This document shows positions 1 through 64,000 of a stretch of 64,000 nt of DNA, in pieces; the stretch's first letter is position 1, and each line of letters begins with the position of its first letter. The DNA comes from Candidatus Staskawiczbacteria bacterium (lineage in GTDB: Bacteria > Patescibacteriota > Minisyncoccia > Minisyncoccales > Staskawiczbacteraceae), in NCBI GenBank assembly GCA_903835075.1, contig CAILLM010000002.1:16920-80919 (forward strand). Direction: 5' to 3'. Made by a program: the position numbers and the translations under genes. The notes below the pieces were generated by a model. It had not been told where the DNA came from. It made no database searches and saw only the letters and a list, made by a program, of their open reading frames with translations.

Positions 1-31
1 TCGGGCACTTAACCCGAGTTGCCCGCTTTGT

Positions 32-60
32 AAAAAAAAGACCAAGGTATTTGCCTTGGT
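32..60 (-). terminator. Rho-independent terminator after the ATP-grasp gene
   Basis: Hairpin accaagg/ccttggt (41-60) adjacent to an A8 run on the + strand (a T-run on the - strand), just past the stop at 73. Confidence 0.55.
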
Positions 61-72
61 TTGCAGTAGGGG

Positions 73-1143
73 CTATTTGCCCATGCTTTTTAAAACTTCG
101 AGGTATAGTGCCTCGACAATTTTCTCTTGAGCTTTACCAGACCTGGCGTAATGATCAAGCCCTGGCGCCGAATTTATTTCCAAAACCCAGTATTTGCCGG
201 GTTTTTTGGTTATGTCATCAGCAATCATCAAGTCAACGCCACAAAGACGTAGCCCCATGTCTTTAGTCAGTCTGGTTGCAATGCGACGAAACTCTGGGTG
301 CATCGTGGACGTGACATCCACCGAGTCTCCGCCCGTTGAGAGGTTGGCGTTGTCCAGCAGATAAACTCTCTCGCCTTTTTTGGGGACGGAATCTAAGTTC
401 ATCTTCTGACGTTTCAACTTCTCTAGCATCCGTGGATCATCTATTTTGATTTTGGTGTCTCGGCTAGATGCAACAAATTCTTTTTGCTTTTTGCGAAGCA
501 ACTGCCCAATGGTTGAAGTGCCGTTTCCAATAACGTTTAGCGGGATGCGCTGATAAGCAGAAATAACCCTGTTGTCTAAAACAACTATGCGGTAATCTTT
601 GCCTTTTACAGGTCTTTGGACAATTGCAATCCTGTCGCGCTTGAATATGTCGCGCATTGCCCTGTAAAACTCGCGTTTGTTGCTAACCAGAGCAACGCCA
701 GATCCCTGGCTGCCACCGTTTGGCTTCACAATGACTGGGAAACCCAAGTGAAGGGCATGTTTGTATGCCGCATCGATGTCTCGTCCAGTTTTTGCAATCG
801 CTTTTCCCCAAATATCAGAGTAAAAAGTTTTTCCTCCTGGAATAATGGGATAACCCATTGCTTTCATGAAGAAGTTCGCATAGTCTTTGTCGCGGGCTAT
901 TTCAGAGGCTCCAAGAGAGTTCAAGTCAAGGCTTGAATATCTGAAATATCTTTTTTTCCCATTTTTATAGACAATTTGGCCGACGATTTTCCATTTTGGC
1001 TCCATTGTAACAACAGCCCCAATGCGAGGGGCAATTTTCTGAAGTAGCCGTCCAACGAGTGGCGTAGTATCTTTTTTTACTTTTCTTTTCATGGCGGGTT
1101 CCTTTTGTTTGTCAAAGAGTGTCTGTCGCGCTTTATAATACAC
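73..1143 (-). CDS. ATP-grasp family ligase (RimK/cyanophycin-synthetase-like)
   Basis: 356-aa ORF. Gly-rich loop KPNGGSQGSGV and C-terminal VLEINSAPGLDHY are typical of the ATP-grasp fold. Visibly higher G+C than neighbouring genes. Confidence 0.7.
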   Translation of the reverse strand: MYYKARQTLFDKQKEPAMKRKVKKDTTPLVGRLLQKIAPRIGAVVTMEPKWKIVGQIVYKNGKKRYFRYSSLDLNSLGASEIARDKDYANFFMKAMGYPIIPGGKTFYSDIWGKAIAKTGRDIDAAYKHALHLGFPVIVKPNGGSQGSGVALVSNKREFYRAMRDIFKRDRIAIVQRPVKGKDYRIVVLDNRVISAYQRIPLNVIGNGTSTIGQLLRKKQKEFVASSRDTKIKIDDPRMLEKLKRQKMNLDSVPKKGERVYLLDNANLSTGGDSVDVTSTMHPEFRRIATRLTKDMGLRLCGVDLMIADDITKKPGKYWVLEINSAPGLDHYARSGKAQEKIVEALYLEVLKSMGK

Positions 1144-1263
1144 TATTTTTTATTTTTAGCAAGGTCTGTTGTCCTGAAAAACGCTATGGCATTTTGTCTG
1201 GAATTGATATATAAATATAGTTGAGGATAATAAAAAATATAATTAATTTAAAATAAAAATAAT

Positions 1264-2082
1264 ATGGAACAAGAAACAAGAAATTTATTAAATAAAACTT
1301 TTATGTTGGTACAAGTTTTAGTTGTGGGTGTTTTAGTTTTTTTGGTAGCACAAATTATTTTCCAAAATCAATTATTGCAACAACAAAATGCTTATCAAAT
1401 AACAGTTTCTGGTGAAGGGAAAGTTTATGCTAAGCCCGATGTTGCCACGGTGAGTTTGGGCGTTACAGCACAGGGCAAAACAGTTGCTGAAGCTACAAAA
1501 AATGGCACAGATAAAATGAATACTGTTATTGATGCAATTAAGAAGTTGAAAGTTGATGCAAAAGACATCCAAACAACAAATTATAGCTTAACGCCAGTAT
1601 ATGAAAATTATACTACCCCAATTGCTGTACCCATGATTTATCCTGGAAACGTTAGTAGTGGCAGTAGCACTATTAAAACAGGCTCAACAGTTACAGGTTA
1701 TAGGTTAGACCAAAATGTTCAAGTAAAAATAAGAGATTTTACAAAAGTAGGAGATATTTTATCTCAATCAACAGCAACTGGTGCTAATGTGGTTGGAGAT
1801 TTGCAATTCACCATTGATAACCCAGAGCAATTTAGAGAGCAAGCAAGGGCAACCGCCATCAAACAAGCAAAAGCTAATGCAAATAATTTAGCCAAAGAAT
1901 CAGGTATCAATTTGGGCAAAATAATTAATGTTTATGAAGGGTATAATCCTTCTCCAGTAATGTATAATTCATTATCCAAAAGCTCGGGAATGGGTGCGTC
2001 AGATGCAGTTTCCGTACCAGCAATCCAGCCTGGCCAACAAGAAATTGATGTAACTATTAATTTAACTTACCAAGTTAAATAA
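1264..2082 (+). CDS. SIMPL/DUF541 domain secreted protein
   Basis: 272-aa ORF with an N-terminal TM/signal segment. The C-terminal QPGQQEIDVTINLTYQV pattern is typical of the SIMPL (26-kDa periplasmic immunogenic protein) family. Confidence 0.7.
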   Translation: MEQETRNLLNKTFMLVQVLVVGVLVFLVAQIIFQNQLLQQQNAYQITVSGEGKVYAKPDVATVSLGVTAQGKTVAEATKNGTDKMNTVIDAIKKLKVDAKDIQTTNYSLTPVYENYTTPIAVPMIYPGNVSSGSSTIKTGSTVTGYRLDQNVQVKIRDFTKVGDILSQSTATGANVVGDLQFTIDNPEQFREQARATAIKQAKANANNLAKESGINLGKIINVYEGYNPSPVMYNSLSKSSGMGASDAVSVPAIQPGQQEIDVTINLTYQVK

Positions 2083-2086
2083 AAAT

Positions 2087-2890
2087 ATGAAAAAAATTTA
2101 TTTATTGGTTATAGTATTGTTAGTTTTGTTAGCAACACTCACGATAAATTTATATTTTTTAAGTAAAAAAGTTATTGCGCCCATTGTCCCAGTTACAAGT
2201 TGTATACAGGCGGGAGAAATTTATCAAAGCCCTGCTGTTTCGGGAGTTAAGAAAGGAAAATGTTGTAGTGGACTAACCGTGATCGAGCAAGCCACAAACC
2301 CAGATTGTGAACAAGCCAAACTTGCCGGAGGACAGGACTCTATATGTTCTGCGTGCGGCAACGGAAGGTGTGAACAATGGGAAAACAAATGTAATTGTCC
2401 TCAAGATTGTAACAATAATTGTGCAAAAGAGGGAGAAGGTGTTGGGGGAAGCGCAGTAGGAAGCAAGCAAAATTGTTGCCAGGGTTTGAAAGCAATGTCT
2501 GGGTTTGAATATAACGGTGGGTGTTCTGACATAAGGGTGCCTGGAAGCGCTGTTATTTGTAGTAGTAAGTGCGGAAATGGGATTTGTGAATCTTGGGAAA
2601 ATGGATGCAACTGTCCCTCAGATTGCCAAAAAATAGGAAATGGCTTACGAATTCCAAAAAATAATGCCGAGTTACAGTCATGTGTTCATGATTTTGACTG
2701 TTTAGTAGTTGAGGCTAAAACATGTTGTGGATGTTTTGAAGTGATAAATGGTATATATGATACATATTGGAATTCTTTGCAGTCTGAAAAGTGCGTCGTA
2801 AGCACTGCTTGCCCCGTATGTAAATATAACCTTGGTAATTCTAAGGGTGTTTGTATAAATAATGTTTGCCAAGTTAAGTCTAAGTGGTAA
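2087..2890 (+). CDS. Secreted cysteine-rich repeat protein
   Basis: N-terminal signal/TM segment. Two internal modules end in CGNGRCEQWENKCNCPQDC and CGNGICESWENGCNCPSDC, followed by a further Cys-rich C-terminal module. Confidence 0.65.
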   Translation: MKKIYLLVIVLLVLLATLTINLYFLSKKVIAPIVPVTSCIQAGEIYQSPAVSGVKKGKCCSGLTVIEQATNPDCEQAKLAGGQDSICSACGNGRCEQWENKCNCPQDCNNNCAKEGEGVGGSAVGSKQNCCQGLKAMSGFEYNGGCSDIRVPGSAVICSSKCGNGICESWENGCNCPSDCQKIGNGLRIPKNNAELQSCVHDFDCLVVEAKTCCGCFEVINGIYDTYWNSLQSEKCVVSTACPVCKYNLGNSKGVCINNVCQVKSKW

Positions 2891-2901
2891 TCAAAAATTA
2901 T

Positions 2902-3402
2902 ATGGCAGAATATAATCCAAAAAATGAAGATAACAAATGTATTTTTTGCGAAATAGTAGCTGGCAATATTAAAACGCCCGGTGTATTTTGGGAAGATGAA
3001 GAATTTATGGCATTTTTATCAATTGACCCAAATACAAAAGGTTTTTCTTGTGTAATTCCCAAAAAACATTTTAGCAGTGATGTTTTGAAAATGCCTGACA
3101 ACGAATTGCAAAAATTTATTGTTGCCGCTAAAAAGGTTGGCGGAATATTAGAAAATTATTTTGATGACGTGGGACGAGTTGGCCTAATAGTAGAGGGTAT
3201 GGGAATAGATCATGCTCATATAAAGCTTGTTCCTATGCATGGCACAGAGGCTTTTAAAAATAGTGGATGGAAGCAAATTCTTAGTGGAAAACAATTTTGG
3301 TTTGATAAATATGAAGGGTGGATTTCTTCTGGTAGCGGGGCTACGGCTGACCCAGAAGAGCTAAGAAAATTGGCTGAAGACATCAAGCAGAAGGCAGGTT
3401 GA
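2902..3402 (+). CDS. HIT (histidine triad) family protein
   Basis: CIFCEI N-terminal motif and a DHAHIKLVP histidine-triad-like motif. ATG at 2902 preferred over the GTG at 2884 used in the ORF track. Confidence 0.7.
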   Translation: MAEYNPKNEDNKCIFCEIVAGNIKTPGVFWEDEEFMAFLSIDPNTKGFSCVIPKKHFSSDVLKMPDNELQKFIVAAKKVGGILENYFDDVGRVGLIVEGMGIDHAHIKLVPMHGTEAFKNSGWKQILSGKQFWFDKYEGWISSGSGATADPEELRKLAEDIKQKAG

Positions 3403-3457
3403 TTTTTATGTGATTCGTGGTAGTATAAAATCGAAATAGATTCGAGTTATTTTAAAT

Positions 3458-5245
3458 ATGGACTCTCAAATAGAAGAAATAAAAAGTAAGCTTAATGTAT
3501 TGGATATTGTTGGAGGCTATGTTAAGCTTTCAAAAACTGGAATTAACTATCGTGGAATTTGTCCATTTCATTCTGAAAAAGGGCCATCTTTTTTTGTAAG
3601 CCCAGGTAGGCAAATGTGGAAATGTTTTGGTTGTGGAAAAGGTGGAGATATTTTTGAATTTATAAAAGAAATTGAAGGAGTGGAGTTTGGAGATGCCCTA
3701 AGGCTTTTGGCCAATAAAGCAGGAGTTGAATTAAAAAGGGAAAATCCCCAAATAACTAGTGAAAGAAAAAGATTATATGAAATTTGTGATTTGGCAAGTT
3801 CTTTTTTTGAAAAACAATTAGGAAGTTCGGCATATGGCAAAGATGCAAAAGAATATTTATTGAAAAGAGGGATTACCGAAGAAAGTATAAAAAAATGGAG
3901 GCTTGGTTATTCGCCAGACACTTGGCAGGGATTGTCAGATTTTTTAGTGGGCAGGGGATACAACAGGGAGGAAATTGTAAGGGCGGGGCTTGCTGTGCCG
4001 TCTGATAAGGGGAATAACCCATATGATAGATTCCGTGGTAGAATCATTTTCCCAATTTTTGATTTGAATTCTCAGGTTGTTGGTTTTACTGCTAGAATTT
4101 TTAAAGATGCTGATAAAAAAGAAACTGCTAAATATATTAATACTCCCCAAACAATGCTTTATGATAAGAGCAACGTTCTATACGGACTTAATTTCGCAAA
4201 ACTTTCTATTAGAAAGAATAACCAATGCGTATTGACAGAGGGCAATACAGACGCCATAATGTGCCAACAAGCTGGTTTTGAGGACACAGTGGCAGTATCG
4301 GGTACAGCATTAACTGAAAGGCATTTAAACATTTTGAGAAGATATACCGATAATTTAATTTTAGCTTTTGATATGGACTCTGCTGGAGATGCAGCGACAA
4401 AAAAGGGGATTGACTTAGCGATATTGCAAGGTTTTAATATCAAGGTAATACATAGTTATATCGGCGCAAAAGATCCAGCTGAAATAATTTTAGAAAATCC
4501 TAAAATTTGGATTGAATCACTGAAGACTGTTGTAGAGATAATGGATTTTTCTTTTAATTCTGCGCTATCTAAATTTGATAAAAATACTCCACAGGGAAGA
4601 AAAGAGATAAAATTCATACTTTATCCAAGGATAGCTATAATTCCAAATACTATTGAGCAGGCAAAACAATTTCAAAAACTAGCTCAAATATTCAATGTAA
4701 AAGAAGAGGACGTAAGAGCTGATTTTAATGAGTGGAAAAAGAATAATCAAAACAAGGGACAAATAACGACTAGGGTTAGCGTAGAAAAAGTTATACCAAT
4801 TAGCAAAAATAACCCTACAGCAGAGGGGAGAAAAAAACTTTTAGAAGATAAAGTTGTCTCACTAGTTTTAAAAAATCCCGAAAATTTAAATTTAATTGAA
4901 AAATCTCATCACTATCTATTTACAGAAAAAACAAGAAGCTTAATTGAGAATATTAAGGACAGTGCACAAAAAAGAGGTAATGATGCAGAGGCTATTTTTG
5001 TAGATATTAAGAAAGATGAATATAAAGATTTATTAGATGTAATGGCCTTAAAAGCAGAAATAGACTATGAAGATGATGGCGAAGATGAGATTAACCTTTG
5101 CCTTTCTCAGTTAAAAGATATAGAATTGAGAAACAAGTTGACTGAAATTTCAGGGGCAGTAAAATCGGAAGATGACGAAGAAAAGAGAGATGCGCTAATT
5201 AAAGAGTTTACAAAAAACGCTAAAGAATTACATCAAAAAATATAA
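3458..5245 (+). CDS. dnaG: DNA primase
   Basis: 595 aa. Zinc finger [13 protein letters not shown]...[11 protein letters not shown] and a TOPRIM region ([20 protein letters not shown]). Confidence 0.95.
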
Positions 5246-5255
5246 AAAATATTTT

Positions 5256-6461
5256 ATGGCAAAGCAAAAAACAAAAAAGATTAAAAAGGTTCAGAAGCTG
5301 AAAAAGGTCTTAAAGCCCAAAAAAATAATAAAGGCTAAAAAATCAACTGGTAAGCCACACAAAATAGAAAGAGTTTCTAAAAAAAATGTGATTGACCAGG
5401 TGCAACTTGATGCGCTTTTAAAAAAGGGTGAAGAAAGGGGTTTTGTTACAACCTCGGAGATTTTGTATGCTTTTCCTAAAATAGAACATGATATTGAAGG
5501 TTTAGAAAAAGTTTATGATGATTTCAAAGAAAGGGGAGTTCAGGTTAAAGAAATGCAGGAGTTTTTAGAAGTAAAACCAAAAAAAGGAGCAAAAGGAGCA
5601 AAAGCTAAAAAACCCTTGATTGGAAAAATTGATCCAATCCAAATGTATTTGAAAGAAATTGGAAAGTCGAGCTTTTTGTCGGCACGTGAAGAAAAAGAAT
5701 TAGCAAAAAGAATTGAGGCTGGTGATGAAGATGCAAAAAATAGGTTAGCCTTGGCAAATTTAAGATTAGTTGTTTCTATTGCCAAGAAATATGTGGGAAG
5801 GTCGCCAAACTTAACAATGCTAGACTTAATTCAAGAAGGAAATTTAGGTCTTTTTAAGGCAGTTAAAAAGTTTGATTGGAGGCGAGGATACAAATTTTCA
5901 ACTTATGCAACTTGGTGGATTAGACAATCTATTACTAGAGCCTTGGCTGACCAGGCCAGAACAATTAGAATTCCCGTGCACATGATTGAAACAATTTCTA
6001 AATACACAAAGGTAAGAAAAAATTTATTGCAGGAATTAGGCAGGGAGCCATTGGCCGAAGAAATTGCTGCTGAAATGGATTTAGATGTGGAAAAAGTACA
6101 TCACATAAGAAAGATTGCGCAAAAAGCAGTATCTTTGGAGACCCCTGTTGGAGAAGACAAAGACAAACAAGATAGTGTTTTGGCTGAGTTTATAAGGGAT
6201 GATAAAACAATTGCGCCAAACACAGAAGCTTCTAGGAAACTTTTGAAAGAAAGATTAAAAGAAATTTCTAGCGAGTTGACTCCAAGGGAATTGAAAATTT
6301 TAGGGATGAGATTTGGTTTAGATGATGGTGTAATGCATACTTTAGAAGAAACAGGGGAAGAGTTTGGCGTTACCAGAGAAAGAATCCGTCAAATTCAGGC
6401 AAAAGCTTTAGAGAAGTTGCGCAAACATAAAGAGCTCAAAAAAGTTAAAGATTATTACTAA
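5256..6461 (+). CDS. rpoD: RNA polymerase sigma-70 factor
   Basis: Region 2 [13 protein letters not shown], region 3 and region 4 ([19 protein letters not shown]). Lys-rich N-terminal extension. Confidence 0.95.
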
Positions 6462-6481
6462 CCTGTCTGCCGGCAGGATAA

Positions 6482-6505
6482 AAAAATCCCCGAAAGGGGA
6501 TTTTT
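6482..6505. terminator. Bidirectional terminator between convergent rpoD and the hydrogenase-like gene
   Basis: aaaaatcccc-gaaa-ggggattttt hairpin flanked by A and T runs. Confidence 0.7.
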
Positions 6506-6520
6506 ATTTTTTGGTTTGGT

Positions 6521-7375
6521 TTAAAATTCTGTTATTAAATTTATATCTTGTGCATCTTCTATTTTACCTCTGTGTGAGCCCATAGTATCTTCTGATGAGC
6601 GATGTGTATACTCAAAAATTATTTTTTTTCTTTCATCTATAGAGAAGTCTTGATGATTTATAGCGGGCCCTCCAATACACCCGCCGTTACAATTAAGTAA
6701 GTCTAAAAATTTGTATAACTTCGAGCCTGATTTTATTTCTTCAAGTGCTTTTTTGATATTTTCTATGCCATCTGTAACAAGAATTTCTCCTTCTTTAAAA
6801 AATTTTTGGATATGGGATGTGGCAGCTAATCCCCCAGAAATAGGATAAATTTTTGTGTATTCACTTATTAATGAGTCAAAGTAGTAATTTCCATTGAAGT
6901 TTTCTTCTTTAATGCCATTTTTTTCAAAGATTTGTTTTAAATCTTTTAAGTTTATTACAGCATCTATTTCTTCGTGTTTCGGCGCCTCAAGCGTCTCTTT
7001 GGCAAAACATGGTGAAATGAAAATAATTTTGCAATTAGGGTTAAATTTTTTGTAAATTTTTGCCATTGCTACCATTGGGGAAACAATTGGCATAAGATAC
7101 TTTGTAAATTCTGGGTACTGGTTTTTTATAAAAGCAACAACCGTGGGACAGGGAGTAGAAATAAATAATTCCTGCGAGGGGTTATCTTTTATATAATTTT
7201 CATAAGCCCAATTTACCATTTTGGCACCAAAAGTTAGCTCAGTGACTTCTTCAAATCCTAGCGCGCGCAACATTCCGATAATATTGGGATATTTGAAATC
7301 AATAGCAAAAGTTGGCGCCAGCATTGCCACTGCCGTATTGTTTTTTATTAGTTCAATTTTTTGTTGTAACTCCAT
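6521..7375 (-). CDS. [FeFe]-hydrogenase large-subunit C-terminal-domain-like protein (H-domain only)
   Basis: 284 aa. Motifs resemble H-cluster L1/L2/L3: STPCPTVV, ISPCFAKE, LLNCNGGCIGGP. Confidence 0.6.
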   Translation of the reverse strand: MELQQKIELIKNNTAVAMLAPTFAIDFKYPNIIGMLRALGFEEVTELTFGAKMVNWAYENYIKDNPSQELFISTPCPTVVAFIKNQYPEFTKYLMPIVSPMVAMAKIYKKFNPNCKIIFISPCFAKETLEAPKHEEIDAVINLKDLKQIFEKNGIKEENFNGNYYFDSLISEYTKIYPISGGLAATSHIQKFFKEGEILVTDGIENIKKALEEIKSGSKLYKFLDLLNCNGGCIGGPAINHQDFSIDERKKIIFEYTHRSSEDTMGSHRGKIEDAQDINLITEF

Positions 7376-7379
7376 TGAT

Positions 7380-7508
7380 TTAAAATCCCCAAGATTTTAC
7401 CATTGACCAGATAACAATTAAAAAAATAATTATATAAAGTACAACAAGGTGCCAAGCTGGCACTGATAGAAATGTAAGCGCTGTAATTAAGATGTCTCCG
7501 ATTGCCAT
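7380..7508 (-). CDS. Small hydrophobic peptide (42 aa), hand-translated
   Basis: ATG overlaps the upstream TAA (TAATG coupling). Sequence MAIGDILITALTFLSVPAWHLVVLYIIIFLIVIWSMVKSWGF. Below the ORF-track cutoff. Confidence 0.35.
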   Translation of the reverse strand: MAIGDILITALTFLSVPAWHLVVLYIIIFLIVIWSMVKSWGF

Positions 7509-7822
7509 TATTTTATTGTACTTGATTTAATAAAGTTTCCCCAAATAAAATTGAAAAAAGTTTTTGCTTGGTCTAAGTAATAATTTGCTGGAGTCAATAT
7601 CCAATCAAAGCTTTGATTCCATTTGTCTACGTTTACAGAAACTCCAAAAGGAGATAATATTTTATCTACATCAAATCCGAAATATCTTTGCAAAACATAA
7701 ATTAACCCTAAAATTAACAAAATACCAATAGCAATTTTGATAATAGGGCTTACTATAAATTTTATTAAAAATACAACAATAGCAATTACTACAACTATTT
7801 CTATGATAGATGTAAGATCCAT
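7508..7822 (-). CDS. Small membrane protein, unknown function
   Basis: 104 aa with two N-terminal hydrophobic helices. Same strand and compact spacing with neighbours. Confidence 0.5.
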   Translation of the reverse strand: MDLTSIIEIVVVIAIVVFLIKFIVSPIIKIAIGILLILGLIYVLQRYFGFDVDKILSPFGVSVNVDKWNQSFDWILTPANYYLDQAKTFFNFIWGNFIKSSTIK

Positions 7823-7891
7823 AATTTTATTTGATTATTAATAATTCTTTATTAATTTTACCACAAAAAGATAAATCAATGCAAAATAAAG

Positions 7892-8881
7892 CTATTGGAC
7901 TGTTTTTTCTGAGATTAATTGGTTGAGTATTTTTTTGACCTCATTCATGCTGGCTTGGTCAATTATGGAAATGGGAATAATTTTTTTTCCCCCTTCGGGC
8001 GATCTGCCGAAGGCAGAAAATTCTTTTTTGATTTTTATAACAGTTTTTTCATCAATCAAGTCACTTTTACTTAAAAATATGTATTCTTTTTTATCTAAAA
8101 GTAAATCTCCATAATTCTCTAGCTCGTGTCTGACGGTTTTATAGTCAAGCAGGGGGTTATTAGAGTCAGCAGAAATAAAATGAAACAAAATCTTTGTACG
8201 CTCTATGTGTTTTAAGAATTTCACGCCAAGCCCCTTGCCTGTTGAGGCGCCCTCTATGAGCCCAGGTATGTCAGCCAGTATTAGGTCGTAATATACGCCC
8301 AAATTTGGCTCTAGGGTGGTAAAAGAATAATTAGCCACCTTTGCTTGCGCTTTAGTAAGTTCGTTTAACAGGCTTGATTTCCCTACGTTTGGTAGGCCTA
8401 CAAAACCTACATCAGCTATCATTTTGAGTTCTAAGTGTAGTTCAAACTTTTCACCTGGTTTTCCTTCTTGAAATTGTCTTGGGCTGGTGTTGATTGCACT
8501 TCTAAAATACCAATTTCCTTTTCCGCCAATTCCACCCTTTGCAACTAACTCGCGTTGGCCAATTTTTGTGATTTCAATGTCTTTGTTTGTGGTAATATTG
8601 TGGCAAACCGTGCCTACTGGTACATGTAAAATAAAATCATCAGCATTACTACCATCGTGGAGTCCTGATTTCCCGTTTTCTCCATCTGGTGCGTTGTAGT
8701 CTTTTTTAAAACGAAAATGCCTTAAAGCTCCAAGGTCTGCGCATCCTTCCAAAAAAACGCTTCCACCAATTCCACCATTCCCGCCAGTTGGCCCTTTAAC
8801 AAATTTTATTTTACTAAAAGTTGACATGCCCTTTCCACCATGTCCAGCTGAAACAGTAATTTTTACATCATCTACCATCAT
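7892..8881 (-). CDS. obg: GTPase Obg/CgtA
   Basis: Gly-rich Obg fold (GGNGGIGGS, GGIGGKGN) and G domain GLPNVGKSS, DIPGLIEGA. Carries an in-frame GC-rich palindrome at 7992-8013. Confidence 0.93.
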   Translation of the reverse strand: MMVDDVKITVSAGHGGKGMSTFSKIKFVKGPTGGNGGIGGSVFLEGCADLGALRHFRFKKDYNAPDGENGKSGLHDGSNADDFILHVPVGTVCHNITTNKDIEITKIGQRELVAKGGIGGKGNWYFRSAINTSPRQFQEGKPGEKFELHLELKMIADVGFVGLPNVGKSSLLNELTKAQAKVANYSFTTLEPNLGVYYDLILADIPGLIEGASTGKGLGVKFLKHIERTKILFHFISADSNNPLLDYKTVRHELENYGDLLLDKKEYIFLSKSDLIDEKTVIKIKKEFSAFGRSPEGGKKIIPISIIDQASMNEVKKILNQLISEKTVQ

Positions 8882-8888
8882 AGTTTTT

Positions 8889-9161
8889 TTATTTTACGTA
8901 TAAATTGCAAAAGCAATGCCCATCTTTTTCAACCTCATCTTTGTGCCAAATGCAGGGGCAAATCTTTTTTGCATCTTCCTCTTTGTCGCCAGAAACTCTT
9001 CTGCACGGGCAATATTGTGCCCCATGAGTTTCTTCGTTGCGCAAAAGTCCGTCTATAATTCTTTCCACGGTTTTTTCATCGGGGTTTAATTTGAACCCGC
9101 TAGTTTCTGCATGCTCTTGGAATTCTTTTTTTAATTTTTTTACAATTTCTTCTTTTTCCAT
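8889..9161 (-). CDS. Ferredoxin:thioredoxin reductase catalytic-subunit-like protein
   Basis: CPC-x15-CPC-x...-HCFC cysteine pattern (YCPCRRV...ICPCIWH...GHCFCNLY). Confidence 0.7.
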   Translation of the reverse strand: MEKEEIVKKLKKEFQEHAETSGFKLNPDEKTVERIIDGLLRNEETHGAQYCPCRRVSGDKEEDAKKICPCIWHKDEVEKDGHCFCNLYVK

Positions 9162-9490
9162 TATTTTGTTTCTTTAATTGTATTTTCTACCCACTCTTTT
9201 ATGGAATTTTCAGGTATTAATCCTACAAAATTATTTACTTGTTTCCCATTTTTAAACATAAAAACTGAAGGAATTTTTTCTACATCAAATTTTTGTGAAG
9301 TAGCGGGGAACTCATCTACATTAATTTTCCACAAAACAACATTTTCCTTAAAATGTTCAGCTACTTTTTCTAAGATTGGGCCTAAAACTTGGCATGGCCC
9401 GCACCATGTAGCAAAAAAATCTACTAAGACAAATTTGTCTGTGGCGCCAAGCTCTTCTTCAAAATTTTTATCAGTTATATTTTGTGTCAT
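9161..9490 (-). CDS. trxA: Thioredoxin
   Basis: WCGPC active site, 109 aa. Confidence 0.92.
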   Translation of the reverse strand: MTQNITDKNFEEELGATDKFVLVDFFATWCGPCQVLGPILEKVAEHFKENVVLWKINVDEFPATSQKFDVEKIPSVFMFKNGKQVNNFVGLIPENSIKEWVENTIKETK

Positions 9491-9499
9491 TTTTTTAAT

Positions 9500-10126
9500 T
9501 TAATTTATATCGTTTAATAATATTTGGTGGTCTTTCTTAAACCATTTTAAACAAATGTGATAAATGCCAAACGTTATAAAGTATGCGGCCATTACATCTA
9601 TGGTGTAATGGTAATGCCCAAGCAAGGCTAATATACCTAATATAACAGAAATAGAGACAAATGAATAGCGTAATTTCTTCTCTGGCCAAAAAATTAAAGC
9701 CATTAGAAACGGGAAGCCCACATGCCCTGAAAAAAATAAATCTCCACCCGAGGTAATGCTTTTAAAAATATTTAAGTTTGTGGCAACAATATTTGGGTAA
9801 ATTCCCACGTGAGTCATGGTTATAAAAACAGAACGAATCAAAATAAAAACAGAAGTGCTTTTTAGTATAAAAAGCATTCTTTGAGGCTTAATTAAACATA
9901 GAATTATTATAAAAATAATTACGGCAAAAAAGCCATAAACAAAAATATCGGCTACATTAAAAATTGGGATATTGCTTAAAATTATGTCTGTGACAGCATT
10001 GCTTTGTTTATCGGTGGCATAGTCTGAGGCAAAATATTCAACAACCAAGCTTACAAATAAAAAAACTATTCCCGTAACAAGGGAATAAGCAAAATATTTG
10101 TTTGTTAAATATTTTTTATGAATCAT
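9500..10126 (-). CDS. PAP2_C/sphingomyelin-synthase-like membrane phosphatase-fold protein
   Basis: Polytopic membrane protein with SGH (FFSGHVGFP) and HYHYTIDV motifs. Confidence 0.5.
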   Translation of the reverse strand: MIHKKYLTNKYFAYSLVTGIVFLFVSLVVEYFASDYATDKQSNAVTDIILSNIPIFNVADIFVYGFFAVIIFIIILCLIKPQRMLFILKSTSVFILIRSVFITMTHVGIYPNIVATNLNIFKSITSGGDLFFSGHVGFPFLMALIFWPEKKLRYSFVSISVILGILALLGHYHYTIDVMAAYFITFGIYHICLKWFKKDHQILLNDIN

Positions 10127-10920
10127 TTTATTAGAAAATACCCAATTATTATTATGCCCAATATAATTCTGTAGTATCCAAACACTTTAAAGTTGTGTTT
10201 TTGAACATAATTCATGAAAAATTTTATTACCACTAGGGCTGTAAAAAAAGAAACAATAAGCCCTATTATTAATACGGAAAGCTGGCTTGGATTGAGTAAG
10301 GCGTGATATTTTAACAAGCTGTATCCGGTAGCAGCTATCATTGTTGGAATTGCCAGAAAAAATGAAAATTCTGTTGCTACTAATCGCGAAGTGCCAAGAA
10401 GCAGTGCGCCAATTATTGTAGCTCCAGATCTTGATGTGCCAGGAATCATGGACAGGCATTGAATTAATCCAATAAAAAATGCTGTTTTATAGCTAAGATC
10501 TTTTATAGAAGTAATTTTTGCATTGTGATTTAATTTTTCAACAATTAAAATAATTATTCCGCCAATTAGTAAGGCAATGGCAACCGTCCAGGGATTAAAT
10601 AATTTTTCTTCAATTTTGCTAGCAAACAATGCTCCAACTATTATGGCAGGTAAAACGCCAACCAATGTTTTGAGCCAAAGACTTTTGTCTTGCCAAAGTC
10701 GTTTCTCTCCCTTCGGGAGATGTCCCGTAGGGACACAGAAAAAGAAAACCACTGCCAAAATGGCGCCAAGTTGTATAACTACATCAAAAAGTAAAGTAAA
10801 ATTTTTATCAAAAGTGATAAATTGATTTACCAAAATTAAGTGCCCCGTAGAAGAAATAGGCAAAAATTCAGTGAAACCTTCCACCACACCCAAAATTATT
10901 GCAGTAATATAGCTAAGCAT
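10123..10920 (-). CDS. uppP: Undecaprenyl-diphosphatase
   Basis: BacA/UppP motifs (EFLPISSTGHL, PGTSRSGATI). Contains an in-frame GC-rich element at 10706-10733. Confidence 0.9.
   Translation of the reverse strand: MLSYITAIILGVVEGFTEFLPISSTGHLILVNQFITFDKNFTLLFDVVIQLGAILAVVFFFCVPTGHLPKGEKRLWQDKSLWLKTLVGVLPAIIVGALFASKIEEKLFNPWTVAIALLIGGIIILIVEKLNHNAKITSIKDLSYKTAFFIGLIQCLSMIPGTSRSGATIIGALLLGTSRLVATEFSFFLAIPTMIAATGYSLLKYHALLNPSQLSVLIIGLIVSFFTALVVIKFFMNYVQKHNFKVFGYYRIILGIIIIGYFLIK
10706..10733. repeat. GC-rich double mini-hairpin element, in-frame in uppP
   Basis: tctcccttcgggagatgtcccgtaggga. 26 of 27 nt are identical to 25984-26010. Encodes PTGHLPKGE within an otherwise AT-rich gene. Confidence 0.85.
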
Positions 10921-10964
10921 ATAGTTATTCTATCAAAAAATTGCCCAAGGGGCAATTTTTGTAA

Positions 10965-11231
10965 TTATGCGTCGTAGTGAGTTTCGGGGTAGTTTTTAAA
11001 TATTTCTTTTTTCTTTGAAATGTAACCTTTTTTGTCTGGTTCTTTCTGCATAGAGGTAAGCCAAGAAATAAAAGGAATTCTGTGTTTGTCTAAGCACCAC
11101 TCAGTATCTTTCATAAGTGGTTTTTTTTCATCTTTAAACTTATCAAGCAAAGTTAAGGTAGCTTGTAAGTTTGAAGGAGACAACTTATTATGCTCTTCTA
11201 AAAATTGTTCTTTATTAATTAGTGTTGTCAT
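10965..11231 (-). CDS. Hypothetical protein
   Basis: 88-aa ORF with no recognisable motif. Confidence 0.45.
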   Translation of the reverse strand: MTTLINKEQFLEEHNKLSPSNLQATLTLLDKFKDEKKPLMKDTEWCLDKHRIPFISWLTSMQKEPDKKGYISKKKEIFKNYPETHYDA

Positions 11232-11387
11232 AATAATACCTTATTTAAAGGTACCTAACCTTAACATACTTTCCGTAAAAAAACAAGCCCCGTTAGAAAT
11301 CGTGATTTCTAACGGGGCAAGCCCACTTTTATAAAATAAAAAAGCCGACGATTTGATTCGTCGGCGAGAAGCTTTGACTTGCTTGTT

Positions 11388-11960
11388 TCAGCCTTGGGCA
11401 TGCATTACTGCTTCGCCCCATGATATTGGTGGGTCAAAATTAATGCCATCAACATCGAGGCTAATCGCTATGCACTTGGTTTTGATTGCCCGCAGGAATG
11501 CGTGACCTTGGCATAACAGTCTTGTGTGTACATCTCCGTGGGCGACCGCAATATCTTTTCGGAAAAGTGAAGCCATGTCGTCGACGAAGTGTTGAATCCA
11601 TATTTCATCGAGTTGCAATTCGCAAAGTGTTGACCCGCTAGTCACGCCTATGCCATTGAACCACTCATTGAAGAAAGCCCATGCATAGGTGAATCTTGCT
11701 GATACCGTGCGCATTTCATCAAGAAATGCACCAATTTGCATTAAGTACACTTTTGTCGGCTTATATTCCGGTTCGGGCGCTGGCACCGGCTGTTGTTGAG
11801 CTGGCTTGCTCCGGGAAGGAATGAAAAGAATGACAGCGAGTCCGCCGGCGAGTGATGCAACTATAATGATGTATGTCCAAATTGGATGTTCAATCGTCAA
11901 GTAACGGGCTGCGAAGTAGGTGATGATAACCTGGGAAACGATGGTGATAGTGTTTTTCAT
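11388..11960 (-). CDS. Hypothetical membrane-anchored protein (GC-rich orphan islet)
   Basis: 190 aa with two N-terminal TM helices and a Pro-rich linker. Own TTGACA promoter at 12038-12043 and hairpins downstream. Confidence 0.6.
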   Translation of the reverse strand: MKNTITIVSQVIITYFAARYLTIEHPIWTYIIIVASLAGGLAVILFIPSRSKPAQQQPVPAPEPEYKPTKVYLMQIGAFLDEMRTVSARFTYAWAFFNEWFNGIGVTSGSTLCELQLDEIWIQHFVDDMASLFRKDIAVAHGDVHTRLLCQGHAFLRAIKTKCIAISLDVDGINFDPPISWGEAVMHAQG

Positions 11961-12106
11961 TGGTTTGATTTCTGGGGTTGGTTTGTCAAAGAAGCATTCC
12001 TCTCTGGATGCTTATATCTTATGACTTTTCTAAAATTTGTCAACTAAAAAACCGCCAAAAGGCGGTTTGGGAAAGCGAGGCCCGCCCTGGGCGCGCCGAG
12101 CGACTT

Positions 12107-13936
12107 TTAGTAGTCGAATTTTACGCCGGACTCGGCGCGATCTGCGCGTTTGGCGTCAACTTCGCGCAAGTGCATTTTTCGGATACGAATATTCTTTGGA
12201 GTAACTTCAACTAATTCATCATCTCCAATATACTCAAGCGAATCTTCCAAATTCATTATTTTTGGCACGTTAAAATGCTCTCTGTTTTTTTCTCCTTTAG
12301 ATCTCATGTTGGAAAGTTGTTTTTCTTTACAAACATTTACACGTATATCGTTTGGTCTTGAGTTTTGTCCAACAACTTGACCTTCATAAACCGTAACCGC
12401 TGGCCCAATAAATAAAATTCCGCGGTCTTGAACATTTTTTAAGCCGTAAAGTCTGGTGTCGCCGGTTTCTGTGGCAACCAAGCTACCGTTGTCACGTTCT
12501 TTCCAGTTGCCAACATCAAGCATATATTCAAAAAATATTGTGTTAATTATTCCCAAGCCTTTTGTGTCAGTTAAAAATTCATTCCTATATCCAAACAATC
12601 CGCGGGTTGGAATAATAAATTCTAGAAATGCCACGCCATTATGATTTCGCATTTCTTTTAATTCTCCCTTTCTGACTCCCATTTTTTGCATTACTACACC
12701 CTGATAAGTTTCGGGAACTTCAATAAATATTTTTTCGTAAGGAGTCATTAATTTGCCGTTTATTTCGCGAGTAATAACTTGAGGCCTTGAAACTTGAAAT
12801 TCAAAACCTTCGCGCCTCATTCTTTCAATTAAAATAGCCAAATGTAATTCTCCTCTACCAGAAACAATCCATTGATTTTTATCATTTTCTTCAACTTTTA
12901 AAGAAACATCAGTTTCTAATTCTTTAAATAATCTTTGTCTTATTTGTCTTGTTGTTGAAAATTCTCCTTCTTTTCCGGCAAAAGGTGAGTCATTAACCAT
13001 AAATGTCATTTTTACAGTTGGCTCGTCAATGTTAATTACAGGCAAAGCTTCTGGAGTTTCTGGGTCGGCAATTGTTTCTCCAATTGTAACATCCTCAATT
13101 CCTGCAATGGCAACAATGTCTCCTGCTTTTGACTCTTCGGCCTCAAGCCTGCCCAACCCTGCAAAGGTCATTAAAGAAGTTATTTTTGACTTAACGGCAA
13201 CTCCTTCTCTGCTTATGTGAACAACTTCTTGTCCATTTTTTATAATTCCATTGTGGATTCTTCCAATTGCAATCCTTCCTTTAAAATCATCTGGCGCAAT
13301 TGAAGTAACCAACATTTGCAAAGGTTTTGTTATGTCGGCAATAGGTGAGGGGATATGTTCTACAATTGCTTCAAAAACAGGAGTAATGTCTGTCATTTTT
13401 GACAAATCAGCTTCAAGCCCAGCTTTTCCTTCACGGCCAGAAGCATACAAAACAGGAAAATCTAAACTGTGGTCACCAGCTCCCAATTCTAAAAATAATT
13501 CAAAAGTAGCTTCAAGTGCAAAATCTGGACGAGCGCCTGGTTTATCAATTTTGTTTACAACTACAATAATTTTATGACCCATTTCTAAAGCCTTTTTCAA
13601 AACAAATCTTGTTTGAGGCATTGGGCCTTCTTTGGCGTCTATTAAAAGTAAACAACCATCTGCCATGTTTAAAACTCTTTCAACTTCACCGCCAAAATCA
13701 GCGTGACCAGGAGTGTCAATAATGTTTATTTTTACATCGCCATACATTACAGATGCATTTTTTGAAAAAATTGTAATTCCGCGCTCTCTTTCTAATTCGT
13801 TGCTGTCCATAATCATTTCTTGGGCAGCAACTTCTTTTTTCATTTCTGTTTTGCTTTGCCTTAAAAGCGCGTCCACCAAAGTAGTTTTTCCATGGTCAAC
13901 GTGAGCGATAATAGCTATATTCCTGATATTGTTCAT
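12107..13936 (-). CDS. typA: Translational GTPase TypA/BipA
   Basis: IAIIAHVDHGKTTLVD, DTPGHADFGGEV, NKIDK. 609 aa. Confidence 0.95.
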   Translation of the reverse strand: MNNIRNIAIIAHVDHGKTTLVDALLRQSKTEMKKEVAAQEMIMDSNELERERGITIFSKNASVMYGDVKINIIDTPGHADFGGEVERVLNMADGCLLLIDAKEGPMPQTRFVLKKALEMGHKIIVVVNKIDKPGARPDFALEATFELFLELGAGDHSLDFPVLYASGREGKAGLEADLSKMTDITPVFEAIVEHIPSPIADITKPLQMLVTSIAPDDFKGRIAIGRIHNGIIKNGQEVVHISREGVAVKSKITSLMTFAGLGRLEAEESKAGDIVAIAGIEDVTIGETIADPETPEALPVINIDEPTVKMTFMVNDSPFAGKEGEFSTTRQIRQRLFKELETDVSLKVEENDKNQWIVSGRGELHLAILIERMRREGFEFQVSRPQVITREINGKLMTPYEKIFIEVPETYQGVVMQKMGVRKGELKEMRNHNGVAFLEFIIPTRGLFGYRNEFLTDTKGLGIINTIFFEYMLDVGNWKERDNGSLVATETGDTRLYGLKNVQDRGILFIGPAVTVYEGQVVGQNSRPNDIRVNVCKEKQLSNMRSKGEKNREHFNVPKIMNLEDSLEYIGDDELVEVTPKNIRIRKMHLREVDAKRADRAESGVKFDY

Positions 13937-14062
13937 CGTAATATTTATTTTAATTTTTTGTAGGTAATAGAAATAATTATACGCTAAAATTTGCGTAATG
14001 TCAAAGTAATTATGTAAAAAAAAGAAGCCCGACGACGTATCGTAAGGCCCGATGAATGGATG

Positions 14063-14305
14063 TTATATGATTGTTTCAAACTCCACATTTACAAATTTTG
14101 CAACGCAATTTCCGTTGGCGTCGTAAATGAAGTAGCTGTAACGTGCATTGTCTGGTTTTTGCCATTCTCTTCTGGCTGCTCTTTTTGCACTTCTGAGATG
14201 GCTATAATCACCAAGTAAATATGAGGCACTTGTTATATTGCTCGAGCAAATTAATCTTATTTTTCCCCTGGGGGATTTGAATACCCTGAATTTCCTTCTT
14301 TTCAT
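14063..14305 (-). CDS. Hypothetical small basic protein (GC-rich islet)
   Basis: 80 aa. Start overlaps the upstream stop by 4 nt (ATGA). Confidence 0.45.
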   Translation of the reverse strand: MKRRKFRVFKSPRGKIRLICSSNITSASYLLGDYSHLRSAKRAARREWQKPDNARYSYFIYDANGNCVAKFVNVEFETII

Positions 14306-14529
14306 CTTGGTTGGGTTGGTTGGTGCTGAACTAGCGCCGTGAGCAAGAAGGCAACCGCAAGTGGCTGACTTTGAATTTGCTCAATTAAGGGCCGTCCAAT
14401 AATGTCCAGTTTGATGTTTCTCAAATCAATCATTAACTCGGTGTTGCCCTGCTTAATGACTATTAGTTCGCGTGGGAAATTAATCCGTATTGTTGTTGGG
14501 TCCATTATGGTTGGTGGTATATTTTTCAA
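14302..14529 (-). CDS. Hypothetical small protein (GC-rich islet)
   Basis: 75 aa, preceded by the TTGACA-containing 14-mer at 14594-14607. Confidence 0.45.
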   Translation of the reverse strand: MKNIPPTIMDPTTIRINFPRELIVIKQGNTELMIDLRNIKLDIIGRPLIEQIQSQPLAVAFLLTALVQHQPTQPR

Positions 14530-14691
14530 TAGCGGGGGATAGGATTCTCCGCTGAGCTATAGGTGGATTGTTTTTATCACGACAAGCTAATGATGTCAAC
14601 TAAAAAATTGCATTTTAAAAGGCTAAGAAGGGGATTTCCCTTATTAGCCTTTGTGATGTTCCCCCACGTGTGGGGGGTTATTGAGGCTTCA

Positions 14692-14943
14692 TCAAAGCCT
14701 TTTTTTCGTGGGTAGTTGTCCGCGGCGCCATGTATTTTGATATCGGAGCGGTTGGTGGCTTTCCCACAGATGGTGCAAAATGGAGATGGCGGAGAATGCC
14801 ACTCCGCCGGCGAGGTAAAACCATTCGGGTGATTCCAGCTTGAATCCCGAGTGATAGATTATTGAATTTGCGTAGCCGCCGTAAGTGGCAACACAAATTA
14901 GAAACACCCCGGCTAACAGAATTAGTACATTCGCGATTTTCAT
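14692..14943 (-). CDS. Small membrane protein (GC-rich islet)
   Basis: 83 aa with two hydrophobic helices. A perfect sigma-70 promoter lies about 55 nt upstream and a long hairpin downstream. Confidence 0.5.
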   Translation of the reverse strand: MKIANVLILLAGVFLICVATYGGYANSIIYHSGFKLESPEWFYLAGGVAFSAISILHHLWESHQPLRYQNTWRRGQLPTKKRL

Positions 14944-14999
14944 GGTATGTAGTTGGTTCAGTTGACAAGTCGTGGATTGGTATTCTCCACACTATATTA

Positions 15000-15028
15000 A
15001 TTATATCATTTTTGAGGTGGCTTGTCAA
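15000..15028 (-). promoter_or_regulatory. Consensus sigma-70 promoter
   Basis: On the - strand: TTGACA, 17 nt spacer, TATAAT. Confidence 0.7.
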
Positions 15029-15082
15029 GTTGTTGAAATAACAAAAAACCACCCCTTGCGGGATGGTTTTTCTAAATACTAA

Positions 15083-15406
15083 TTAGTATCTGTTGCCTCC
15101 ACCAAATCCACCTCTGTTTCCTCCACCGAATCCTCCTCCGGTTCTTGGAGCTCTTGGTTCCATTGGCTTTGCTTCGTTAACGGTTAGATTTCTTCCATCT
15201 AATTCTTTTCCGTTAAACATTTCGATAGCTTTTTGAGCTTCTTCTTCTGTAGACATTTCTACGAATCCGAAACCTTTTGAACGATTTGTCATCTTATCGA
15301 TGATAATTGTAGCTGTTTCAACTGTTCCAGCTTGTTCAAATGTTGATCTTAAAGTAGCTTCTGATGTGTTGTAGGATAATCCTCCAACGTATAGTTTTTT
15401 TGCCAT
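15083..15406 (-). CDS. RRM-type RNA-binding protein with Gly-rich tail
   Basis: RNP-2 LYVGGL, RNP-1 KGFGFVEM, C-terminal GGGFGGGNRGGFGGGNRY. Confidence 0.9.
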   Translation of the reverse strand: MAKKLYVGGLSYNTSEATLRSTFEQAGTVETATIIIDKMTNRSKGFGFVEMSTEEEAQKAIEMFNGKELDGRNLTVNEAKPMEPRAPRTGGGFGGGNRGGFGGGNRY

Positions 15407-15572
15407 TTTATTGTTTGCTTGGTTAATAATAAGTAAGCCGACCGCAGGTTCGAGTGAACCTACCCTCTTATCTTTCTTCAGGCTTAATTACTAATCCCTA
15501 CGAAAACAATAAGAAACTTACAAACAAATTATAGCACAGATATGTTTTAAATACAACAATCAACAGTATTAA

Positions 15573-16058
15573 TTACAACCCACAAGATTCTATTATTGGA
15601 GAAAGCTGATGTAAAATTAAATATCCTAAAAGTTTACTGCCTGCAATTACCAGTAAGGCAATTATTAAATGTCTAATTACCATAGTTAAACGGCCTTTTC
15701 TGGTTTTTGTAATTAGAAAACTTAAAAGTGCAAGCAAAATTAATCCCCAAATAGATGAAACAATTAATGCAGTAAATGGTGGAAGGAATAAAACAATTAA
15801 AATAAAAGTTGCAACCAAAAATAATCTTGCTAAGAAATTTGCAAATGCAAATGAATTTACTTCATGGCTTGAAGCGCCTTCCGATTCTTTATAAATGTGA
15901 ATGCTAAAAGAGTCGGAAATGTTGTCAGCAACCGCAATAATCAAAAGTCCAGTAATAATACTTATTTTAGCACTTGCTCCTTGGGTTAGCCCTGCAATTA
16001 ATCCCATACTGGTGATAATTGCAGCAGTAGCGCCCATGCTGAATTTATTTATATTCAT
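15573..16058 (-). CDS. VIT1/CCC1-like membrane protein (putative Fe/Mn transporter)
   Basis: 161 aa, polytopic. The GATAAIITSMGLIAGL segment resembles the VIT family. Adjacent to an Nramp gene. Confidence 0.4.
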   Translation of the reverse strand: MNINKFSMGATAAIITSMGLIAGLTQGASAKISIITGLLIIAVADNISDSFSIHIYKESEGASSHEVNSFAFANFLARLFLVATFILIVLFLPPFTALIVSSIWGLILLALLSFLITKTRKGRLTMVIRHLIIALLVIAGSKLLGYLILHQLSPIIESCGL

Positions 16059-16066
16059 AAATTTTA

Positions 16067-16534
16067 TTACTTTTTCAAGTTATTACGCCAATTTTTTGGC
16101 CAATATTTTTTTACAAAATCTTCAACGTCATTAAATTTAGCAAAATTTAATGCTTTTTGACTGGGTTGATTAATAAATCCTGGTTTGGTTTCATGCATAA
16201 TTCCGCACCAGTACTTTTCTGTAAGTCCTGCAATTTCTTTTAAATAAACTAATAATCCATTAGCATATCCGCAATACATGCAACCTATTTTCTGAAACGC
16301 GTCTAAATATTGTAATTTGTTTCTATCCATTATTAAAATATATTTTGAGCGTTCTACTTTTTCTATGCCGTGAATTGGAAAGCAAATAAATTGATACAAT
16401 GAAGCTACGGCATCTAAAAGTATAAAAAAAGGTAACGGAAGCCAAATAAATGGCCCAGTGAAAAATCTTCCCAAATCATTTTTATTGCCGTCTTTTAAAT
16501 AGTCCATAGTCTTTAAATTATATTTAATTAGCAA
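16067..16534 (-). CDS. Hypothetical protein
   Basis: 155-aa ORF with an N-terminal hydrophobic segment and a CMYCGY motif. Tightly packed between the Nramp and VIT-like genes. Confidence 0.5.
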   Translation of the reverse strand: MLIKYNLKTMDYLKDGNKNDLGRFFTGPFIWLPLPFFILLDAVASLYQFICFPIHGIEKVERSKYILIMDRNKLQYLDAFQKIGCMYCGYANGLLVYLKEIAGLTEKYWCGIMHETKPGFINQPSQKALNFAKFNDVEDFVKKYWPKNWRNNLKK

Positions 16535-16545
16535 ATCACTTCAAG

Positions 16546-17925
16546 TTACGGCATAAACATTGTTGCCACCACAGCAATTCCAACTACAGCCATAACAACA
16601 GTGGTAAGCCATCCACAAGCTGTAATAAATGCATGGTTTTTCTTTTCACCCATAACTTTTTCATTGGAACTTATGCGCACAATAAAGAAAAGTATTATTG
16701 GGGCCACCAAACCATTCCCAACAGCAGAATAAATAAGTCCCTTAATTGGGTCTAAATGAAAGTAATTAGCAACTGTGGCAACTATCATTGAAATAATAAT
16801 TATTCCATAAAAAGCTTCGGCATCTTTTAATTTGTGGTAAAGACCTTGTTTCCATCCAAAAGTTTCAGCTGTAGCGTATGCAACTGAGCCCGCCATTGTG
16901 GGGATTGCTAAAAGTCCTGTTCCAATGATTCCCAAAGCAAAGAAGAAGTAAGTAAGTTCGCCGCCAAATGGTCTAATTGCTTGAGCTGCTTGGCTAGCAG
17001 TAGCAATATTGGTGATGCCATTGGCATAAAGTGTTCCTGCACAAGCTGCAATTATGAAAAACATAATGGCATTGGAAAAAAACATTCCCGACCAAGTGTC
17101 TTTTCGCATGTCTCTTATTTCGCGCGGAGTTACATTTTCCTCACGAGATTTTATAGTAAGCTCACCTTTTAAAATTTGTTCTTCTACTTCTTGTGAAGTT
17201 TGCCAGAAAAAAAGATATGGCGAAATTGTTGTTCCCAAAATTCCACAAAGCAAGAAAATTTGATCTTTGTTAAAACTAATTGAAGGAGTAAACAAATGGC
17301 TAAAGACCACACCCCAATTTAAGTGGACTGCAAAAGCAGTAAAAACATATGAAAAAAGTCCAAGTGTTAAGTATTTTAATATTTTTGAATATTGAGCGTA
17401 AGTGGTAAAAATTTGTAGAAATAATATAAATATAGCAAAAATAGAGAGGCACCACATAAAACTAAAACTTGGAAGAAGAAGTTTTGTGGCAGCTGCCATG
17501 GCTCCCAAGTCTGCTGCAATGTTTAAGGTATTGGCAAAAAACAAAATTAACACCACAAAAAATAATATTTTTCTGGAATAATTGTGGCGAATATTCCCTG
17601 CAAGCCCTCGGCCAGTTACAATTCCAATTCTGGCACACATTTCTTGCACCATTGCCATAAATGGAAAGGTAAACAACGAAAGCCAAATAAGTTGAAAACC
17701 ATATTGTGCACCTGCCTGAGAATATGTGGCAATTCCAGAAGGGTCGTCATCTGCAGCTCCTGTAACTAAGCCTGGCCCCAAAACATCTATGTATTCTTCA
17801 GCCTTTCTAAAAGGCCTGGCTTTAATTAAGGCTTTTTCATCTTTTATAATAATGTCAATTGTTTTATCTAAAACTTTTGACGGCAGTTCGGCAACTATTT
17901 TTGCAAATTTTTCAAAATCAAACAT
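16546..17925 (-). CDS. mntH: Nramp-family divalent metal transporter
   Basis: DDDPSGIATYSQAGAQYG signature. About 11 TM segments, 459 aa. Confidence 0.85.
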   Translation of the reverse strand: MFDFEKFAKIVAELPSKVLDKTIDIIIKDEKALIKARPFRKAEEYIDVLGPGLVTGAADDDPSGIATYSQAGAQYGFQLIWLSLFTFPFMAMVQEMCARIGIVTGRGLAGNIRHNYSRKILFFVVLILFFANTLNIAADLGAMAAATKLLLPSFSFMWCLSIFAIFILFLQIFTTYAQYSKILKYLTLGLFSYVFTAFAVHLNWGVVFSHLFTPSISFNKDQIFLLCGILGTTISPYLFFWQTSQEVEEQILKGELTIKSREENVTPREIRDMRKDTWSGMFFSNAIMFFIIAACAGTLYANGITNIATASQAAQAIRPFGGELTYFFFALGIIGTGLLAIPTMAGSVAYATAETFGWKQGLYHKLKDAEAFYGIIIISMIVATVANYFHLDPIKGLIYSAVGNGLVAPIILFFIVRISSNEKVMGEKKNHAFITACGWLTTVVMAVVGIAVVATMFMP

Positions 17926-18002
17926 AATAATTTTTTAAAATATATTTTTTTATTTTAGCACAAAATAAAAAGCTGGGAAAGCCAGCATTTTATTAATTAT
18001 TT

Positions 18003-19274
18003 TTATCTAAATCGTCTGCGTTGTCCGCCCCTTTGCGGTGGTCTGTTGCTGTGGCGTGGACCGCGGCTGTTTCTTTGTGGGGCTCTTTCTAATGTCATTT
18101 GAGTACTTGCTGGCAAACCTTCGGGTAATTTTGAAATTGGTAAATTAATGCGGGTTAACATTTCTATGTCACGAACCATTGAACCTTGTTCGGGCGTTGC
18201 AAATGAAATTGCTTTTCCAGACATTCCCGCTCTGCCGGTTCTGCCAATTCTATGCACGTAATCTTCGGCATTTTCAGGCAAATCGTAGTTTATTACTAAT
18301 TCAATATTTTTAACATCAATTCCGCGTGAAGCAATGTCTGTTGCCACTAAAACTCTAAATCTTCCATTTTTAAAACCTTCCAAGGCTTCTTTTCTTTGGT
18401 TTAAACTTCTATTTGAGTGAATTTCTGCGGAAGTTATTCCAATGTAACGCAAATTATCACAAATTTTTCTGGCACTGTGTTTTACGCGTAAAAAAATTAA
18501 AACACTTCCCTTATATTCTTCTAAAAGTTTTTTTAGTAATGCTAATTTTTGGTCTTTTTTAACAACAAATAATTCTTGTTCAATATTTTTAGCAGTTGTT
18601 CCTTGTCGTTCAATTTCCACTCTAACCGGCAACTTCATGTGATGTGTGGCAATTTTTACAATACCGTCGGGCATTGTTGCAGAAAACAACATTGTTTGCC
18701 TATTTTTTGGTACAGATTCTAATATTCTAGCAATTTGGGGAGCAAAACCCATATCAAACATTCTGTCAGCTTCATCTAAAACCAAAACAGAAACCTTGTC
18801 TAGCCGTAAAGTTCTTTGTTGAATGTGGTCATTAATTCTTCCGGGAGTTCCAATAACAACATGGGGGTTGTAAGATAATTCTCTTATTTGTGGTCTAACT
18901 GGTGTGCCACCAATTAAAACAGTTGTTTGTATGCCAAAACTTCGGCCAATTTTTTTAATTGTTTCGTCAACCTGTATTGCAAGTTCACGAGTTGGCAAAA
19001 TAATTAATGCCCTAGTTTTATTTTCAGATTTTAAAATTTGCTGTATTAGCGGAATTCCAAAAGCTAAGGTTTTTCCAGTTCCAGTTTGGGCAATTCCAAT
19101 AATATCTTTTCCTTCAACAGCAACAGGAATTGCTTTATGTTGAATGGATGTTGGAGTTATAAATCCTAATCTTGAAATTATATCAAGAATTTTTGGAGCA
19201 ATGCCAAGCCCGCCAAAATTTGTTTCTGGTGTTTTTGCTGGTGGGGTGAGTGTGTTTATTTCTTCGTTTATCAT
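18003..19274 (-). CDS. DEAD-box ATP-dependent RNA helicase
   Basis: AQTGTGKT, VLDEADRM, SAT, HRIGRTGRAG. Arg-rich C-terminus. Confidence 0.93.
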   Translation of the reverse strand: MINEEINTLTPPAKTPETNFGGLGIAPKILDIISRLGFITPTSIQHKAIPVAVEGKDIIGIAQTGTGKTLAFGIPLIQQILKSENKTRALIILPTRELAIQVDETIKKIGRSFGIQTTVLIGGTPVRPQIRELSYNPHVVIGTPGRINDHIQQRTLRLDKVSVLVLDEADRMFDMGFAPQIARILESVPKNRQTMLFSATMPDGIVKIATHHMKLPVRVEIERQGTTAKNIEQELFVVKKDQKLALLKKLLEEYKGSVLIFLRVKHSARKICDNLRYIGITSAEIHSNRSLNQRKEALEGFKNGRFRVLVATDIASRGIDVKNIELVINYDLPENAEDYVHRIGRTGRAGMSGKAISFATPEQGSMVRDIEMLTRINLPISKLPEGLPASTQMTLERAPQRNSRGPRHSNRPPQRGGQRRRFR

Positions 19275-19444
19275 GTTTTCTATTATATAATAAAATTATC
19301 AAAATGTCAAATTATGCCCTTCGACTTCCTTCGGCGCGGCTCAGGGCAGGTCGCTCAGGGTTGTTTTACTTTTTATTTATTATTTAGAAAGTAAAACAAA
19401 AAAAGACCGCTGGGTGTACCCTGCGGTTTGGGGTCGTTGTGGTT

Positions 19445-19666
19445 TTACCCAAATACTTCTAGCATTATGGCGGCGCGTCTGTCGGCAATGGGGCTTTCAG
19501 ATGTTAGTCCCCATTTTGCATAAATTAAAGCTAGTGCCTTGCGTGCTTGTTTCCCAAAACCGCTATATATGGGTAGGTTTTTCATTAGGCGTTGTGCCTC
19601 TGGTGAGTTATAGTCTAGAATCTCGGGTTTTTGCTTACCCACTGGATTAATTGCAAAGATGCACAT
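19445..19666 (-). CDS. Hypothetical small protein (GC-rich islet)
   Basis: 73-aa ORF with a terminator hairpin downstream (19410-19432). Confidence 0.4.
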   Translation of the reverse strand: MCIFAINPVGKQKPEILDYNSPEAQRLMKNLPIYSGFGKQARKALALIYAKWGLTSESPIADRRAAIMLEVFG

Positions 19667-19689
19667 AATTTTTGGTTAATGGTAGACAT

Positions 19690-20307
19690 TTAGTCGCCGG
19701 GGTCATACATGCAAACTCCGCAAGCGGGGCAGTGGCGCGGACGAGGGTGGGACAATGTGGCATAAGCCGTGTGGTCGCACGTTCCATCGTCATGTTTGTG
19801 GCCTAGAGCCATCAGCTTTCTGTCAGCTTCTTCGGCAGCAACGCGCTTGTCTATTTCCATCCACGCCTGCATCGCCCTGATTGTGCCTACTGCGGTGGAA
19901 TTGGGATTGTCGTCGCATGATTCTCGGCATGCGTATTCCCGCATCCAGTTGAGCATTGAATCGATTTCCTGTGGAAGATCTGCTTCCGATCTGGATTTGA
20001 GCCATTTTGCCAATTCCTTGAAGATTGGAATTAAATCTTTTTGCAATCGCGTAATCCAAGCGTCGATGGCTTCGGCGCGAGTTGGAAAAAGATCGTCAGG
20101 GCGTGCAGGATAGGCTGTGCGTTCGCTGAAGTCGCCAGATTGGTCTACTTGCTTCACATAAATCAATTGGTTGTTTTTGTCACGGTCAAGATTTGCTCGA
20201 CTTGGCGTGTTGGTCCTTGTGACTTCAACAATTTTTGCAGAGTGCGGATAGGTATGTCTAATTGCCCAAGCTGTTTGGGTGGTCCATTCGGTTGCTGGTG
20301 TGTTCAT
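19690..20307 (-). CDS. Hypothetical protein, paralog of 20346-20750, with Cys/His-rich tail
   Basis: Start set at MNTPATEW. The leader actaccaaaatcATG is shared with the paralog. Very GC-rich: 40 of 60 G+C by hand count over 19691-19750. Confidence 0.6.
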   Translation of the reverse strand: MNTPATEWTTQTAWAIRHTYPHSAKIVEVTRTNTPSRANLDRDKNNQLIYVKQVDQSGDFSERTAYPARPDDLFPTRAEAIDAWITRLQKDLIPIFKELAKWLKSRSEADLPQEIDSMLNWMREYACRESCDDNPNSTAVGTIRAMQAWMEIDKRVAAEEADRKLMALGHKHDDGTCDHTAYATLSHPRPRHCPACGVCMYDPGD

Positions 20308-20345
20308 GATTTTGGTAGTTGTTGTTAGAGATTTAGTCACCAAGG

Positions 20346-20750
20346 TTATGCCTGAGGGCAAAGAGTTCTTCTGTCGGCTTCTCCCACCACCCCCTGCGAC
20401 AATTCCATCCAGTTGCGCATTGCATTTATTGCGCCTTCGGCGGTAGAGCCTTCTTTTGGTAGCGTTAGGTCAATCCACTTTATGAGCTCTTGTTCAATCA
20501 CGCAATGATGTTTCTCCAGTCGGCTTATCCACTCAGCAACAGCAGTTTCGCGAGTTGGGAAAATGTCAGTTTTATTTGCCAGAAACGTCTGGTGGTGTTC
20601 AAGTCCTCCCAATTGGTTGATCGGCACTACCCAAAATGTATCTTTCTGGGTAGATTCACCTATATTTATTTCAATTATTTCCGCGCGGAAATTTATGTCA
20701 GGCTTAATCGCCCACATATTAGGTGGCGATGGATGTGTTGGTTTACTCAT
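20346..20750 (-). CDS. Hypothetical protein, paralog of 19690-20307
   Basis: Start set at MSKPTHP with the shared leader. TRETAVAEWISRLEK and GAINAMRNWMEL align with TRAEAIDAWITRLQK and GTIRAMQAWMEI in the neighbour. Confidence 0.6.
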   Translation of the reverse strand: MSKPTHPSPPNMWAIKPDINFRAEIIEINIGESTQKDTFWVVPINQLGGLEHHQTFLANKTDIFPTRETAVAEWISRLEKHHCVIEQELIKWIDLTLPKEGSTAEGAINAMRNWMELSQGVVGEADRRTLCPQA

Positions 20751-20832
20751 GATTTTGGTAGTCAATGGTTGGTAATGAGCCAGCTTATTTTTACAATAGG
20801 GAAGTGGATTTGTCAATGAAAAAGAGGTATTC

Positions 20833-20860
20833 TTGACAAAACATATGGAAATGATATAAT
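20833..20860 (+). promoter_or_regulatory. Sigma-70 promoter for the glycosyltransferase gene
   Basis: TTGACA, 16 nt spacer, TATAAT. Confidence 0.6.
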
Positions 20861-20902
20861 TGATTATGAGCTCAGACCTCAAATGGCCGAGCTTTTTATT
20901 AA

Positions 20903-22048
20903 ATGAAAGTATTAACAAACATAAAATTTGCCCACACAGCCGGAATTGCTCAGGTGGTTTTATCATTTATGGATTTTGTTGAAAAAAGTAAGGGAAAAGA
21001 TTTGAATATTGTGGCTGTAACTATTTTAAATAAAAATAAAAAAACCTTTAAAAAAACAAGCACAAACAAGACAAGTACAGTTTCAATTGGGGCTGTAATT
21101 CCCGACATTGCACAAGTTGTAAATAAAGCCAAAAATTTAGCTGAAGTGAAAAAAGCTTACGAAAAAGTTATTTCTGCATACCAAACAGTCATAAAAAAAG
21201 AAAAACCAGATTTAATTTTAATAAATGGTACATATTTTATGCCTTGGTGTTTACTGCAAGCAAGTGAAAGAGAAAGTGTTCCTGCTGTTTTGCATTATCA
21301 TGGTGTTTTAATGAAGGAAGTTGTAAATTGGGGCACCAGACAAAAGAAAATTTTCTTAGAAATGGAAAAGTGTTTTGATAAAAAAGATATGTTTTATATT
21401 TTTCCATCAGAAATAACAAAAAATGTTGTTGAAAAGGAAGTTTTTAAACATAAAATAAAAAAATTAGCAGTTATACCAAATCCAATTTCTGCACATTTTT
21501 TTGATGGCAAAGATATAGTGCATGAAATATCTCAAAAAAGAAATATTGGAATTGTGAGCAGATGGACAGGAATTAAAAATGTTCAGTTTTGTGAAAACTT
21601 AGCAAAATATAACAGCAAAAATGGTAATAAATTTGTGGTAAATGTAATAACAGACATAAGTAAAAGCCATAAAAGTTATAAAAAACTTTCAAAAGTTATT
21701 ACTTTTCACAAACCCAAAAATAACAAAGAGTTGGTTTCATTTTACAAAAATATGGATGTGGTAATTAGTCCATCTCATTTTGAAACTTACGGCAATGTTG
21801 CAAAAGAATCAATTGCTTCTGGCACGCCAGCAATGGTTAGTAGTAATATGGGAGTGTCGGAAACATTTAATAATTTAGGATTGGGGGACTGGATTATAAA
21901 TTTTGATTCTGTAAAATCTGTTTACGCTAAAATTGAAAGTATAATGGGGGAGACCGTTCACATAGATGTTAAAGATAAAATGAAAAAACTTTATGCGCCC
22001 TACATAATTTTTAGTCAAATTTCTTCCATTCTAATTTCCGAAATGTAA
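20903..22048 (+). CDS. Glycosyltransferase, GT4/group 1-like
   Basis: C-terminal SHFETYGNVAKESIASGTPAMVS (E-x7-E-type motif). Confidence 0.7.
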   Translation: MKVLTNIKFAHTAGIAQVVLSFMDFVEKSKGKDLNIVAVTILNKNKKTFKKTSTNKTSTVSIGAVIPDIAQVVNKAKNLAEVKKAYEKVISAYQTVIKKEKPDLILINGTYFMPWCLLQASERESVPAVLHYHGVLMKEVVNWGTRQKKIFLEMEKCFDKKDMFYIFPSEITKNVVEKEVFKHKIKKLAVIPNPISAHFFDGKDIVHEISQKRNIGIVSRWTGIKNVQFCENLAKYNSKNGNKFVVNVITDISKSHKSYKKLSKVITFHKPKNNKELVSFYKNMDVVISPSHFETYGNVAKESIASGTPAMVSSNMGVSETFNNLGLGDWIINFDSVKSVYAKIESIMGETVHIDVKDKMKKLYAPYIIFSQISSILISEM

Positions 22049-22152
22049 AAAGGCAAACAAAAAAGCAGACGTCGGGCGTCTGCTTTTTTGTTGTGTCTTA
22101 CAAAACGCGTAACGTTTGGAGAAAAGTAAGGAAAAGTGTTTTTATAATTTTA

Positions 22153-23562
22153 CTAGCCGGCACAATATTTTACAAATAGTTTTTGGCGTTTGGAAATATC
22201 TGAAGAAGATATTTTCTTTAATTCAGCAGAGGCTTGTTTAGATAATTTTTTAAAATGTTTATCAACTTCTAGTGCTTTTGGGTTAACACAAAAAGCTAAA
22301 TTATTTATTCCTAACAAGTTTAAGCCCTTTAAAGATTTCAATCGTGACAACGCAACATAACCCATACCAGCTAAAAAACATTTAGATAAATCCATTTCTG
22401 CCGAATCTAAGTTCATGCCTTGAGACTTGTGAACAGTAATTGCCCAAGCAAGCCGTAAAGGAATTTGTGAAATTCCAGCCACAATAGTGGTTTTGTCGCC
22501 CCCGATAGTCGCGTCTGGCTCTTCAATTGTCCAATCAGTGTAAGTAACAGTAATTCTTTTGCCTTCTTCGGTTTCTACAACTGGTAAATCAGCTGCAACA
22601 AAGTCCACAACTTTTCCTTGGGTTCCATTTACATAACCTGCTTCAAAATTATTTTTAATAAACATAACATGCGCACCCTCTTTTAAAATTAATTTTTCTG
22701 GGGCCAAGCAACTTTTTTTCAAAATGTCTGAAACAACCGGATTTCCACGAAAAGTCATTTGGTAGCGATACTCTTTACCCTTTATTTTATTTAATTCGGT
22801 GTAATTTATGGTGTCGACATCTATGTTGTGTGTATACAACTTGGTCATTATTTTTTCCCTTCGACTACGCTCATGGCCTAGGTTGTTGCGTTCTAAAAGC
22901 AACAACTCTCGGGATTTTTCAGCTTCATTTTCTCTTATGTGGTTTAAAATTTTGGTAAGTTTTTTATCTTTTGTTCGGTATTGTTCATCTAAATAACAAA
23001 TTTTCATTTCCATTTTTTTCCAAATATCAGACTCCGTAACAAATCCTTGCTTATTTTTATTTGCATCAAAAAGTTCACCCTGGGTTATATTTTCATGCTT
23101 GCCCTGAGCGGAGTCGAAGGGTCTATAAACCGGCGGAAGTTGAAAAAAATCTCCAGAGCAAACAACTTGCATCCCGCCAAAAGGGCGCGGATTACGTTTT
23201 ATAAATTGGCAAATTTTATTTACTGCTTCAAACTGGCTGGCTTTAATCATTGATATCTCATCAATAATTAAAACATTTGTGTTTTTTATTCTTTTTCGTA
23301 AATATCCACGTTCGCATGCTTTTTTAATTTCTGAATCATCAAGCTCATCACGAATTCCAAGCCCGCTCCACGAATGTAAAGTAACTCCGCCCATATGAGT
23401 GGCAGCAATTCCAGTGCTAGCAGTTACAGAAACTACAATATTATTCTTTTTTAAATATTGAATATATTTGTTTAATAAAAAAGTTTTTCCGCTTCCCGGC
23501 GGACCTGTTAAAAAAGTATTGTATCCCGATTTTAATATGTCTAGCGCTTCTTTTTGTTTCAT
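22153..23562 (-). CDS. PIF1/RecD-like ATP-dependent DNA helicase
   Basis: GPPGSGKT, LIIDEISMI, TVHKSQG. Start set at MKQKEAL. Two in-frame GC-rich elements at 22858-22883 and 23101-23121. Confidence 0.85.
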   Translation of the reverse strand: MKQKEALDILKSGYNTFLTGPPGSGKTFLLNKYIQYLKKNNIVVSVTASTGIAATHMGGVTLHSWSGLGIRDELDDSEIKKACERGYLRKRIKNTNVLIIDEISMIKASQFEAVNKICQFIKRNPRPFGGMQVVCSGDFFQLPPVYRPFDSAQGKHENITQGELFDANKNKQGFVTESDIWKKMEMKICYLDEQYRTKDKKLTKILNHIRENEAEKSRELLLLERNNLGHERSRREKIMTKLYTHNIDVDTINYTELNKIKGKEYRYQMTFRGNPVVSDILKKSCLAPEKLILKEGAHVMFIKNNFEAGYVNGTQGKVVDFVAADLPVVETEEGKRITVTYTDWTIEEPDATIGGDKTTIVAGISQIPLRLAWAITVHKSQGMNLDSAEMDLSKCFLAGMGYVALSRLKSLKGLNLLGINNLAFCVNPKALEVDKHFKKLSKQASAELKKISSSDISKRQKLFVKYCAG

Positions 23563-23564
23563 TT

Positions 23565-24800
23565 TTATGCGTTGTTGCCGGCGATGTAGCCGGTGGTCCA
23601 ACAAATTTGCAAACTGTAGCCGCCAGAGGGGCGGTCAATGTCTAAAATGTCACCAGTTAAATATAAATTTGGAATTATGCGAGACTGCATTGTTTTAAAA
23701 TTTACTTCTGCCAAATCCACTCCACTGGATGAAGCCATTGCACGGTTGGCAATTAATCCAGAAACATTAAGTGGAAGTGCTTTTATTGTGGAAATTATTT
23801 TTTTACGGTTTTGTGCAGTTAAATTGTTATTTTTTATTTCTGCGTTTATTTCTAAAATTTCTAAAATTGCTAAAGCAACTGAAGATGGAATTAACTCACT
23901 TAAATTATTTTTAATTTGTTTGTTGGCGTTTTCTTGAAAAAGATTTTGAAGTTTTGTTTGTAAATCTGAAGCCTTAATTTTTGGCAGTAAATCTATTTTG
24001 ATTGTCACTTTTCCTGATTTTAGTAAGTCACCAACTTGTTTGCTGATATTAAATATGGTTGGTCCTGAAACGCCAAAATGGGTAAATAAAATTTCGCCGT
24101 CAATAGAAAACTTCTTTTTATTGTCTTGAAAAACCGTTATATTTATATCGTTAAGCGTCACGCCCGTCAATTTTTTTGGCCAATTATCGCTTAAAGCAAC
24201 GGGAGCTAAAGCAACATTATTCTTTGTAATTTTGTGTCCCATTTTTTCTAACCAGTCAAAAACTTCGCCAGTTGAGCCGGTTTCGGGGTAGGAATTTCCG
24301 CCAGTTGCCAAAATGCAAGATTTTGCTGATACGGTTTCACTCCCGCCTATTTCAATAATTATATTTTTAGTTTTTTCGTCAATGGAAATTTTTGTAACTT
24401 CAGAATTCGTTTTTATTTCTACGTTATTTTTTTGTAAATATTTTGTTAATGTTTCTAAAACATTTTTGGCGCTGTTGGAAGTGGGGAATACTCGGCCGTT
24501 ATTTTCTTCTTTTGTTTTTATGCCAATTTTTTCAAAAAATTCTAAAGTTTTTTTTACATCAAATTGTGCAAAAGCTGAAAAAAGAAACTTGCCACTGTTT
24601 CTATATTTTTTTAAAATATTTTCTGGCGTTATATTTTTGTTGGTTAAATTGCACCTTCCGCCACCTGTAAGCAATAATTTTTTGCCAAGAGTGGCATTTT
24701 TTTCTAATAATAAAACCGAGCGACCCCTTTGCGCCGCCCTACCAGCTGACAAGATGCCCGCCGGTCCCGCGCCAATTACTATTATGTCGTATGTTTCCAT
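23565..24800 (-). CDS. HI0933/BaiN-like FAD-dependent oxidoreductase
   Basis: IVIGAGPAGILSAG dinucleotide-binding motif and GGGRCNLTN signature. Confidence 0.85.
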   Translation of the reverse strand: METYDIIVIGAGPAGILSAGRAAQRGRSVLLLEKNATLGKKLLLTGGGRCNLTNKNITPENILKKYRNSGKFLFSAFAQFDVKKTLEFFEKIGIKTKEENNGRVFPTSNSAKNVLETLTKYLQKNNVEIKTNSEVTKISIDEKTKNIIIEIGGSETVSAKSCILATGGNSYPETGSTGEVFDWLEKMGHKITKNNVALAPVALSDNWPKKLTGVTLNDINITVFQDNKKKFSIDGEILFTHFGVSGPTIFNISKQVGDLLKSGKVTIKIDLLPKIKASDLQTKLQNLFQENANKQIKNNLSELIPSSVALAILEILEINAEIKNNNLTAQNRKKIISTIKALPLNVSGLIANRAMASSSGVDLAEVNFKTMQSRIIPNLYLTGDILDIDRPSGGYSLQICWTTGYIAGNNA

Positions 24801-25906
24801 GATCCTAAAATTAATTCTGTAATTTTTTTAAATAACCAAGCTAGTCCAATAAAAAATGCCAAGTATAAAATAGTTGCTAACCATGCGGGAAAATATTTAT
24901 AAATAAAATCATAACGGTAGAGAATTGGCCAGTGAAGTAGATAAATTTCGTAAGAATAAACACCAAAAAGTTGAAGCAACTTAAAGTCTAATTTTTTAAT
25001 TGAGAAAAGCCAAACAATTGCCAGCATTGTAATTACGCTAGTTAATTGACCTTTTGTGCCTGTAAAATAATAAGACAACCAGCCAATAAAAACCAAGAGT
25101 AATGCAATTAGCACATAATGCCCAATTAAAGAAGCGCGTTGCTTCAGCCAGTTTTTTCCGGCAATAAATTTTGTATAAAATTTACTAGATTTTGTGTCGG
25201 GCTGATTTGGTAGTTGGTAGAAGATCCATGAAGCAACAATTCCCAACGGAAAGGCTAGAATGTGTAAATTATAAAAAAATGCTACACCACTTATTACAGG
25301 GAAGTTAAAAATTAAAATTATATAACTTATGGCATAAATTACTATTGCTGATAACCACGGGCGTTTTTTTGAAAATAAAACAGGGTAAAGCAAATAGTAA
25401 AATAAAATGAAAGTAAAATACCAAAACGGTGAGTTAACGTCTTTGTATAAGTCGGCAGTGGTAAAAATTCCAAAAATTGCTTTTGTGACAAATTGCCAAG
25501 GATAGTCAATGTTAAAAACAAAAAAATCAATAAGTAAAAAAGAAAATAAAGCCAACCAAAATGGTACAAATAATTTTAAAAAGTTTTTTTTATAAAATTC
25601 TAGTGTTGATAATGGTTTTCTAAACATACTAGCTGTAAGCCCCAATCCCGACAGAAATAAAAATATATCTACTCCAATGCCTGACATTCCTGATAATGGA
25701 AATAAAAAACTGTGATCAGTTACCAGAAAATATCCAATATGGGAAAAAAGAATTAATAAAATTGCCAAACCTTTTAATTCTTGACTTTGCGCAATGGGAA
25801 AAAATGTTTGGTCTTTTTTTATGCGCGTGAAAAGCAAAAATACCACCAGCATTATGGCTTCAAAAATTAATGTTGAAAAAACCGGATTATTTATTGAAAT
25901 TAGCAT
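24782..25906 (-). CDS. Acyltransferase family 3 membrane protein
   Basis: 374 aa, about 10 TM segments, OafA-like layout. Adjacent to an SGNH hydrolase. Confidence 0.7.
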   Translation of the reverse strand: MLISINNPVFSTLIFEAIMLVVFLLFTRIKKDQTFFPIAQSQELKGLAILLILFSHIGYFLVTDHSFLFPLSGMSGIGVDIFLFLSGLGLTASMFRKPLSTLEFYKKNFLKLFVPFWLALFSFLLIDFFVFNIDYPWQFVTKAIFGIFTTADLYKDVNSPFWYFTFILFYYLLYPVLFSKKRPWLSAIVIYAISYIILIFNFPVISGVAFFYNLHILAFPLGIVASWIFYQLPNQPDTKSSKFYTKFIAGKNWLKQRASLIGHYVLIALLLVFIGWLSYYFTGTKGQLTSVITMLAIVWLFSIKKLDFKLLQLFGVYSYEIYLLHWPILYRYDFIYKYFPAWLATILYLAFFIGLAWLFKKITELILGSWKHTT

Positions 25907-26660
25907 AAATTATGTTTGCCCATAGCGCATAACCTGTGGCTGATGGGTGAAATAAATCTTTTGAATAATATGAATTTGATTTTTCTCCCTTCGGGAGATC
26001 TCCCGTAGGGTGATTAAATTCTTCTTTGGCAGGAGAATATAAATCAATATAACTTAAATTATATTTTGTTGCCAAATTTTTAATTATTTTGTTGAATTGA
26101 TTTGTTTTAAAATCAAAATAATAGTTCCAAGGAGGTAGAATTAAGGTATTTGCTCCTATATAGGGAATATTAATTAAATAAATTTTAGCAGAAGTTTTTG
26201 TGGTTAGTTGTTTTATGATTTCTTCATAATTTTTTTGAAATTCTGATTTTGAAACAAAGTTGTGGATGTCATTAACTCCAATTAGTAGAGTAGCAACATT
26301 AGGGTTGCTGGCAACTGCTTGTGGAAGAAAAAAATTTTTTACGTCAATGCTTTTGTAGCCAAGCTCGGAAAGATTTTTTAAGGTTATGCTGTTATTTTGA
26401 GCAAGGTTTTTGGCAATTAAATATGGGTAAGTTTGTTGGTAGTTTTCAGTACCTGCTCCTGCCGTTAGACTGTCACCCATAGCGATGTAAACTAGATTTG
26501 TTTTACTAATATTGTTGCTAATTGTATAGGTTTGGCTTTTTTCTGGAGTTTTTAAGTTGGCATTATGAATTTCTTGGTAAATGTAGGCGTAAGCTCGATT
26601 CAAATAAACCACAGATGTAGTTAAAATTAATAAAATAATAAATAGAGCAATTTTTTTCAT
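25887..26660 (-). CDS. SGNH/GDSL hydrolase
   Basis: AMGDSLTAG, GVNDI and DLFHPS blocks. Start set at MKKIALF (signal peptide). In-frame GC-rich element at 25984-26010. Confidence 0.8.
   Translation of the reverse strand: MKKIALFIILLILTTSVVYLNRAYAYIYQEIHNANLKTPEKSQTYTISNNISKTNLVYIAMGDSLTAGAGTENYQQTYPYLIAKNLAQNNSITLKNLSELGYKSIDVKNFFLPQAVASNPNVATLLIGVNDIHNFVSKSEFQKNYEEIIKQLTTKTSAKIYLINIPYIGANTLILPPWNYYFDFKTNQFNKIIKNLATKYNLSYIDLYSPAKEEFNHPTGDLPKGEKSNSYYSKDLFHPSATGYALWANIIYANFNK
25984..26010. repeat. GC-rich double mini-hairpin element, in-frame in the SGNH hydrolase
   Basis: tctcccttcgggagatctcccgtaggg, a near-identical copy of 10706-10733. Encodes PTGDLPKGE. Confidence 0.85.
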
Positions 26661-26747
26661 GTTATATTTTATTATTCTATCATAAAATTTTTTACTTGTC
26701 CTAAAAGAAGTCAAAGGACATAAAAAAAGAGAGCAAATAAATGCTCT

Positions 26748-26969
26748 TTATCTAACTTCTTGCAACCATTGGCAAGCACTGTGTTGGCAACGACATTTGC
26801 GAATTTTTACTTCACAGCCACGGACACTGCAGTTTATTTTCCCTTTTTTCTCTATTTTGATAGCTTCAACATGTGGACATAGGCCATGCCTTGAAATTTC
26901 TCCTGGGCGTATTGGGGTATGGGCTTGTGGATGCGTTGTGCTATAGTGTACATTTGCATGTTTTTCCAT
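26748..26969 (-). CDS. Small Cys/His-rich protein
   Basis: 73-aa ORF, 9 Cys, higher G+C. Confidence 0.4.
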   Translation of the reverse strand: MEKHANVHYSTTHPQAHTPIRPGEISRHGLCPHVEAIKIEKKGKINCSVRGCEVKIRKCRCQHSACQWLQEVR

Positions 26970-26974
26970 AAGTT

Positions 26975-27313
26975 TTATTTCAGGTTAGTATTTTTTGATG
27001 GCCTATAATTTTTAAATTTGCGAGGTGATATTTTTTGTCTTTTACCATTCTTAGCGTTCCAAATCATAACTACTAAGTTCATTGTCAAATAGTCATGTGG
27101 TTTATTTTTTAGTATTTCTATAATAAGCAGAGCGTAAAGCACTTCAGCGATATGATTACAATAAGTCATCTTAATCTTTGGTGCTCTTCGTACACAAAAG
27201 CGTAGATGCTTGCAACCGGTTTTGAAACAATAGTTTACAGCTTTCTGGTCTCCAATAGGGCGTTGTTTTTGCACGCAAAACGCTTCAATCATCTGAGCCT
27301 CCTTTGTTGTCAA
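26975..27313 (-). CDS. Hypothetical Cys-containing protein
   Basis: 112-aa ORF preceded by the shared 14-mer promoter module at 27360-27373. Confidence 0.45.
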   Translation of the reverse strand: MTTKEAQMIEAFCVQKQRPIGDQKAVNYCFKTGCKHLRFCVRRAPKIKMTYCNHIAEVLYALLIIEILKNKPHDYLTMNLVVMIWNAKNGKRQKISPRKFKNYRPSKNTNLK

Positions 27314-27467
27314 CGAACAGTTCGTTGGGTTAATTTAATGCTATTCTTTTGTTATTTTTTGTCAACTAAAAAACACCGCTTGTTGGCGTTTTTTAAAATT
27401 GCTCCGGTGTTTGGATTGTCAAACTATTGAAATATTTTATTTTATTTAGTAGTATAAATCTAAACAA

Positions 27468-27540
27468 TCCGGTGTAGCTCAATGGTAGAGCAACTCCCTG
27501 TTAAGGAGTGGGTTCTTGGTTCGAGTCCAGGCACCGGAGC
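27468..27540 (+). tRNA. tRNA-Asn (GTT)
   Basis: Hand-folded cloverleaf. Acceptor tccggtg/caccgga, anticodon loop ctGTTaa, T-loop ttcgagt. Confidence 0.85.
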
Positions 27541-27718
27541 ATATAAAAACCACCTTTTAATTGAGGTGGTTTTTGTTTGTCGTTTATATTGACAAAATTT
27601 ATAAATATGTGTTAGGGTATTACTATAGTTCACTAAAAATACTGTGCTGAGTATCGGGTTTTTATTGAACCAAATTAAATCAGAAATCTAACAACAAAAC
27701 GCTTGAAAGGAAAAAACA

Positions 27719-27907
27719 ATGGCAAAGAAGGAAGAGTTTGTTGTTGCGGTGAAGGATGTTTCAACTGGAAAAATTCTTCCCGGCAAAAAGCTGGCGCAAT
27801 ACCGCAAACAGGAGTTTGCCGAGCGCGACCACTGGAATCTCGCAAAAAGGGAGGGCTTGGAGCTCTGGCGTACCGGGATTTTTCTCGGTAACAAGCTGGT
27901 TTCTTGA
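27719..27907 (+). CDS. Small hypothetical protein (62 aa)
   Basis: aaaggaaaaaacaATG RBS-like leader, with a strong terminator immediately downstream. Confidence 0.5.
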   Translation: MAKKEEFVVAVKDVSTGKILPGKKLAQYRKQEFAERDHWNLAKREGLELWRTGIFLGNKLVS

Positions 27908-27944
27908 CAAGCCATACCCATAGGACCGAGCAGACCAACTGCTT

Positions 27945-27974
27945 AGAGCGATGTCACAATCGCTCTCTTTTTTT
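27945..27974 (+). terminator. Rho-independent terminator
   Basis: agagcgat-gtcaca-atcgctct hairpin followed by a T-run. Confidence 0.75.
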
Positions 27975-28017
27975 ATTTATGGTAAAATAAATTAATATAT
28001 TAAATATAAAAAATAAT

Positions 28018-28452
28018 ATGTCAGAAAAAAAATTAGATGAGCAGGTCAAAGTAAAAACGTGGCACGAGAAGCATAAAGAAAGTTTGTCTATTGGGCAAAA
28101 AATTGCTGATGGGTTAGCAAAAGGAATGGGGTCATGGGGATTTATAATAATTCAAACAATTTTAGTGATTGCTTGGATGGTTTGTAACATAATTGCCATT
28201 GTGCAACATTGGGATCCATATCCATTTATTTTGTTGAACTTACTATTTTCAACTCAGGCAGCTTATGCAGCCCCAATAATTATGATGTCGCAAAATAGGC
28301 AAAATGACAGGGACAGAATTCAAGCCTTAGAAGATTTTAAAACAAATGTGGACGCTAAAAAAGAAATTGAAGAAATGCAAAAAGCAATTGCTAGAATTGA
28401 AAATGAAAAACTGGGCGAAATTTTAAAAGCAATTGAAGAGCTTAAAAAATAA
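28018..28452 (+). CDS. DUF1003 family membrane protein
   Basis: WDPYPFILLNLLFSTQAAYAAPIIMMSQNRQ signature. Confidence 0.75.
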   Translation: MSEKKLDEQVKVKTWHEKHKESLSIGQKIADGLAKGMGSWGFIIIQTILVIAWMVCNIIAIVQHWDPYPFILLNLLFSTQAAYAAPIIMMSQNRQNDRDRIQALEDFKTNVDAKKEIEEMQKAIARIENEKLGEILKAIEELKK

Positions 28453-28623
28453 ATATTTATTTTAGAAAAACTGTCGAAAGACAGTTTTTTGGTTGTATGG
28501 GGAGTTAGGGGTGGTTCGGCACATGGCGAGTAGAGCGTTGGCACTCTTGAGGGGCTAGGGAACCCTGAGACGAATTTAGTGGTGAAAACCATAAAAGCAC
28601 CACTTGATTAAGCCGAATGTGGC

Positions 28624-28652
28624 TTGACAATGCAATTTATTTATGATATTAT
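28624..28652 (+). promoter_or_regulatory. Sigma-70 promoter with a ~175-nt leader
   Basis: TTGACA, 17 nt spacer, TATTAT. Confidence 0.6.
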
Positions 28653-28827
28653 AGAAACAGTTCTTTTACTATACGTTTGTCTCGTTCTAGTGCCTGTAAA
28701 AGTAGGGAAGTAGTTTTTTTTATCTATTTTTATAGGCACTGGAATTTAACGAGATTATTCCAACTGCCCAAATCAACCGAATCTCGAATTCTAAACACAG
28801 ACCTCCAAAAAAACGGAAAGTCAGACC

Positions 28828-29580
28828 ATGAAAAATACACAGTTAAGTAAAGAACAAATCGAGCACTTCTATAACAACGTGCTGACTCCCCTAAACATCA
28901 CTCGGACCGAGTGGCAATATGTCCTCGAATCGGGCATCATACCCGATATTATCGCCGGAAAGCGGCGTCGAGGATACTTTGTCCGAGGTGAAGTTCGGCA
29001 GGCGCTCGGCCTTGACGAATGGCCAGAGCCAACCTACTTTGATGTTATCGTGAAAGTTAACCGCAGCCTCACGCTACGGGATTCGCTAATTATTACGGGA
29101 TGTGAAATCCAGCCCGAAAATATTCCCGACCGCTCGTTTGCCGGACCCCCCGAAGAGAACGTCACTGTGACTATTTTCCACTTCGGCAAAGGCCGACAGA
29201 TGGAACACGAGGAGGTTTTTGAAGAGCTGAGGGCTTATGGATATCGGCCGGTTTTGGTCGAAGAAATTCTTGCCCTTAGTGCTCAGAAGCCGCACCTTCA
29301 GTCTAAATTCCCGATTGCGGGAGTGGGCTGCAACCAAGGTGTTCATCTCTTCTGGATGATCGACAGTCCTGTCACAAGGACTGGGCCAAGGAAGCGTCGC
29401 GTTGGCATCTTCAACAAATATGATACGGTCTATGATTTCTATCGAGTCGCGGCAGTGAGAGACTTGAGCATCGTTGCGACCAAGTACTTCTCCTCTTTCG
29501 CTACCACGGAAGAAAAGGAAGTCCTGTTCGTGGACGCTGAGCATGCTGCCATGGAGTCAGCTTATCGGACAGTTGAATAA
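28828..29580 (+). CDS. Hypothetical protein (GC-rich islet)
   Basis: 250-aa ORF with no recognised motif. Own promoter and a terminator at 29753-29782. Confidence 0.6.
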   Translation: MKNTQLSKEQIEHFYNNVLTPLNITRTEWQYVLESGIIPDIIAGKRRRGYFVRGEVRQALGLDEWPEPTYFDVIVKVNRSLTLRDSLIITGCEIQPENIPDRSFAGPPEENVTVTIFHFGKGRQMEHEEVFEELRAYGYRPVLVEEILALSAQKPHLQSKFPIAGVGCNQGVHLFWMIDSPVTRTGPRKRRVGIFNKYDTVYDFYRVAAVRDLSIVATKYFSSFATTEEKEVLFVDAEHAAMESAYRTVE

Positions 29581-29752
29581 TGTTTCGTTTTCTGGCTTTT
29601 GTAAAGCCGGCATAGGTGTTGAGACTATATTCTCGAATACCTTCGGTAATCAACCCGACGTGTGGCATGCCACAAAATATGGAGGAACGCGATAAGTTCC
29701 TCCCACCCAACTGAGTTTGTCAGCCTAAGGCTGGTAAATTGACAGGGTTAAA

Positions 29753-29782
29753 AACATCCCAATGTACGTAGGGATGTTTTTT
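29753..29782 (+). terminator. Rho-independent terminator
   Basis: acatccc...gggatgt hairpin followed by T6. Confidence 0.7.
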
Positions 29783-29800
29783 TGATAGAATATATTTATT

Positions 29801-30151
29801 ATGCAAATTACAGGTAGGCGTTTTACAATTAAAAAAAGAGAGCAGGCAAGAAGACTAGTGGAAAATAGGCTCAGCTTTTTTAATAAAATTTATAATTTTG
29901 AAATAAATAGAATAGCAATAAAAAACACTAGCACAAGGTGGGGAAGCTGCTCATCAAAAGGAAACTTAAATTTCAATTATAAAATATTGTATATAAGGCC
30001 GGCTTTGGCCGATTATTTAATTGTTCACGAGTTGTGCCATTTAGGGGAACTCAATCACTCAAAAAGATTTTGGGCACTTGTATCAAAAACTATTCCAGAC
30101 TATATTGAAGTAAACAAAGAACTTAGACGCACAAATATAAAATTAGTATGA
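29801..30151 (+). CDS. YgjP/DUF45 (SprT-like) metal-dependent hydrolase, short form
   Basis: WGSCSS and HELCHLGELNHSKRFW motifs. Confidence 0.75.
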   Translation: MQITGRRFTIKKREQARRLVENRLSFFNKIYNFEINRIAIKNTSTRWGSCSSKGNLNFNYKILYIRPALADYLIVHELCHLGELNHSKRFWALVSKTIPDYIEVNKELRRTNIKLV

Positions 30152-30690
30152 CATTATTAGATTTTGTTAACATATTTTTAGCGGTTGGTGTAGTTTTATC
30201 GCAATTTTTTATCCTGCTGGCGATAGTCTATATTTTTCTACCGTTTAATAAAAATATTGTTTCTCGTTTTTTTTCTAAAAATGGAATAAGTTTGGCATTC
30301 ATTGTCTCTGTGCTGGCAACTACCGTAAGCTTATTTTATTCTAATTATGCTGGATTTGAGCCATGCGTTCTTTGTTGGTATCAGAGGATTTTTATGTATC
30401 CACAGGTTATAATTTTAGGAATAGCACTCTTAAAAAATAATATAGAAGAAGAAAGAAAAATAATTGATTATAGTTTAGCACTTTCTATTTTAGGAGGGGT
30501 AATTTCTATTTACCATAACTATATTTATTTTATGGGGGTGCATGCAAAGGTTTGTTCGGCAACAGAGTCATGCATAACGCCATATATAACAGAATTTGGG
30601 TATATAACGATTCCTGTTATGGCGCTAACGGGGTTTGCCTTAATGAGCTTACTATTAATAATAAAAAAAATATATGATAAGAAATTTTAG
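30148..30690 (+). CDS. DsbB/BdbC-family disulfide bond formation protein
   Basis: CVLCWYQRIFMYP motif, 4 TM segments. Confidence 0.8.
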   Translation: MTLLDFVNIFLAVGVVLSQFFILLAIVYIFLPFNKNIVSRFFSKNGISLAFIVSVLATTVSLFYSNYAGFEPCVLCWYQRIFMYPQVIILGIALLKNNIEEERKIIDYSLALSILGGVISIYHNYIYFMGVHAKVCSATESCITPYITEFGYITIPVMALTGFALMSLLLIIKKIYDKKF

Positions 30691-31291
30691 TGAATTGGCC
30701 ACAGATGAGTCAATAAAAGTAGCAAGGGAGGCGTTAGAAAAAAACGGTATTACGGTTGTGGTTGTAGAGAACGGGCAACAAGCAAAAGCAAAAGTTTTAG
30801 AAATGGTCCCAGCTGGAGCAGAAATTATGAATATGTCTTCGGTGACAGTTGATTTAATAGGATTGGCGGAAGAATTAAATAAATCGGGCAAGTTTAATTC
30901 GGTAAGGAATAAATTAACAGAAATGTCTGATAAAAAAGACACAACATTTGATGGAAAAAAATTGGGCGCAGCGCCAGATTGGACCGTGGGAAGTGTGCAT
31001 GCGGTAACCGAAGACGGAAAAGCTATCATAGCATCGGCAAGTGGTAGCCAGTTGCCTTCTTATGCCTATGGCTCAAATCATGTTTTGTGGATTGTGGGTT
31101 CGCAAAAAATTGTTAAAGATTTTGATCAAGGCATGGAAAGAATTAATGAATATGTTTTTCCGCTGGAAAATGAAAGGGCCATGAAAGCTTACGGCATGGC
31201 AAGTAGTATAAATAAAGTTTTGCTAATTAATAAAGAGAGCACGGCAGGTAGAATTACAATGATAATTGTGAAAGAAAAATTAGGATTTTAA
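30674..31291 (+). CDS. LUD (DUF162) domain protein
   Basis: 205 aa. General similarity to the lactate-utilisation LutC-like fold, judged by recollection of the family pattern. Confidence 0.5.
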   Translation: MIRNFSELATDESIKVAREALEKNGITVVVVENGQQAKAKVLEMVPAGAEIMNMSSVTVDLIGLAEELNKSGKFNSVRNKLTEMSDKKDTTFDGKKLGAAPDWTVGSVHAVTEDGKAIIASASGSQLPSYAYGSNHVLWIVGSQKIVKDFDQGMERINEYVFPLENERAMKAYGMASSINKVLLINKESTAGRITMIIVKEKLGF

Positions 31292-31512
31292 GTGAGCAAC
31301 TCTTTTTTGCGATGTATCCGTAATGATAATGTCGCCAGGCTAGTATCTTGGAGACACAACTAGTTTTTTAGGGTCTCTTACGACCATATTACGCAAGAAA
31401 CAAAACGCCCTTTTGGGGCGTTTTGTTTTATGCTGAAAATTGGGCATCTTGCACGATTATAAAAAATAATATACAATAGAGTTGATTTACCCGCCAAAAT
31501 TTTTAGGTATGT

Positions 31513-31767
31513 ATGTATTACGTTTATATTTTGCAAAGCAAAAAGGATAATGATCTATATACGGGGTGTACAAATGATTTAAAAAAGAGGTTTTTATTGC
31601 ACAATAGTGGAAAAATTTTTTCTACCAAAGACAGAAAACCATTTAAAATAATATATTATGAAGCTTTTTTAAATCAAAGAGATGCCTTTGCGAGAGAGCA
31701 ATGGTTAAAAACTGGCTGGGGTCGTAATCATATTAATAAAATATTAAGTAATTACCTAAAAATTTAG
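31513..31767 (+). CDS. GIY-YIG nuclease-domain protein (short, UPF0213-like)
   Basis: YYVYILQS...LYTGCTNDLKKRFLLHN. 84 aa. Confidence 0.8.
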   Translation: MYYVYILQSKKDNDLYTGCTNDLKKRFLLHNSGKIFSTKDRKPFKIIYYEAFLNQRDAFAREQWLKTGWGRNHINKILSNYLKI

Positions 31768-31775
31768 GCGGGTTA

Positions 31776-32522
31776 ATGGAGATATCATTAAAAGCTGAAG
31801 ACATATTCAGTATAGGAAATTTTAATATTACAAATGGGTTGTTGCTGGCTGCAGTGGTGTCTTTAATTTTAATAATTTTTGCAGTTATTTTTAGAAGCAA
31901 AATTAAAATGGTTCCTGGAAAAGTGCAAGCAGTTGTAGAAATGGGATTAGAGGGACTTTTAGGATTAATGGAATCAGTACTAGGTACAAGAGCTGCAGCA
32001 GAAAAATATTTGCCGTTAATAGCGACAATTTTTATTTTTGTGTTAACATCTAATTGGCTGGGGTTATTGCCTGGAGTTGGGTCATTTCATATAAAAGTAG
32101 GCGAGGATGTGGTGCCTTTATTTCGTTCGCCAGCAGCAGATTTAAATTTTACTTTAGCTTTGGCGATAATAGCAGTTTTTACAACTAATTTTTTTGGGAT
32201 TGTTGTTTTGGGAACATTTACACATATTAAAAAGTTTATAAACTTTTCTAGCCCAATTAATTTTTTTGTTGGAATATTGGAATTTTTATCAGAAATATCT
32301 AGAGTAATATCGTTTTCTTTTAGGTTATTTGGAAATATTTTCGCTGGAGAAGTTTTATTAACAATAATATTTTTCCTATTACCATATATAGTGCCTATTC
32401 CTTTTATGTTTATGGAGATATTTTTTGGAGCAATTCAGGCTTTAATTTTTGCAATGCTAACATTGGTATTTTTATCTGCCAGCATTGCTTCACATGGAGA
32501 GGAACACGCCACAGAGCATTAA
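31776..32522 (+). CDS. atpB: F0F1 ATP synthase subunit a
   Basis: LSFRLFGNIFAGE motif. Operon context. Confidence 0.92.
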   Translation: MEISLKAEDIFSIGNFNITNGLLLAAVVSLILIIFAVIFRSKIKMVPGKVQAVVEMGLEGLLGLMESVLGTRAAAEKYLPLIATIFIFVLTSNWLGLLPGVGSFHIKVGEDVVPLFRSPAADLNFTLALAIIAVFTTNFFGIVVLGTFTHIKKFINFSSPINFFVGILEFLSEISRVISFSFRLFGNIFAGEVLLTIIFFLLPYIVPIPFMFMEIFFGAIQALIFAMLTLVFLSASIASHGEEHATEH

Positions 32523-32589
32523 AAAGTAATTTATTAAAAAATTAAATAATATAAATAAAAAGAAATCTTAAACAAGTTAAAAATCCTAA

Positions 32590-32871
<282 letters not shown>

Positions 32872-32895
32872 TAAGTAGTAAGGTAACAATAATTT

Positions 32896-33402
32896 ATGAA
32901 TGCATTTATAGAGCAATTTGGAATAGACTGGAAACTTTTTTTGAGCCAACTGGTTAACTTTGTGTTAATTTTGATTGTCTTGAAGTTTTTTGTTTACAAC
33001 CCAGTGTTAAAAACGCTTAAGGAAAGAAACAAAAAAATTAAAGAAGGTTTAGATAAAGCAGAAGAAGCAGGTGTAAGACTAAAAGAAGTTGATGCAATTG
33101 GAAAAGCAAAAATTAAAGAGGCAGAAACAGCTTCTATCAAAATAATAAAAGCCACCGAGGATAAGGCAAAACTTTTAGATCAGGAATTGCAAAAAAAGTC
33201 TGAAGAAAAGCAAATTAAATTGCAAAAAGAATTGCAAGATAATTACAAAAAACAGCAGGAGCAAGCAAATGATTTAGTAATGAAAAATGCAGTAGAACTG
33301 GTCAAAAAAACAATTGTGAAGACAGTTGAATTAAAGCCAGAAGCAATTGACGAGGCATTAATTAAAAAAGCAGTAGCAGGAGTAAAAGATGAAGCAGAAT
33401 AA
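32896..33402 (+). CDS. atpF: F0F1 ATP synthase subunit b
   Basis: N-terminal TM segment followed by a long charged coiled coil. Operon position. Confidence 0.85.
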   Translation: MNAFIEQFGIDWKLFLSQLVNFVLILIVLKFFVYNPVLKTLKERNKKIKEGLDKAEEAGVRLKEVDAIGKAKIKEAETASIKIIKATEDKAKLLDQELQKKSEEKQIKLQKELQDNYKKQQEQANDLVMKNAVELVKKTIVKTVELKPEAIDEALIKKAVAGVKDEAE

Positions 33403-33778
33403 AACAAAATTATATGCCAGGGCGTTAGCAGAAATTCTTTCTAAAAAGGGAGGAGTTTCGGCTACGGAAGAAAAGAGAGTGGTAAGTAATTTTGTTAAAC
33501 TTATAATTGCCGCTGGATTAGAAAAAAAATTAAAAGAAATTTTGAGTTTGGCGGAAGATTTTATTTTGGCAAATCAAGGAAAAAGAAGAATAACTTTTGA
33601 AACAGCCAGAACAACAACCGCCAGCCAGAAAAAAATATTAGATGGTATTGTAAATAAAGGAGACATTGTAAAAGAAAAAATTAGCCCAGAATTAATAGCG
33701 GGCATAAAAATAATAATTAACGATTCAAAGCAATTAGATTTGTCATTATTAGCAAAATTGCAAGAGGTATTTACATAA
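33389..33778 (+). CDS. atpH: F0F1 ATP synthase subunit delta (short, 129 aa)
   Basis: Operon position. OSCP-like C-terminus LIAGIKIIINDSKQLDLSL. Confidence 0.7.
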   Translation: MKQNKTKLYARALAEILSKKGGVSATEEKRVVSNFVKLIIAAGLEKKLKEILSLAEDFILANQGKRRITFETARTTTASQKKILDGIVNKGDIVKEKISPELIAGIKIIINDSKQLDLSLLAKLQEVFT

Positions 33779-33781
33779 AGG

Positions 33782-33866
33782 CGATACCAATCTACGAATA
33801 AACATACCAATAATACGAATATAAAAATTAGTATAATTAGTATGAGATTAGTATATTAGTATCGCG
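33782..33866. repeat. ~90-bp AT-rich repeat, copy 1 (upstream of atpA)
   Basis: gcgataccaatctacgaataaacataccaataatacgaata...attagtatcgc. A second copy lies at 35941-36031. Confidence 0.85.
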
Positions 33867-33877
33867 TTAAGGAACTT

Positions 33878-35404
33878 ATGAGCCAAGAAACTTTAGAAAA
33901 AATTAAGCAAGCCATTGAAGGTTACAAAGAAAGCACCGAGTGGGAAGAAATTGGAAAGGTGTCGGAAGTTGGTGATGGTATTGCCAAGGTAACTGGTTTA
34001 ACAAATGCACAATCACAAGAGGTGCTTGTCATAGAAGCCGGTGACCAAAAAATTAAGGCAGTTGCTTTGAACCTAGAAGAAGACTCTGTGGGGGTTTTAA
34101 TTTTGGGTGATGGATCTTTAATAAAATCTGGTCAAACAGTTAAAAGAACTAAACAAATTCTTTCAATGCCAGTTGGGGAAAGTTTGCTAGGAAGAGTTAT
34201 TGACCCATTGGGAAACCCCATAGATGGCAAAGGACCAATATTCTCTGAGAAGGACAAACCTGTTTTAAGCTTTTTGGAAAATGATGCGCCAAACGTTATT
34301 GGCAGAGAAAAAGTTAGTACTCCAATGCACACAGGAATTAAAGCAATTGACTCAATGATTCCAATTGGACGTGGTCAAAGAGAATTAATTATTGGAGACA
34401 GGGGAACCGGAAAAACTGCTGTTGCTTTGGACGTTATAATTAACCAAATTCAAGACAACCCCGAAAATCCACCAATTTGTATTTATGTTGCCATTGGACA
34501 AAAAGAATCTAAGGTTGCCAAAATTGTTGAAACACTAAAACAACACGGAGCAATGCCTTATACAGTTGTTGTTTCAGCAAGTGCCTCTAGCCCTGCAGCA
34601 TTTTGGTATTTGGCACCGTTTGCAGGTTGCGCAATTGGAGAATATTTTCGCGATAATAAAAAAGATGCACTTATTGTTTATGATGATTTGTCTAAGCACG
34701 CATGGTCTTACAGACAAATTTCTTTACTTTTAAGGAGACCACCAGGACGTGAAGCCTATCCTGGAGACGTATTTTATTTACACTCAAGATTATTAGAAAG
34801 AGCAGCCAGACTTTCAAAAGAAAAAGGAGGTGGGAGTTTAACTGCTTTGCCAATTATTGAAACTCAACTTGGCGATGTTACAGCTTACATTCCAACAAAC
34901 GTTATTTCAATTACTGACGGACAAATTTATTTGGAATCAGATTTGTTTTATCAGGGTACAAGACCAGCTGTTAACATTGGTTTGTCGGTTTCCCGCGTTG
35001 GAGGAGATGCTCAAACAAAAGCAATGAAAAAAGTTGCCGGAAAGTTAAGGCTTGAGTTGGCTCAATTTAGAGAATTGCAAACTTTCGTTCAATTTGCCAG
35101 TGACGTTGATGAAGCCACAAAAAAGAGAATTAACAAAGGAAAGATTGTTACCGAAATTTTAAAGCAAAGTGACTTGGCTCCAATGGCTTTTGAAAAACAA
35201 GTTTTGGTTTTGTACGCCGCTTTAAATGATTATTTTGAAAAGTTTGAGCCAAAACAAATGAAAGAAATTGAGGTAAAATATATTGAATATTTTGAAAATT
35301 TACACAAAGACATTGTTGACGAAATAAGAACAGAAAAGAAAATTAGCGACGAGTTAGAAGAAAAGATAAAGCAAGCTATTGGCAAGTTCGTTGAAGCAAA
35401 TTAA
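33878..35404 (+). CDS. atpA: F0F1 ATP synthase subunit alpha
   Basis: GDRGTGKT Walker A. 508 aa. Confidence 0.96.
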
Positions 35405-35458
35405 AAATTTGCAAAAAAAATCCCTGTAGTAGTACAGGGCATGCGAGCAGTCATCTGT

Positions 35459-35656
35459 TCAACTGTCAATTTTGTAAGCCACTATTATGGTTGAAAAACC
35501 AGCTAACATGGAAGCAAGGCTCGCCACGACTGGTGTCCAAAAACCAATTTCTGGCCAAAACTTAATTGGTGGATGAATTATAACTGCGAAGATCAGCAAT
35601 AGAACGCCGGAAAGCCATAATAGCACAACGCCCAAATCGATTGTCCAGTGTCTCAT
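35459..35656 (-). CDS. Small two-TM membrane protein (65 aa)
   Basis: Antisense to the atp operon. ATGA overlap with the upstream 65-aa ORF. Higher G+C. Confidence 0.5.
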   Translation of the reverse strand: MRHWTIDLGVVLLWLSGVLLLIFAVIIHPPIKFWPEIGFWTPVVASLASMLAGFSTIIVAYKIDS

Positions 35657-35850
35657 GACTTTGTCCTTCTAGTAATTTCTAATGCCCAAAGGAAGGAATA
35701 TCCCAAAGAAAATCCGACTGAGTCTATTACCATTGATTCAGTGTTGAATGGCATTTTGAATAACAGTCGAATTATTACCAGGATTAAGAAGCCCAAAATA
35801 GCTAGTGGCAGGGTTAAATTTAACAGCCACCATTTCAAAAAAGTTTTCAT
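35653..35850 (-). CDS. Small two-TM membrane protein (65 aa)
   Basis: First gene of the antisense pair, with its own promoter at 35901-35929. Confidence 0.5.
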   Translation of the reverse strand: MKTFLKWWLLNLTLPLAILGFLILVIIRLLFKMPFNTESMVIDSVGFSLGYSFLWALEITRRTKS

Positions 35851-35900
35851 AGCGTTTCAGGAGGTTTGATTAACAAGGAGCTACGAGCTCTCGTATAAAA

Positions 35901-35929
35901 ATATTATAACTATTATAAAAAATTGTCAA
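35901..35929 (-). promoter_or_regulatory. Sigma-70 promoter for the antisense small-protein pair
   Basis: On the - strand: TTGACA, 17 nt spacer, TAATAT. Confidence 0.6.
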
Positions 35930-35940
35930 GAATAATAACA

Positions 35941-36031
35941 GCGATACCAATCTACGAATATACATACCAATTATACGAATACGGAAATTATTAGTATCAT
36001 TGGTATGCGATTAGTATATAATTAGTATCGC
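35941..36031. repeat. ~90-bp AT-rich repeat, copy 2 (upstream of atpG)
   Basis: Aligns with 33782-33866 over its full length, with a few substitutions and small indels. Confidence 0.85.
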
Positions 36032-36045
36032 TTTCAGCGAAGCAC

Positions 36046-37020
36046 ATGGAATCACCACAGAACATAAAGAAAAGACTGAGGTCAGTCAATAATATAAACA
36101 AAATTACTAAGGCCATGGAAATGGTTGCGGCTACTAAAATGCGTAAATCGCAGGAAATAGCCCTAGCCAGCAGGCCTTATGCTTTTGCGGCACTTGATTT
36201 TTTGGCAACAGTTTCCAACTTAGATTCGGCAAAATTGCCAGAATTGTTTCACGATAGGACAAAAAATCCTTCGACAAGCTCAGGACCGCGGGTTTTATTT
36301 GTTTTGGTGTCTTCTGACAAGGGCTTGGCGGGAGCATTTAACAGTTCGGTTTTTAGAAAATTCGCCGCCCATTTTGAAAAATGGGCGAGCCTCGCCCCAA
36401 AGGGGCGGGAGGAGCAATTGTTTGTCGCGATTGGTGAAAAAGCAAATCAGTATTTATCAAAAAAGGGTTACAACGTTGTAAAAAAATTTACAGCAGTTGG
36501 CGACCATACCACAGTAGAGCAAGTTAAGCCAATCGCTGATTTTATTGTTGAAGGTTTTTTGGCGGAAAGCTGGGACAGGGTAGTTGTTGTTTCAACACAT
36601 TTTAGAAGTGCATTAAAACAAGAACCGCACGTACGCACAATCTTGCCTATTGATTTTGATCATATTGCAGAAACAATAAAAGAAATTATTCCCGAGCGCG
36701 GAAAATTTGCTGATTTGATAAAAGAACAAAACATAAGTTTTATACCAAGCAAAACCGATTCAAGGGATTATTTAATAGAACCGTCGGCAGAAGAAGTTTT
36801 AAATAATTTGGCAAAGCATTTATTTTTTATGCAAATGTACCATATAATTTTAGAAGCAAACGCATCCGAACATTCCGCCCGCAGAATGGCCATGAAAACA
36901 GCTTCTGACAACGCAAAAGATTTAGGAGACAGATTAAATTTACAATATAATAAATCAAGACAGTCGAGAATAACTACAGAAATTAGTGAAATCTCGGCGG
37001 GTGCTGAGGCATTAAGTTAA
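36046..37020 (+). CDS. atpG: F0F1 ATP synthase subunit gamma
   Basis: ITKAMEMVAATKMRK N-terminus and ITTEISEISAGAEAL C-terminus. In-frame GC-rich elements at 36267-36291 and 36384-36410. Confidence 0.93.
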   Translation: MESPQNIKKRLRSVNNINKITKAMEMVAATKMRKSQEIALASRPYAFAALDFLATVSNLDSAKLPELFHDRTKNPSTSSGPRVLFVLVSSDKGLAGAFNSSVFRKFAAHFEKWASLAPKGREEQLFVAIGEKANQYLSKKGYNVVKKFTAVGDHTTVEQVKPIADFIVEGFLAESWDRVVVVSTHFRSALKQEPHVRTILPIDFDHIAETIKEIIPERGKFADLIKEQNISFIPSKTDSRDYLIEPSAEEVLNNLAKHLFFMQMYHIILEANASEHSARRMAMKTASDNAKDLGDRLNLQYNKSRQSRITTEISEISAGAEALS

Positions 37021-37031
37021 AAAGTAAATAA

Positions 37032-38410
<1,379 letters not shown>

Positions 38411-38411
<1 letters not shown>

Positions 38412-38653
38412 TGAAATTATCAATTTACTCATTAAAAAATATTTTATTTCAGGGCGAGGCCTCGCTTTTAAATTGCCAAACAATGGCTGGGGAAATTACT
38501 GTTTTAGATAGACACGAGGCCTTAATTAGCGTTTTAACAGCTGGCATAATTAGAATTGTTGATAAAGACAAGAAGGAACAATTTTTTCCCATAACATCGG
38601 GATTTTTGGAAGTTAAACCCGATAGCGATGTGAGGTGTATTGTTGAACAATAG
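38411..38653 (+). CDS. atpC: F0F1 ATP synthase subunit epsilon (80 aa, beta-sandwich domain only)
   Basis: Operon position with ATGA-type coupling to atpD. No C-terminal helical hairpin. Confidence 0.8.
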
Positions 38654-38660
38654 AATTTTA

Positions 38661-38696
38661 AAAGCCGTGCTGAGCTCGTCGAAGTACGGCTTTTTG
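38661..38696 (+). terminator. atp operon terminator built from a CTGAGC...CGAAG repeat unit
   Basis: gccgt-gctgagctcgtcgaag-tacggc hairpin followed by T5. Confidence 0.65.
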
Positions 38697-38824
38697 CTTG
38701 TCCTGAGCCTGCCGAATGGGTTGCAAAAAAAATAAAATGTGGTAAATTATATTTATCCGCTCAAGCGAATTGAATCGGACAGCATTTTTACAACAGAATA
38801 ATGGAAAAACCGGAGGAGAAATAA

Positions 38825-39091
38825 ATGACACAAGGATTTATTGATTACGTGGTGGGTCGCGTGCGAGTTGATTTTGAAAAATCTGCTAATGGGGATGATT
38901 TTTTGCATATGCTCAAATTTGATGTAGGCATAGTACGAGTATGTATCGCTAGGTTTATTAATGTGTGGGCAGTTGATTATATGAATATTTCAGGGGAAGT
39001 GGCTCGTTATAATTTCATCGAAGATTCGGCAATTTTGTTGTCGGCCGTACAAGCCAATTTTTCCGAGGAATTGGCTAAAATCAATGAATAA
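38825..39091 (+). CDS. Small hypothetical protein, member 1 of a tandem trio
   Basis: 88 aa with aggagaaataaATG RBS. Higher G+C. Confidence 0.55.
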   Translation: MTQGFIDYVVGRVRVDFEKSANGDDFLHMLKFDVGIVRVCIARFINVWAVDYMNISGEVARYNFIEDSAILLSAVQANFSEELAKINE

Positions 39092-39108
39092 CGAAAGGAA
39101 AATAAGAA

Positions 39109-39453
39109 ATGAAAATAAAAACATGGTTAGGAGTTTTGATTTTTTGGAGAGGCAAACAGCCTAAGCCGTCACTGAATGAAAAGTTCATAGAATGGATGAT
39201 TGCCAGAATAGAAGAGGCCTCGCTGGTGATAAGGACAGAAGTTTTGAGAATGGTAAAATATCACCCAATTTTGTCTGGCAATATACTCTCTGGCAACCTG
39301 CTTAGATGGCGAACGCAATTTTTAGAAGACGCCCGCATAGAAGACGTGGCAATTTTTAATGATCCTCATGATGCCAGGGAGTTGGTGAAGGCTATCAAAG
39401 CTCGCTTCTCTAAAGAAATATCAGCCATTGATATGGTTGTTCCTGCAACATGA
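39109..39453 (+). CDS. Small hypothetical protein, member 2 of a tandem trio
   Basis: 114 aa with aaaggaaaataagaaATG RBS. Confidence 0.55.
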   Translation: MKIKTWLGVLIFWRGKQPKPSLNEKFIEWMIARIEEASLVIRTEVLRMVKYHPILSGNILSGNLLRWRTQFLEDARIEDVAIFNDPHDARELVKAIKARFSKEISAIDMVVPAT

Positions 39454-39695
39454 ATGCAGATTTTAAAAATTGGCTTTTAGATAATTTAGGGCCTTCGGTT
39501 CTTGATGGTTTTAGAAATAATCCCAAAGGTACGCGAGCATTTATAACTGGTCATCTGAGAAATTGGATGTATCAGTGGGCTTTGCAAACCAAACCCAAGG
39601 TTGAAATTGTTCCTGATTTCAATAAACATCCCGAAGAGTTAGAGAGATTTTTTCAAAAGCACCTGGAGGGAGAGTTGGTTAAAGCTTCTGAATAA
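39450..39695 (+). CDS. Small hypothetical protein, member 3 of a tandem trio
   Basis: 81 aa. ATGA overlap with member 2. Terminator at 39714-39739. Confidence 0.55.
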   Translation: MNADFKNWLLDNLGPSVLDGFRNNPKGTRAFITGHLRNWMYQWALQTKPKVEIVPDFNKHPEELERFFQKHLEGELVKASE

Positions 39696-39713
39696 TGAAG
39701 CTCCAACCTCACA

Positions 39714-39739
39714 AAGCAACTACGGTTGCTTCTTTTTTT
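39714..39739 (+). terminator. Rho-independent terminator
   Basis: aagcaac-tacg-gttgctt hairpin followed by a T-run. Confidence 0.7.
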
Positions 39740-39760
39740 ACATAATATTATAATAGAATA

Positions 39761-40303
39761 ATGACTTGGGAAATTTTATACAACGCATTGGGAATAAAAG
39801 ACTTTATTTATTTTATTTCTTCTTCGCAAATACAAGACATGCTTTTTCCGGTAAAGCTGGTGTTTGTTTTGTGCTCAGCTTTATTTTTAATATTAGTAGT
39901 ATATTTTATGCTGAATTCTTCGTGGCTTCAGTATAAATTTTTAGAAGATGTGACAGAGTTTTTTTCATGGCAGGCTTTTGGTCAAAGAGAAATGTCTAAG
40001 CAGTGGTCAAAAATTAAAAAAAGAACTGATTCTGGGGCAGAATCAGATTATAAGTTGGCAATAATTGATGCAGACGATTTTCTATTAGAAGTTTTAGATA
40101 ACAGGGGTTATGATGGTGATAGTTTTGAATCAGGTATCAAAGATGCGGGCAGATTAATAGCTCCAATTTTAGATGATTTATTGCATGCGCATGACGTAAG
40201 AAATTCTATAGTATATAATCCGGATTATAAATTATCAGTTGTTGATGCTAAAAAAATATTAGAAACCTATGAAGCTGCTGCCAATGGAATAGGGCTAGGC
40301 TAA
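39761..40303 (+). CDS. Hypothetical membrane protein
   Basis: 180-aa ORF with one clear TM segment and a terminator at 40315-40343. Confidence 0.55.
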   Translation: MTWEILYNALGIKDFIYFISSSQIQDMLFPVKLVFVLCSALFLILVVYFMLNSSWLQYKFLEDVTEFFSWQAFGQREMSKQWSKIKKRTDSGAESDYKLAIIDADDFLLEVLDNRGYDGDSFESGIKDAGRLIAPILDDLLHAHDVRNSIVYNPDYKLSVVDAKKILETYEAAANGIGLG

Positions 40304-40352
40304 AAATAAACAAAAAATCTCGCCTTTAAAAGCGAGTTTTTTTATGTTATAT

Positions 40353-40451
40353 TTATTTTAGAACTGGAGCAATTAAAAATAACACAGTGCCTAATGCCAC
40401 TAAGCTTATTAATATTGTCCAAGTAATTTTAAATAATGTTTTTCTTTTCAT
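40353..40451 (-). CDS. Possible 32-aa hydrophobic peptide (hand-translated)
   Basis: MKRKTLFKITWTILISLVALGTVLFLIAPVLK. Below the ORF-track cutoff, with no other support. Confidence 0.25.
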   Translation of the reverse strand: MKRKTLFKITWTILISLVALGTVLFLIAPVLK

Positions 40452-40457
40452 AAATTA

Positions 40458-40865
40458 ATGGTATCTGATTTTAATAAAAAAGGGAATAGCAAATTCTTTA
40501 ATAACAATCTTTTGTATAAAATAGGCGGGGTTTTTATTTTATTTTTTATTGTTTTTATGGTTTTTGAAGATATAAAAATATATAATAAAAAACAAGAATT
40601 AATTTCTCAGATAAACATTTATAAAAAACAAATTGAAGAGTTAAAAAATAGTAGTAAAAATTTGCAAAATGAAATTGCAAATTCAGATAGTGTGGATTAT
40701 TTGGAAAAATTAGGTTATGAGCAATTTGGTCAAACCAAGCCAGGTGAAACAGAATATATGTTTGTAAAAACCCCCAAAAAACCCGAAGGTTATGTTGTGT
40801 CCAAAAATCCATGGGAAGTTTTTACTGCTTGGTTTTCTGGCATATGGTCTAAACCTAAAAATTAG
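40458..40865 (+). CDS. FtsB/DivIC-like septum formation initiator
   Basis: N-terminal TM segment, coiled coil, and YLEKLGYEQFGQTKPGE, typical of the family. Confidence 0.55.
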   Translation: MVSDFNKKGNSKFFNNNLLYKIGGVFILFFIVFMVFEDIKIYNKKQELISQINIYKKQIEELKNSSKNLQNEIANSDSVDYLEKLGYEQFGQTKPGETEYMFVKTPKKPEGYVVSKNPWEVFTAWFSGIWSKPKN

Positions 40866-40902
40866 TGTATTATTGTTTACACTGAGGCCGTAAGGCAAAA
40901 GT

Positions 40903-40976
40903 GCGAGAGTGGTTCAATGGTAGAACGTATCCTTCCCAAGGATAAGACGCGGGTTCGATTCCCGTCTTTCGCTCCA
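40903..40976 (+). tRNA. tRNA-Gly (CCC)
   Basis: Hand-folded. Acceptor gcgagag/ctttcgc, anticodon loop ttCCCaa, T-loop ttcgatt, encoded CCA. Confidence 0.85.
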
Positions 40977-40982
40977 TTTTTC

Positions 40983-41058
40983 GCCACCTTAGCTCAGTTG
41001 GTAGAGCAACGCTTTCGTAAAGCGTGGGTCCGCAGTTCGATTCTGCGAGGTGGCTCCA
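40983..41058 (+). tRNA. tRNA-Thr (CGT)
   Basis: Hand-folded. Acceptor gccacct/aggtggc, anticodon loop ttCGTaa, T-loop ttcgatt, encoded CCA. Confidence 0.85.
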
Positions 41059-41092
41059 AAAATCAGGTTAACCATGGTTAACCTGAAATATT

Positions 41093-42796
41093 ATGGAACA
41101 AGAAATTAAATTATGCCAAAATTGTAAAAAGGACTTTACTATAGAGCCTCAAGATTTTGATTTCTATGAAAAAATGAAAGTGCCAGCTCCAACGTTTTGT
41201 CCGGAATGTAGGTTTCAACGTCGCATAATGTTTCGCAATGAAAGGACGCTTTATAAGCGAAAGTGTGATTTGTGTGGCAAGGATGTGGTGACAATTTTTT
41301 CTTTAGATTCAAAATTGATTGTGTATTGCCAATCGTGTTGGTGGTCGGACAAATGGGACGATGGTGAATATTTTTTAGATTATAACCCAGAAAAACCGTT
41401 TTTTGAGCAAATGATTGAATTGCAGAAAAAAACTCCGCATATGGCTTTAGTGAGTGAATATGCAACATTGATTAACAGTGATTATGTAAATCACGCAGGA
41501 GGGCTTAAAAATTGTTATTTAATCTTTAACGCTGATTTTTGTGAAAATGTTTTATACTCAACAGTAGTTGTTCGAGTTAAAGATTCTTTGGATTGCCATA
41601 TGGTTGGCGAATCAGAGCTTATGTATGAAGACATTGATAGCACGGGTTATAAGCTATTTTTCTCCGAAAGTTGCACAAAATGTAGTGAATCTTATTTTTT
41701 AAAAAGTTGCATTGGTTGTGATAATTGTTTTGGTTGCATTAATTTAAGAAATAAAAAATACTGCATTTTTAATCAGCAATTTACGCGAGAAGAATATTTT
41801 GAAAAAATTAAGGAATACAAACTTAACAGTCATAGTGAATTGTTGAAGATTAGAAAAATAGTCGATGATTTTTGGTTGAAATATCCTAATAAATTTATGC
41901 ACAAAGACGCCCAGTGCGTCAATGTTTCTGGGGAATATGTTTTTCGTGCAAAAAATGCTTTAAACTGTTATCAGGCGCGCGAGCTGGAAGATGCTCGTTA
42001 TTGTCAGTTTATAACAATGCCACCGGCTAAAGATATTTATGATCTTACCGAGTGGGGGATGGGTGTTCAGCGGGTAGTAGATGTCACGGGCGTTGGCGAT
42101 GGGGCTGACATGGTCAAATTTAGCATGAATGCCTGGCATCAAGGAACTATGGAGGTGGAATATGGGATGTATAATATATCATGTCAAAATGTTTTTGGTT
42201 GCATTAACCAGAAGAAAAAACAATATAGTATTTTAAATAAGAAGTATTCGTCGGAGGAATATTTTGCTTTGCGTGCGCAAATCATAGAAGACATGGAAAA
42301 AAATCCTTATGTTGATTCTGTGGGAAGAATTTGGCATTATGGAGATTTCTTGCCATATGACTTAAGCCCATTCACATATAACGAATCTCAAGCAATACAA
42401 TATTACCCGCTTTCTAAAGAAGAAATTTTAAAAAAGGGATGGACATGGCGTGAGCCAGTTACGAGCAGTCACGTTATAACAATACCGGCCAATAAAATCC
42501 CCGACAATATTAATGAAACACAAGATTCAATATTAAGAGAAATTTTAGGATGCGATTTGTGCGGTAAAGCTTTTAAAATAACTTCGGCTGAGTTCGCGCT
42601 TTTAAAGCGTTTTGGATTTTCTGTTCCACATTTTTGCTCGGATTGTCGGCATATGGAGCGCATTAAACGAATTAACCCGCCTAAATTATGGAATCGTAAT
42701 TGTGCTAAATGCAACACAGCATTTCAAACATCTTACGCGCCCGATAGGCCGGAAATTGTGTATTGCGAAGGCTGTTACAATAACGAAGTAAATTAA
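41093..42796 (+). CDS. Cys-rich multi-zinc-ribbon protein, paralog A
   Basis: N-terminal CQNCKKDFTIEPQDFDFYEKMKVPAPTFCPECRFQRR (zf-trcl-like). Central repeats of the GCINLRNKKYCIFN type. C-terminal double ribbon ending RPEIVYCEGCYNNEVN. Confidence 0.75.
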   Translation: MEQEIKLCQNCKKDFTIEPQDFDFYEKMKVPAPTFCPECRFQRRIMFRNERTLYKRKCDLCGKDVVTIFSLDSKLIVYCQSCWWSDKWDDGEYFLDYNPEKPFFEQMIELQKKTPHMALVSEYATLINSDYVNHAGGLKNCYLIFNADFCENVLYSTVVVRVKDSLDCHMVGESELMYEDIDSTGYKLFFSESCTKCSESYFLKSCIGCDNCFGCINLRNKKYCIFNQQFTREEYFEKIKEYKLNSHSELLKIRKIVDDFWLKYPNKFMHKDAQCVNVSGEYVFRAKNALNCYQARELEDARYCQFITMPPAKDIYDLTEWGMGVQRVVDVTGVGDGADMVKFSMNAWHQGTMEVEYGMYNISCQNVFGCINQKKKQYSILNKKYSSEEYFALRAQIIEDMEKNPYVDSVGRIWHYGDFLPYDLSPFTYNESQAIQYYPLSKEEILKKGWTWREPVTSSHVITIPANKIPDNINETQDSILREILGCDLCGKAFKITSAEFALLKRFGFSVPHFCSDCRHMERIKRINPPKLWNRNCAKCNTAFQTSYAPDRPEIVYCEGCYNNEVN

Positions 42797-42848
42797 TATA
42801 GAAACAGCCGAAGTCCTGAGCCGTGCCGAAGGACGAAACTTGCTACCA
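42746..42848. repeat. 103-nt near-identical block (3' end of paralog A plus downstream)
   Basis: Matches 44560-44662 with only 3 mismatches, whereas the gene bodies are strongly diverged. Confidence 0.85.
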
Positions 42849-42942
42849 GCAAGAAGTTGCATAAAATTAAAGATAACTTTTTTGCCACGTGGCAAAAAAG
42901 TTAGGTTAATGAGTATTAACTTAAGTAACTTGCAGTAAAAGC

Positions 42943-44610
42943 ATGGAACAAGATGCGCGTAATTGTCAGAATTGCAAAAGCGAGTTTGTAATTGAGCCCG
43001 ATGATTTTGCGTTTTACGAAAAAATGAAGGTACCAGCACCAACATTTTGCCCAGAGTGCAGGAGACGAAGAAGATTGTCTTGGCGAAATGATTTTGTTTT
43101 TTATAATCGTAATTGTGATTTGTGCAAAAGAAACATAATTTCAATTTATTCTCCGGATAGCCCTCAAGTAATTTATTGCAATAAATGTTGGTGGGGTGAT
43201 GGCTGGGATCCAAAAAAATATGCACAAGATTTTGATTTTAGCCGTACTTTTTTTGAGCAATTTAAAGAATTTCGCCTAAAAGTGCCAACTCTTGCTTTAA
43301 CTAATGACAATAATATAGGAAGTGAAAATTGTGAATATACGCAAAATTTTGCTTTGGGTAAAAATTGCTATATGACAATGGTTTCTTGGAAGGTTGAAAA
43401 TTGTATGTACACTTGTTATGCCGCTGAAACAAAAGACACAGTGGATTCAATGGGAATTTTTAGCACTGGCGAAGGTCTTTACGAGGTAATGTATAGTGAA
43501 AAATGTTTTGGATGTAGAAATATCTATGGTTCTTCAAGTCTTATGAATTGCGCCTATTGTACAGAATGCGTGGGCTGTGAAAATTGCTTTATGTGTATAA
43601 ACTTGCGGAATAAGCAATATTATATTTTAAATAAACCCTATTCCAAAGAGGAGTACGAAAAGATTATAAATTCTTATAAATTAGAAACGCTTAGCGGAAG
43701 CGAAAAAGCCAGAGTTGAATTTGAGGCTTTTTTACGCACTCAGCCAAGGAGATTTGTTTCTTCAAGGAATTGCGTTAATTGCACGGGAAACAACATAATT
43801 AATAGCAAAAATGCAAAAAATGTTTTTCATTGTCGCAGATCGGAAGATTCTAAATATTTAGAGAATGGCGATACCCAAAAAGATAGTTATGACTTGTGCG
43901 TTGGTGGGGAACTTTCAGAATGTTATGAGGGTATAACTCCAGATAACTCAAACAAAGCATTGTTTTCTATTTATACATGGAAATGCATGGATGTAGCTTA
44001 TTCGGAATTTTTGCAATCTTCAAAAAATTGTTTTGGCAGTGTTGCTTTAAAACATGGTGAATATTCAATTTTTAATAAACAATACACCAAAGAAGAATAT
44101 TTTAAGTTAAAAGATGAAATTATAGAGCATATGAAAAAAAGTGGAGAATGGGGGGAGTTTTTTCCAATAAATTACTCACCATTTTCCTATAATGAATCCA
44201 TGGCAATGGTAGATTTTCCTTTAACAAAAGAAGAAGCTTTGATAAAAGGTCTTAATTGGCAAGATAATATTCAGGAAACCAAGGGCAAAACAACTTTAAA
44301 AAATATTCCAGATAGCATAAATAATGTTGAGGATTCAATTTTAAATGAAATTTTAGAATGTTCTGTTTGTGAAAGAAATTATAAAATAGTTACTGATGAG
44401 CTGGCTTTTTATAGAAAATGGAAAATTCCAGTACCTACAAAATGCTTTTTTTGTAGAATTAAAAAAAGACTAGAAATTCGCGGGCCATCTAGGCTTTGGC
44501 ATAGGAATTGCATGAATAAAGGTTGCACAAATGAATTTGAAACCAGCTATGCGCCCAACAGGCCGGAAATTGTGTATTGCGAAGGCTGTTACAATAACGA
44601 AGTAAATTAA
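42943..44610 (+). CDS. Cys-rich multi-zinc-ribbon protein, paralog B
   Basis: Same architecture as 41093-42796. N-terminal CQNCKSEFVIEPDDFAFYEKMKVPAPTFCPECRRRRR. Confidence 0.75.
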   Translation: MEQDARNCQNCKSEFVIEPDDFAFYEKMKVPAPTFCPECRRRRRLSWRNDFVFYNRNCDLCKRNIISIYSPDSPQVIYCNKCWWGDGWDPKKYAQDFDFSRTFFEQFKEFRLKVPTLALTNDNNIGSENCEYTQNFALGKNCYMTMVSWKVENCMYTCYAAETKDTVDSMGIFSTGEGLYEVMYSEKCFGCRNIYGSSSLMNCAYCTECVGCENCFMCINLRNKQYYILNKPYSKEEYEKIINSYKLETLSGSEKARVEFEAFLRTQPRRFVSSRNCVNCTGNNIINSKNAKNVFHCRRSEDSKYLENGDTQKDSYDLCVGGELSECYEGITPDNSNKALFSIYTWKCMDVAYSEFLQSSKNCFGSVALKHGEYSIFNKQYTKEEYFKLKDEIIEHMKKSGEWGEFFPINYSPFSYNESMAMVDFPLTKEEALIKGLNWQDNIQETKGKTTLKNIPDSINNVEDSILNEILECSVCERNYKIVTDELAFYRKWKIPVPTKCFFCRIKKRLEIRGPSRLWHRNCMNKGCTNEFETSYAPNRPEIVYCEGCYNNEVN

Positions 44611-44662
44611 TATAAAAACAGCCGAAGTCCTGAGCCGTGCCGAAGGGCGAAACTTGTTACCA
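44560..44662. repeat. 103-nt near-identical block (3' end of paralog B plus downstream)
   Basis: See 42746-42848. Confidence 0.85.
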
Positions 44663-44818
44663 AAATGAAGTCTCCTAGTATATTAGGTAGTAAAAAAAAC
44701 ACAATAACCGACTAAATTGGTCGGTTATGCGATGAAAAGACGAATTTAATCCCATGAAAAGTTCACATTACGATTTGGACTTTTTTCTTTATGAAAAATA
44801 TGATAAACTTGAAATAAC

Positions 44819-45908
44819 ATGGCAGAAATAACTCCACAAATTGAAGAGCTTGAATCACGCCTCCAGAATTTGGGAGACCGTCTTTGACATAACCGGAAAA
44901 GAAAAGAAATTAAAAGAATTAGAAGACGAGTCTGTAACGCCAGATTTTTGGAATAATAACGAACATGCAACAGAAGTTCAGCAAGAAATTTCAGAAATAA
45001 AAAATGAGATTTCAGCTTTAGAAGAAATAAAGAAAGATATAACCGCCTTCGCCGAAGGCTTCGGCGAGTCAAGGGAAGATTTAAATAAAAAGATAGAAAA
45101 ATTGGAATTTAAAACCTATTTATCTGGCAAATATGACAAAAATAATGCAATTTTAGAAATATTTTCTGGCGCAGGTGGGCAAGATTCGCAAGATTGGTCA
45201 ACAATGCTTTTACGAATGTATGAGAGATATTGCAACAGCAAGGGTTGGAAAACTGAAATTTTACATCAAGCATTTGGAGAGGGTGGTGGACCAGAAGGAA
45301 GAATTGGCACAAAATCTGTCACAATAGAAATAAAGGGAAGTCATGCATATGGATTTTTGAAAAAAGAAGCAGGGGTGCACAGGCTAGTAAGGCTTTCACC
45401 GTTTAATTCGCAAAAACTTAGACACACTTCCTTTGCTTTAGTAAATGTTTTGCCCGAGATAAAGGATAGCGAATTATCCGCCCTAGGCGGACCAGCCTCG
45501 GGCTGGGAAATTAGGCCAGATGATTTAAAAATTGATACCTTTAAGGCTTCTGGACCAGGCGGACAGTATGTTAACAAAACAGAATCAGCAGTAAGAATTA
45601 CGCACATACCAACGGGAATTGTTGTGGCTTCACAAACCGAAAGATTGCAGGGAAAGAACAAAGATAAGGCAATGAAAATATTGGTTGCAAAACTATACCA
45701 GTTGCGCGAAGAACAACACGTAAAAGAAATTAAAGAAATAAAAGGGGAAAACATTTCTGTGCGTTTTGGAAATCAAATAAGGTCTTATGTTTTACACCCA
45801 TATAAAATGGTAAAAGACTTACGCACACTTTACGAAGCATCTGATGCAGAAGGAGTTTTAGATGGGGATTTAGAAAAATTTATTGAAGCTGAAATAAAAC
45901 ATGATTAA
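44819..45908 (+). CDS. prfB: Peptide chain release factor 2, with programmed +1 frameshift
   Basis: Frame 0: MAEITPQIEELESRLQNLGDRL then CTT TGA C at 44882-44888, preceded by GGGAG. The +1 frame continues as DITGKEKK... SPF-equivalent region and GGQ motif (SGPGGQYVNKTESAVR). Confidence 0.92.
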
Positions 45909-46581
45909 ATTTAATAAAGTAGAAAAAATTTATCCTCCTGAGACGCTAGTTTTTGATGAGATTTCTTTTCAAATAAAAAAGGGGGAGTTCGTGTCATTTG
46001 TTGGAAAGTCGGGAGCTGGAAAAACCACTTTGTTGTATATGATTTTGGGCCTGGAGATGCCAACTTCCGGAGAAGTTTATTTTGAAGATGTTAATTTAAG
46101 TGAAGCTAGCCATGATAAAATCCAAGAGCTGAGAAGAAAAATAGGTGTTATTCATCAGGACTATAAATTATTACCCAAAAAAACTGTTTACGAAAATGTG
46201 TCTTATGTTATGGAAGTAGAAGGTAAAGATGCAGAGGAAATAGAAAGAGAAGTCCCCAAAGTTTTGGAAGTGATTGGCTTGGAAAGTAAGGTTAATAATT
46301 TCCCAAATGAACTTTCTGGTGGGGAAAAACAAAGATTAGCTATTGCTAGGGCACTTGTTAACCAGCCAGACATTATTATTGCCGACGAACCAACGGGTAA
46401 CTTAGACCCTTACAACACCTATGAAGTAATTTCTCTTCTAAGAAAAATAAATGAAGCAGGTAAAACAATAATTTTAGCTACGCACGACAGAGAGGTTATA
46501 AATAAATTAGGCAAAAGGGTTATTACTTTAGAAAAAGGTAAAATATTAAGAGATGAAGCTGAGGGTAAATTTATCATTTAA
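45901..46581 (+). CDS. ftsE: Cell division ABC ATPase FtsE
   Basis: GKSGAGKTT, LSGGEKQR, IIADEPTGNLD. Confidence 0.9.
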   Translation: MIKFNKVEKIYPPETLVFDEISFQIKKGEFVSFVGKSGAGKTTLLYMILGLEMPTSGEVYFEDVNLSEASHDKIQELRRKIGVIHQDYKLLPKKTVYENVSYVMEVEGKDAEEIEREVPKVLEVIGLESKVNNFPNELSGGEKQRLAIARALVNQPDIIIADEPTGNLDPYNTYEVISLLRKINEAGKTIILATHDREVINKLGKRVITLEKGKILRDEAEGKFII

Positions 46582-46595
46582 ATAATTTAAAAAAT

Positions 46596-47510
46596 ATGTT
46601 TACAAATTTTAAAAGAATAACAGACTTTGCAGTAAAAGATTTTAGCAGAAACAAAGGCATTTCAATTGCTGCAATATTTGTTTTGGTGATTACAATTATG
46701 TTAGTTACTGGGTTATTCTTTTTTCAGGGCATGGTGGGTTATTTAACAACTCAAATTCAAGATAAAATTGATATTACAGCTTATTTCAAAGATGGCACTG
46801 CTGAGCAAGATATTTTAAATGCAAAAGATGAAATTATAAAAATGTCTCCAAGTGTAAAAAATATAGAATATGTTTCTAAAGATCAGGCGTTGGCAACTTT
46901 TAATACAACACATCAATCGGACACGGTTTTATCACAAGCGTTGCAGGAAGTAGGAGTTAATCCATTTTTGCCTTCTTTGAATATCACAACAAACGGGGAT
47001 GCTACTCAATATTCTCAAATTTCTAATCTTTTACAAACAGCGGATTTTAGTAATTTGGTTGACAGCGTAGATTATTCTCAGAAAAAAGATATCATTGAAA
47101 AAGTTTATTCCATAACATCTAAAATAAACTTAGTGGGCCTAATTTTGGGAATTATTTTAGTTATTTTAGCTATATTAGTAGTTTATAATACAATAAAACT
47201 TGCAATAGAAAATTCCAGCGAAGAAATTAGCACAATGAAAATAGTTGGTGCGTCTGATTGGTTTATACGCGGACCATTTATCGTGCAAGGAGCAATTTAT
47301 GGGTTAGTTTCATTTTTAGTTTGTATTGTTGTTACTGCTATTGCTGCATTCTTTTTGTCTCCTCAAACAGCAATCGCTTTGCCAGGGTTTGATATGTTTG
47401 GTTATTTTATGAGTAATTTGTGGATTTTTATATTAATACAATTGGGGTTTGGCGTAGGTGTAGGGGGAATTTCTAGTTTTATTGTTGTCAAAAAACACTT
47501 ACAGGTATAA
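46596..47510 (+). CDS. ftsX: Cell division permease-like protein FtsX
   Basis: N-terminal TM segment, periplasmic domain and 3 C-terminal TM segments. Adjacent to ftsE. Confidence 0.85.
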   Translation: MFTNFKRITDFAVKDFSRNKGISIAAIFVLVITIMLVTGLFFFQGMVGYLTTQIQDKIDITAYFKDGTAEQDILNAKDEIIKMSPSVKNIEYVSKDQALATFNTTHQSDTVLSQALQEVGVNPFLPSLNITTNGDATQYSQISNLLQTADFSNLVDSVDYSQKKDIIEKVYSITSKINLVGLILGIILVILAILVVYNTIKLAIENSSEEISTMKIVGASDWFIRGPFIVQGAIYGLVSFLVCIVVTAIAAFFLSPQTAIALPGFDMFGYFMSNLWIFILIQLGFGVGVGGISSFIVVKKHLQV

Positions 47511-47628
47511 TATAGACCGTAATATTGCGAGATCGTCCCTCGGCCGTAGCCCGTTGGTCTACAGCCTACGGGCGAGGCTAACGGCCCCGCCTTAGCGGGG
47601 TCCCGCTGTGGCGGGATAAGACACTACT

Positions 47629-47868
47629 ATGTATTTTGTTTATATTCTCAAAAGTATAAAAGATTCTAAATATTATATTGGTCAAACCGAAAATTTAAGC
47701 GATAGGTTGAATAAGCATAACGTAGGACAAGTTAAATCAACACGTAATAGAAGGCCTTTTGTTTTGATAAAATCAGAAATTTTTGATACAAGGAGTGAAG
47801 CTAGAAAAAGAGAAAATTATTTGAAAAAACTAAAGGGTGGTAATGAATTTAAAAAAATAATAAACTGA
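47629..47868 (+). CDS. GIY-YIG nuclease-domain protein (short)
   Basis: YFVYILKS...YYIGQTENLSDRLNKHN. Paralog of 31513-31767. Confidence 0.8.
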   Translation: MYFVYILKSIKDSKYYIGQTENLSDRLNKHNVGQVKSTRNRRPFVLIKSEIFDTRSEARKRENYLKKLKGGNEFKKIIN

Positions 47869-47886
47869 AGGATTTGTTTTCAGGGC

Positions 47887-47960
47887 TGCGGGATCGTCTA
47901 ATGGTAGGACACGTCCCTCTGAAGGATGTTATCTAGGTTCGAGTCCTAGTCCCGCAGCCA
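47887..47960 (+). tRNA. tRNA-Gln (CTG)
   Basis: Hand-folded. Acceptor tgcggga/tcccgca (U1-A72), anticodon loop ctCTGaa, T-loop ttcgagt, encoded CCA. Confidence 0.85.
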
Positions 47961-48031
47961 TCACATGCTAAGTCAGGTGACTGAGATGCATGACGAAAAA
48001 AGCATGGTTGCGACCCGCAGCTTTGGAAATA

Positions 48032-48079
48032 AAACAAACTAAAAAGGCATAGAATTTTCCATGCCTTTTTAGTTTGTTT
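48032..48079. terminator. Long perfect hairpin at the end of the RT gene
   Basis: aaacaaactaaaaaggcat / atgcctttttagtttgttt: a 19-bp perfect stem overlapping the RT stop codon. Confidence 0.7.
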
Positions 48080-49604
48080 ATAAGGTAACTTTTTGGGCAT
48101 TATCAAATTGAGACTTAAGATCATCAAGCACCTTTTTCTTTTTAGTTAATGCGCGCATTCTGATTATACTGCTGCTAGCTTCTCCTAACTGTCCTAGACT
48201 ATGCCCGGAATGATAAATTTCAACTTCATCTATAATTATATATCGGTCATGTGATTCAAAGCGTCCTTTATCTTTCAGACTTTCTCTGCAATCAATTTGT
48301 ATTTCTGGATGAAGATTAATGAGTTTTTTCAATTCACCGATACAATCTTCATATTTCTTTTTATTCTCTTGTGATATTAAGAGCTTAAAATTTATTAGCT
48401 TATTTTTAGACAGTATGCTCTCCAATAGGCTAACGATAGTCCCCTTCAAATAATTATCAATAATAAAGATTTCTCGCGTGGCACAAAGGAATATCGTTTC
48501 CAGAAAATTCAACCCCTTATAAAGTTCACCCCGTACAAAATGCTCTTCTTCCGGCCAGTTTTTTATTGGAATAATTTCAAATATTTTTTTTTCAGCTAGG
48601 CTGTTAAATTTTTCTGCGAGTATTCTATATGTATTGTCTCCTTTAGTTTTAATCTGTTTTATGAAATTTATTTTACCCTTAAGGGATTCATAGAAATCTG
48701 TACAATATTTATTTTGGTATTGTGCGCTGGCATTTTTTATTCCGAATTTTTTCCAAATATGTAGCATCATTCGTACCTCTTTTATGAACTCTCTCTTAAC
48801 ATTAGGAAACTTATTAACAATAAGACCAGTGACTTCTTGTCTTTCCGTATAAAAGCGGATCCTTGTTTTGTTAGGATTTATTTCAAATCCATTTCCAACA
48901 ACTATCTCATTTAATTTTGGTCCAGCAATCCATTCGCTAGCACCACCCTCAAGCATATTCTGAGAAAATCCGTTTCTATTATTAGTTGAGAATACTATAT
49001 CGTCAGCGTATCTGGAGTATATGCAATGCTCTTCGTACGCAAAGTGCTGTAATTGATAGTCTAATTTAGAACAAATCATGTTAGAAATTATCGGTGATGT
49101 CGGAGCGCCTTGAGGTAAAACACCCTTATGACAACAGAAACCAGCTATTATTGTAGCGCCATTTTTAGATAAGCCATATGGAAAAGCTTGCAATATGCCA
49201 CGAATTCTTCCAAAATGAATCGTCGGAAAAAAATCTTTTAGATCGATGTTTAGCAATGCTTTATGACGTATGTGTTTCTCGGCATTTGTGATGATGCTTT
49301 TTCCTTGTCGAAAACCGTGTACTGAAGCCCTGCCGATATATATTAAGGAGAGTACATGAGCCAATCTACGTTGAATAAATTTTAATTTATATTTTGGAGA
49401 TAGAATTTGTCTTTTTTCACCAGATTTTTTATTTATAAAAAATTCCGTATAATGTTTTTCTTGATATCTTGTTTCGCCAAATATTCTTTCTAAAGCATAA
49501 GCATTAAATTCAAGTAAGTCAGCAAGCGTCCCAAAATTACTCACTCTGTGAAATTTTTCAATTAATTCATCGTCAGTTGCTTTAAATGATGGTCGCATAT
49601 GCAT
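48078..49604 (-). CDS. Retron-type reverse transcriptase fused to a C-terminal PLD-like (HxR-x4-D) domain
   Basis: RT motifs: ITNAEKHIRHK, DLKDFFPTI, LPQGAPTSPIISN, YSRYADDIVFS, RQEVTGLIVN. About 190 extra C-terminal residues contain FIIDNYL and SHDRYIIIDEVEIYHSGHSL. Start moved to MHMRPSF because the upstream part of the ORF overlaps the a2 repeat. Confidence 0.85.
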   Translation of the reverse strand: MHMRPSFKATDDELIEKFHRVSNFGTLADLLEFNAYALERIFGETRYQEKHYTEFFINKKSGEKRQILSPKYKLKFIQRRLAHVLSLIYIGRASVHGFRQGKSIITNAEKHIRHKALLNIDLKDFFPTIHFGRIRGILQAFPYGLSKNGATIIAGFCCHKGVLPQGAPTSPIISNMICSKLDYQLQHFAYEEHCIYSRYADDIVFSTNNRNGFSQNMLEGGASEWIAGPKLNEIVVGNGFEINPNKTRIRFYTERQEVTGLIVNKFPNVKREFIKEVRMMLHIWKKFGIKNASAQYQNKYCTDFYESLKGKINFIKQIKTKGDNTYRILAEKFNSLAEKKIFEIIPIKNWPEEEHFVRGELYKGLNFLETIFLCATREIFIIDNYLKGTIVSLLESILSKNKLINFKLLISQENKKKYEDCIGELKKLINLHPEIQIDCRESLKDKGRFESHDRYIIIDEVEIYHSGHSLGQLGEASSSIIRMRALTKKKKVLDDLKSQFDNAQKVTL

Positions 49605-49610
49605 ATCTTT

Positions 49611-49755
49611 TTGGGGGCAAAGATATATTCTCACTTTGCGCATGAACATAAGCAAACACTATAACTGCGCCTAGCACGCCACAGGCGTGATCCTATGAAC
49701 TTTTTAAAAATCGCCGCGAATACACAGCGTAATCAATATTTATCTTTGCCCCCAA
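49611..49755 (-). ncRNA. Candidate retron msr-msd non-coding RNA bounded by a1/a2 inverted repeats
   Basis: A perfect 15-bp inverted repeat, ttgggggcaaagata (49611-49625) and tatctttgcccccaa (49741-49755), brackets 115 nt immediately 5' of the RT start. Internal hairpin cacgcc-tgt-ggcgtg. Putative promoter TTGTAT, 17 nt spacer, TAATAT just upstream. Confidence 0.55.
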
Positions 49756-49839
49756 TTTATATTACTAAGCTATATAAATCAATACAAGTCCTATGTGAAA
49801 CTTAGTAAAAAGGTGCATATAATATACGTGTCTTTTTAG

Positions 49840-51156
49840 TTATTCCAATATGATATTTTTATCTTTTAAGATTAGTTTACTTTTTAAGAAGAACAGCAGT
49901 TCGCGTTTTTCAATAAGCGTTCCTTCTCGTAGAAGATATTTTGTATAATTTCTCACGTCGATATCTGAGTTGTGGGTTTCTTTTTTGTGACCTAGTACAC
50001 CAATCCTGAATTTATTAAATCTTGCCAATTCGTTTTCAATTGCATTTTTAACTCCAAGCTCATCCAAGTCAATTTTGTCCATTAAGTTTATAAGCTCTTC
50101 TATTAAGCTCGGCTCATTGATGGCGGGATTTTTGCAGTCTATATTTCTGGCCTTACTACAAAAGTAGTATACGTGGCGATTTACTCCGCCATCTTTAAGC
50201 TTTTTGAATTTCTCGTCAGCAGATATTCCTGATCCACAATATCCACATTTAATCAGCTTGGTGAAGGCGAATTCCTTTGATTCTGTTTTCGGTACAAATT
50301 TTTCGTTTAGGGTTAGTTGCACCTTATCGAATAATTCTTTGCTAATTATTGGTGTATGCTTTCCGTTGTACCAATTGCCACTGCCAATAGGATATTCAAA
50401 CTCACCGTAATAGAATGGATTCCTTAGAATTAGATAAATATTACCAAGCACCAAAGATTTTCCAGTTTTGGTTTTAAATCCTACATTAATGAGCCAACGA
50501 TATGTTTTCCTGCCCGACCATTGTTCGTTAGCAACTTTCTCGAACATCTGCTTTATATAAGGAGCTCGTTTTGGATCTATTCTGCATTGGCATTTTTTAT
50601 CAACGTGCTTTTCATTTAAATATCCAGTTGGTGCTACGCCTGGGCGATACCCCATTTCACAACGGGTTTTTAGTCCACGCTTTACATTGAGGGCCTTATT
50701 GTCATTTTCCAGTTTCGCCTGGCTTCCGAGAATCATTAGCAAAAATTTCTCGTTTGGATTATTGGTAAACCTTTGTCCGTGAGTCCTAATTTCAATGAGT
50801 AATTTTTGATCCATTAAATCTACCACTGAACCCAAGTCCCCTGCGTTTCGGCTGAGCCTGTCAGGCGCCCATGTCAGAATAGCATTATATTTTCCTTCGC
50901 GAATTTCAGTAATCATTTTATTAAAAATGATTCTTTGCCCAACTTCCTTGGATGAGTGAGCTTCGCGCTTAATGTCTATGATGTTTAGGCTATCCCGTTG
51001 TGCCAGCGTCAGCATCTCCTTAACCTGCGATTCTATAGATAATGCTTGTTTATCCTCAGCCTCCGTAGATTTCCTTGCATAGAGACAATATTTGAGTATT
51101 GGTGCGACTATAACGGGGGATTGCCGACTATTTTGTGTTGTTGCTATTTGTTGCAT
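49840..51156 (-). CDS. Large serine recombinase
   Basis: N-terminal resolvase domain (YARKSTEAEDKQALSIESQ), recombinase domain and zinc ribbon (CGYCGSG...YYFCS). 438 aa. Confidence 0.85.
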   Translation of the reverse strand: MQQIATTQNSRQSPVIVAPILKYCLYARKSTEAEDKQALSIESQVKEMLTLAQRDSLNIIDIKREAHSSKEVGQRIIFNKMITEIREGKYNAILTWAPDRLSRNAGDLGSVVDLMDQKLLIEIRTHGQRFTNNPNEKFLLMILGSQAKLENDNKALNVKRGLKTRCEMGYRPGVAPTGYLNEKHVDKKCQCRIDPKRAPYIKQMFEKVANEQWSGRKTYRWLINVGFKTKTGKSLVLGNIYLILRNPFYYGEFEYPIGSGNWYNGKHTPIISKELFDKVQLTLNEKFVPKTESKEFAFTKLIKCGYCGSGISADEKFKKLKDGGVNRHVYYFCSKARNIDCKNPAINEPSLIEELINLMDKIDLDELGVKNAIENELARFNKFRIGVLGHKKETHNSDIDVRNYTKYLLREGTLIEKRELLFFLKSKLILKDKNIILE

Positions 51157-51301
51157 AATTTTTTGTTTAGTTGTTAATATTCCATATTCGACCTTTGCAA
51201 TGACAAGGATGACGCAACCGCGCTAAGGAGTCCAGACCCCGTCAGTTGGTAAGGCTTCGCTTTACGAGGAGCTTTTTTCGGTATAAAATAAAGTAATTAA
51301 T

Positions 51302-52054
51302 ATGCCAATTTTTAATGATTTAAATTTAAATAATTGGAAGGATTCAGAAATTTGGACCGATAGTCTTTGGTTAATTCCTGAAAGAGATAAAACAGGAAAA
51401 CATGACGGATTTTATCATGGTAACTTTGTTCCCCAAATACCTCGTCAACTAATCTTGAGATATACAAAAAAGAACGATGTTATTTTTGATCCTTTTGTTG
51501 GTAGCGGGACAACTGCTTATGAGGCTGAAAGTTTGAGTAGACATTTTATTGGTATTGATATACAGGAAGCTTTAGTTGAGAAATTAAAATCAAGAGTAGA
51601 TAATAATAAATATTTTTCAGAGATTATTCTTGGCGACAGTGCAAAAGAACTTGTTTATGATAAAGTGAATGAAATTTTAGAGAAACAAAAAAAGAAAAAT
51701 ATTAATCTGGCAATTTTACATCCTCCTTATGCCGATATAATTAAATTTAGTGATTCGAAGGACGATTTATCAAACGTAAAATCGCTAAAAGAATTTTTAG
51801 ATAAATTTGCGGAGGTTCTTAAGAATACGATTAAAATTCTTGAAAATGGGAGGTATTTAGCAATTATTATTGGTGATAAATATTCTGCCGGTCAGTGGAT
51901 ACCATTATCTTTTTATTGTATGAATGAAGCTCAAAAATTAGGATTAACACTCAAAAGCGTTATAATAAAGAATATGGCAGGTAATCGTGCCAAACAAAAT
52001 AAGGAAGCGATTTGGCGGGTAGCGCAGAATACACTTGGGTTTGTGACCCAGTAG
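51302..52054 (+). CDS. N6-adenine/N4-cytosine DNA methyltransferase, probably altered or truncated at the 3' end
   Basis: Motif I DPFVGSGTTAYEA and motif IV ILHPPYADI. The reading frame runs into the IMPase fragment. Confidence 0.7.
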   Translation: MPIFNDLNLNNWKDSEIWTDSLWLIPERDKTGKHDGFYHGNFVPQIPRQLILRYTKKNDVIFDPFVGSGTTAYEAESLSRHFIGIDIQEALVEKLKSRVDNNKYFSEIILGDSAKELVYDKVNEILEKQKKKNINLAILHPPYADIIKFSDSKDDLSNVKSLKEFLDKFAEVLKNTIKILENGRYLAIIIGDKYSAGQWIPLSFYCMNEAQKLGLTLKSVIIKNMAGNRAKQNKEAIWRVAQNTLGFVTQ

Positions 52055-52587
52055 ATGGAACCGTGCCATTTTCGCATGGCATACCAGTTTCCACTTTTTC
52101 TTTGGCACTAACAAAAAATGGCGAAAGTATTTTGGGCGTTGTATATGACCCATTTCAGGATAGGCTTTATTCTGCATTAAAAGGCGAAGGGGCATTTTTA
52201 AACGGCAAAAAAATTAGTGTTTCAAGCGCTTCTCAATTTAAAGGAACAGTCGGCGAATATGAAATGTTTGAACACTCAAAATATAATTTAAATAAGTTGC
52301 AAGAGAGGTTTGTTTTTGAAGGGGTAAAACTAATGAGCTTTTGTTCGGTAATATACCCCTCAATGCTTGTGGCAGCAGGCGAGTTGGCGTTTGTAGTTTT
52401 TCCGCTTACCAATGCACATGACGGAGCTGCAGTTAAAATAATTGTTGAAGAGGCGGGAGGTAGGGTCACCGATATTTTTGGTGAAGATCAAAAATATGAT
52501 ACAAAAATAAACGGATTTATTGCTTCAAATGGAATTTTACATAAACAATTGGTTTCTTTATGTAAGGAATTGATAATTAAGCAGTAG
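52012..52587 (+). pseudogene. Inositol monophosphatase family gene lacking its 5' portion
   Basis: Begins about 8 codons before WVCDPVDGT and retains HDGAAVKIIVEEAGG. Only a TTG start is available. The N-terminal region expected in full-length IMPases is absent. Confidence 0.65.
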
Positions 52588-52732
52588 TATAATTACATTA
52601 AAAAATCGCCTAAGGGCGATTTTTTTTGGGCTGAGGCAGTATTTACTTTTTATATATTTATTTACATAGTTTTTTTACTTCTTTTTTGAGTTTTATGATT
52701 ATGCTATAATATAAAAAATATAAGATTTATCT

Positions 52733-54457
52733 TTGATTATGAAAAAATATAGTTTTTTTATTTTGTTGTTTGCTGTGTTGGTGAGTTTATTTTTTTGCGA
52801 TATTGGAATGTCTATGGCAACCGTGCATGGTTCAATAAAAATTATAACTCAACCATTCAGCACAGGCAGTGTTGACTTAACTTTTTCTCAAAAGCCAGTT
52901 GTATCAGTTAAAGATTTAAATAATAGCCCCATACAAGGCGTCACAGTGACTGCAGTTGCTAGCGGGGCCGGGGAATTGAGCGGAGATTTGGCAGAAGTTA
53001 CAGACTCAAATGGGTTAGCTACTTTTGATAATTTAAGTTACAGCGGAGTAGATCCTTTTAAGATTATTTTTGGTTCTAGTGTTGGTAAAGCAACATCCGA
53101 ATCAATGCAGTTATTGCCAGGAGTAGCTAGTGCTTCTAAGTCTTTAATTTATGTAAGCCCATTGACTGTTGTGGCTGACGGAGAATCTTTGGCAACAATA
53201 AAAATTCAGTGTGAAGATCAATACGGAAACATAATACCAGGGGCAGATGTCAAGGTTTCAACTTCCGGTAGTAATAATGTACTTAGCCAGCCAGGTGTTA
53301 AAGATCAGCCAGGTGTTACAACTGTTAATCTTTCATCTACAACAGCTGAATCTAAAACAATTTCAGTAGCAATTAATGGCATAGGCATGGGAAATTCTAG
53401 TCCTGTAAATTTCGTTGCAGGTAGAATTGCAAAATTATCAATCTCTACCGATAGTCCAGTTGATACTGATCATAAGAGTGAGATTATAATTACGGGGAAG
53501 GACAAATTTGATAATATTGTAACCAATGATAGTACAACGCAATTGGCTCTTTCAGCAGATAATGGCGCTTTGTTGGACACATCACTGGCAACATTTAATC
53601 AGGGGGTCATCATGGTCCATTTGAGCAGGGCAAATTCCGGAATAGTAAATGTTTTTGCATCAAAGGGCGATGTAAGCGGCAGCACTAAAGTTGTATTCAA
53701 TTCAGCTGACACAACATCGCCAGTTATTTCAGCTCAGTACCCACTTGGTGGAGCGGAAGACGTGCCGTTGGATGTTATTTCTTATATAAATTTTTCAAAA
53801 AAAATTGACACGGCAACAATTACTGATTATAACGTTCAATTAAGAAAATCATCTGATAATAGTTTGGTAAAAACAACTATTTCTGTAGCTAATGGTGGTA
53901 AACAAATAAGATTCCAACCAGACACTATTTTAAGTCCCGGTGCGAAGTATTATTTATATGTTGGTATTGGAGTGGTTGATTTGTCGGGGAATGCTTTAGA
54001 GTTGCCGTATAGTGGTAATTCGTTCACTACTGCTTCAACAGTTGCCAACAAAATAAGCAATAATATTTCTTCTGGTTCAATAGATGTTAGCGCAATAAAA
54101 AACTCTGACGAAGCAGAGAATATAGTTATTTCTTCTAATAATACAATTGTAGCAAAAGCAGGCAATAAAGAGTCAAAAGAAAATTTATTTAGCTATGCCA
54201 CCGCAGGAATTTTGAATGTGTTAAAGGTTTTTAGTATAGATAAATTTGGCAATTGGCTTGTCTCTAATTTTGTTTGGGCTTTTTTATTCTTAATAGTGGC
54301 ATCGCTGGTATATATATATATATATATTGGTATCTTTACCTTTGATGTTTATTTAACTCGGCAGACGCTTGCCATTTTTTTAAGCTTTGAAAATCCAGAG
54401 AATACAATTACTGCGAGAGTCAATATAATAGTTATTGGAACCGCTATTTTTGTATAA
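52733..54457 (+). CDS. Surface protein with bacterial Ig-like (Big/invasin-type) repeats and a C-terminal TM anchor
   Basis: Signal peptide, repeated beta-rich modules (TVTAVASGAGELSGD..., ATIKIQCEDQYGN...) and a C-terminal hydrophobic helix. The 3' end is uncertain because of the (TA)9 tract. Confidence 0.7.
   Translation: MIMKKYSFFILLFAVLVSLFFCDIGMSMATVHGSIKIITQPFSTGSVDLTFSQKPVVSVKDLNNSPIQGVTVTAVASGAGELSGDLAEVTDSNGLATFDNLSYSGVDPFKIIFGSSVGKATSESMQLLPGVASASKSLIYVSPLTVVADGESLATIKIQCEDQYGNIIPGADVKVSTSGSNNVLSQPGVKDQPGVTTVNLSSTTAESKTISVAINGIGMGNSSPVNFVAGRIAKLSISTDSPVDTDHKSEIIITGKDKFDNIVTNDSTTQLALSADNGALLDTSLATFNQGVIMVHLSRANSGIVNVFASKGDVSGSTKVVFNSADTTSPVISAQYPLGGAEDVPLDVISYINFSKKIDTATITDYNVQLRKSSDNSLVKTTISVANGGKQIRFQPDTILSPGAKYYLYVGIGVVDLSGNALELPYSGNSFTTASTVANKISNNISSGSIDVSAIKNSDEAENIVISSNNTIVAKAGNKESKENLFSYATAGILNVLKVFSIDKFGNWLVSNFVWAFLFLIVASLVYIYIYIGIFTFDVYLTRQTLAIFLSFENPENTITARVNIIVIGTAIFV
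54309..54327. repeat. (TA)9 dinucleotide tract inside a coding sequence
   Basis: tatatatatatatatatat encodes YIYIYI in the TM anchor of the surface protein. Confidence 0.9.
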
Positions 54458-55077
54458 TCATTACCCGTCATTAAAACAAAATCATATAATCCGTGTAGAG
54501 ATACAGCTATTAGTATGCCAATAATTAATGGCATGTATTTTCTTTTTGCTTTGTAGAAAGAAAATGCTAAAAAGTATCCAATAACCGCTGAGCACAAAGT
54601 ATGTAAAAAGGTTGCACCTATAAATCGTACAAGGGTCATAATTAGTGCCCTAGTTACGGTTTGGTCAAAAGACATTGGTCCTGCGGGAGAAAAAAGATAT
54701 AAAATATTTTCTACAGCAGCAAACCCCAATGCAGTAACCACCATGTATAGCATTGCATCAACTGGTTCGTCTAAATGAGGGCTGTTTAAGACTTTTGTTC
54801 TAAACACAAAGTATTTAAAAAATTCTTCAGAAAGAGCTATTATTAGAAACCAATATATAATGCTTGTTGTAGTTGAATCTAGGTTTGATAAGTCTAATAA
54901 CTTGGACAAGCCTATTTGTACAAAAAATACGGGTATGGTTATTAACGCACCCAGCAAAAATATTTTTAAAATCATTTTTTTTGGTTCGGGGTGTAAGTCT
55001 TCTTTCAAATAGAAAGAAAGCCAGACTAAGCTGGGCAATAAACCAAAAATTATATAAATGATAATTATGAAATCCAT
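54349..55077 (-). CDS. PrsW-family intramembrane protease
   Basis: SEEFFKY (EExxK) and HGLYDF (HxxxD) motifs. Polytopic. Confidence 0.7.
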   Translation of the reverse strand: MDFIIIIYIIFGLLPSLVWLSFYLKEDLHPEPKKMILKIFLLGALITIPVFFVQIGLSKLLDLSNLDSTTTSIIYWFLIIALSEEFFKYFVFRTKVLNSPHLDEPVDAMLYMVVTALGFAAVENILYLFSPAGPMSFDQTVTRALIMTLVRFIGATFLHTLCSAVIGYFLAFSFYKAKRKYMPLIIGILIAVSLHGLYDFVLMTGNDYTKIAVPITIILTLAVIVFSGFSKLKKMASVCRVK

Positions 55078-55377
55078 ATTGTATTATTATATCACTTAAG
55101 TTTTGAAACTTCTACTACCATTTTATGAAAAGTTGTGGTATATTAATAACATAAAGGGTCGCGGATAAAATTATTTTAAACATAACCAAAAAAACTATGC
55201 CAACATGGGCTAACGTAAAAAGACTCGGGAGAAGAGTTAAAAAAAGAAAAAGAACTAAGCTTAACAAGAGAAAAAAATAGCTATGATTTTTAAAAACCGG
55301 CAAATTGTCGGTTTTTTGCTTGCACTGAGCCCGTGGAAGTGCTTGTGCTGAGCCTGTTGAAGTATTAGAATAAATAT

Positions 55378-56076
55378 ATGACAGCAGAAGAAATTATAAA
55401 GAAAATAAAATCTCTTGGGAATAAAAGAAATATTGAAGGTATGGCGAGATTTGGTATAAGGCCTAAAACAAAAGTTTTTGGGGTGTCCATGCCAGAATTA
55501 AGAAAAATATCTAAAAATATTATTCGCCAAAATCAGGATAAACAAAAAAACCATAATTTGGCCTTGAAACTTTGGGATTCAGAAATTCATGAGGCTAGAA
55601 TATTGGCTGGGCTTATTGCTGATTCAGAGAAACTAACAGAAACGCAAATAGAAAAATGGGTTAGTGGTTTTGATTCTTGGGATGTAGTAGACCAGGTTTG
55701 TATGAATCTTTTTGATAAGTCAGTCTTAGCAAAGAAAAAAATATCTGAATTTGCGACAAGACAACCAGAATTTGAAAAAAGAACAGCATTTGCCTTGATA
55801 GCTGCGCTGGCCTCTCATGATAAGAAAATGTCAGATAAGGATTTTGTAAACTTTTTTACATTAATTAAGCGTGCATCAATTGATGAAAGAAACTTTGTGC
55901 GTAAAGCAGTAAATTGGGCCTTGCGTGGAATTGGTAAAAGAAATAAAAAACTCAATGAAGAGGCAATAAAATTTGCAAAAGAAATTAAAAAAATAGACTC
56001 TAAGACTGCTAAGTGGATTGCTGCTGATGCAATAAAAGAACTAACAAGTGAAAAAGTTTTAAGCCGATTAAAATGA
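55378..56076 (+). CDS. DNA alkylation repair enzyme (AlkD-like HEAT-repeat family)
   Basis: MARFGI..VFGVSMPELRKI and WDSEIHEARILA patterns typical of PF08713. Confidence 0.75.
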   Translation: MTAEEIIKKIKSLGNKRNIEGMARFGIRPKTKVFGVSMPELRKISKNIIRQNQDKQKNHNLALKLWDSEIHEARILAGLIADSEKLTETQIEKWVSGFDSWDVVDQVCMNLFDKSVLAKKKISEFATRQPEFEKRTAFALIAALASHDKKMSDKDFVNFFTLIKRASIDERNFVRKAVNWALRGIGKRNKKLNEEAIKFAKEIKKIDSKTAKWIAADAIKELTSEKVLSRLK

Positions 56077-56561
56077 AAAAGATTTTTAATAAAATAATAG
56101 ACGACTTTTTTGAAGTGGGGGTCATTATAAAGCTCTTTTTTGGGTTTTTTGAAGTTTTGACTGGAACAATTTTGGCTATTTCGGGTAAATTGATTGTTAA
56201 TAATTTGGTTATTTTTTTGACACAACAAGAAATATCAGAGGATCCAAATGATTTTTTTGCTAATTCTCTTATACAAATTTCAAATGGTATTTCTTCTAGT
56301 CTGCACGTATTTGCAATTGTTTATTTGATTTTTCATGGGGTGGTTAACATTTTCTTGGGAGCTTTCTTATTAAAGGGAAAACTGTGGGCATACCCTGCTG
56401 CTATTGGAGTTTTTTTCCCATTTTTGATATATCAAATATATAGATATTTCCATACTCATTCTTTGGCTCTAATATTTTTGAGTATTTTTGACGCATTTGT
56501 AATGTGGATTATATTTATGGAATATAATAAAAAAATTGCTAAATTAAATAAGCCTGTTTAG
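56073..56561 (+). CDS. DUF2127-like membrane protein
   Basis: 162 aa, 4 TM segments. Weak family recollection. Confidence 0.4.
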   Translation: MKKIFNKIIDDFFEVGVIIKLFFGFFEVLTGTILAISGKLIVNNLVIFLTQQEISEDPNDFFANSLIQISNGISSSLHVFAIVYLIFHGVVNIFLGAFLLKGKLWAYPAAIGVFFPFLIYQIYRYFHTHSLALIFLSIFDAFVMWIIFMEYNKKIAKLNKPV

Positions 56562-56573
56562 AAAAATAAAAAA

Positions 56574-57050
56574 ATGAAAACATATTTTCAAATATTATTA
56601 TTAATAATCATGGTGATTATTTTAATATATTTATTTTTTATTTTATCTGATAGGATATTGTCTCCGGCAACACCCCAGAATAGAAATAGCAGTATATGTT
56701 TCGGAGAAAAATGTTTTTTTGTAGAGATTGCAAAAACTTCAGCAGAAAGGGAAAAGGGGTTGATGTATAGAAATTTATTGGCCAAAGATAGGGGCATGCT
56801 TTTTATTTTTGATAAAGAGGGAATATACCCATTTTGGATGAAAAACACTTTAATTCCTTTAGACATAATTTGGATAGATTCTAACAACAAGGTTGTTTTT
56901 ATTGCTAATAATGTCCAACCATGTAAAAATTTAATTTGTCCAATAACTAATCCTTTAGTTTCGGCGAAATATGTTTTGGAAATAAATGCTAATATTGCAA
57001 AAACAATAGGGATAAAAACGGGCGACCAGATGGTAATAAATATAAAATAA
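56574..57050 (+). CDS. DUF192 domain protein
   Basis: GLMYR...GMLFIF...FWMKNTLIPLDIIWID signature. Confidence 0.8.
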   Translation: MKTYFQILLLIIMVIILIYLFFILSDRILSPATPQNRNSSICFGEKCFFVEIAKTSAEREKGLMYRNLLAKDRGMLFIFDKEGIYPFWMKNTLIPLDIIWIDSNNKVVFIANNVQPCKNLICPITNPLVSAKYVLEINANIAKTIGIKTGDQMVINIK

Positions 57051-57158
57051 ATTTAGAGCATTGACGTGCAATTTTGTGGTATAATATATTAACCAAGTTG
57101 ATTAGCTTGGCAAAGGTCGATTTTAAAGAATAATTTATTAATTAATTTGTAAAATCGA

Positions 57159-57359
57159 ATGAAATTTAAAACATTAGATCTAGTTGCTTTAATATTGGTT
57201 ATAATTGGAGGATTGAATTGGTTGTTGGTTGCATTTGGGTATAATTTGGTTACCTTGATTTTCGGAACAGTGCCAACATTAGAGGCCACAGTTTACGTTT
57301 TAGTTGGATTGTCTGCAGTTTATTTGGCAGTTGTAATGCCAAAATTGGGAAGAAATTAG
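57159..57359 (+). CDS. DUF378 small membrane protein
   Basis: IIGGLNWLLVAFGYNLV motif. 66 aa. Confidence 0.75.
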   Translation: MKFKTLDLVALILVIIGGLNWLLVAFGYNLVTLIFGTVPTLEATVYVLVGLSAVYLAVVMPKLGRN

Positions 57360-57411
57360 AAATTAGTAAAACAAAAAACCCGCATAAGCGGGTTTTTTGT
57401 TGTTTATAAAT

Positions 57412-58761
57412 TCAATATAAGTATCCCCAAGTTTGAAGTTTGTCAGAATCTTCATACCAGCCTAACCCTATGTCGGTTCTGTAGAACATATTTTGCAATA
57501 AAATATTATCTATTCTACTATATGCTTGTTTTCTGGCGTCCTCAACAGTTATGCCGTTTCCTGTTACTATTAAATCATATCCCATATTTCCTGCAATTCT
57601 CCAGCTTCCGTCAATAAGTTTGATATCTCCTAAATGAACTCCCTCTAAATTTGGCTTTTTAAAAATAATAGATAAATCTCGATAAATTCCTGCTTCAGTC
57701 GGCTCGTCATATGGCCACGGTGGTGTGGCGCAAACAACACCAACTTGAAACCCTTTTTTGGTTTTTAGATCATAGTTTTCTCCTTTGGCAATTTTATATA
57801 AAAAGTCGCCCCACTCAGAAATGACTCCTTCCATTTGTATGGATATGGTTGGGTAGCCAAACCTAGTTGTGAATTCTAGCGGATAAATACCTCTACCATT
57901 TGCGATACAATTAATATCAATATATCCCACATACCCCGATTTCTTAATATCTTCTTTCATTTTCTCTAAGGTAGTTCGGAATATTGTATTAGGACCTGAC
58001 CAATACATTAAAGTCCCCATTTCTCCAGTAAAGGGCCCAATATCTCCTGGGAAAAGCTTTTTATGTTCAAAATTAATATTTATAGGATAAATAAAATCAT
58101 TCCCATTAAAAAAAGCCCCAACTGCAATTTCAACGCCTTGTGCGAATTTTTGAATTTGGAACTGTTTAACTTTTTTCTCTAAAATATTTCTGTTGGATCG
58201 TAATATCTCATGGATGTCTTTTCCATCTTCATCTTTCCCTAGAAATAATAACCCTTTTGAATTTGAAGGAGTAAATCCAGACGGCTTAAACGCATATCTT
58301 CCTGGATTTTCTTCAATAAATTTTAATGCTAAGTCATAATCTGTAAAATCCCAGTGGGGAAGGGTTAACATCCCAACTCTTTTCATTTCTGCTTGGCCAA
58401 ATTCTCTGTCCTCTTCTAATTTATCAGTATATGAGCTTCCCCCAACTACAAATTTTCCAGCTTTTCTTAATTCATCAGCTGTTTGCCCAAATCCTACGTC
58501 ATCTAATACAATTACATCAGCCCAATCAATATGTTTTTTCCAGTCATCAACTTTTTCTAAAAATCCATCATAAACATCTTTATCTTTTTCAGATTTTACA
58601 TAAATTTTTACTTCATGACCTTCTTTTTTAACTTGCCATGCCAAATCTCCTGATAAGCTTTCCCAGCTCACAAATAAAAATTTTCTTATTTGTTTCTCAA
58701 CCAATGGCAAAATATTTTTTCCGTTTCCGTTTCCGTTGCCATTACCATTTTCGTTGCTCAT
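57412..58761 (-). CDS. ATP-grasp protein, PurD (phosphoribosylamine-glycine ligase)-like
   Basis: 449 aa. N-terminal (NG)5 low-complexity tract from a hexanucleotide repeat. General PurD-like layout. Confidence 0.5.
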   Translation of the reverse strand: MSNENGNGNGNGNGKNILPLVEKQIRKFLFVSWESLSGDLAWQVKKEGHEVKIYVKSEKDKDVYDGFLEKVDDWKKHIDWADVIVLDDVGFGQTADELRKAGKFVVGGSSYTDKLEEDREFGQAEMKRVGMLTLPHWDFTDYDLALKFIEENPGRYAFKPSGFTPSNSKGLLFLGKDEDGKDIHEILRSNRNILEKKVKQFQIQKFAQGVEIAVGAFFNGNDFIYPININFEHKKLFPGDIGPFTGEMGTLMYWSGPNTIFRTTLEKMKEDIKKSGYVGYIDINCIANGRGIYPLEFTTRFGYPTISIQMEGVISEWGDFLYKIAKGENYDLKTKKGFQVGVVCATPPWPYDEPTEAGIYRDLSIIFKKPNLEGVHLGDIKLIDGSWRIAGNMGYDLIVTGNGITVEDARKQAYSRIDNILLQNMFYRTDIGLGWYEDSDKLQTWGYLY

Positions 58762-58767
58762 GTTTAA

Positions 58768-59184
58768 TTAAAGGTATTTTTCGTCGTAGGTTTTATAAGC
58801 AACCTGCAACTCTTCACCTTTTTTTATTTTTCTTAAAGTAATAAAATTTTCTCCGTCATCTGTTGTTTTGATGTTTGGAGTTTTTGAATCATTTAAATAG
58901 TAAGAAATGTCCATTCCATTTAATCCAGATTCTGATATCCATACTGATTTATCTTTATGAATAACAAAAAAACTGTCTACCAAGGGCAAAATTTCTTTTT
59001 TTAACCCTTTCAATTCTTTCATATCAAATTTAAGCCATTTTTGTTTTTTATTTCCAAAAAATGGGTTTATTCCTTTGGGAATATCCCTTACTGCAAAAAT
59101 TCCAACACCTTCAATTTTTGAAGGCATTAATCTACAATAAGTATTTTTTAATTTCTCTAAAAGTTTTTGTTTTTCTGTTGCCAT
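58768..59184 (-). CDS. SET-domain protein
   Basis: YLNDSKTPNI (NHSxxPN-like) and KKGEELQVAY motifs. 138 aa. Confidence 0.6.
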   Translation of the reverse strand: MATEKQKLLEKLKNTYCRLMPSKIEGVGIFAVRDIPKGINPFFGNKKQKWLKFDMKELKGLKKEILPLVDSFFVIHKDKSVWISESGLNGMDISYYLNDSKTPNIKTTDDGENFITLRKIKKGEELQVAYKTYDEKYL

Positions 59185-59290
59185 AAATTTTTTTATTTAT
59201 TTTTTTTATTGTATCACTATAAAAAAATAATGCAAAAAAATTATAAAAAAATAACCCCCAAAAAGGGGATTATTTCTAAAATTCATAGAA

Positions 59291-59470
59291 TTACCTGCTG
59301 AATTTTGGAGGTCTTTTTTTAGACCAGCATTCTCTGCAATAGATTGGTCTGTCAGGAGCTGGTTCAAAAGGAAGCTCTGTAATTTCTACTCCGCATTCGG
59401 AGCATTTCCAGTTTCCTTTGACAGGCTCTCTTCTTACAAAACCTCCACTGTTGTTGTTTCTGTCGAACAT
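59291..59470 (-). CDS. 59-aa CxxC...CxxC zinc-ribbon protein (hand-translated)
   Basis: MFDRNNNSGGFVRREPVKGNWKCSECGVEITELPFEPAPDRPIYCRECWSKKRPPKFSR. The DRPIYCREC motif matches the C-termini of the 41093 and 42943 proteins. A perfect promoter lies upstream. Confidence 0.7.
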   Translation of the reverse strand: MFDRNNNSGGFVRREPVKGNWKCSECGVEITELPFEPAPDRPIYCRECWSKKRPPKFSR

Positions 59471-59557
59471 TTTTTGTTTCTTTTATGGGCACGCGCCCAA
59501 TAAATAGTAAAACGACCTTTCTAATAGGTCGTTTAGCCGACTTATTAGCTTGTTTTT

Positions 59558-59586
59558 ATTATACTTTACTTATGAACTCATGTCAA
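59558..59586 (-). promoter_or_regulatory. Perfect consensus sigma-70 promoter
   Basis: On the - strand: TTGACA, 17 nt spacer, TATAAT, about 85 nt upstream of the zinc-ribbon ORF. Confidence 0.75.
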
Positions 59587-59651
59587 GTGCATAAATAAAA
59601 AAAGAGCCGTTGATTTCGGGATCAACGGCATAACGAAAAAACGTGAAGTTA

Positions 59652-59966
59652 TTAGAATGGCGTGGCACCGGCTTTTGGCTCCTCTATTGCTTCAAAATTG
59701 GCAACTTCAAGTTCGGTGAGAGGTCGACAAAAACGCACTGGGAAACGAATATTACAGTCTCCTCCGCCTTCCAATAAATGACCAACGTAACAGCATTCAA
59801 CTCGACTGTGAAATGCCACGGGGGTGTCTTGTTTGAAAGCAATGGACTTGTTCATCGAAATAGATGCTGTATTCGCCATTACTACGCCGACGTCATTCAG
59901 ATTTATTAAGTGACGAAGTCTTTGTGCTGCCTCACGTGGGCCTATAGAATCTGATTCGGTTTGCAT
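59652..59966 (-). CDS. Hypothetical protein (GC-rich islet)
   Basis: 104-aa ORF. Promoter TTGACA, 16 nt spacer, TAATAT at 60002-60029. Terminator hairpin at 59606-59629. Confidence 0.55.
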   Translation of the reverse strand: MQTESDSIGPREAAQRLRHLINLNDVGVVMANTASISMNKSIAFKQDTPVAFHSRVECCYVGHLLEGGGDCNIRFPVRFCRPLTELEVANFEAIEEPKAGATPF

Positions 59967-60090
59967 TTTATTTTCAAGGTTACAATTGATACAGATATTT
60001 TATATTATATTTTTACGTGTTTATGTCAAGCCTTTTAATTATTTGGTTAAAGGGTAGAATGAAGTATAAATACAATTAACAAATATATAT

Positions 60091-60540
60091 ATGAAAAAAG
60101 AAATTTGGTTATTAGGTGTGTTAGGTTTAATAATGGTAATTTTGCTCTGCATTTTATTTTTTGTCCCCGCAAAAAAAACACAAGCACCCCAGCCAACACA
60201 AAATAAGCCAGTTGTTGTTGTCGAAGGTATACAAATTATTTCTCCTAAGTTGAATGAAGAAGTTGCTTCGCCAATAAAAATTTCAGGAATAGTTACAGGG
60301 AATGGGTGGAGCGGTTTTGAGGGGCAAGTTGGAGTAGTTGAAGTAAGGGATTTGAAAGGTATGAGTGGGGCTGTTTTGAAGGCAATGACAGATTGGACGG
60401 TTTTGCCTACAAGTTTTGAAGCAACTGTAACTTTAAATAAAATAATCTCTGGGCCAATAACCTTGGTTTTTCATAATGAAAATCCAAGTGGCGACCCCGC
60501 AAAAGACAAAACATTTTCTTTACCTATTAAAATAAAATGA
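60091..60540 (+). CDS. Secreted Gmad2-like Ig-fold protein
   Basis: Signal/TM segment, then SPIKISGIVTGNGWSGFEGQVGVVEVRD, typical of the Gmad2 domain. Confidence 0.5.
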   Translation: MKKEIWLLGVLGLIMVILLCILFFVPAKKTQAPQPTQNKPVVVVEGIQIISPKLNEEVASPIKISGIVTGNGWSGFEGQVGVVEVRDLKGMSGAVLKAMTDWTVLPTSFEATVTLNKIISGPITLVFHNENPSGDPAKDKTFSLPIKIK

Positions 60541-61679
60541 ATTTTAAAATATTAAAAAAATCAAACAAAAGTAAAGCAAGGTTGGGATTTTTAGAAACAG
60601 AACATGGAATTGTTGAAACGCCATGTTTGGTGCCAGTTGCAACACAAGCGGTTGTTAAAACCTTAGAAAGTAAAGAAGTTGAAGAAACAAAATCTCAAAT
60701 TTTAATTTCTAATACCTTTCATTTGCATCTAAAACCCGGTGAGAAAGTAGTTGATAAGGCTGGAGGAATTCATAAATTTATGAATTGGAAAAAGCCTTTA
60801 ATGACAGATTCTGGTGGATATCAAGTTTTTTCTTTAGGTTTTGGAACAGATTATGGTTTGGGTAGTAAAATATTGAAAAAAGAGCAGGAAGAGGGTGTAT
60901 CCATAAAAGTAAACGCCCAGCCTAATAAAATGAAAATAAGTCATGACGGCGTAACTTTTCGCTCACCAATAAATGGGGACACTTTATTCATTGGCCCAAA
61001 AGAATCAATTAAAATACAAGAAAAAATTGGTGCTGATATTATTTTTTCTTTTGACGAGTGTACAGCTCCCTTGGCTGAATATGAATATGTTAAAAAATCT
61101 TTAGAAAAGACCCATAAATGGGCAGAAATTTGCCTTAAGATCAAGAAATCTAAGCAAGCTCTTTATGGAATTGTTCAAGGTTCTAAATTTAAAGATTTGA
61201 GAATAGAAAGTGCAAAAGTTATTGGAGCCATGGATTTTGACGGGTTTGGAATTGGGGGTGAATTTGGAAATGATAAAAAGAAAATGGGTGAAATGATTGG
61301 TTGGGTGGTTGATGAATTGCCAGAAAAAAAGCCAAGGCATTTATTGGGGGTGGGTTATTTAGAGGACATGGAGTTAATTATAAAATCTGGTGCTGACACT
61401 TTTGATTGTACGGTTCCAACTCATTATGCTAGGCGTGGAATTGCTTTTACCAGTAAAGGTAAATTAAATTTAAAACAAACAAAATTTTTGAACAAAAATG
61501 AGTCCTTAGACAAGGGATGTGTTTGCTATGTGTGTCAAAATTATAAAAAAGACTACATTTGCCACTTGCTTAAAGCGGGGGAGATAACAGGTATGAAACT
61601 TCTAACTTTTCACAATTTATTTTATTTCAACACCTTTGTAGAAGAAATTAGAAACAAAATAAAGCGTGGCGAAATATAA
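60537..61679 (+). CDS. tgt: tRNA-guanine transglycosylase
   Basis: TDSGGYQVFSL, LLGVG, DTFDCTVPT and a CxCxxC zinc site. Confidence 0.92.
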   Translation: MNFKILKKSNKSKARLGFLETEHGIVETPCLVPVATQAVVKTLESKEVEETKSQILISNTFHLHLKPGEKVVDKAGGIHKFMNWKKPLMTDSGGYQVFSLGFGTDYGLGSKILKKEQEEGVSIKVNAQPNKMKISHDGVTFRSPINGDTLFIGPKESIKIQEKIGADIIFSFDECTAPLAEYEYVKKSLEKTHKWAEICLKIKKSKQALYGIVQGSKFKDLRIESAKVIGAMDFDGFGIGGEFGNDKKKMGEMIGWVVDELPEKKPRHLLGVGYLEDMELIIKSGADTFDCTVPTHYARRGIAFTSKGKLNLKQTKFLNKNESLDKGCVCYVCQNYKKDYICHLLKAGEITGMKLLTFHNLFYFNTFVEEIRNKIKRGEI

Positions 61680-61712
61680 CTTAAAAGCGCCCCTAAATGG
61701 GGTGCTTTTTGA

Positions 61713-62726
61713 TTATTCTTCGGTGCCTGCCTGCTTGGTAGGCATGTTGTGAGACTTAGAGTTAACTTCGTAGTTTGTGTTTTGAGCTTCAAAAAAGTTA
61801 ACTAATTCATAAACATCTGTTGCCGTGCTCATCCATTTTGCAGGATTTGTTGCATTGTAGTGTGGAGCAAATCCCAATTCTTCCATTCTTCTGTCAGCAA
61901 CATATTGCACATATTGATTAACATAATCTGCATTTAGTCCCAAAATTCCTCTTGGAAATAAGTTTTTGTTATATTCGGTTTCTAAATCAACGCCCTTAAT
62001 AATTATTTGTTTAATTTCTTCAGCAAATTCTGCAGAAACTATTTCCGGATTTTCTTCAAGCAAAGTTAAAACCAAATTAATGCCAAATTTTAAGTGTAAA
62101 CTTTCGTCGCGTAAAACCCAATTTATCATTGAAGCTAAGTTTCGTAATTTATTTCTTTGCCTAAAAGAAAGCATAACCATAAATCCCGAATAAAACCAAA
62201 CCCCCTCCATAACAATGTTGTAAGCTGCAAGGTTTCTAATAAAATCTTTTTTACCTTCAATTGTTGTTACATCATAAGTGTCTTCGGTCATTCTAGCCAC
62301 ATAATCATTAATATAATCTTCTTTAGCCTTCATTGATGGCGTAGTAATATGTGTTTCATATATCTTAGTTCTATCTAGTGGTAAAGTTTCTAAAACATAT
62401 TCAAAGGCAACGCAGTGGTTGGCCTCTTCCCACATTTGTTTTGCCAAGTACAAGTGGCACTCAGCAGATTTCAAATAAGGGTAAACGCCCAAAGCTAAAA
62501 CCCTATTAACAACTAATTCTGCAGGATTAAAAAATGACATGACAAATTCAACTGCATATTTTTCGTCATCAGTCATTGTTGCCCAATCCTCTAAGTCTTC
62601 TTTTAGCGGTATCTCATGGGGGTACCAAGTGTTTGCAATAGCTTGGTCATATAATTCTCTTGCCCAAGGATATAAAGATGGGTGAATGTTATAATCTTTT
62701 GGTGATGCTTTTCCTATAAGTGCCAT
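61713..62726 (-). CDS. nrdB: Class I ribonucleotide reductase beta subunit
   Basis: Ferritin-like di-iron motifs (EEANHCVAF, MEGVWFYSGF, RDESLH). Confidence 0.92.
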   Translation of the reverse strand: MALIGKASPKDYNIHPSLYPWARELYDQAIANTWYPHEIPLKEDLEDWATMTDDEKYAVEFVMSFFNPAELVVNRVLALGVYPYLKSAECHLYLAKQMWEEANHCVAFEYVLETLPLDRTKIYETHITTPSMKAKEDYINDYVARMTEDTYDVTTIEGKKDFIRNLAAYNIVMEGVWFYSGFMVMLSFRQRNKLRNLASMINWVLRDESLHLKFGINLVLTLLEENPEIVSAEFAEEIKQIIIKGVDLETEYNKNLFPRGILGLNADYVNQYVQYVADRRMEELGFAPHYNATNPAKWMSTATDVYELVNFFEAQNTNYEVNSKSHNMPTKQAGTEE

Positions 62727-62902
62727 AATTTTTTATTGAGCAATAAATTATTTTCGCTCGGCAGTCAATTTTCTTCGCTTGGCAATAAAATTTTTCTGCG
62801 AGGAGAGCCTCTCTACGGGGCACCCTCTTCTCGAAAAAGTTCATTACCTCGCTACGAATTAATCGCCTTGCTTCAAATTTATTGTCTTGCTTTTATTTAA
62901 TT

Positions 62903-64000
62903 TTACTGACAACTGTCGCAAACAAATTTTTCTTGTGGATCTTCTGGGCTTCGAGGAGCAGAAACCTTGGCCATTATTGCTTCATATTCTGCAGGGTCTT
63001 GTTCGGGTATTCCAACTGCTCCCTTGTCCGCCGAAACTTTAGTGAAGGCGGAAAATCCAACTCTGCCCATTTTTTCTCTCTTATTCACTGACACTGTGCT
63101 TTGCTCTGCGGTATGTCTTGGTTTCATATGAAGATAATAGGTGGTTTTTAAACCTTTTTTCCAGGCTGCGCTGTATATATCCATAATTTCTTCTGTTATT
63201 CTGGTTTCTAGATACATATTTCTAGACAATGCTTGATCAACCCATTTTTGCGCACGAGCAGCAATTTCTACAAATGCATATGGGGAAGTAGTAAAAGCTG
63301 ATTTATATCTTTTCTTTAATTCTTGAGGTATTTTTTCAATACTTAAAATATCTCCTTGTTTTTCAACAATTTCATTTCTTACTTCATCCCAAATTTTTAT
63401 TTCTTTTAAGTCGTTAACTAGATTGTGATTTATATCTAAATATTTTCCAGATATTTTATTTCTAGAAAATACTTGAGCAAATCTAGGGTCGATTCCAGGA
63501 GTAGTTCCGGCCAAAAGTCCAATGTTTGCATTTGGTGCTACTGCCATTAATGTAGCATTTCTCATTCCTTGTTGAACTTTCTTTTTTAAATCAGCCCAAT
63601 TGATTTTAAGTTCTTGTGCGTGGCTAGTTTTATCTAAATCTAAACTTTCCCCCCTTGAGTTTTCTAATTGTTGTATTGTATCAAATGGCACTAACCCGCG
63701 AGACCACCCCGATCCAACAAAATTTTTGTAACTGCCACGTTCTTGTGCTAAGTTAGCGCTTTCATCTATGGCAACATAGCTTATAAATTCAAAAATCTTA
63801 TCTGCCATTTCAAATGTTTTTTCATCTTCATATCCTAATCTGAGTAATTCAACGGCCTCAGAAAAACCCATAACGCCCAAACCTATTGCTCTGTTTTCTT
63901 TGTCTGATTTTACAGCTTCTGGTATTGGCAATAAGTTGATGTCTATTAAGTTATCTAATTGCCTTACCGCTAATCTTGTGGTTGCTTCAAGTTTTTCCCA
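62903..64000 (-). CDS. nrdA: Ribonucleotide reductase alpha subunit, C-terminal part (gene continues beyond the window)
   Basis: LMAVAPNANIGLLAGTTPGIDP, TTYYLHMKPR and a C-terminal CDSCQ tail. Adjacent to nrdB. Confidence 0.85.
   Translation of the reverse strand, partial: WEKLEATTRLAVRQLDNLIDINLLPIPEAVKSDKENRAIGLGVMGFSEAVELLRLGYEDEKTFEMADKIFEFISYVAIDESANLAQERGSYKNFVGSGWSRGLVPFDTIQQLENSRGESLDLDKTSHAQELKINWADLKKKVQQGMRNATLMAVAPNANIGLLAGTTPGIDPRFAQVFSRNKISGKYLDINHNLVNDLKEIKIWDEVRNEIVEKQGDILSIEKIPQELKKRYKSAFTTSPYAFVEIAARAQKWVDQALSRNMYLETRITEEIMDIYSAAWKKGLKTTYYLHMKPRHTAEQSTVSVNKREKMGRVGFSAFTKVSADKGAVGIPEQDPAEYEAIMAKVSAPRSPEDPQEKFVCDSCQ

Follow-up and report, generated by a model that had tools for sequence, protein, structure and literature searches.

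Short GC-rich hairpins within core genes of a Candidatus Staskawiczbacteria bacterium probably belong to families of tiny mobile DNA elements

Most of the GC-rich palindromes in the DNA studied here probably belong to several families of tiny mobile DNA elements, defined by structure, that are selfish, translated and possibly copied through the repair of nuclease-induced breaks. The DNA is a 64,000-nt stretch from a Candidatus Staskawiczbacteria bacterium, hereafter the window. The typical element unit, 15 nt long, folds into a hairpin with a 3-nt loop and a GC-rich stem of 6 bp (YCNSCC); such units usually occur in adjacent pairs, making 30 nt. Copies would be pasted precisely at short AT-rich sites, without a regular target duplication. 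Those surviving in genes would be stop-free, with lengths divisible by three, and would sit in tolerant loops or linkers, where they would be translated as Gly/Pro/Ala/Ser-rich peptides. Selfish DNA inside protein-coding genes has so far been a textbook curiosity of Rickettsia and mitochondria. Here, the same genic-parasite behaviour would occur in far smaller units (two 15-nt hairpins), with exact boundaries and in many ultra-small bacterial lineages.

Palindrome load of the window

The window contains 42 GC-rich perfect hairpins (stem of at least 6 bp, at least 4 G/C within the inner 6 bp, loop of no more than 10 nt), where about 9 are expected. Mononucleotide shuffles gave 5.9 and 20–45-nt block shuffles, which preserve local GC spikes, gave 8.4–9.5; the highest single shuffle had 19. 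Within ORFs lie 19 of the 42. The intergenic hairpins are mostly terminator-like, flanked by an A-run/T-run. An intrinsic terminator (a GC hairpin and T run 3' of a gene) fits many of these; the intragenic hairpins do not fit. A search for known RNA families and tRNAs detected only four tRNAs, none overlapping an element. DNA folding z-scores were −4.35 for positions 45477–45506, −2.85 for 45045–45068 and −3.83 for 10706–10735.

Palindromes are places where short-read assemblers can mis-join. The hairpins might then be assembly or sequencing artefacts, an explanation to which we give virtually no credence and which we count as already refuted. The same population was assembled independently six times, from different samples and with different assemblers, and these assemblies are 99.95–100% identical over all hairpins in 34841–55908. 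Every element is the same in the six, with no presence/absence polymorphism, a uniformity that is at the same time a point against the mobile-element reading. The E1 30-mer, described below, also occurs in a GOS contig, a single-cell genome and many unrelated MAGs, among contigs from several different assembly pipelines. The inserts keep the reading frame in every case, and no support for artefacts was found. The coordinates were checked, and the original prediction of real GC-rich hairpins inside genes, which had named assembly error as one way to fail, stands.

Inserts in core genes

The prfB gene, encoding RF2, carries an in-frame 30-nt double hairpin at positions 45477–45506 (plus strand). 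This element, E1, consists of two adjoining 15-nt hairpins, TCCGCC-CTA-GGCGGA and CCAGCC-TCG-GGCTGG, and encodes SALGGPASGW in the linker that joins the PCRF domain to the GGQ domain. The string and its peptide are as first reported; the position is one base further left. E1 is missing from the RF2 of relatives at 83% and 80% identity. At the linker, the window RF2 is about 8 residues longer than solved RF2 structures. The segment has pLDDT values below 50 in an AlphaFold RF2 model of moderate quality (mean pLDDT 64.6), which served only to place inserts in loops. The insert had been thought to replace the acidic linker. The alignment shows an addition within it, between KDSEL and EIRPDD; the RF2 peptide across the insert junctions is DSELSALGGPASGWEIRPDD. 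A copy identical at 30 of 30 positions is present at a different RF2 site in GOS contig L250.

Two overlapping perfect palindromes at prfB positions 45045–45067 (plus strand) were the headline of the original prediction. They are true hairpins, with a 7-bp stem at 45045–45059 and a 9-bp stem at 45049–45067. Positions 45045–45068 read GCCTTCGCCGAAGGCTTCGGCGAG and encode AFAEGFGE, in a loop between two helices of domain 1. The segment stands in for a variable loop of equal length and adds no length compared with relatives. No related sequence was found in 1.57 Mb of comparison DNA, and membership of a family was rejected; 12-mer matches all fall within one multi-copy IS of a single MAG. Such a singleton, an equal-length swap of a variable segment, favours an origin in place, by template switching or hairpin-templated repair at replication and with no mobile element. 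In that case, the nascent strand copies neighbouring sequence and an imperfect repeat becomes a perfect palindrome.

The F1 family is represented on the minus strand in obg, uppP/bacA and a GDSL-like hydrolase gene. The F1-type element of obg spans 7989–8017. Positions 7992–8013 are CCTTCGG-GCGATCTG-CCGAAGG, read (F)GRSPEGG, and a further hairpin lies at 8003–8017. Most Obg orthologs have 322 aa and no GRSPEG, and the Obg loop holds three different element types across different lineages. In uppP/bacA, the element (10706–10735) is TCTCCC-TTC-GGGAGA followed by TGTCCC-GTA-GGGACA, and encodes (V)PTGHLPKGE in a variable loop. The GDSL copy (25984–26011) is read (H)PTGDLPKGE and matches the uppP copy at 26 of 27 nt. 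F1 is read in different frames in different genes, FGRSPEGG in obg and PTG[HD]LPKGEK in uppP and the GDSL gene, which marks it as an element of the DNA rather than a peptide under selection. The uppP/bacA and GDSL copies had been overlooked in the original prediction, as had a 21-nt atpG insert (36268–36288) and a hairpin cluster at 47539–47616.

In atpG, an F2 element at 36267–36291 (plus strand; TCCTTCGACAAGCTCAGGA...) includes the 21-nt in-frame insert, PSTSSGP, which is missing in relatives L001 and L002. The F2 19-mer family occupies 9 unrelated loci. The atpG copy is not a strong hairpin (fold z-score +1.45). F2-related copies also lie between genes. One, at 42802–42839 (plus strand; CAGCCGAAGTCCTGAGCCGTGCCGAAGG), follows the first of two paralogous genes, and another, at 44616–44653 (plus strand), is 97% identical to it. 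An intergenic GC-rich cluster at 19315–19361 (minus strand) holds a copy in the opposite orientation (CCTTCGGCGCGGCTCAGGGC). The atpG gene also carries an F4 element at 36383–36410 (plus strand), GGGCGAGCCTCGCCC-AAA-GGGGCGGGA, read WASLAPKGRE. Within 36383–36407, GGGCGAG-C-CTCGCCC overlaps CGCCCC-AAA-GGGGCG. The F4 string GGCGAGCCTCGCCC..GGGCGGGA was found at 4 unrelated loci. In relatives, the atpG segment is present, diverged and less palindromic; a perfect palindrome here that is decayed in relatives again favours an origin in place.

The 3' ends of typA and nrdB are local GC spikes, as had been claimed. The typA/bipA spike (12122–12157, minus strand) is native coding sequence. Its tail, DAKRADRA, aligns with conserved C-terminal residues of solved BipA proteins (...DRKRASRS and ...DRRRANRA), the very outcome that the original prediction had set against itself, and no related copies were found in the comparison loci. 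We excluded this tail, after examination, from the colonising hairpins. The nrdB tail (61716–61745, minus strand; MPTKQAGTEE) is lineage-specific and differs from that of a 96%-identical relative. Its hairpin, CCTACC..GGCAGG, is imperfect, it resembles the CTGCCTGCCGGCAGGCAG family weakly, and the case for colonisation is weak.

Repeated in-frame colonisation of core genes had been proposed from these palindromes. The inserts in the prfB linker and in obg, with one of those in atpG, bear this out. All are absent from the closest orthologs, and each belongs to a family with further members at unrelated sites, both within this genome and in genomes unrelated to it. The proposal does not extend to typA, and extends doubtfully to nrdB and to the singleton at 45045–45067. 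The non-hairpin F2, the singleton and the typA tail are also counter-points to an explanation by hairpin families. Solely from their length and freedom from stop codons, we infer that the inserts are translated rather than removed from RNA.

Dispersed families across genomes

The E1 consensus is TCCGCC-NNA-GGCGGA followed by CCAGCC-TNN-GGCTGG. It is present in at least 119 genome contigs, from many CPR lineages and from MAGs whose record titles name other phyla; for matches outside the CPR, these titles are the basis of the taxonomy. The search pattern has 21 fixed bases, and about 0.3 chance matches are expected in 596 Gb at equal base frequencies. Positions left free by the search are yet conserved: the final TGG in 110 of 116 copies, NNA in loop 1 in 108 of 116 and TNN in loop 2 in 102 of 116. 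For F1, the metagenome contigs number at least 120, and its loops follow the patterns TNC and GNA. The F2, F3 and F4 families recur across unrelated loci. In 1.68 Mb there are 242 adjacent double 15-nt hairpins, where block shuffles gave 0.33, and 22 of the 242 have stems outside the search queries. Conserved syntenic genes of three related genomes were compared over about 20 kb. The 4 lineage-specific insertions of at least 7 aa found there are all GC-rich (52–75% G+C), and 2 of the 4 are palindromic. Genes carrying elements include those for RF2, Obg, ATP synthase gamma, DnaJ, MiaA, an aminoacyl-tRNA synthetase and the CCA-adding enzyme. There was a single E1 match among 2.9 million viral contigs; hence, the element is not phage-borne as a rule. 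Full-text literature, searched for peptide and DNA strings included, yielded no description of these elements.

Target sites are short and AT-rich: ..TTT/GA.. for E1 and ..TTG/CAAA.. for F1, the slash marking the element. In coding genes the E1 flanks are GRWTTT/GAWTTT, a poor match to any single tRNA junction. Outside the short target motif, flanks are unrelated between E1 copies. An exact flank repeat is absent at 99 of 116 E1 copies; there is no regular target-site duplication, just an excess of short flank repeats. About one-fifth of copies share a 5-mer between their flanks or sit between short direct or heptamer tandem repeats. Complementary flanks, as a third stem, had no support beyond the shared consensus.

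The short direct repeats suggest slippage near hairpins and so favour an origin in place. As a general explanation, such an origin is nevertheless unlikely. The same 30-mer occurs at unrelated sites in the 119 or more contigs, in many lineages, and is identical at 30 of 30 positions at two RF2 sites. The GC-rich stems in a 35% GC genome and the conserved rules for flanks and loops are also left unexplained. Hairpin-templated repair, which had been offered as an alternative to colonisation, cannot account for one and the same 30-mer at sites without relation to each other in different phyla; it would be an option only for the singleton at 45045–45067.

More than half of the E1 and F1 copies are within long open frames, where all six reading frames are represented; others are in non-coding DNA. 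In coding copies, the length is a multiple of three and stop codons are absent. Non-coding copies include 32-, 20- and 18-nt units. Since E1 and F1 switch frames, we rejected selection at the level of the peptide.

The sequences could instead serve the host, as pause, processing, stabilising, uptake or binding structures, or as useful flexible peptide linkers. We consider this quite unlikely. Stems are strongly conserved and loops variable, as a host function might require. On one strand, every hairpin has an NNA/GNA triloop closed by C-G, a form reminiscent of highly stable DNA mini-hairpins. The inserts fall at boundaries between domains, and every RF2 ortholog of this group has a related GGGPEG insert, without variation. 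However, presence is patchy among close orthologs, and copies occur in any frame, in either orientation, in unrelated genes and in non-coding DNA. Copies also accumulate in a dead tRNA fragment, and the sequence is common to several phyla, whereas uptake sequences are lineage-specific. The inserts look like selfish passengers rather than adaptations of RF2, Obg or ATP synthase. Mobile elements of this kind would be a hidden source of indels in alignments of CPR marker proteins, and would give rise to spurious 'conserved motifs', SAxGGPAxGW and LPTGDLPKGE being examples. Proteins may also gain flexible loops from them.

GIY-YIG cassettes at tRNA genes and known mobile elements

A cassette at 47527–47960 places hairpins beside a nuclease gene. 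The 5' part of tRNA-Gln is duplicated at 47527–47625 (plus strand; TGCGAGATCGTC..TCTA..AACGG..TAAGACAC), with its D-loop region interrupted by hairpin elements. Inside this duplicate, at 47585–47616, is a 32-nt double hairpin, CCCCGC-CTTA-GCGGGG followed by TCCCGC-TGTG-GCGGGA. It is 12 nt upstream of a small GIY-YIG nuclease gene (47629–47868, plus strand) encoding 79 aa, a catalytic domain only, Slx1-like/UPF0213. The intact tRNA-Gln (47887–47960) is downstream. At the tRNA-Gln locus, relative L001 has the 32-nt double hairpin alone and relative L002 has an empty site, ftsX-tRNA-Gln, with no GIY-YIG gene. A second GIY-YIG locus (31485–31777, plus strand) lies directly 5' of atpB. Its gene (31513–31767, 84 aa) is located between imperfect inverted repeats, 31485–31533 and 31729–31777, with outer ends ACCCGCC...GGCGGGT. 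The gene is missing from the region upstream of atpB in L002, and L223 has a gene-less version of the repeats.

Both proteins match PF01541 (E = 5e-19 and 2e-14; Pfam spans 1–70 and 1–67). The TIGR01453 score is about 21 bits, far under the cut-off of 56. No C-terminal DNA-binding domain of the I-TevI type was found in the 79- and 84-aa proteins. The nearest solved proteins are the bacterial Slx1-like UPF0213 proteins 1ywl and 1zg2. These are minimal stand-alone domains, and the eukaryotic family member is a structure-specific nuclease (PMC1564403).

Small GIY-YIG genes have an E1 or F1 copy within 100 nt in 10 of 23 cases in 1.57 Mb; about 2 are expected by our own estimate from locus lengths. 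In all 10, a copy precedes the likely true start codon and lies within a partly duplicated version of the neighbouring tRNA gene. L018 and L054 have a second element copy after the gene. Both families, E1 and F1, are found directly next to GIY-YIG genes, in different lineages. We also considered that interrupted tRNA genes might be restored by excision. Once E1 was removed, ARAGORN found no junction-spanning tRNA, and the loci show that the hosts are partial tRNA duplicates beside an intact gene.

We tentatively propose, as one possible reading, that the 15-nt modules are recognition and junction structures of previously unrecognised Slx1-like GIY-YIG cassettes, solo copies arising by ectopic break repair. 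The elements would be ends or substrates of cassettes that insert beside tRNA genes. In these cassettes, the double hairpin sits exactly at the junction, with target-like sequence on either side. A break elsewhere, at a look-alike site, could be repaired from the cassette donor by microhomology, such that only the hairpin is copied. This model does not predict the short-repeat flanks seen at about one-fifth of copies, and the poor match of the E1 flanks in coding genes to any single tRNA junction also counts against it. The association with GIY-YIG genes could also be indirect, displaced tRNA fragments being neutral DNA with preferred target motifs. If the cassettes do act in this way, they would represent a new mode of moving DNA, steadily writing short Gly/Pro-rich loops into core proteins across phyla. 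The recurrent setting, a GIY-YIG gene with a duplicated tRNA fragment, provides a concrete hypothesis for DNA mobilisation by structure-specific nucleases.

Alternatively, the elements might be non-autonomous derivatives of REP/REPIN sequences (RAYT tyrosine transposase) or MITEs (IS transposase), with the GIY-YIG genes coincidental. We judge this very unlikely. REPs are extragenic and species-specific, have a conserved 5' tetranucleotide and accompany a Y1 (HUH) transposase. Like REP/REPIN sequences, the elements are small GC-rich hairpins, often inverted doublets, with many dispersed copies; in E1 itself, two related hairpins form such a doublet. For REP/REPIN sequences and the elements alike, recognition of the folded single-stranded DNA presumably falls to a dedicated nuclease-type enzyme encoded by the flanked gene. 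Here, the flanked gene encodes a GIY-YIG nuclease, and no Y1 transposase was found among the 19 window ORFs scanned. The elements are neither extragenic nor species-specific, and the element and flank logos contain no GTAG-type 5' tetranucleotide. Nor do the elements have the terminal inverted repeats, beyond the hairpins, or the fixed-length target-site duplication of MITEs. The occurrence of both E1 and F1 next to GIY-YIG genes in different lineages also argues against coincidence. In favour of a transposon origin, E1 lies about 150 nt past the stop codon of a multi-copy DDE transposase gene in a Ca. Moanabacter MAG. These copies are a single insertion amplified along with its carrier. We rejected an IS transposase as the mobiliser; this E1 is a passenger in a DDE IS end region.

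Tiny mobile hairpin families, the reading that we prefer, have parallels in Rickettsia and mitochondria. The Rickettsia palindromic elements (RPE; Ogata et al., 2000, reviewed in PMC10969869) are likewise palindromic selfish repeats, in frame in unrelated housekeeping genes of a small AT-rich genome; here the genes are prfB, obg, atpG, uppP and the GDSL gene. RPE are translated into extra peptides at tolerant sites, as the inserts here would be, and a transposase is known for neither. RPE are about 100–150 bp, restricted to Rickettsia and with one conserved peptide per family. Conversely, the elements here are 18–32 nt, with 15-nt hairpin modules, are read in several frames (E1 and F1), and are common to numerous CPR lineages and to MAGs with other phyla in their titles.

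Yeast mitochondrial G+C clusters are tied to recombination and double-strand breaks. These mobile clusters, the optional ones of var1 among them (cited in PMC2800124), resemble our elements as short GC-rich palindromic sequences in a very AT-rich genome. They, too, can be present or absent, in frame within a protein gene as well as in non-coding DNA. They are not removed from transcripts, are organellar and 30–50 bp long, and are reported to move like DNA transposons. Their sequences are unrelated to those found here, and the yeast clusters have no known tie to GIY-YIG/tRNA loci. The Allomyces double-hairpin and sponge hairpin-forming mitochondrial elements (Paquin et al., 2000; PMC2800124) also comprise two adjoining GC-rich stem-loops, of 26–79 nt. 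They lie between genes, within protein genes and in variable parts of RNA genes, lack flanking duplications and differ in presence between close relatives. Adjacent GC-rich stem-loops, optional and without flanking duplication in an AT-rich genome, are likewise found here. Unlike those elements, which are organellar and species-restricted, ours are on bacterial contigs, with identical stems across distant lineages and the 30-mer in many of them, and recur at GIY-YIG/tRNA junctions.

Free-standing GIY-YIG homing endonuclease genes, such as T4 SegB in a tRNA cluster (PMC2330249), also lie beside tRNA genes and are variably present among relatives. Homing enzymes have a DNA-binding domain and no hairpin satellites. 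Conversely, the genes described here encode a 79–84-aa Slx1-like catalytic domain alone, lacking the C-terminal DNA-binding domain, and are accompanied by a duplicated tRNA fragment and a double hairpin. As in a homing cassette, there is an ORF with a GIY-YIG domain (PF01541), and both occupied and empty alleles exist in related genomes, L002 being empty at both loci.

GC-rich hairpins within and between genes of the window

The G+C content of the window is 35%. Source names of the nearest RF2 and Obg proteins point to a Candidatus Staskawiczbacteria-like bacterium of the candidate phyla radiation (CPR). Gene identities agree with the original prediction (prfB, obg, atpG, typA/bipA and nrdB), and a typical +1 frameshift site (CTT TGA C, 44882-44888) is present in prfB. 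All of the quoted palindromes were found, one shifted by 1 base. We identified 42 GC-rich perfect hairpins, 19 inside ORFs, compared with 8.4-9.5 in shuffles preserving local composition (~5-fold excess; top shuffle, 19). Assembly or polishing artefacts are excluded because 34841-55908, with all elements in this region, is 99.95-100% identical among six independent assemblies from the same population.

The hairpins were proposed to have colonised core genes in frame. Indels were catalogued in codon alignments of 22 genes common to the window and two syntenic relatives, L001 and L002 (RF2 83% and 80% identical to that of the window). All four lineage-specific insertions of at least 7 codons in conserved genes are GC-rich (52-75% G+C). 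These are LGGPASGW in prfB and PSTSSGP in atpG of the window, and IDGEPASAK in atpA and LPAGRQV in a DUF192 gene of L001; the last is encoded by the perfect palindrome CTGCCTGCCGGCAGGCAG. In a fast-evolving surface protein, the indels are AT-rich. In prfB, GAATTA and GAAATT are separated by the 30-nt linker insert. At this position the RF2 linker is ~8 residues longer than in solved RF2, and the predicted structure has pLDDT <50. Orthologs of Obg are mostly 322 aa and lack GRSPEG. In other lineages, the same Obg loop contains different GC-rich inserts: one protein, 85% identical, has SALGGPALGG, and two more have GLPAQA-type sequences.

Colonisation is supported for the prfB linker, obg and atpG; the prfB linker insert, the obg insert and PSTSSGP in atpG are extra with respect to orthologs. 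Both relatives contain a diverged version of atpG 36383-36410. Colonisation fails for the typA tail, which aligns with conserved BipA residues and is native sequence. The nrdB tail is unlike that of a 96%-identical relative, a weak case for insertion. The prfB segment 45045-45067, two overlapping palindromes encoding AFAEGFGE, takes the place of a variable stretch of equal length in a loop between two helices and may or may not reflect colonisation.

Sequence comparisons support colonisation of two further genes. Copies in uppP (10706-10735) and a GDSL gene (25984-26011) are identical at 26 of 27 nt and share the reading PTG[HD]LPKGE; the related obg copy is translated in a different frame, as FGRSPEGG. 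A second motif, F2, occurs at three intergenic positions and once in frame, in atpG.

Other features of the window were observed. All RF2 orthologs of the group have a GEGGGPEGR loop (residues 146-154; 45282-45300) that solved RF2 lacks. The loop DNA (GGTGGACCAGAAGGA) is similar to the middle of the prfB linker element (GGCGGACCAGCC), and the loop may be an old, fixed insertion. Tandem paralogs at 41093-42796 and 42943-44610 encode proteins just 41% identical. Their final ~80 nt and downstream F2-type element (129 nt in total) are 92% identical, suggesting gene conversion or a shared 3' module. An ORF without a Pfam match (28828-29580) contains two hairpins (28899-28913 and 28929-47), sits where G+C is locally high (≥70% in several 24-nt windows) and may be foreign DNA.

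Dispersed double-hairpin families

We generalised the 30-nt prfB linker element, E1 (45477-45506), to TCCGCCNNNGGCGGACCAGCCNNNGGC and searched species-representative genomes. At least 119 stretches matched; ~0.3 are expected by chance, by our calculation assuming equal base frequencies. A few matches in >65% G+C contigs, without the final TGG, are probably chance. By record title, hosts include many CPR lineages and Omnitrophota, Planctomycetota, Verrucomicrobia, Bdellovibrionales, Lentisphaerales, Leptospira and Gammaproteobacteria MAGs. Among 2.9 million viral contigs, E1 was found in one only. Copies have exact boundaries within mutually unrelated, AT-rich flanks. Positions left free by the search are conserved: the closing TGG, NNA in loop 1, TNN in loop 2 and, in the flanks, TTT before and GA after the element. 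A GOS contig carries a 30-mer identical to the prfB copy, loops included, at another RF2 position.

E1 occurs in non-coding DNA and, in all six phases, in long open frames; SAxGGPAxGW is the favoured phase (45/93). Probable host genes, recognised by their translated flanks, include those for DnaJ (G/F regions), MiaA, the CCA-adding enzyme and an aminoacyl-tRNA synthetase.

The family shared by uppP, the GDSL gene and obg, F1, reads TCTCCC-TNC-GGGAGA followed by T[GC]TCCC-GNA-GGGA[CG]A. It was present in at least 120 metagenome contigs, flanked by TTG and CAAA, and encodes LPTGDLPKGE, SPYGRSPEGR or SLREISRRE, depending on frame. Unrelated loci also hold F2, the CTGCCTGCCGGCAGGCAG palindrome and the F4 motif of atpG. 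In 1.68 Mb, we counted 242 adjacent double 15-nt hairpins, versus 0.33 in block shuffles; 22 have stems outside the searched set, almost all of YCNSCC form.

E1 and F1 copies often lie within tandem heptamer repeats, e.g. AAAAGTC, CAATTTT/AAAATTG, CGTCCTT and CACATTC, which run on in phase either side (L012, L023, L058, L072, L073, L078, L087, L132, L166, L174 and L190). In a Ca. Moanabacter MAG, E1 is ~150 nt past the stop codon of a multi-copy DDE transposase gene and has multiplied along with this insertion sequence (L011, L016, L037, L039, L047, L056, L071, L094, L097 and L119). An intergenic hairpin with a 14-bp stem at 11287-11321 (GCCCCGTTAGAAAT-CGTG-ATTTCTAACGGGGC) appears to represent another dispersed family; its arms are found in at least four unrelated loci. 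At 63040-63058, GTCCGCC-(14 nt)-GGCGGA precedes AAATCC. The 12-mer GGCGGAAAATCC here is the same as the E1 end joined to its most frequent flank in 8 loci; it may be half of an element or a chance match.

GIY-YIG nuclease genes and tRNA loci

Many non-coding E1 copies lie inside partial duplicates of an adjacent tRNA gene, precisely at D-loop or T-loop positions. F1 copies occupy the anticodon loop of a tRNA-Cys 5' fragment (CTG-F1-CAAAACC), followed by a nuclease gene and then intact tRNA-Cys. Of the 23 small GIY-YIG genes in the comparison loci, 10 lie no more than 100 nt from an E1 or F1 copy (~2 expected, by our estimate from locus lengths); each of the ten has a copy 5' of its probable true start codon.

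The window tRNA-Gln locus has the same layout: a hairpin-filled tRNA-Gln 5' fragment (47527-47625), a GIY-YIG gene (47629-47868; 79 aa), then tRNA-Gln. L001 has this cassette with a single double hairpin, and L002 has an empty site. A second GIY-YIG gene (31513-31767), absent from L002, is flanked by imperfect inverted repeats ending ACCCGCC/GGCGGGT; these repeats, minus the gene, are present in an unrelated contig. Both window proteins consist of the catalytic domain only; among solved structures they are nearest to 1ywl and 1zg2, bacterial Slx1-like UPF0213 proteins. This branch comprises minimal stand-alone domains, kin of the structure-specific nuclease Slx1 (PMC1564403).

Just past the tRNA-Gln locus, 48078-52054 encodes a reverse transcriptase (RVT_1), a large serine recombinase and an N6/N4 DNA methyltransferase. 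It looks like an island inserted at the tRNA, since L001 and L002 hold different genes there. In L026 and L054, the nuclease gene is followed by a tRNA-like gene that seems, by appearance, to extend at its anticodon loop into a long structured insert, perhaps a group I intron of the kind reported in Patescibacteria tRNA genes. A recent survey of tRNA introns in Patescibacteria mentions neither hairpins nor GIY-YIG genes.

Insertion mechanism and known elements

Insertion is precise, recurrent, family-wise and independent of reading frame. The elements favour short AT-rich sites, are tolerated at loops and are physically linked to mobile GIY-YIG/tRNA cassettes. The inserts are probably translated, because coding copies are stop-free multiples of three in length; non-coding copies include 32-, 20- and 18-nt units. 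We infer that the GIY-YIG nuclease makes breaks, and that solo hairpins are copies of cassette junctions arising via microhomology-guided repair. This would account for why boundaries are exact, why there is no regular target duplication and why F1 flanks resemble the tRNA-Cys junction. The model does not explain the surplus short direct repeats or heptamer tandem repeats around ~1/5 of copies, the non-hairpin F2 family or the singleton at 45045-45067.

We also considered REP/RAYT elements and MITEs. Unlike the former, the present elements are not confined to extragenic DNA and have no conserved 5' tetranucleotide of GTAG type; no Y1 transposase gene was found among the 19 window ORFs scanned. 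Unlike MITEs, they have neither terminal inverted repeats beyond the hairpins nor a target duplication of fixed length. Full-text literature searches, including peptide and DNA strings, returned no description of the present elements. Their behaviour matches that of Rickettsia palindromic elements (PMC10969869) and, more closely, mitochondrial GC clusters and double-hairpin elements (PMC2800124). They differ from all three in size, modular build, host range and GIY-YIG/tRNA context.
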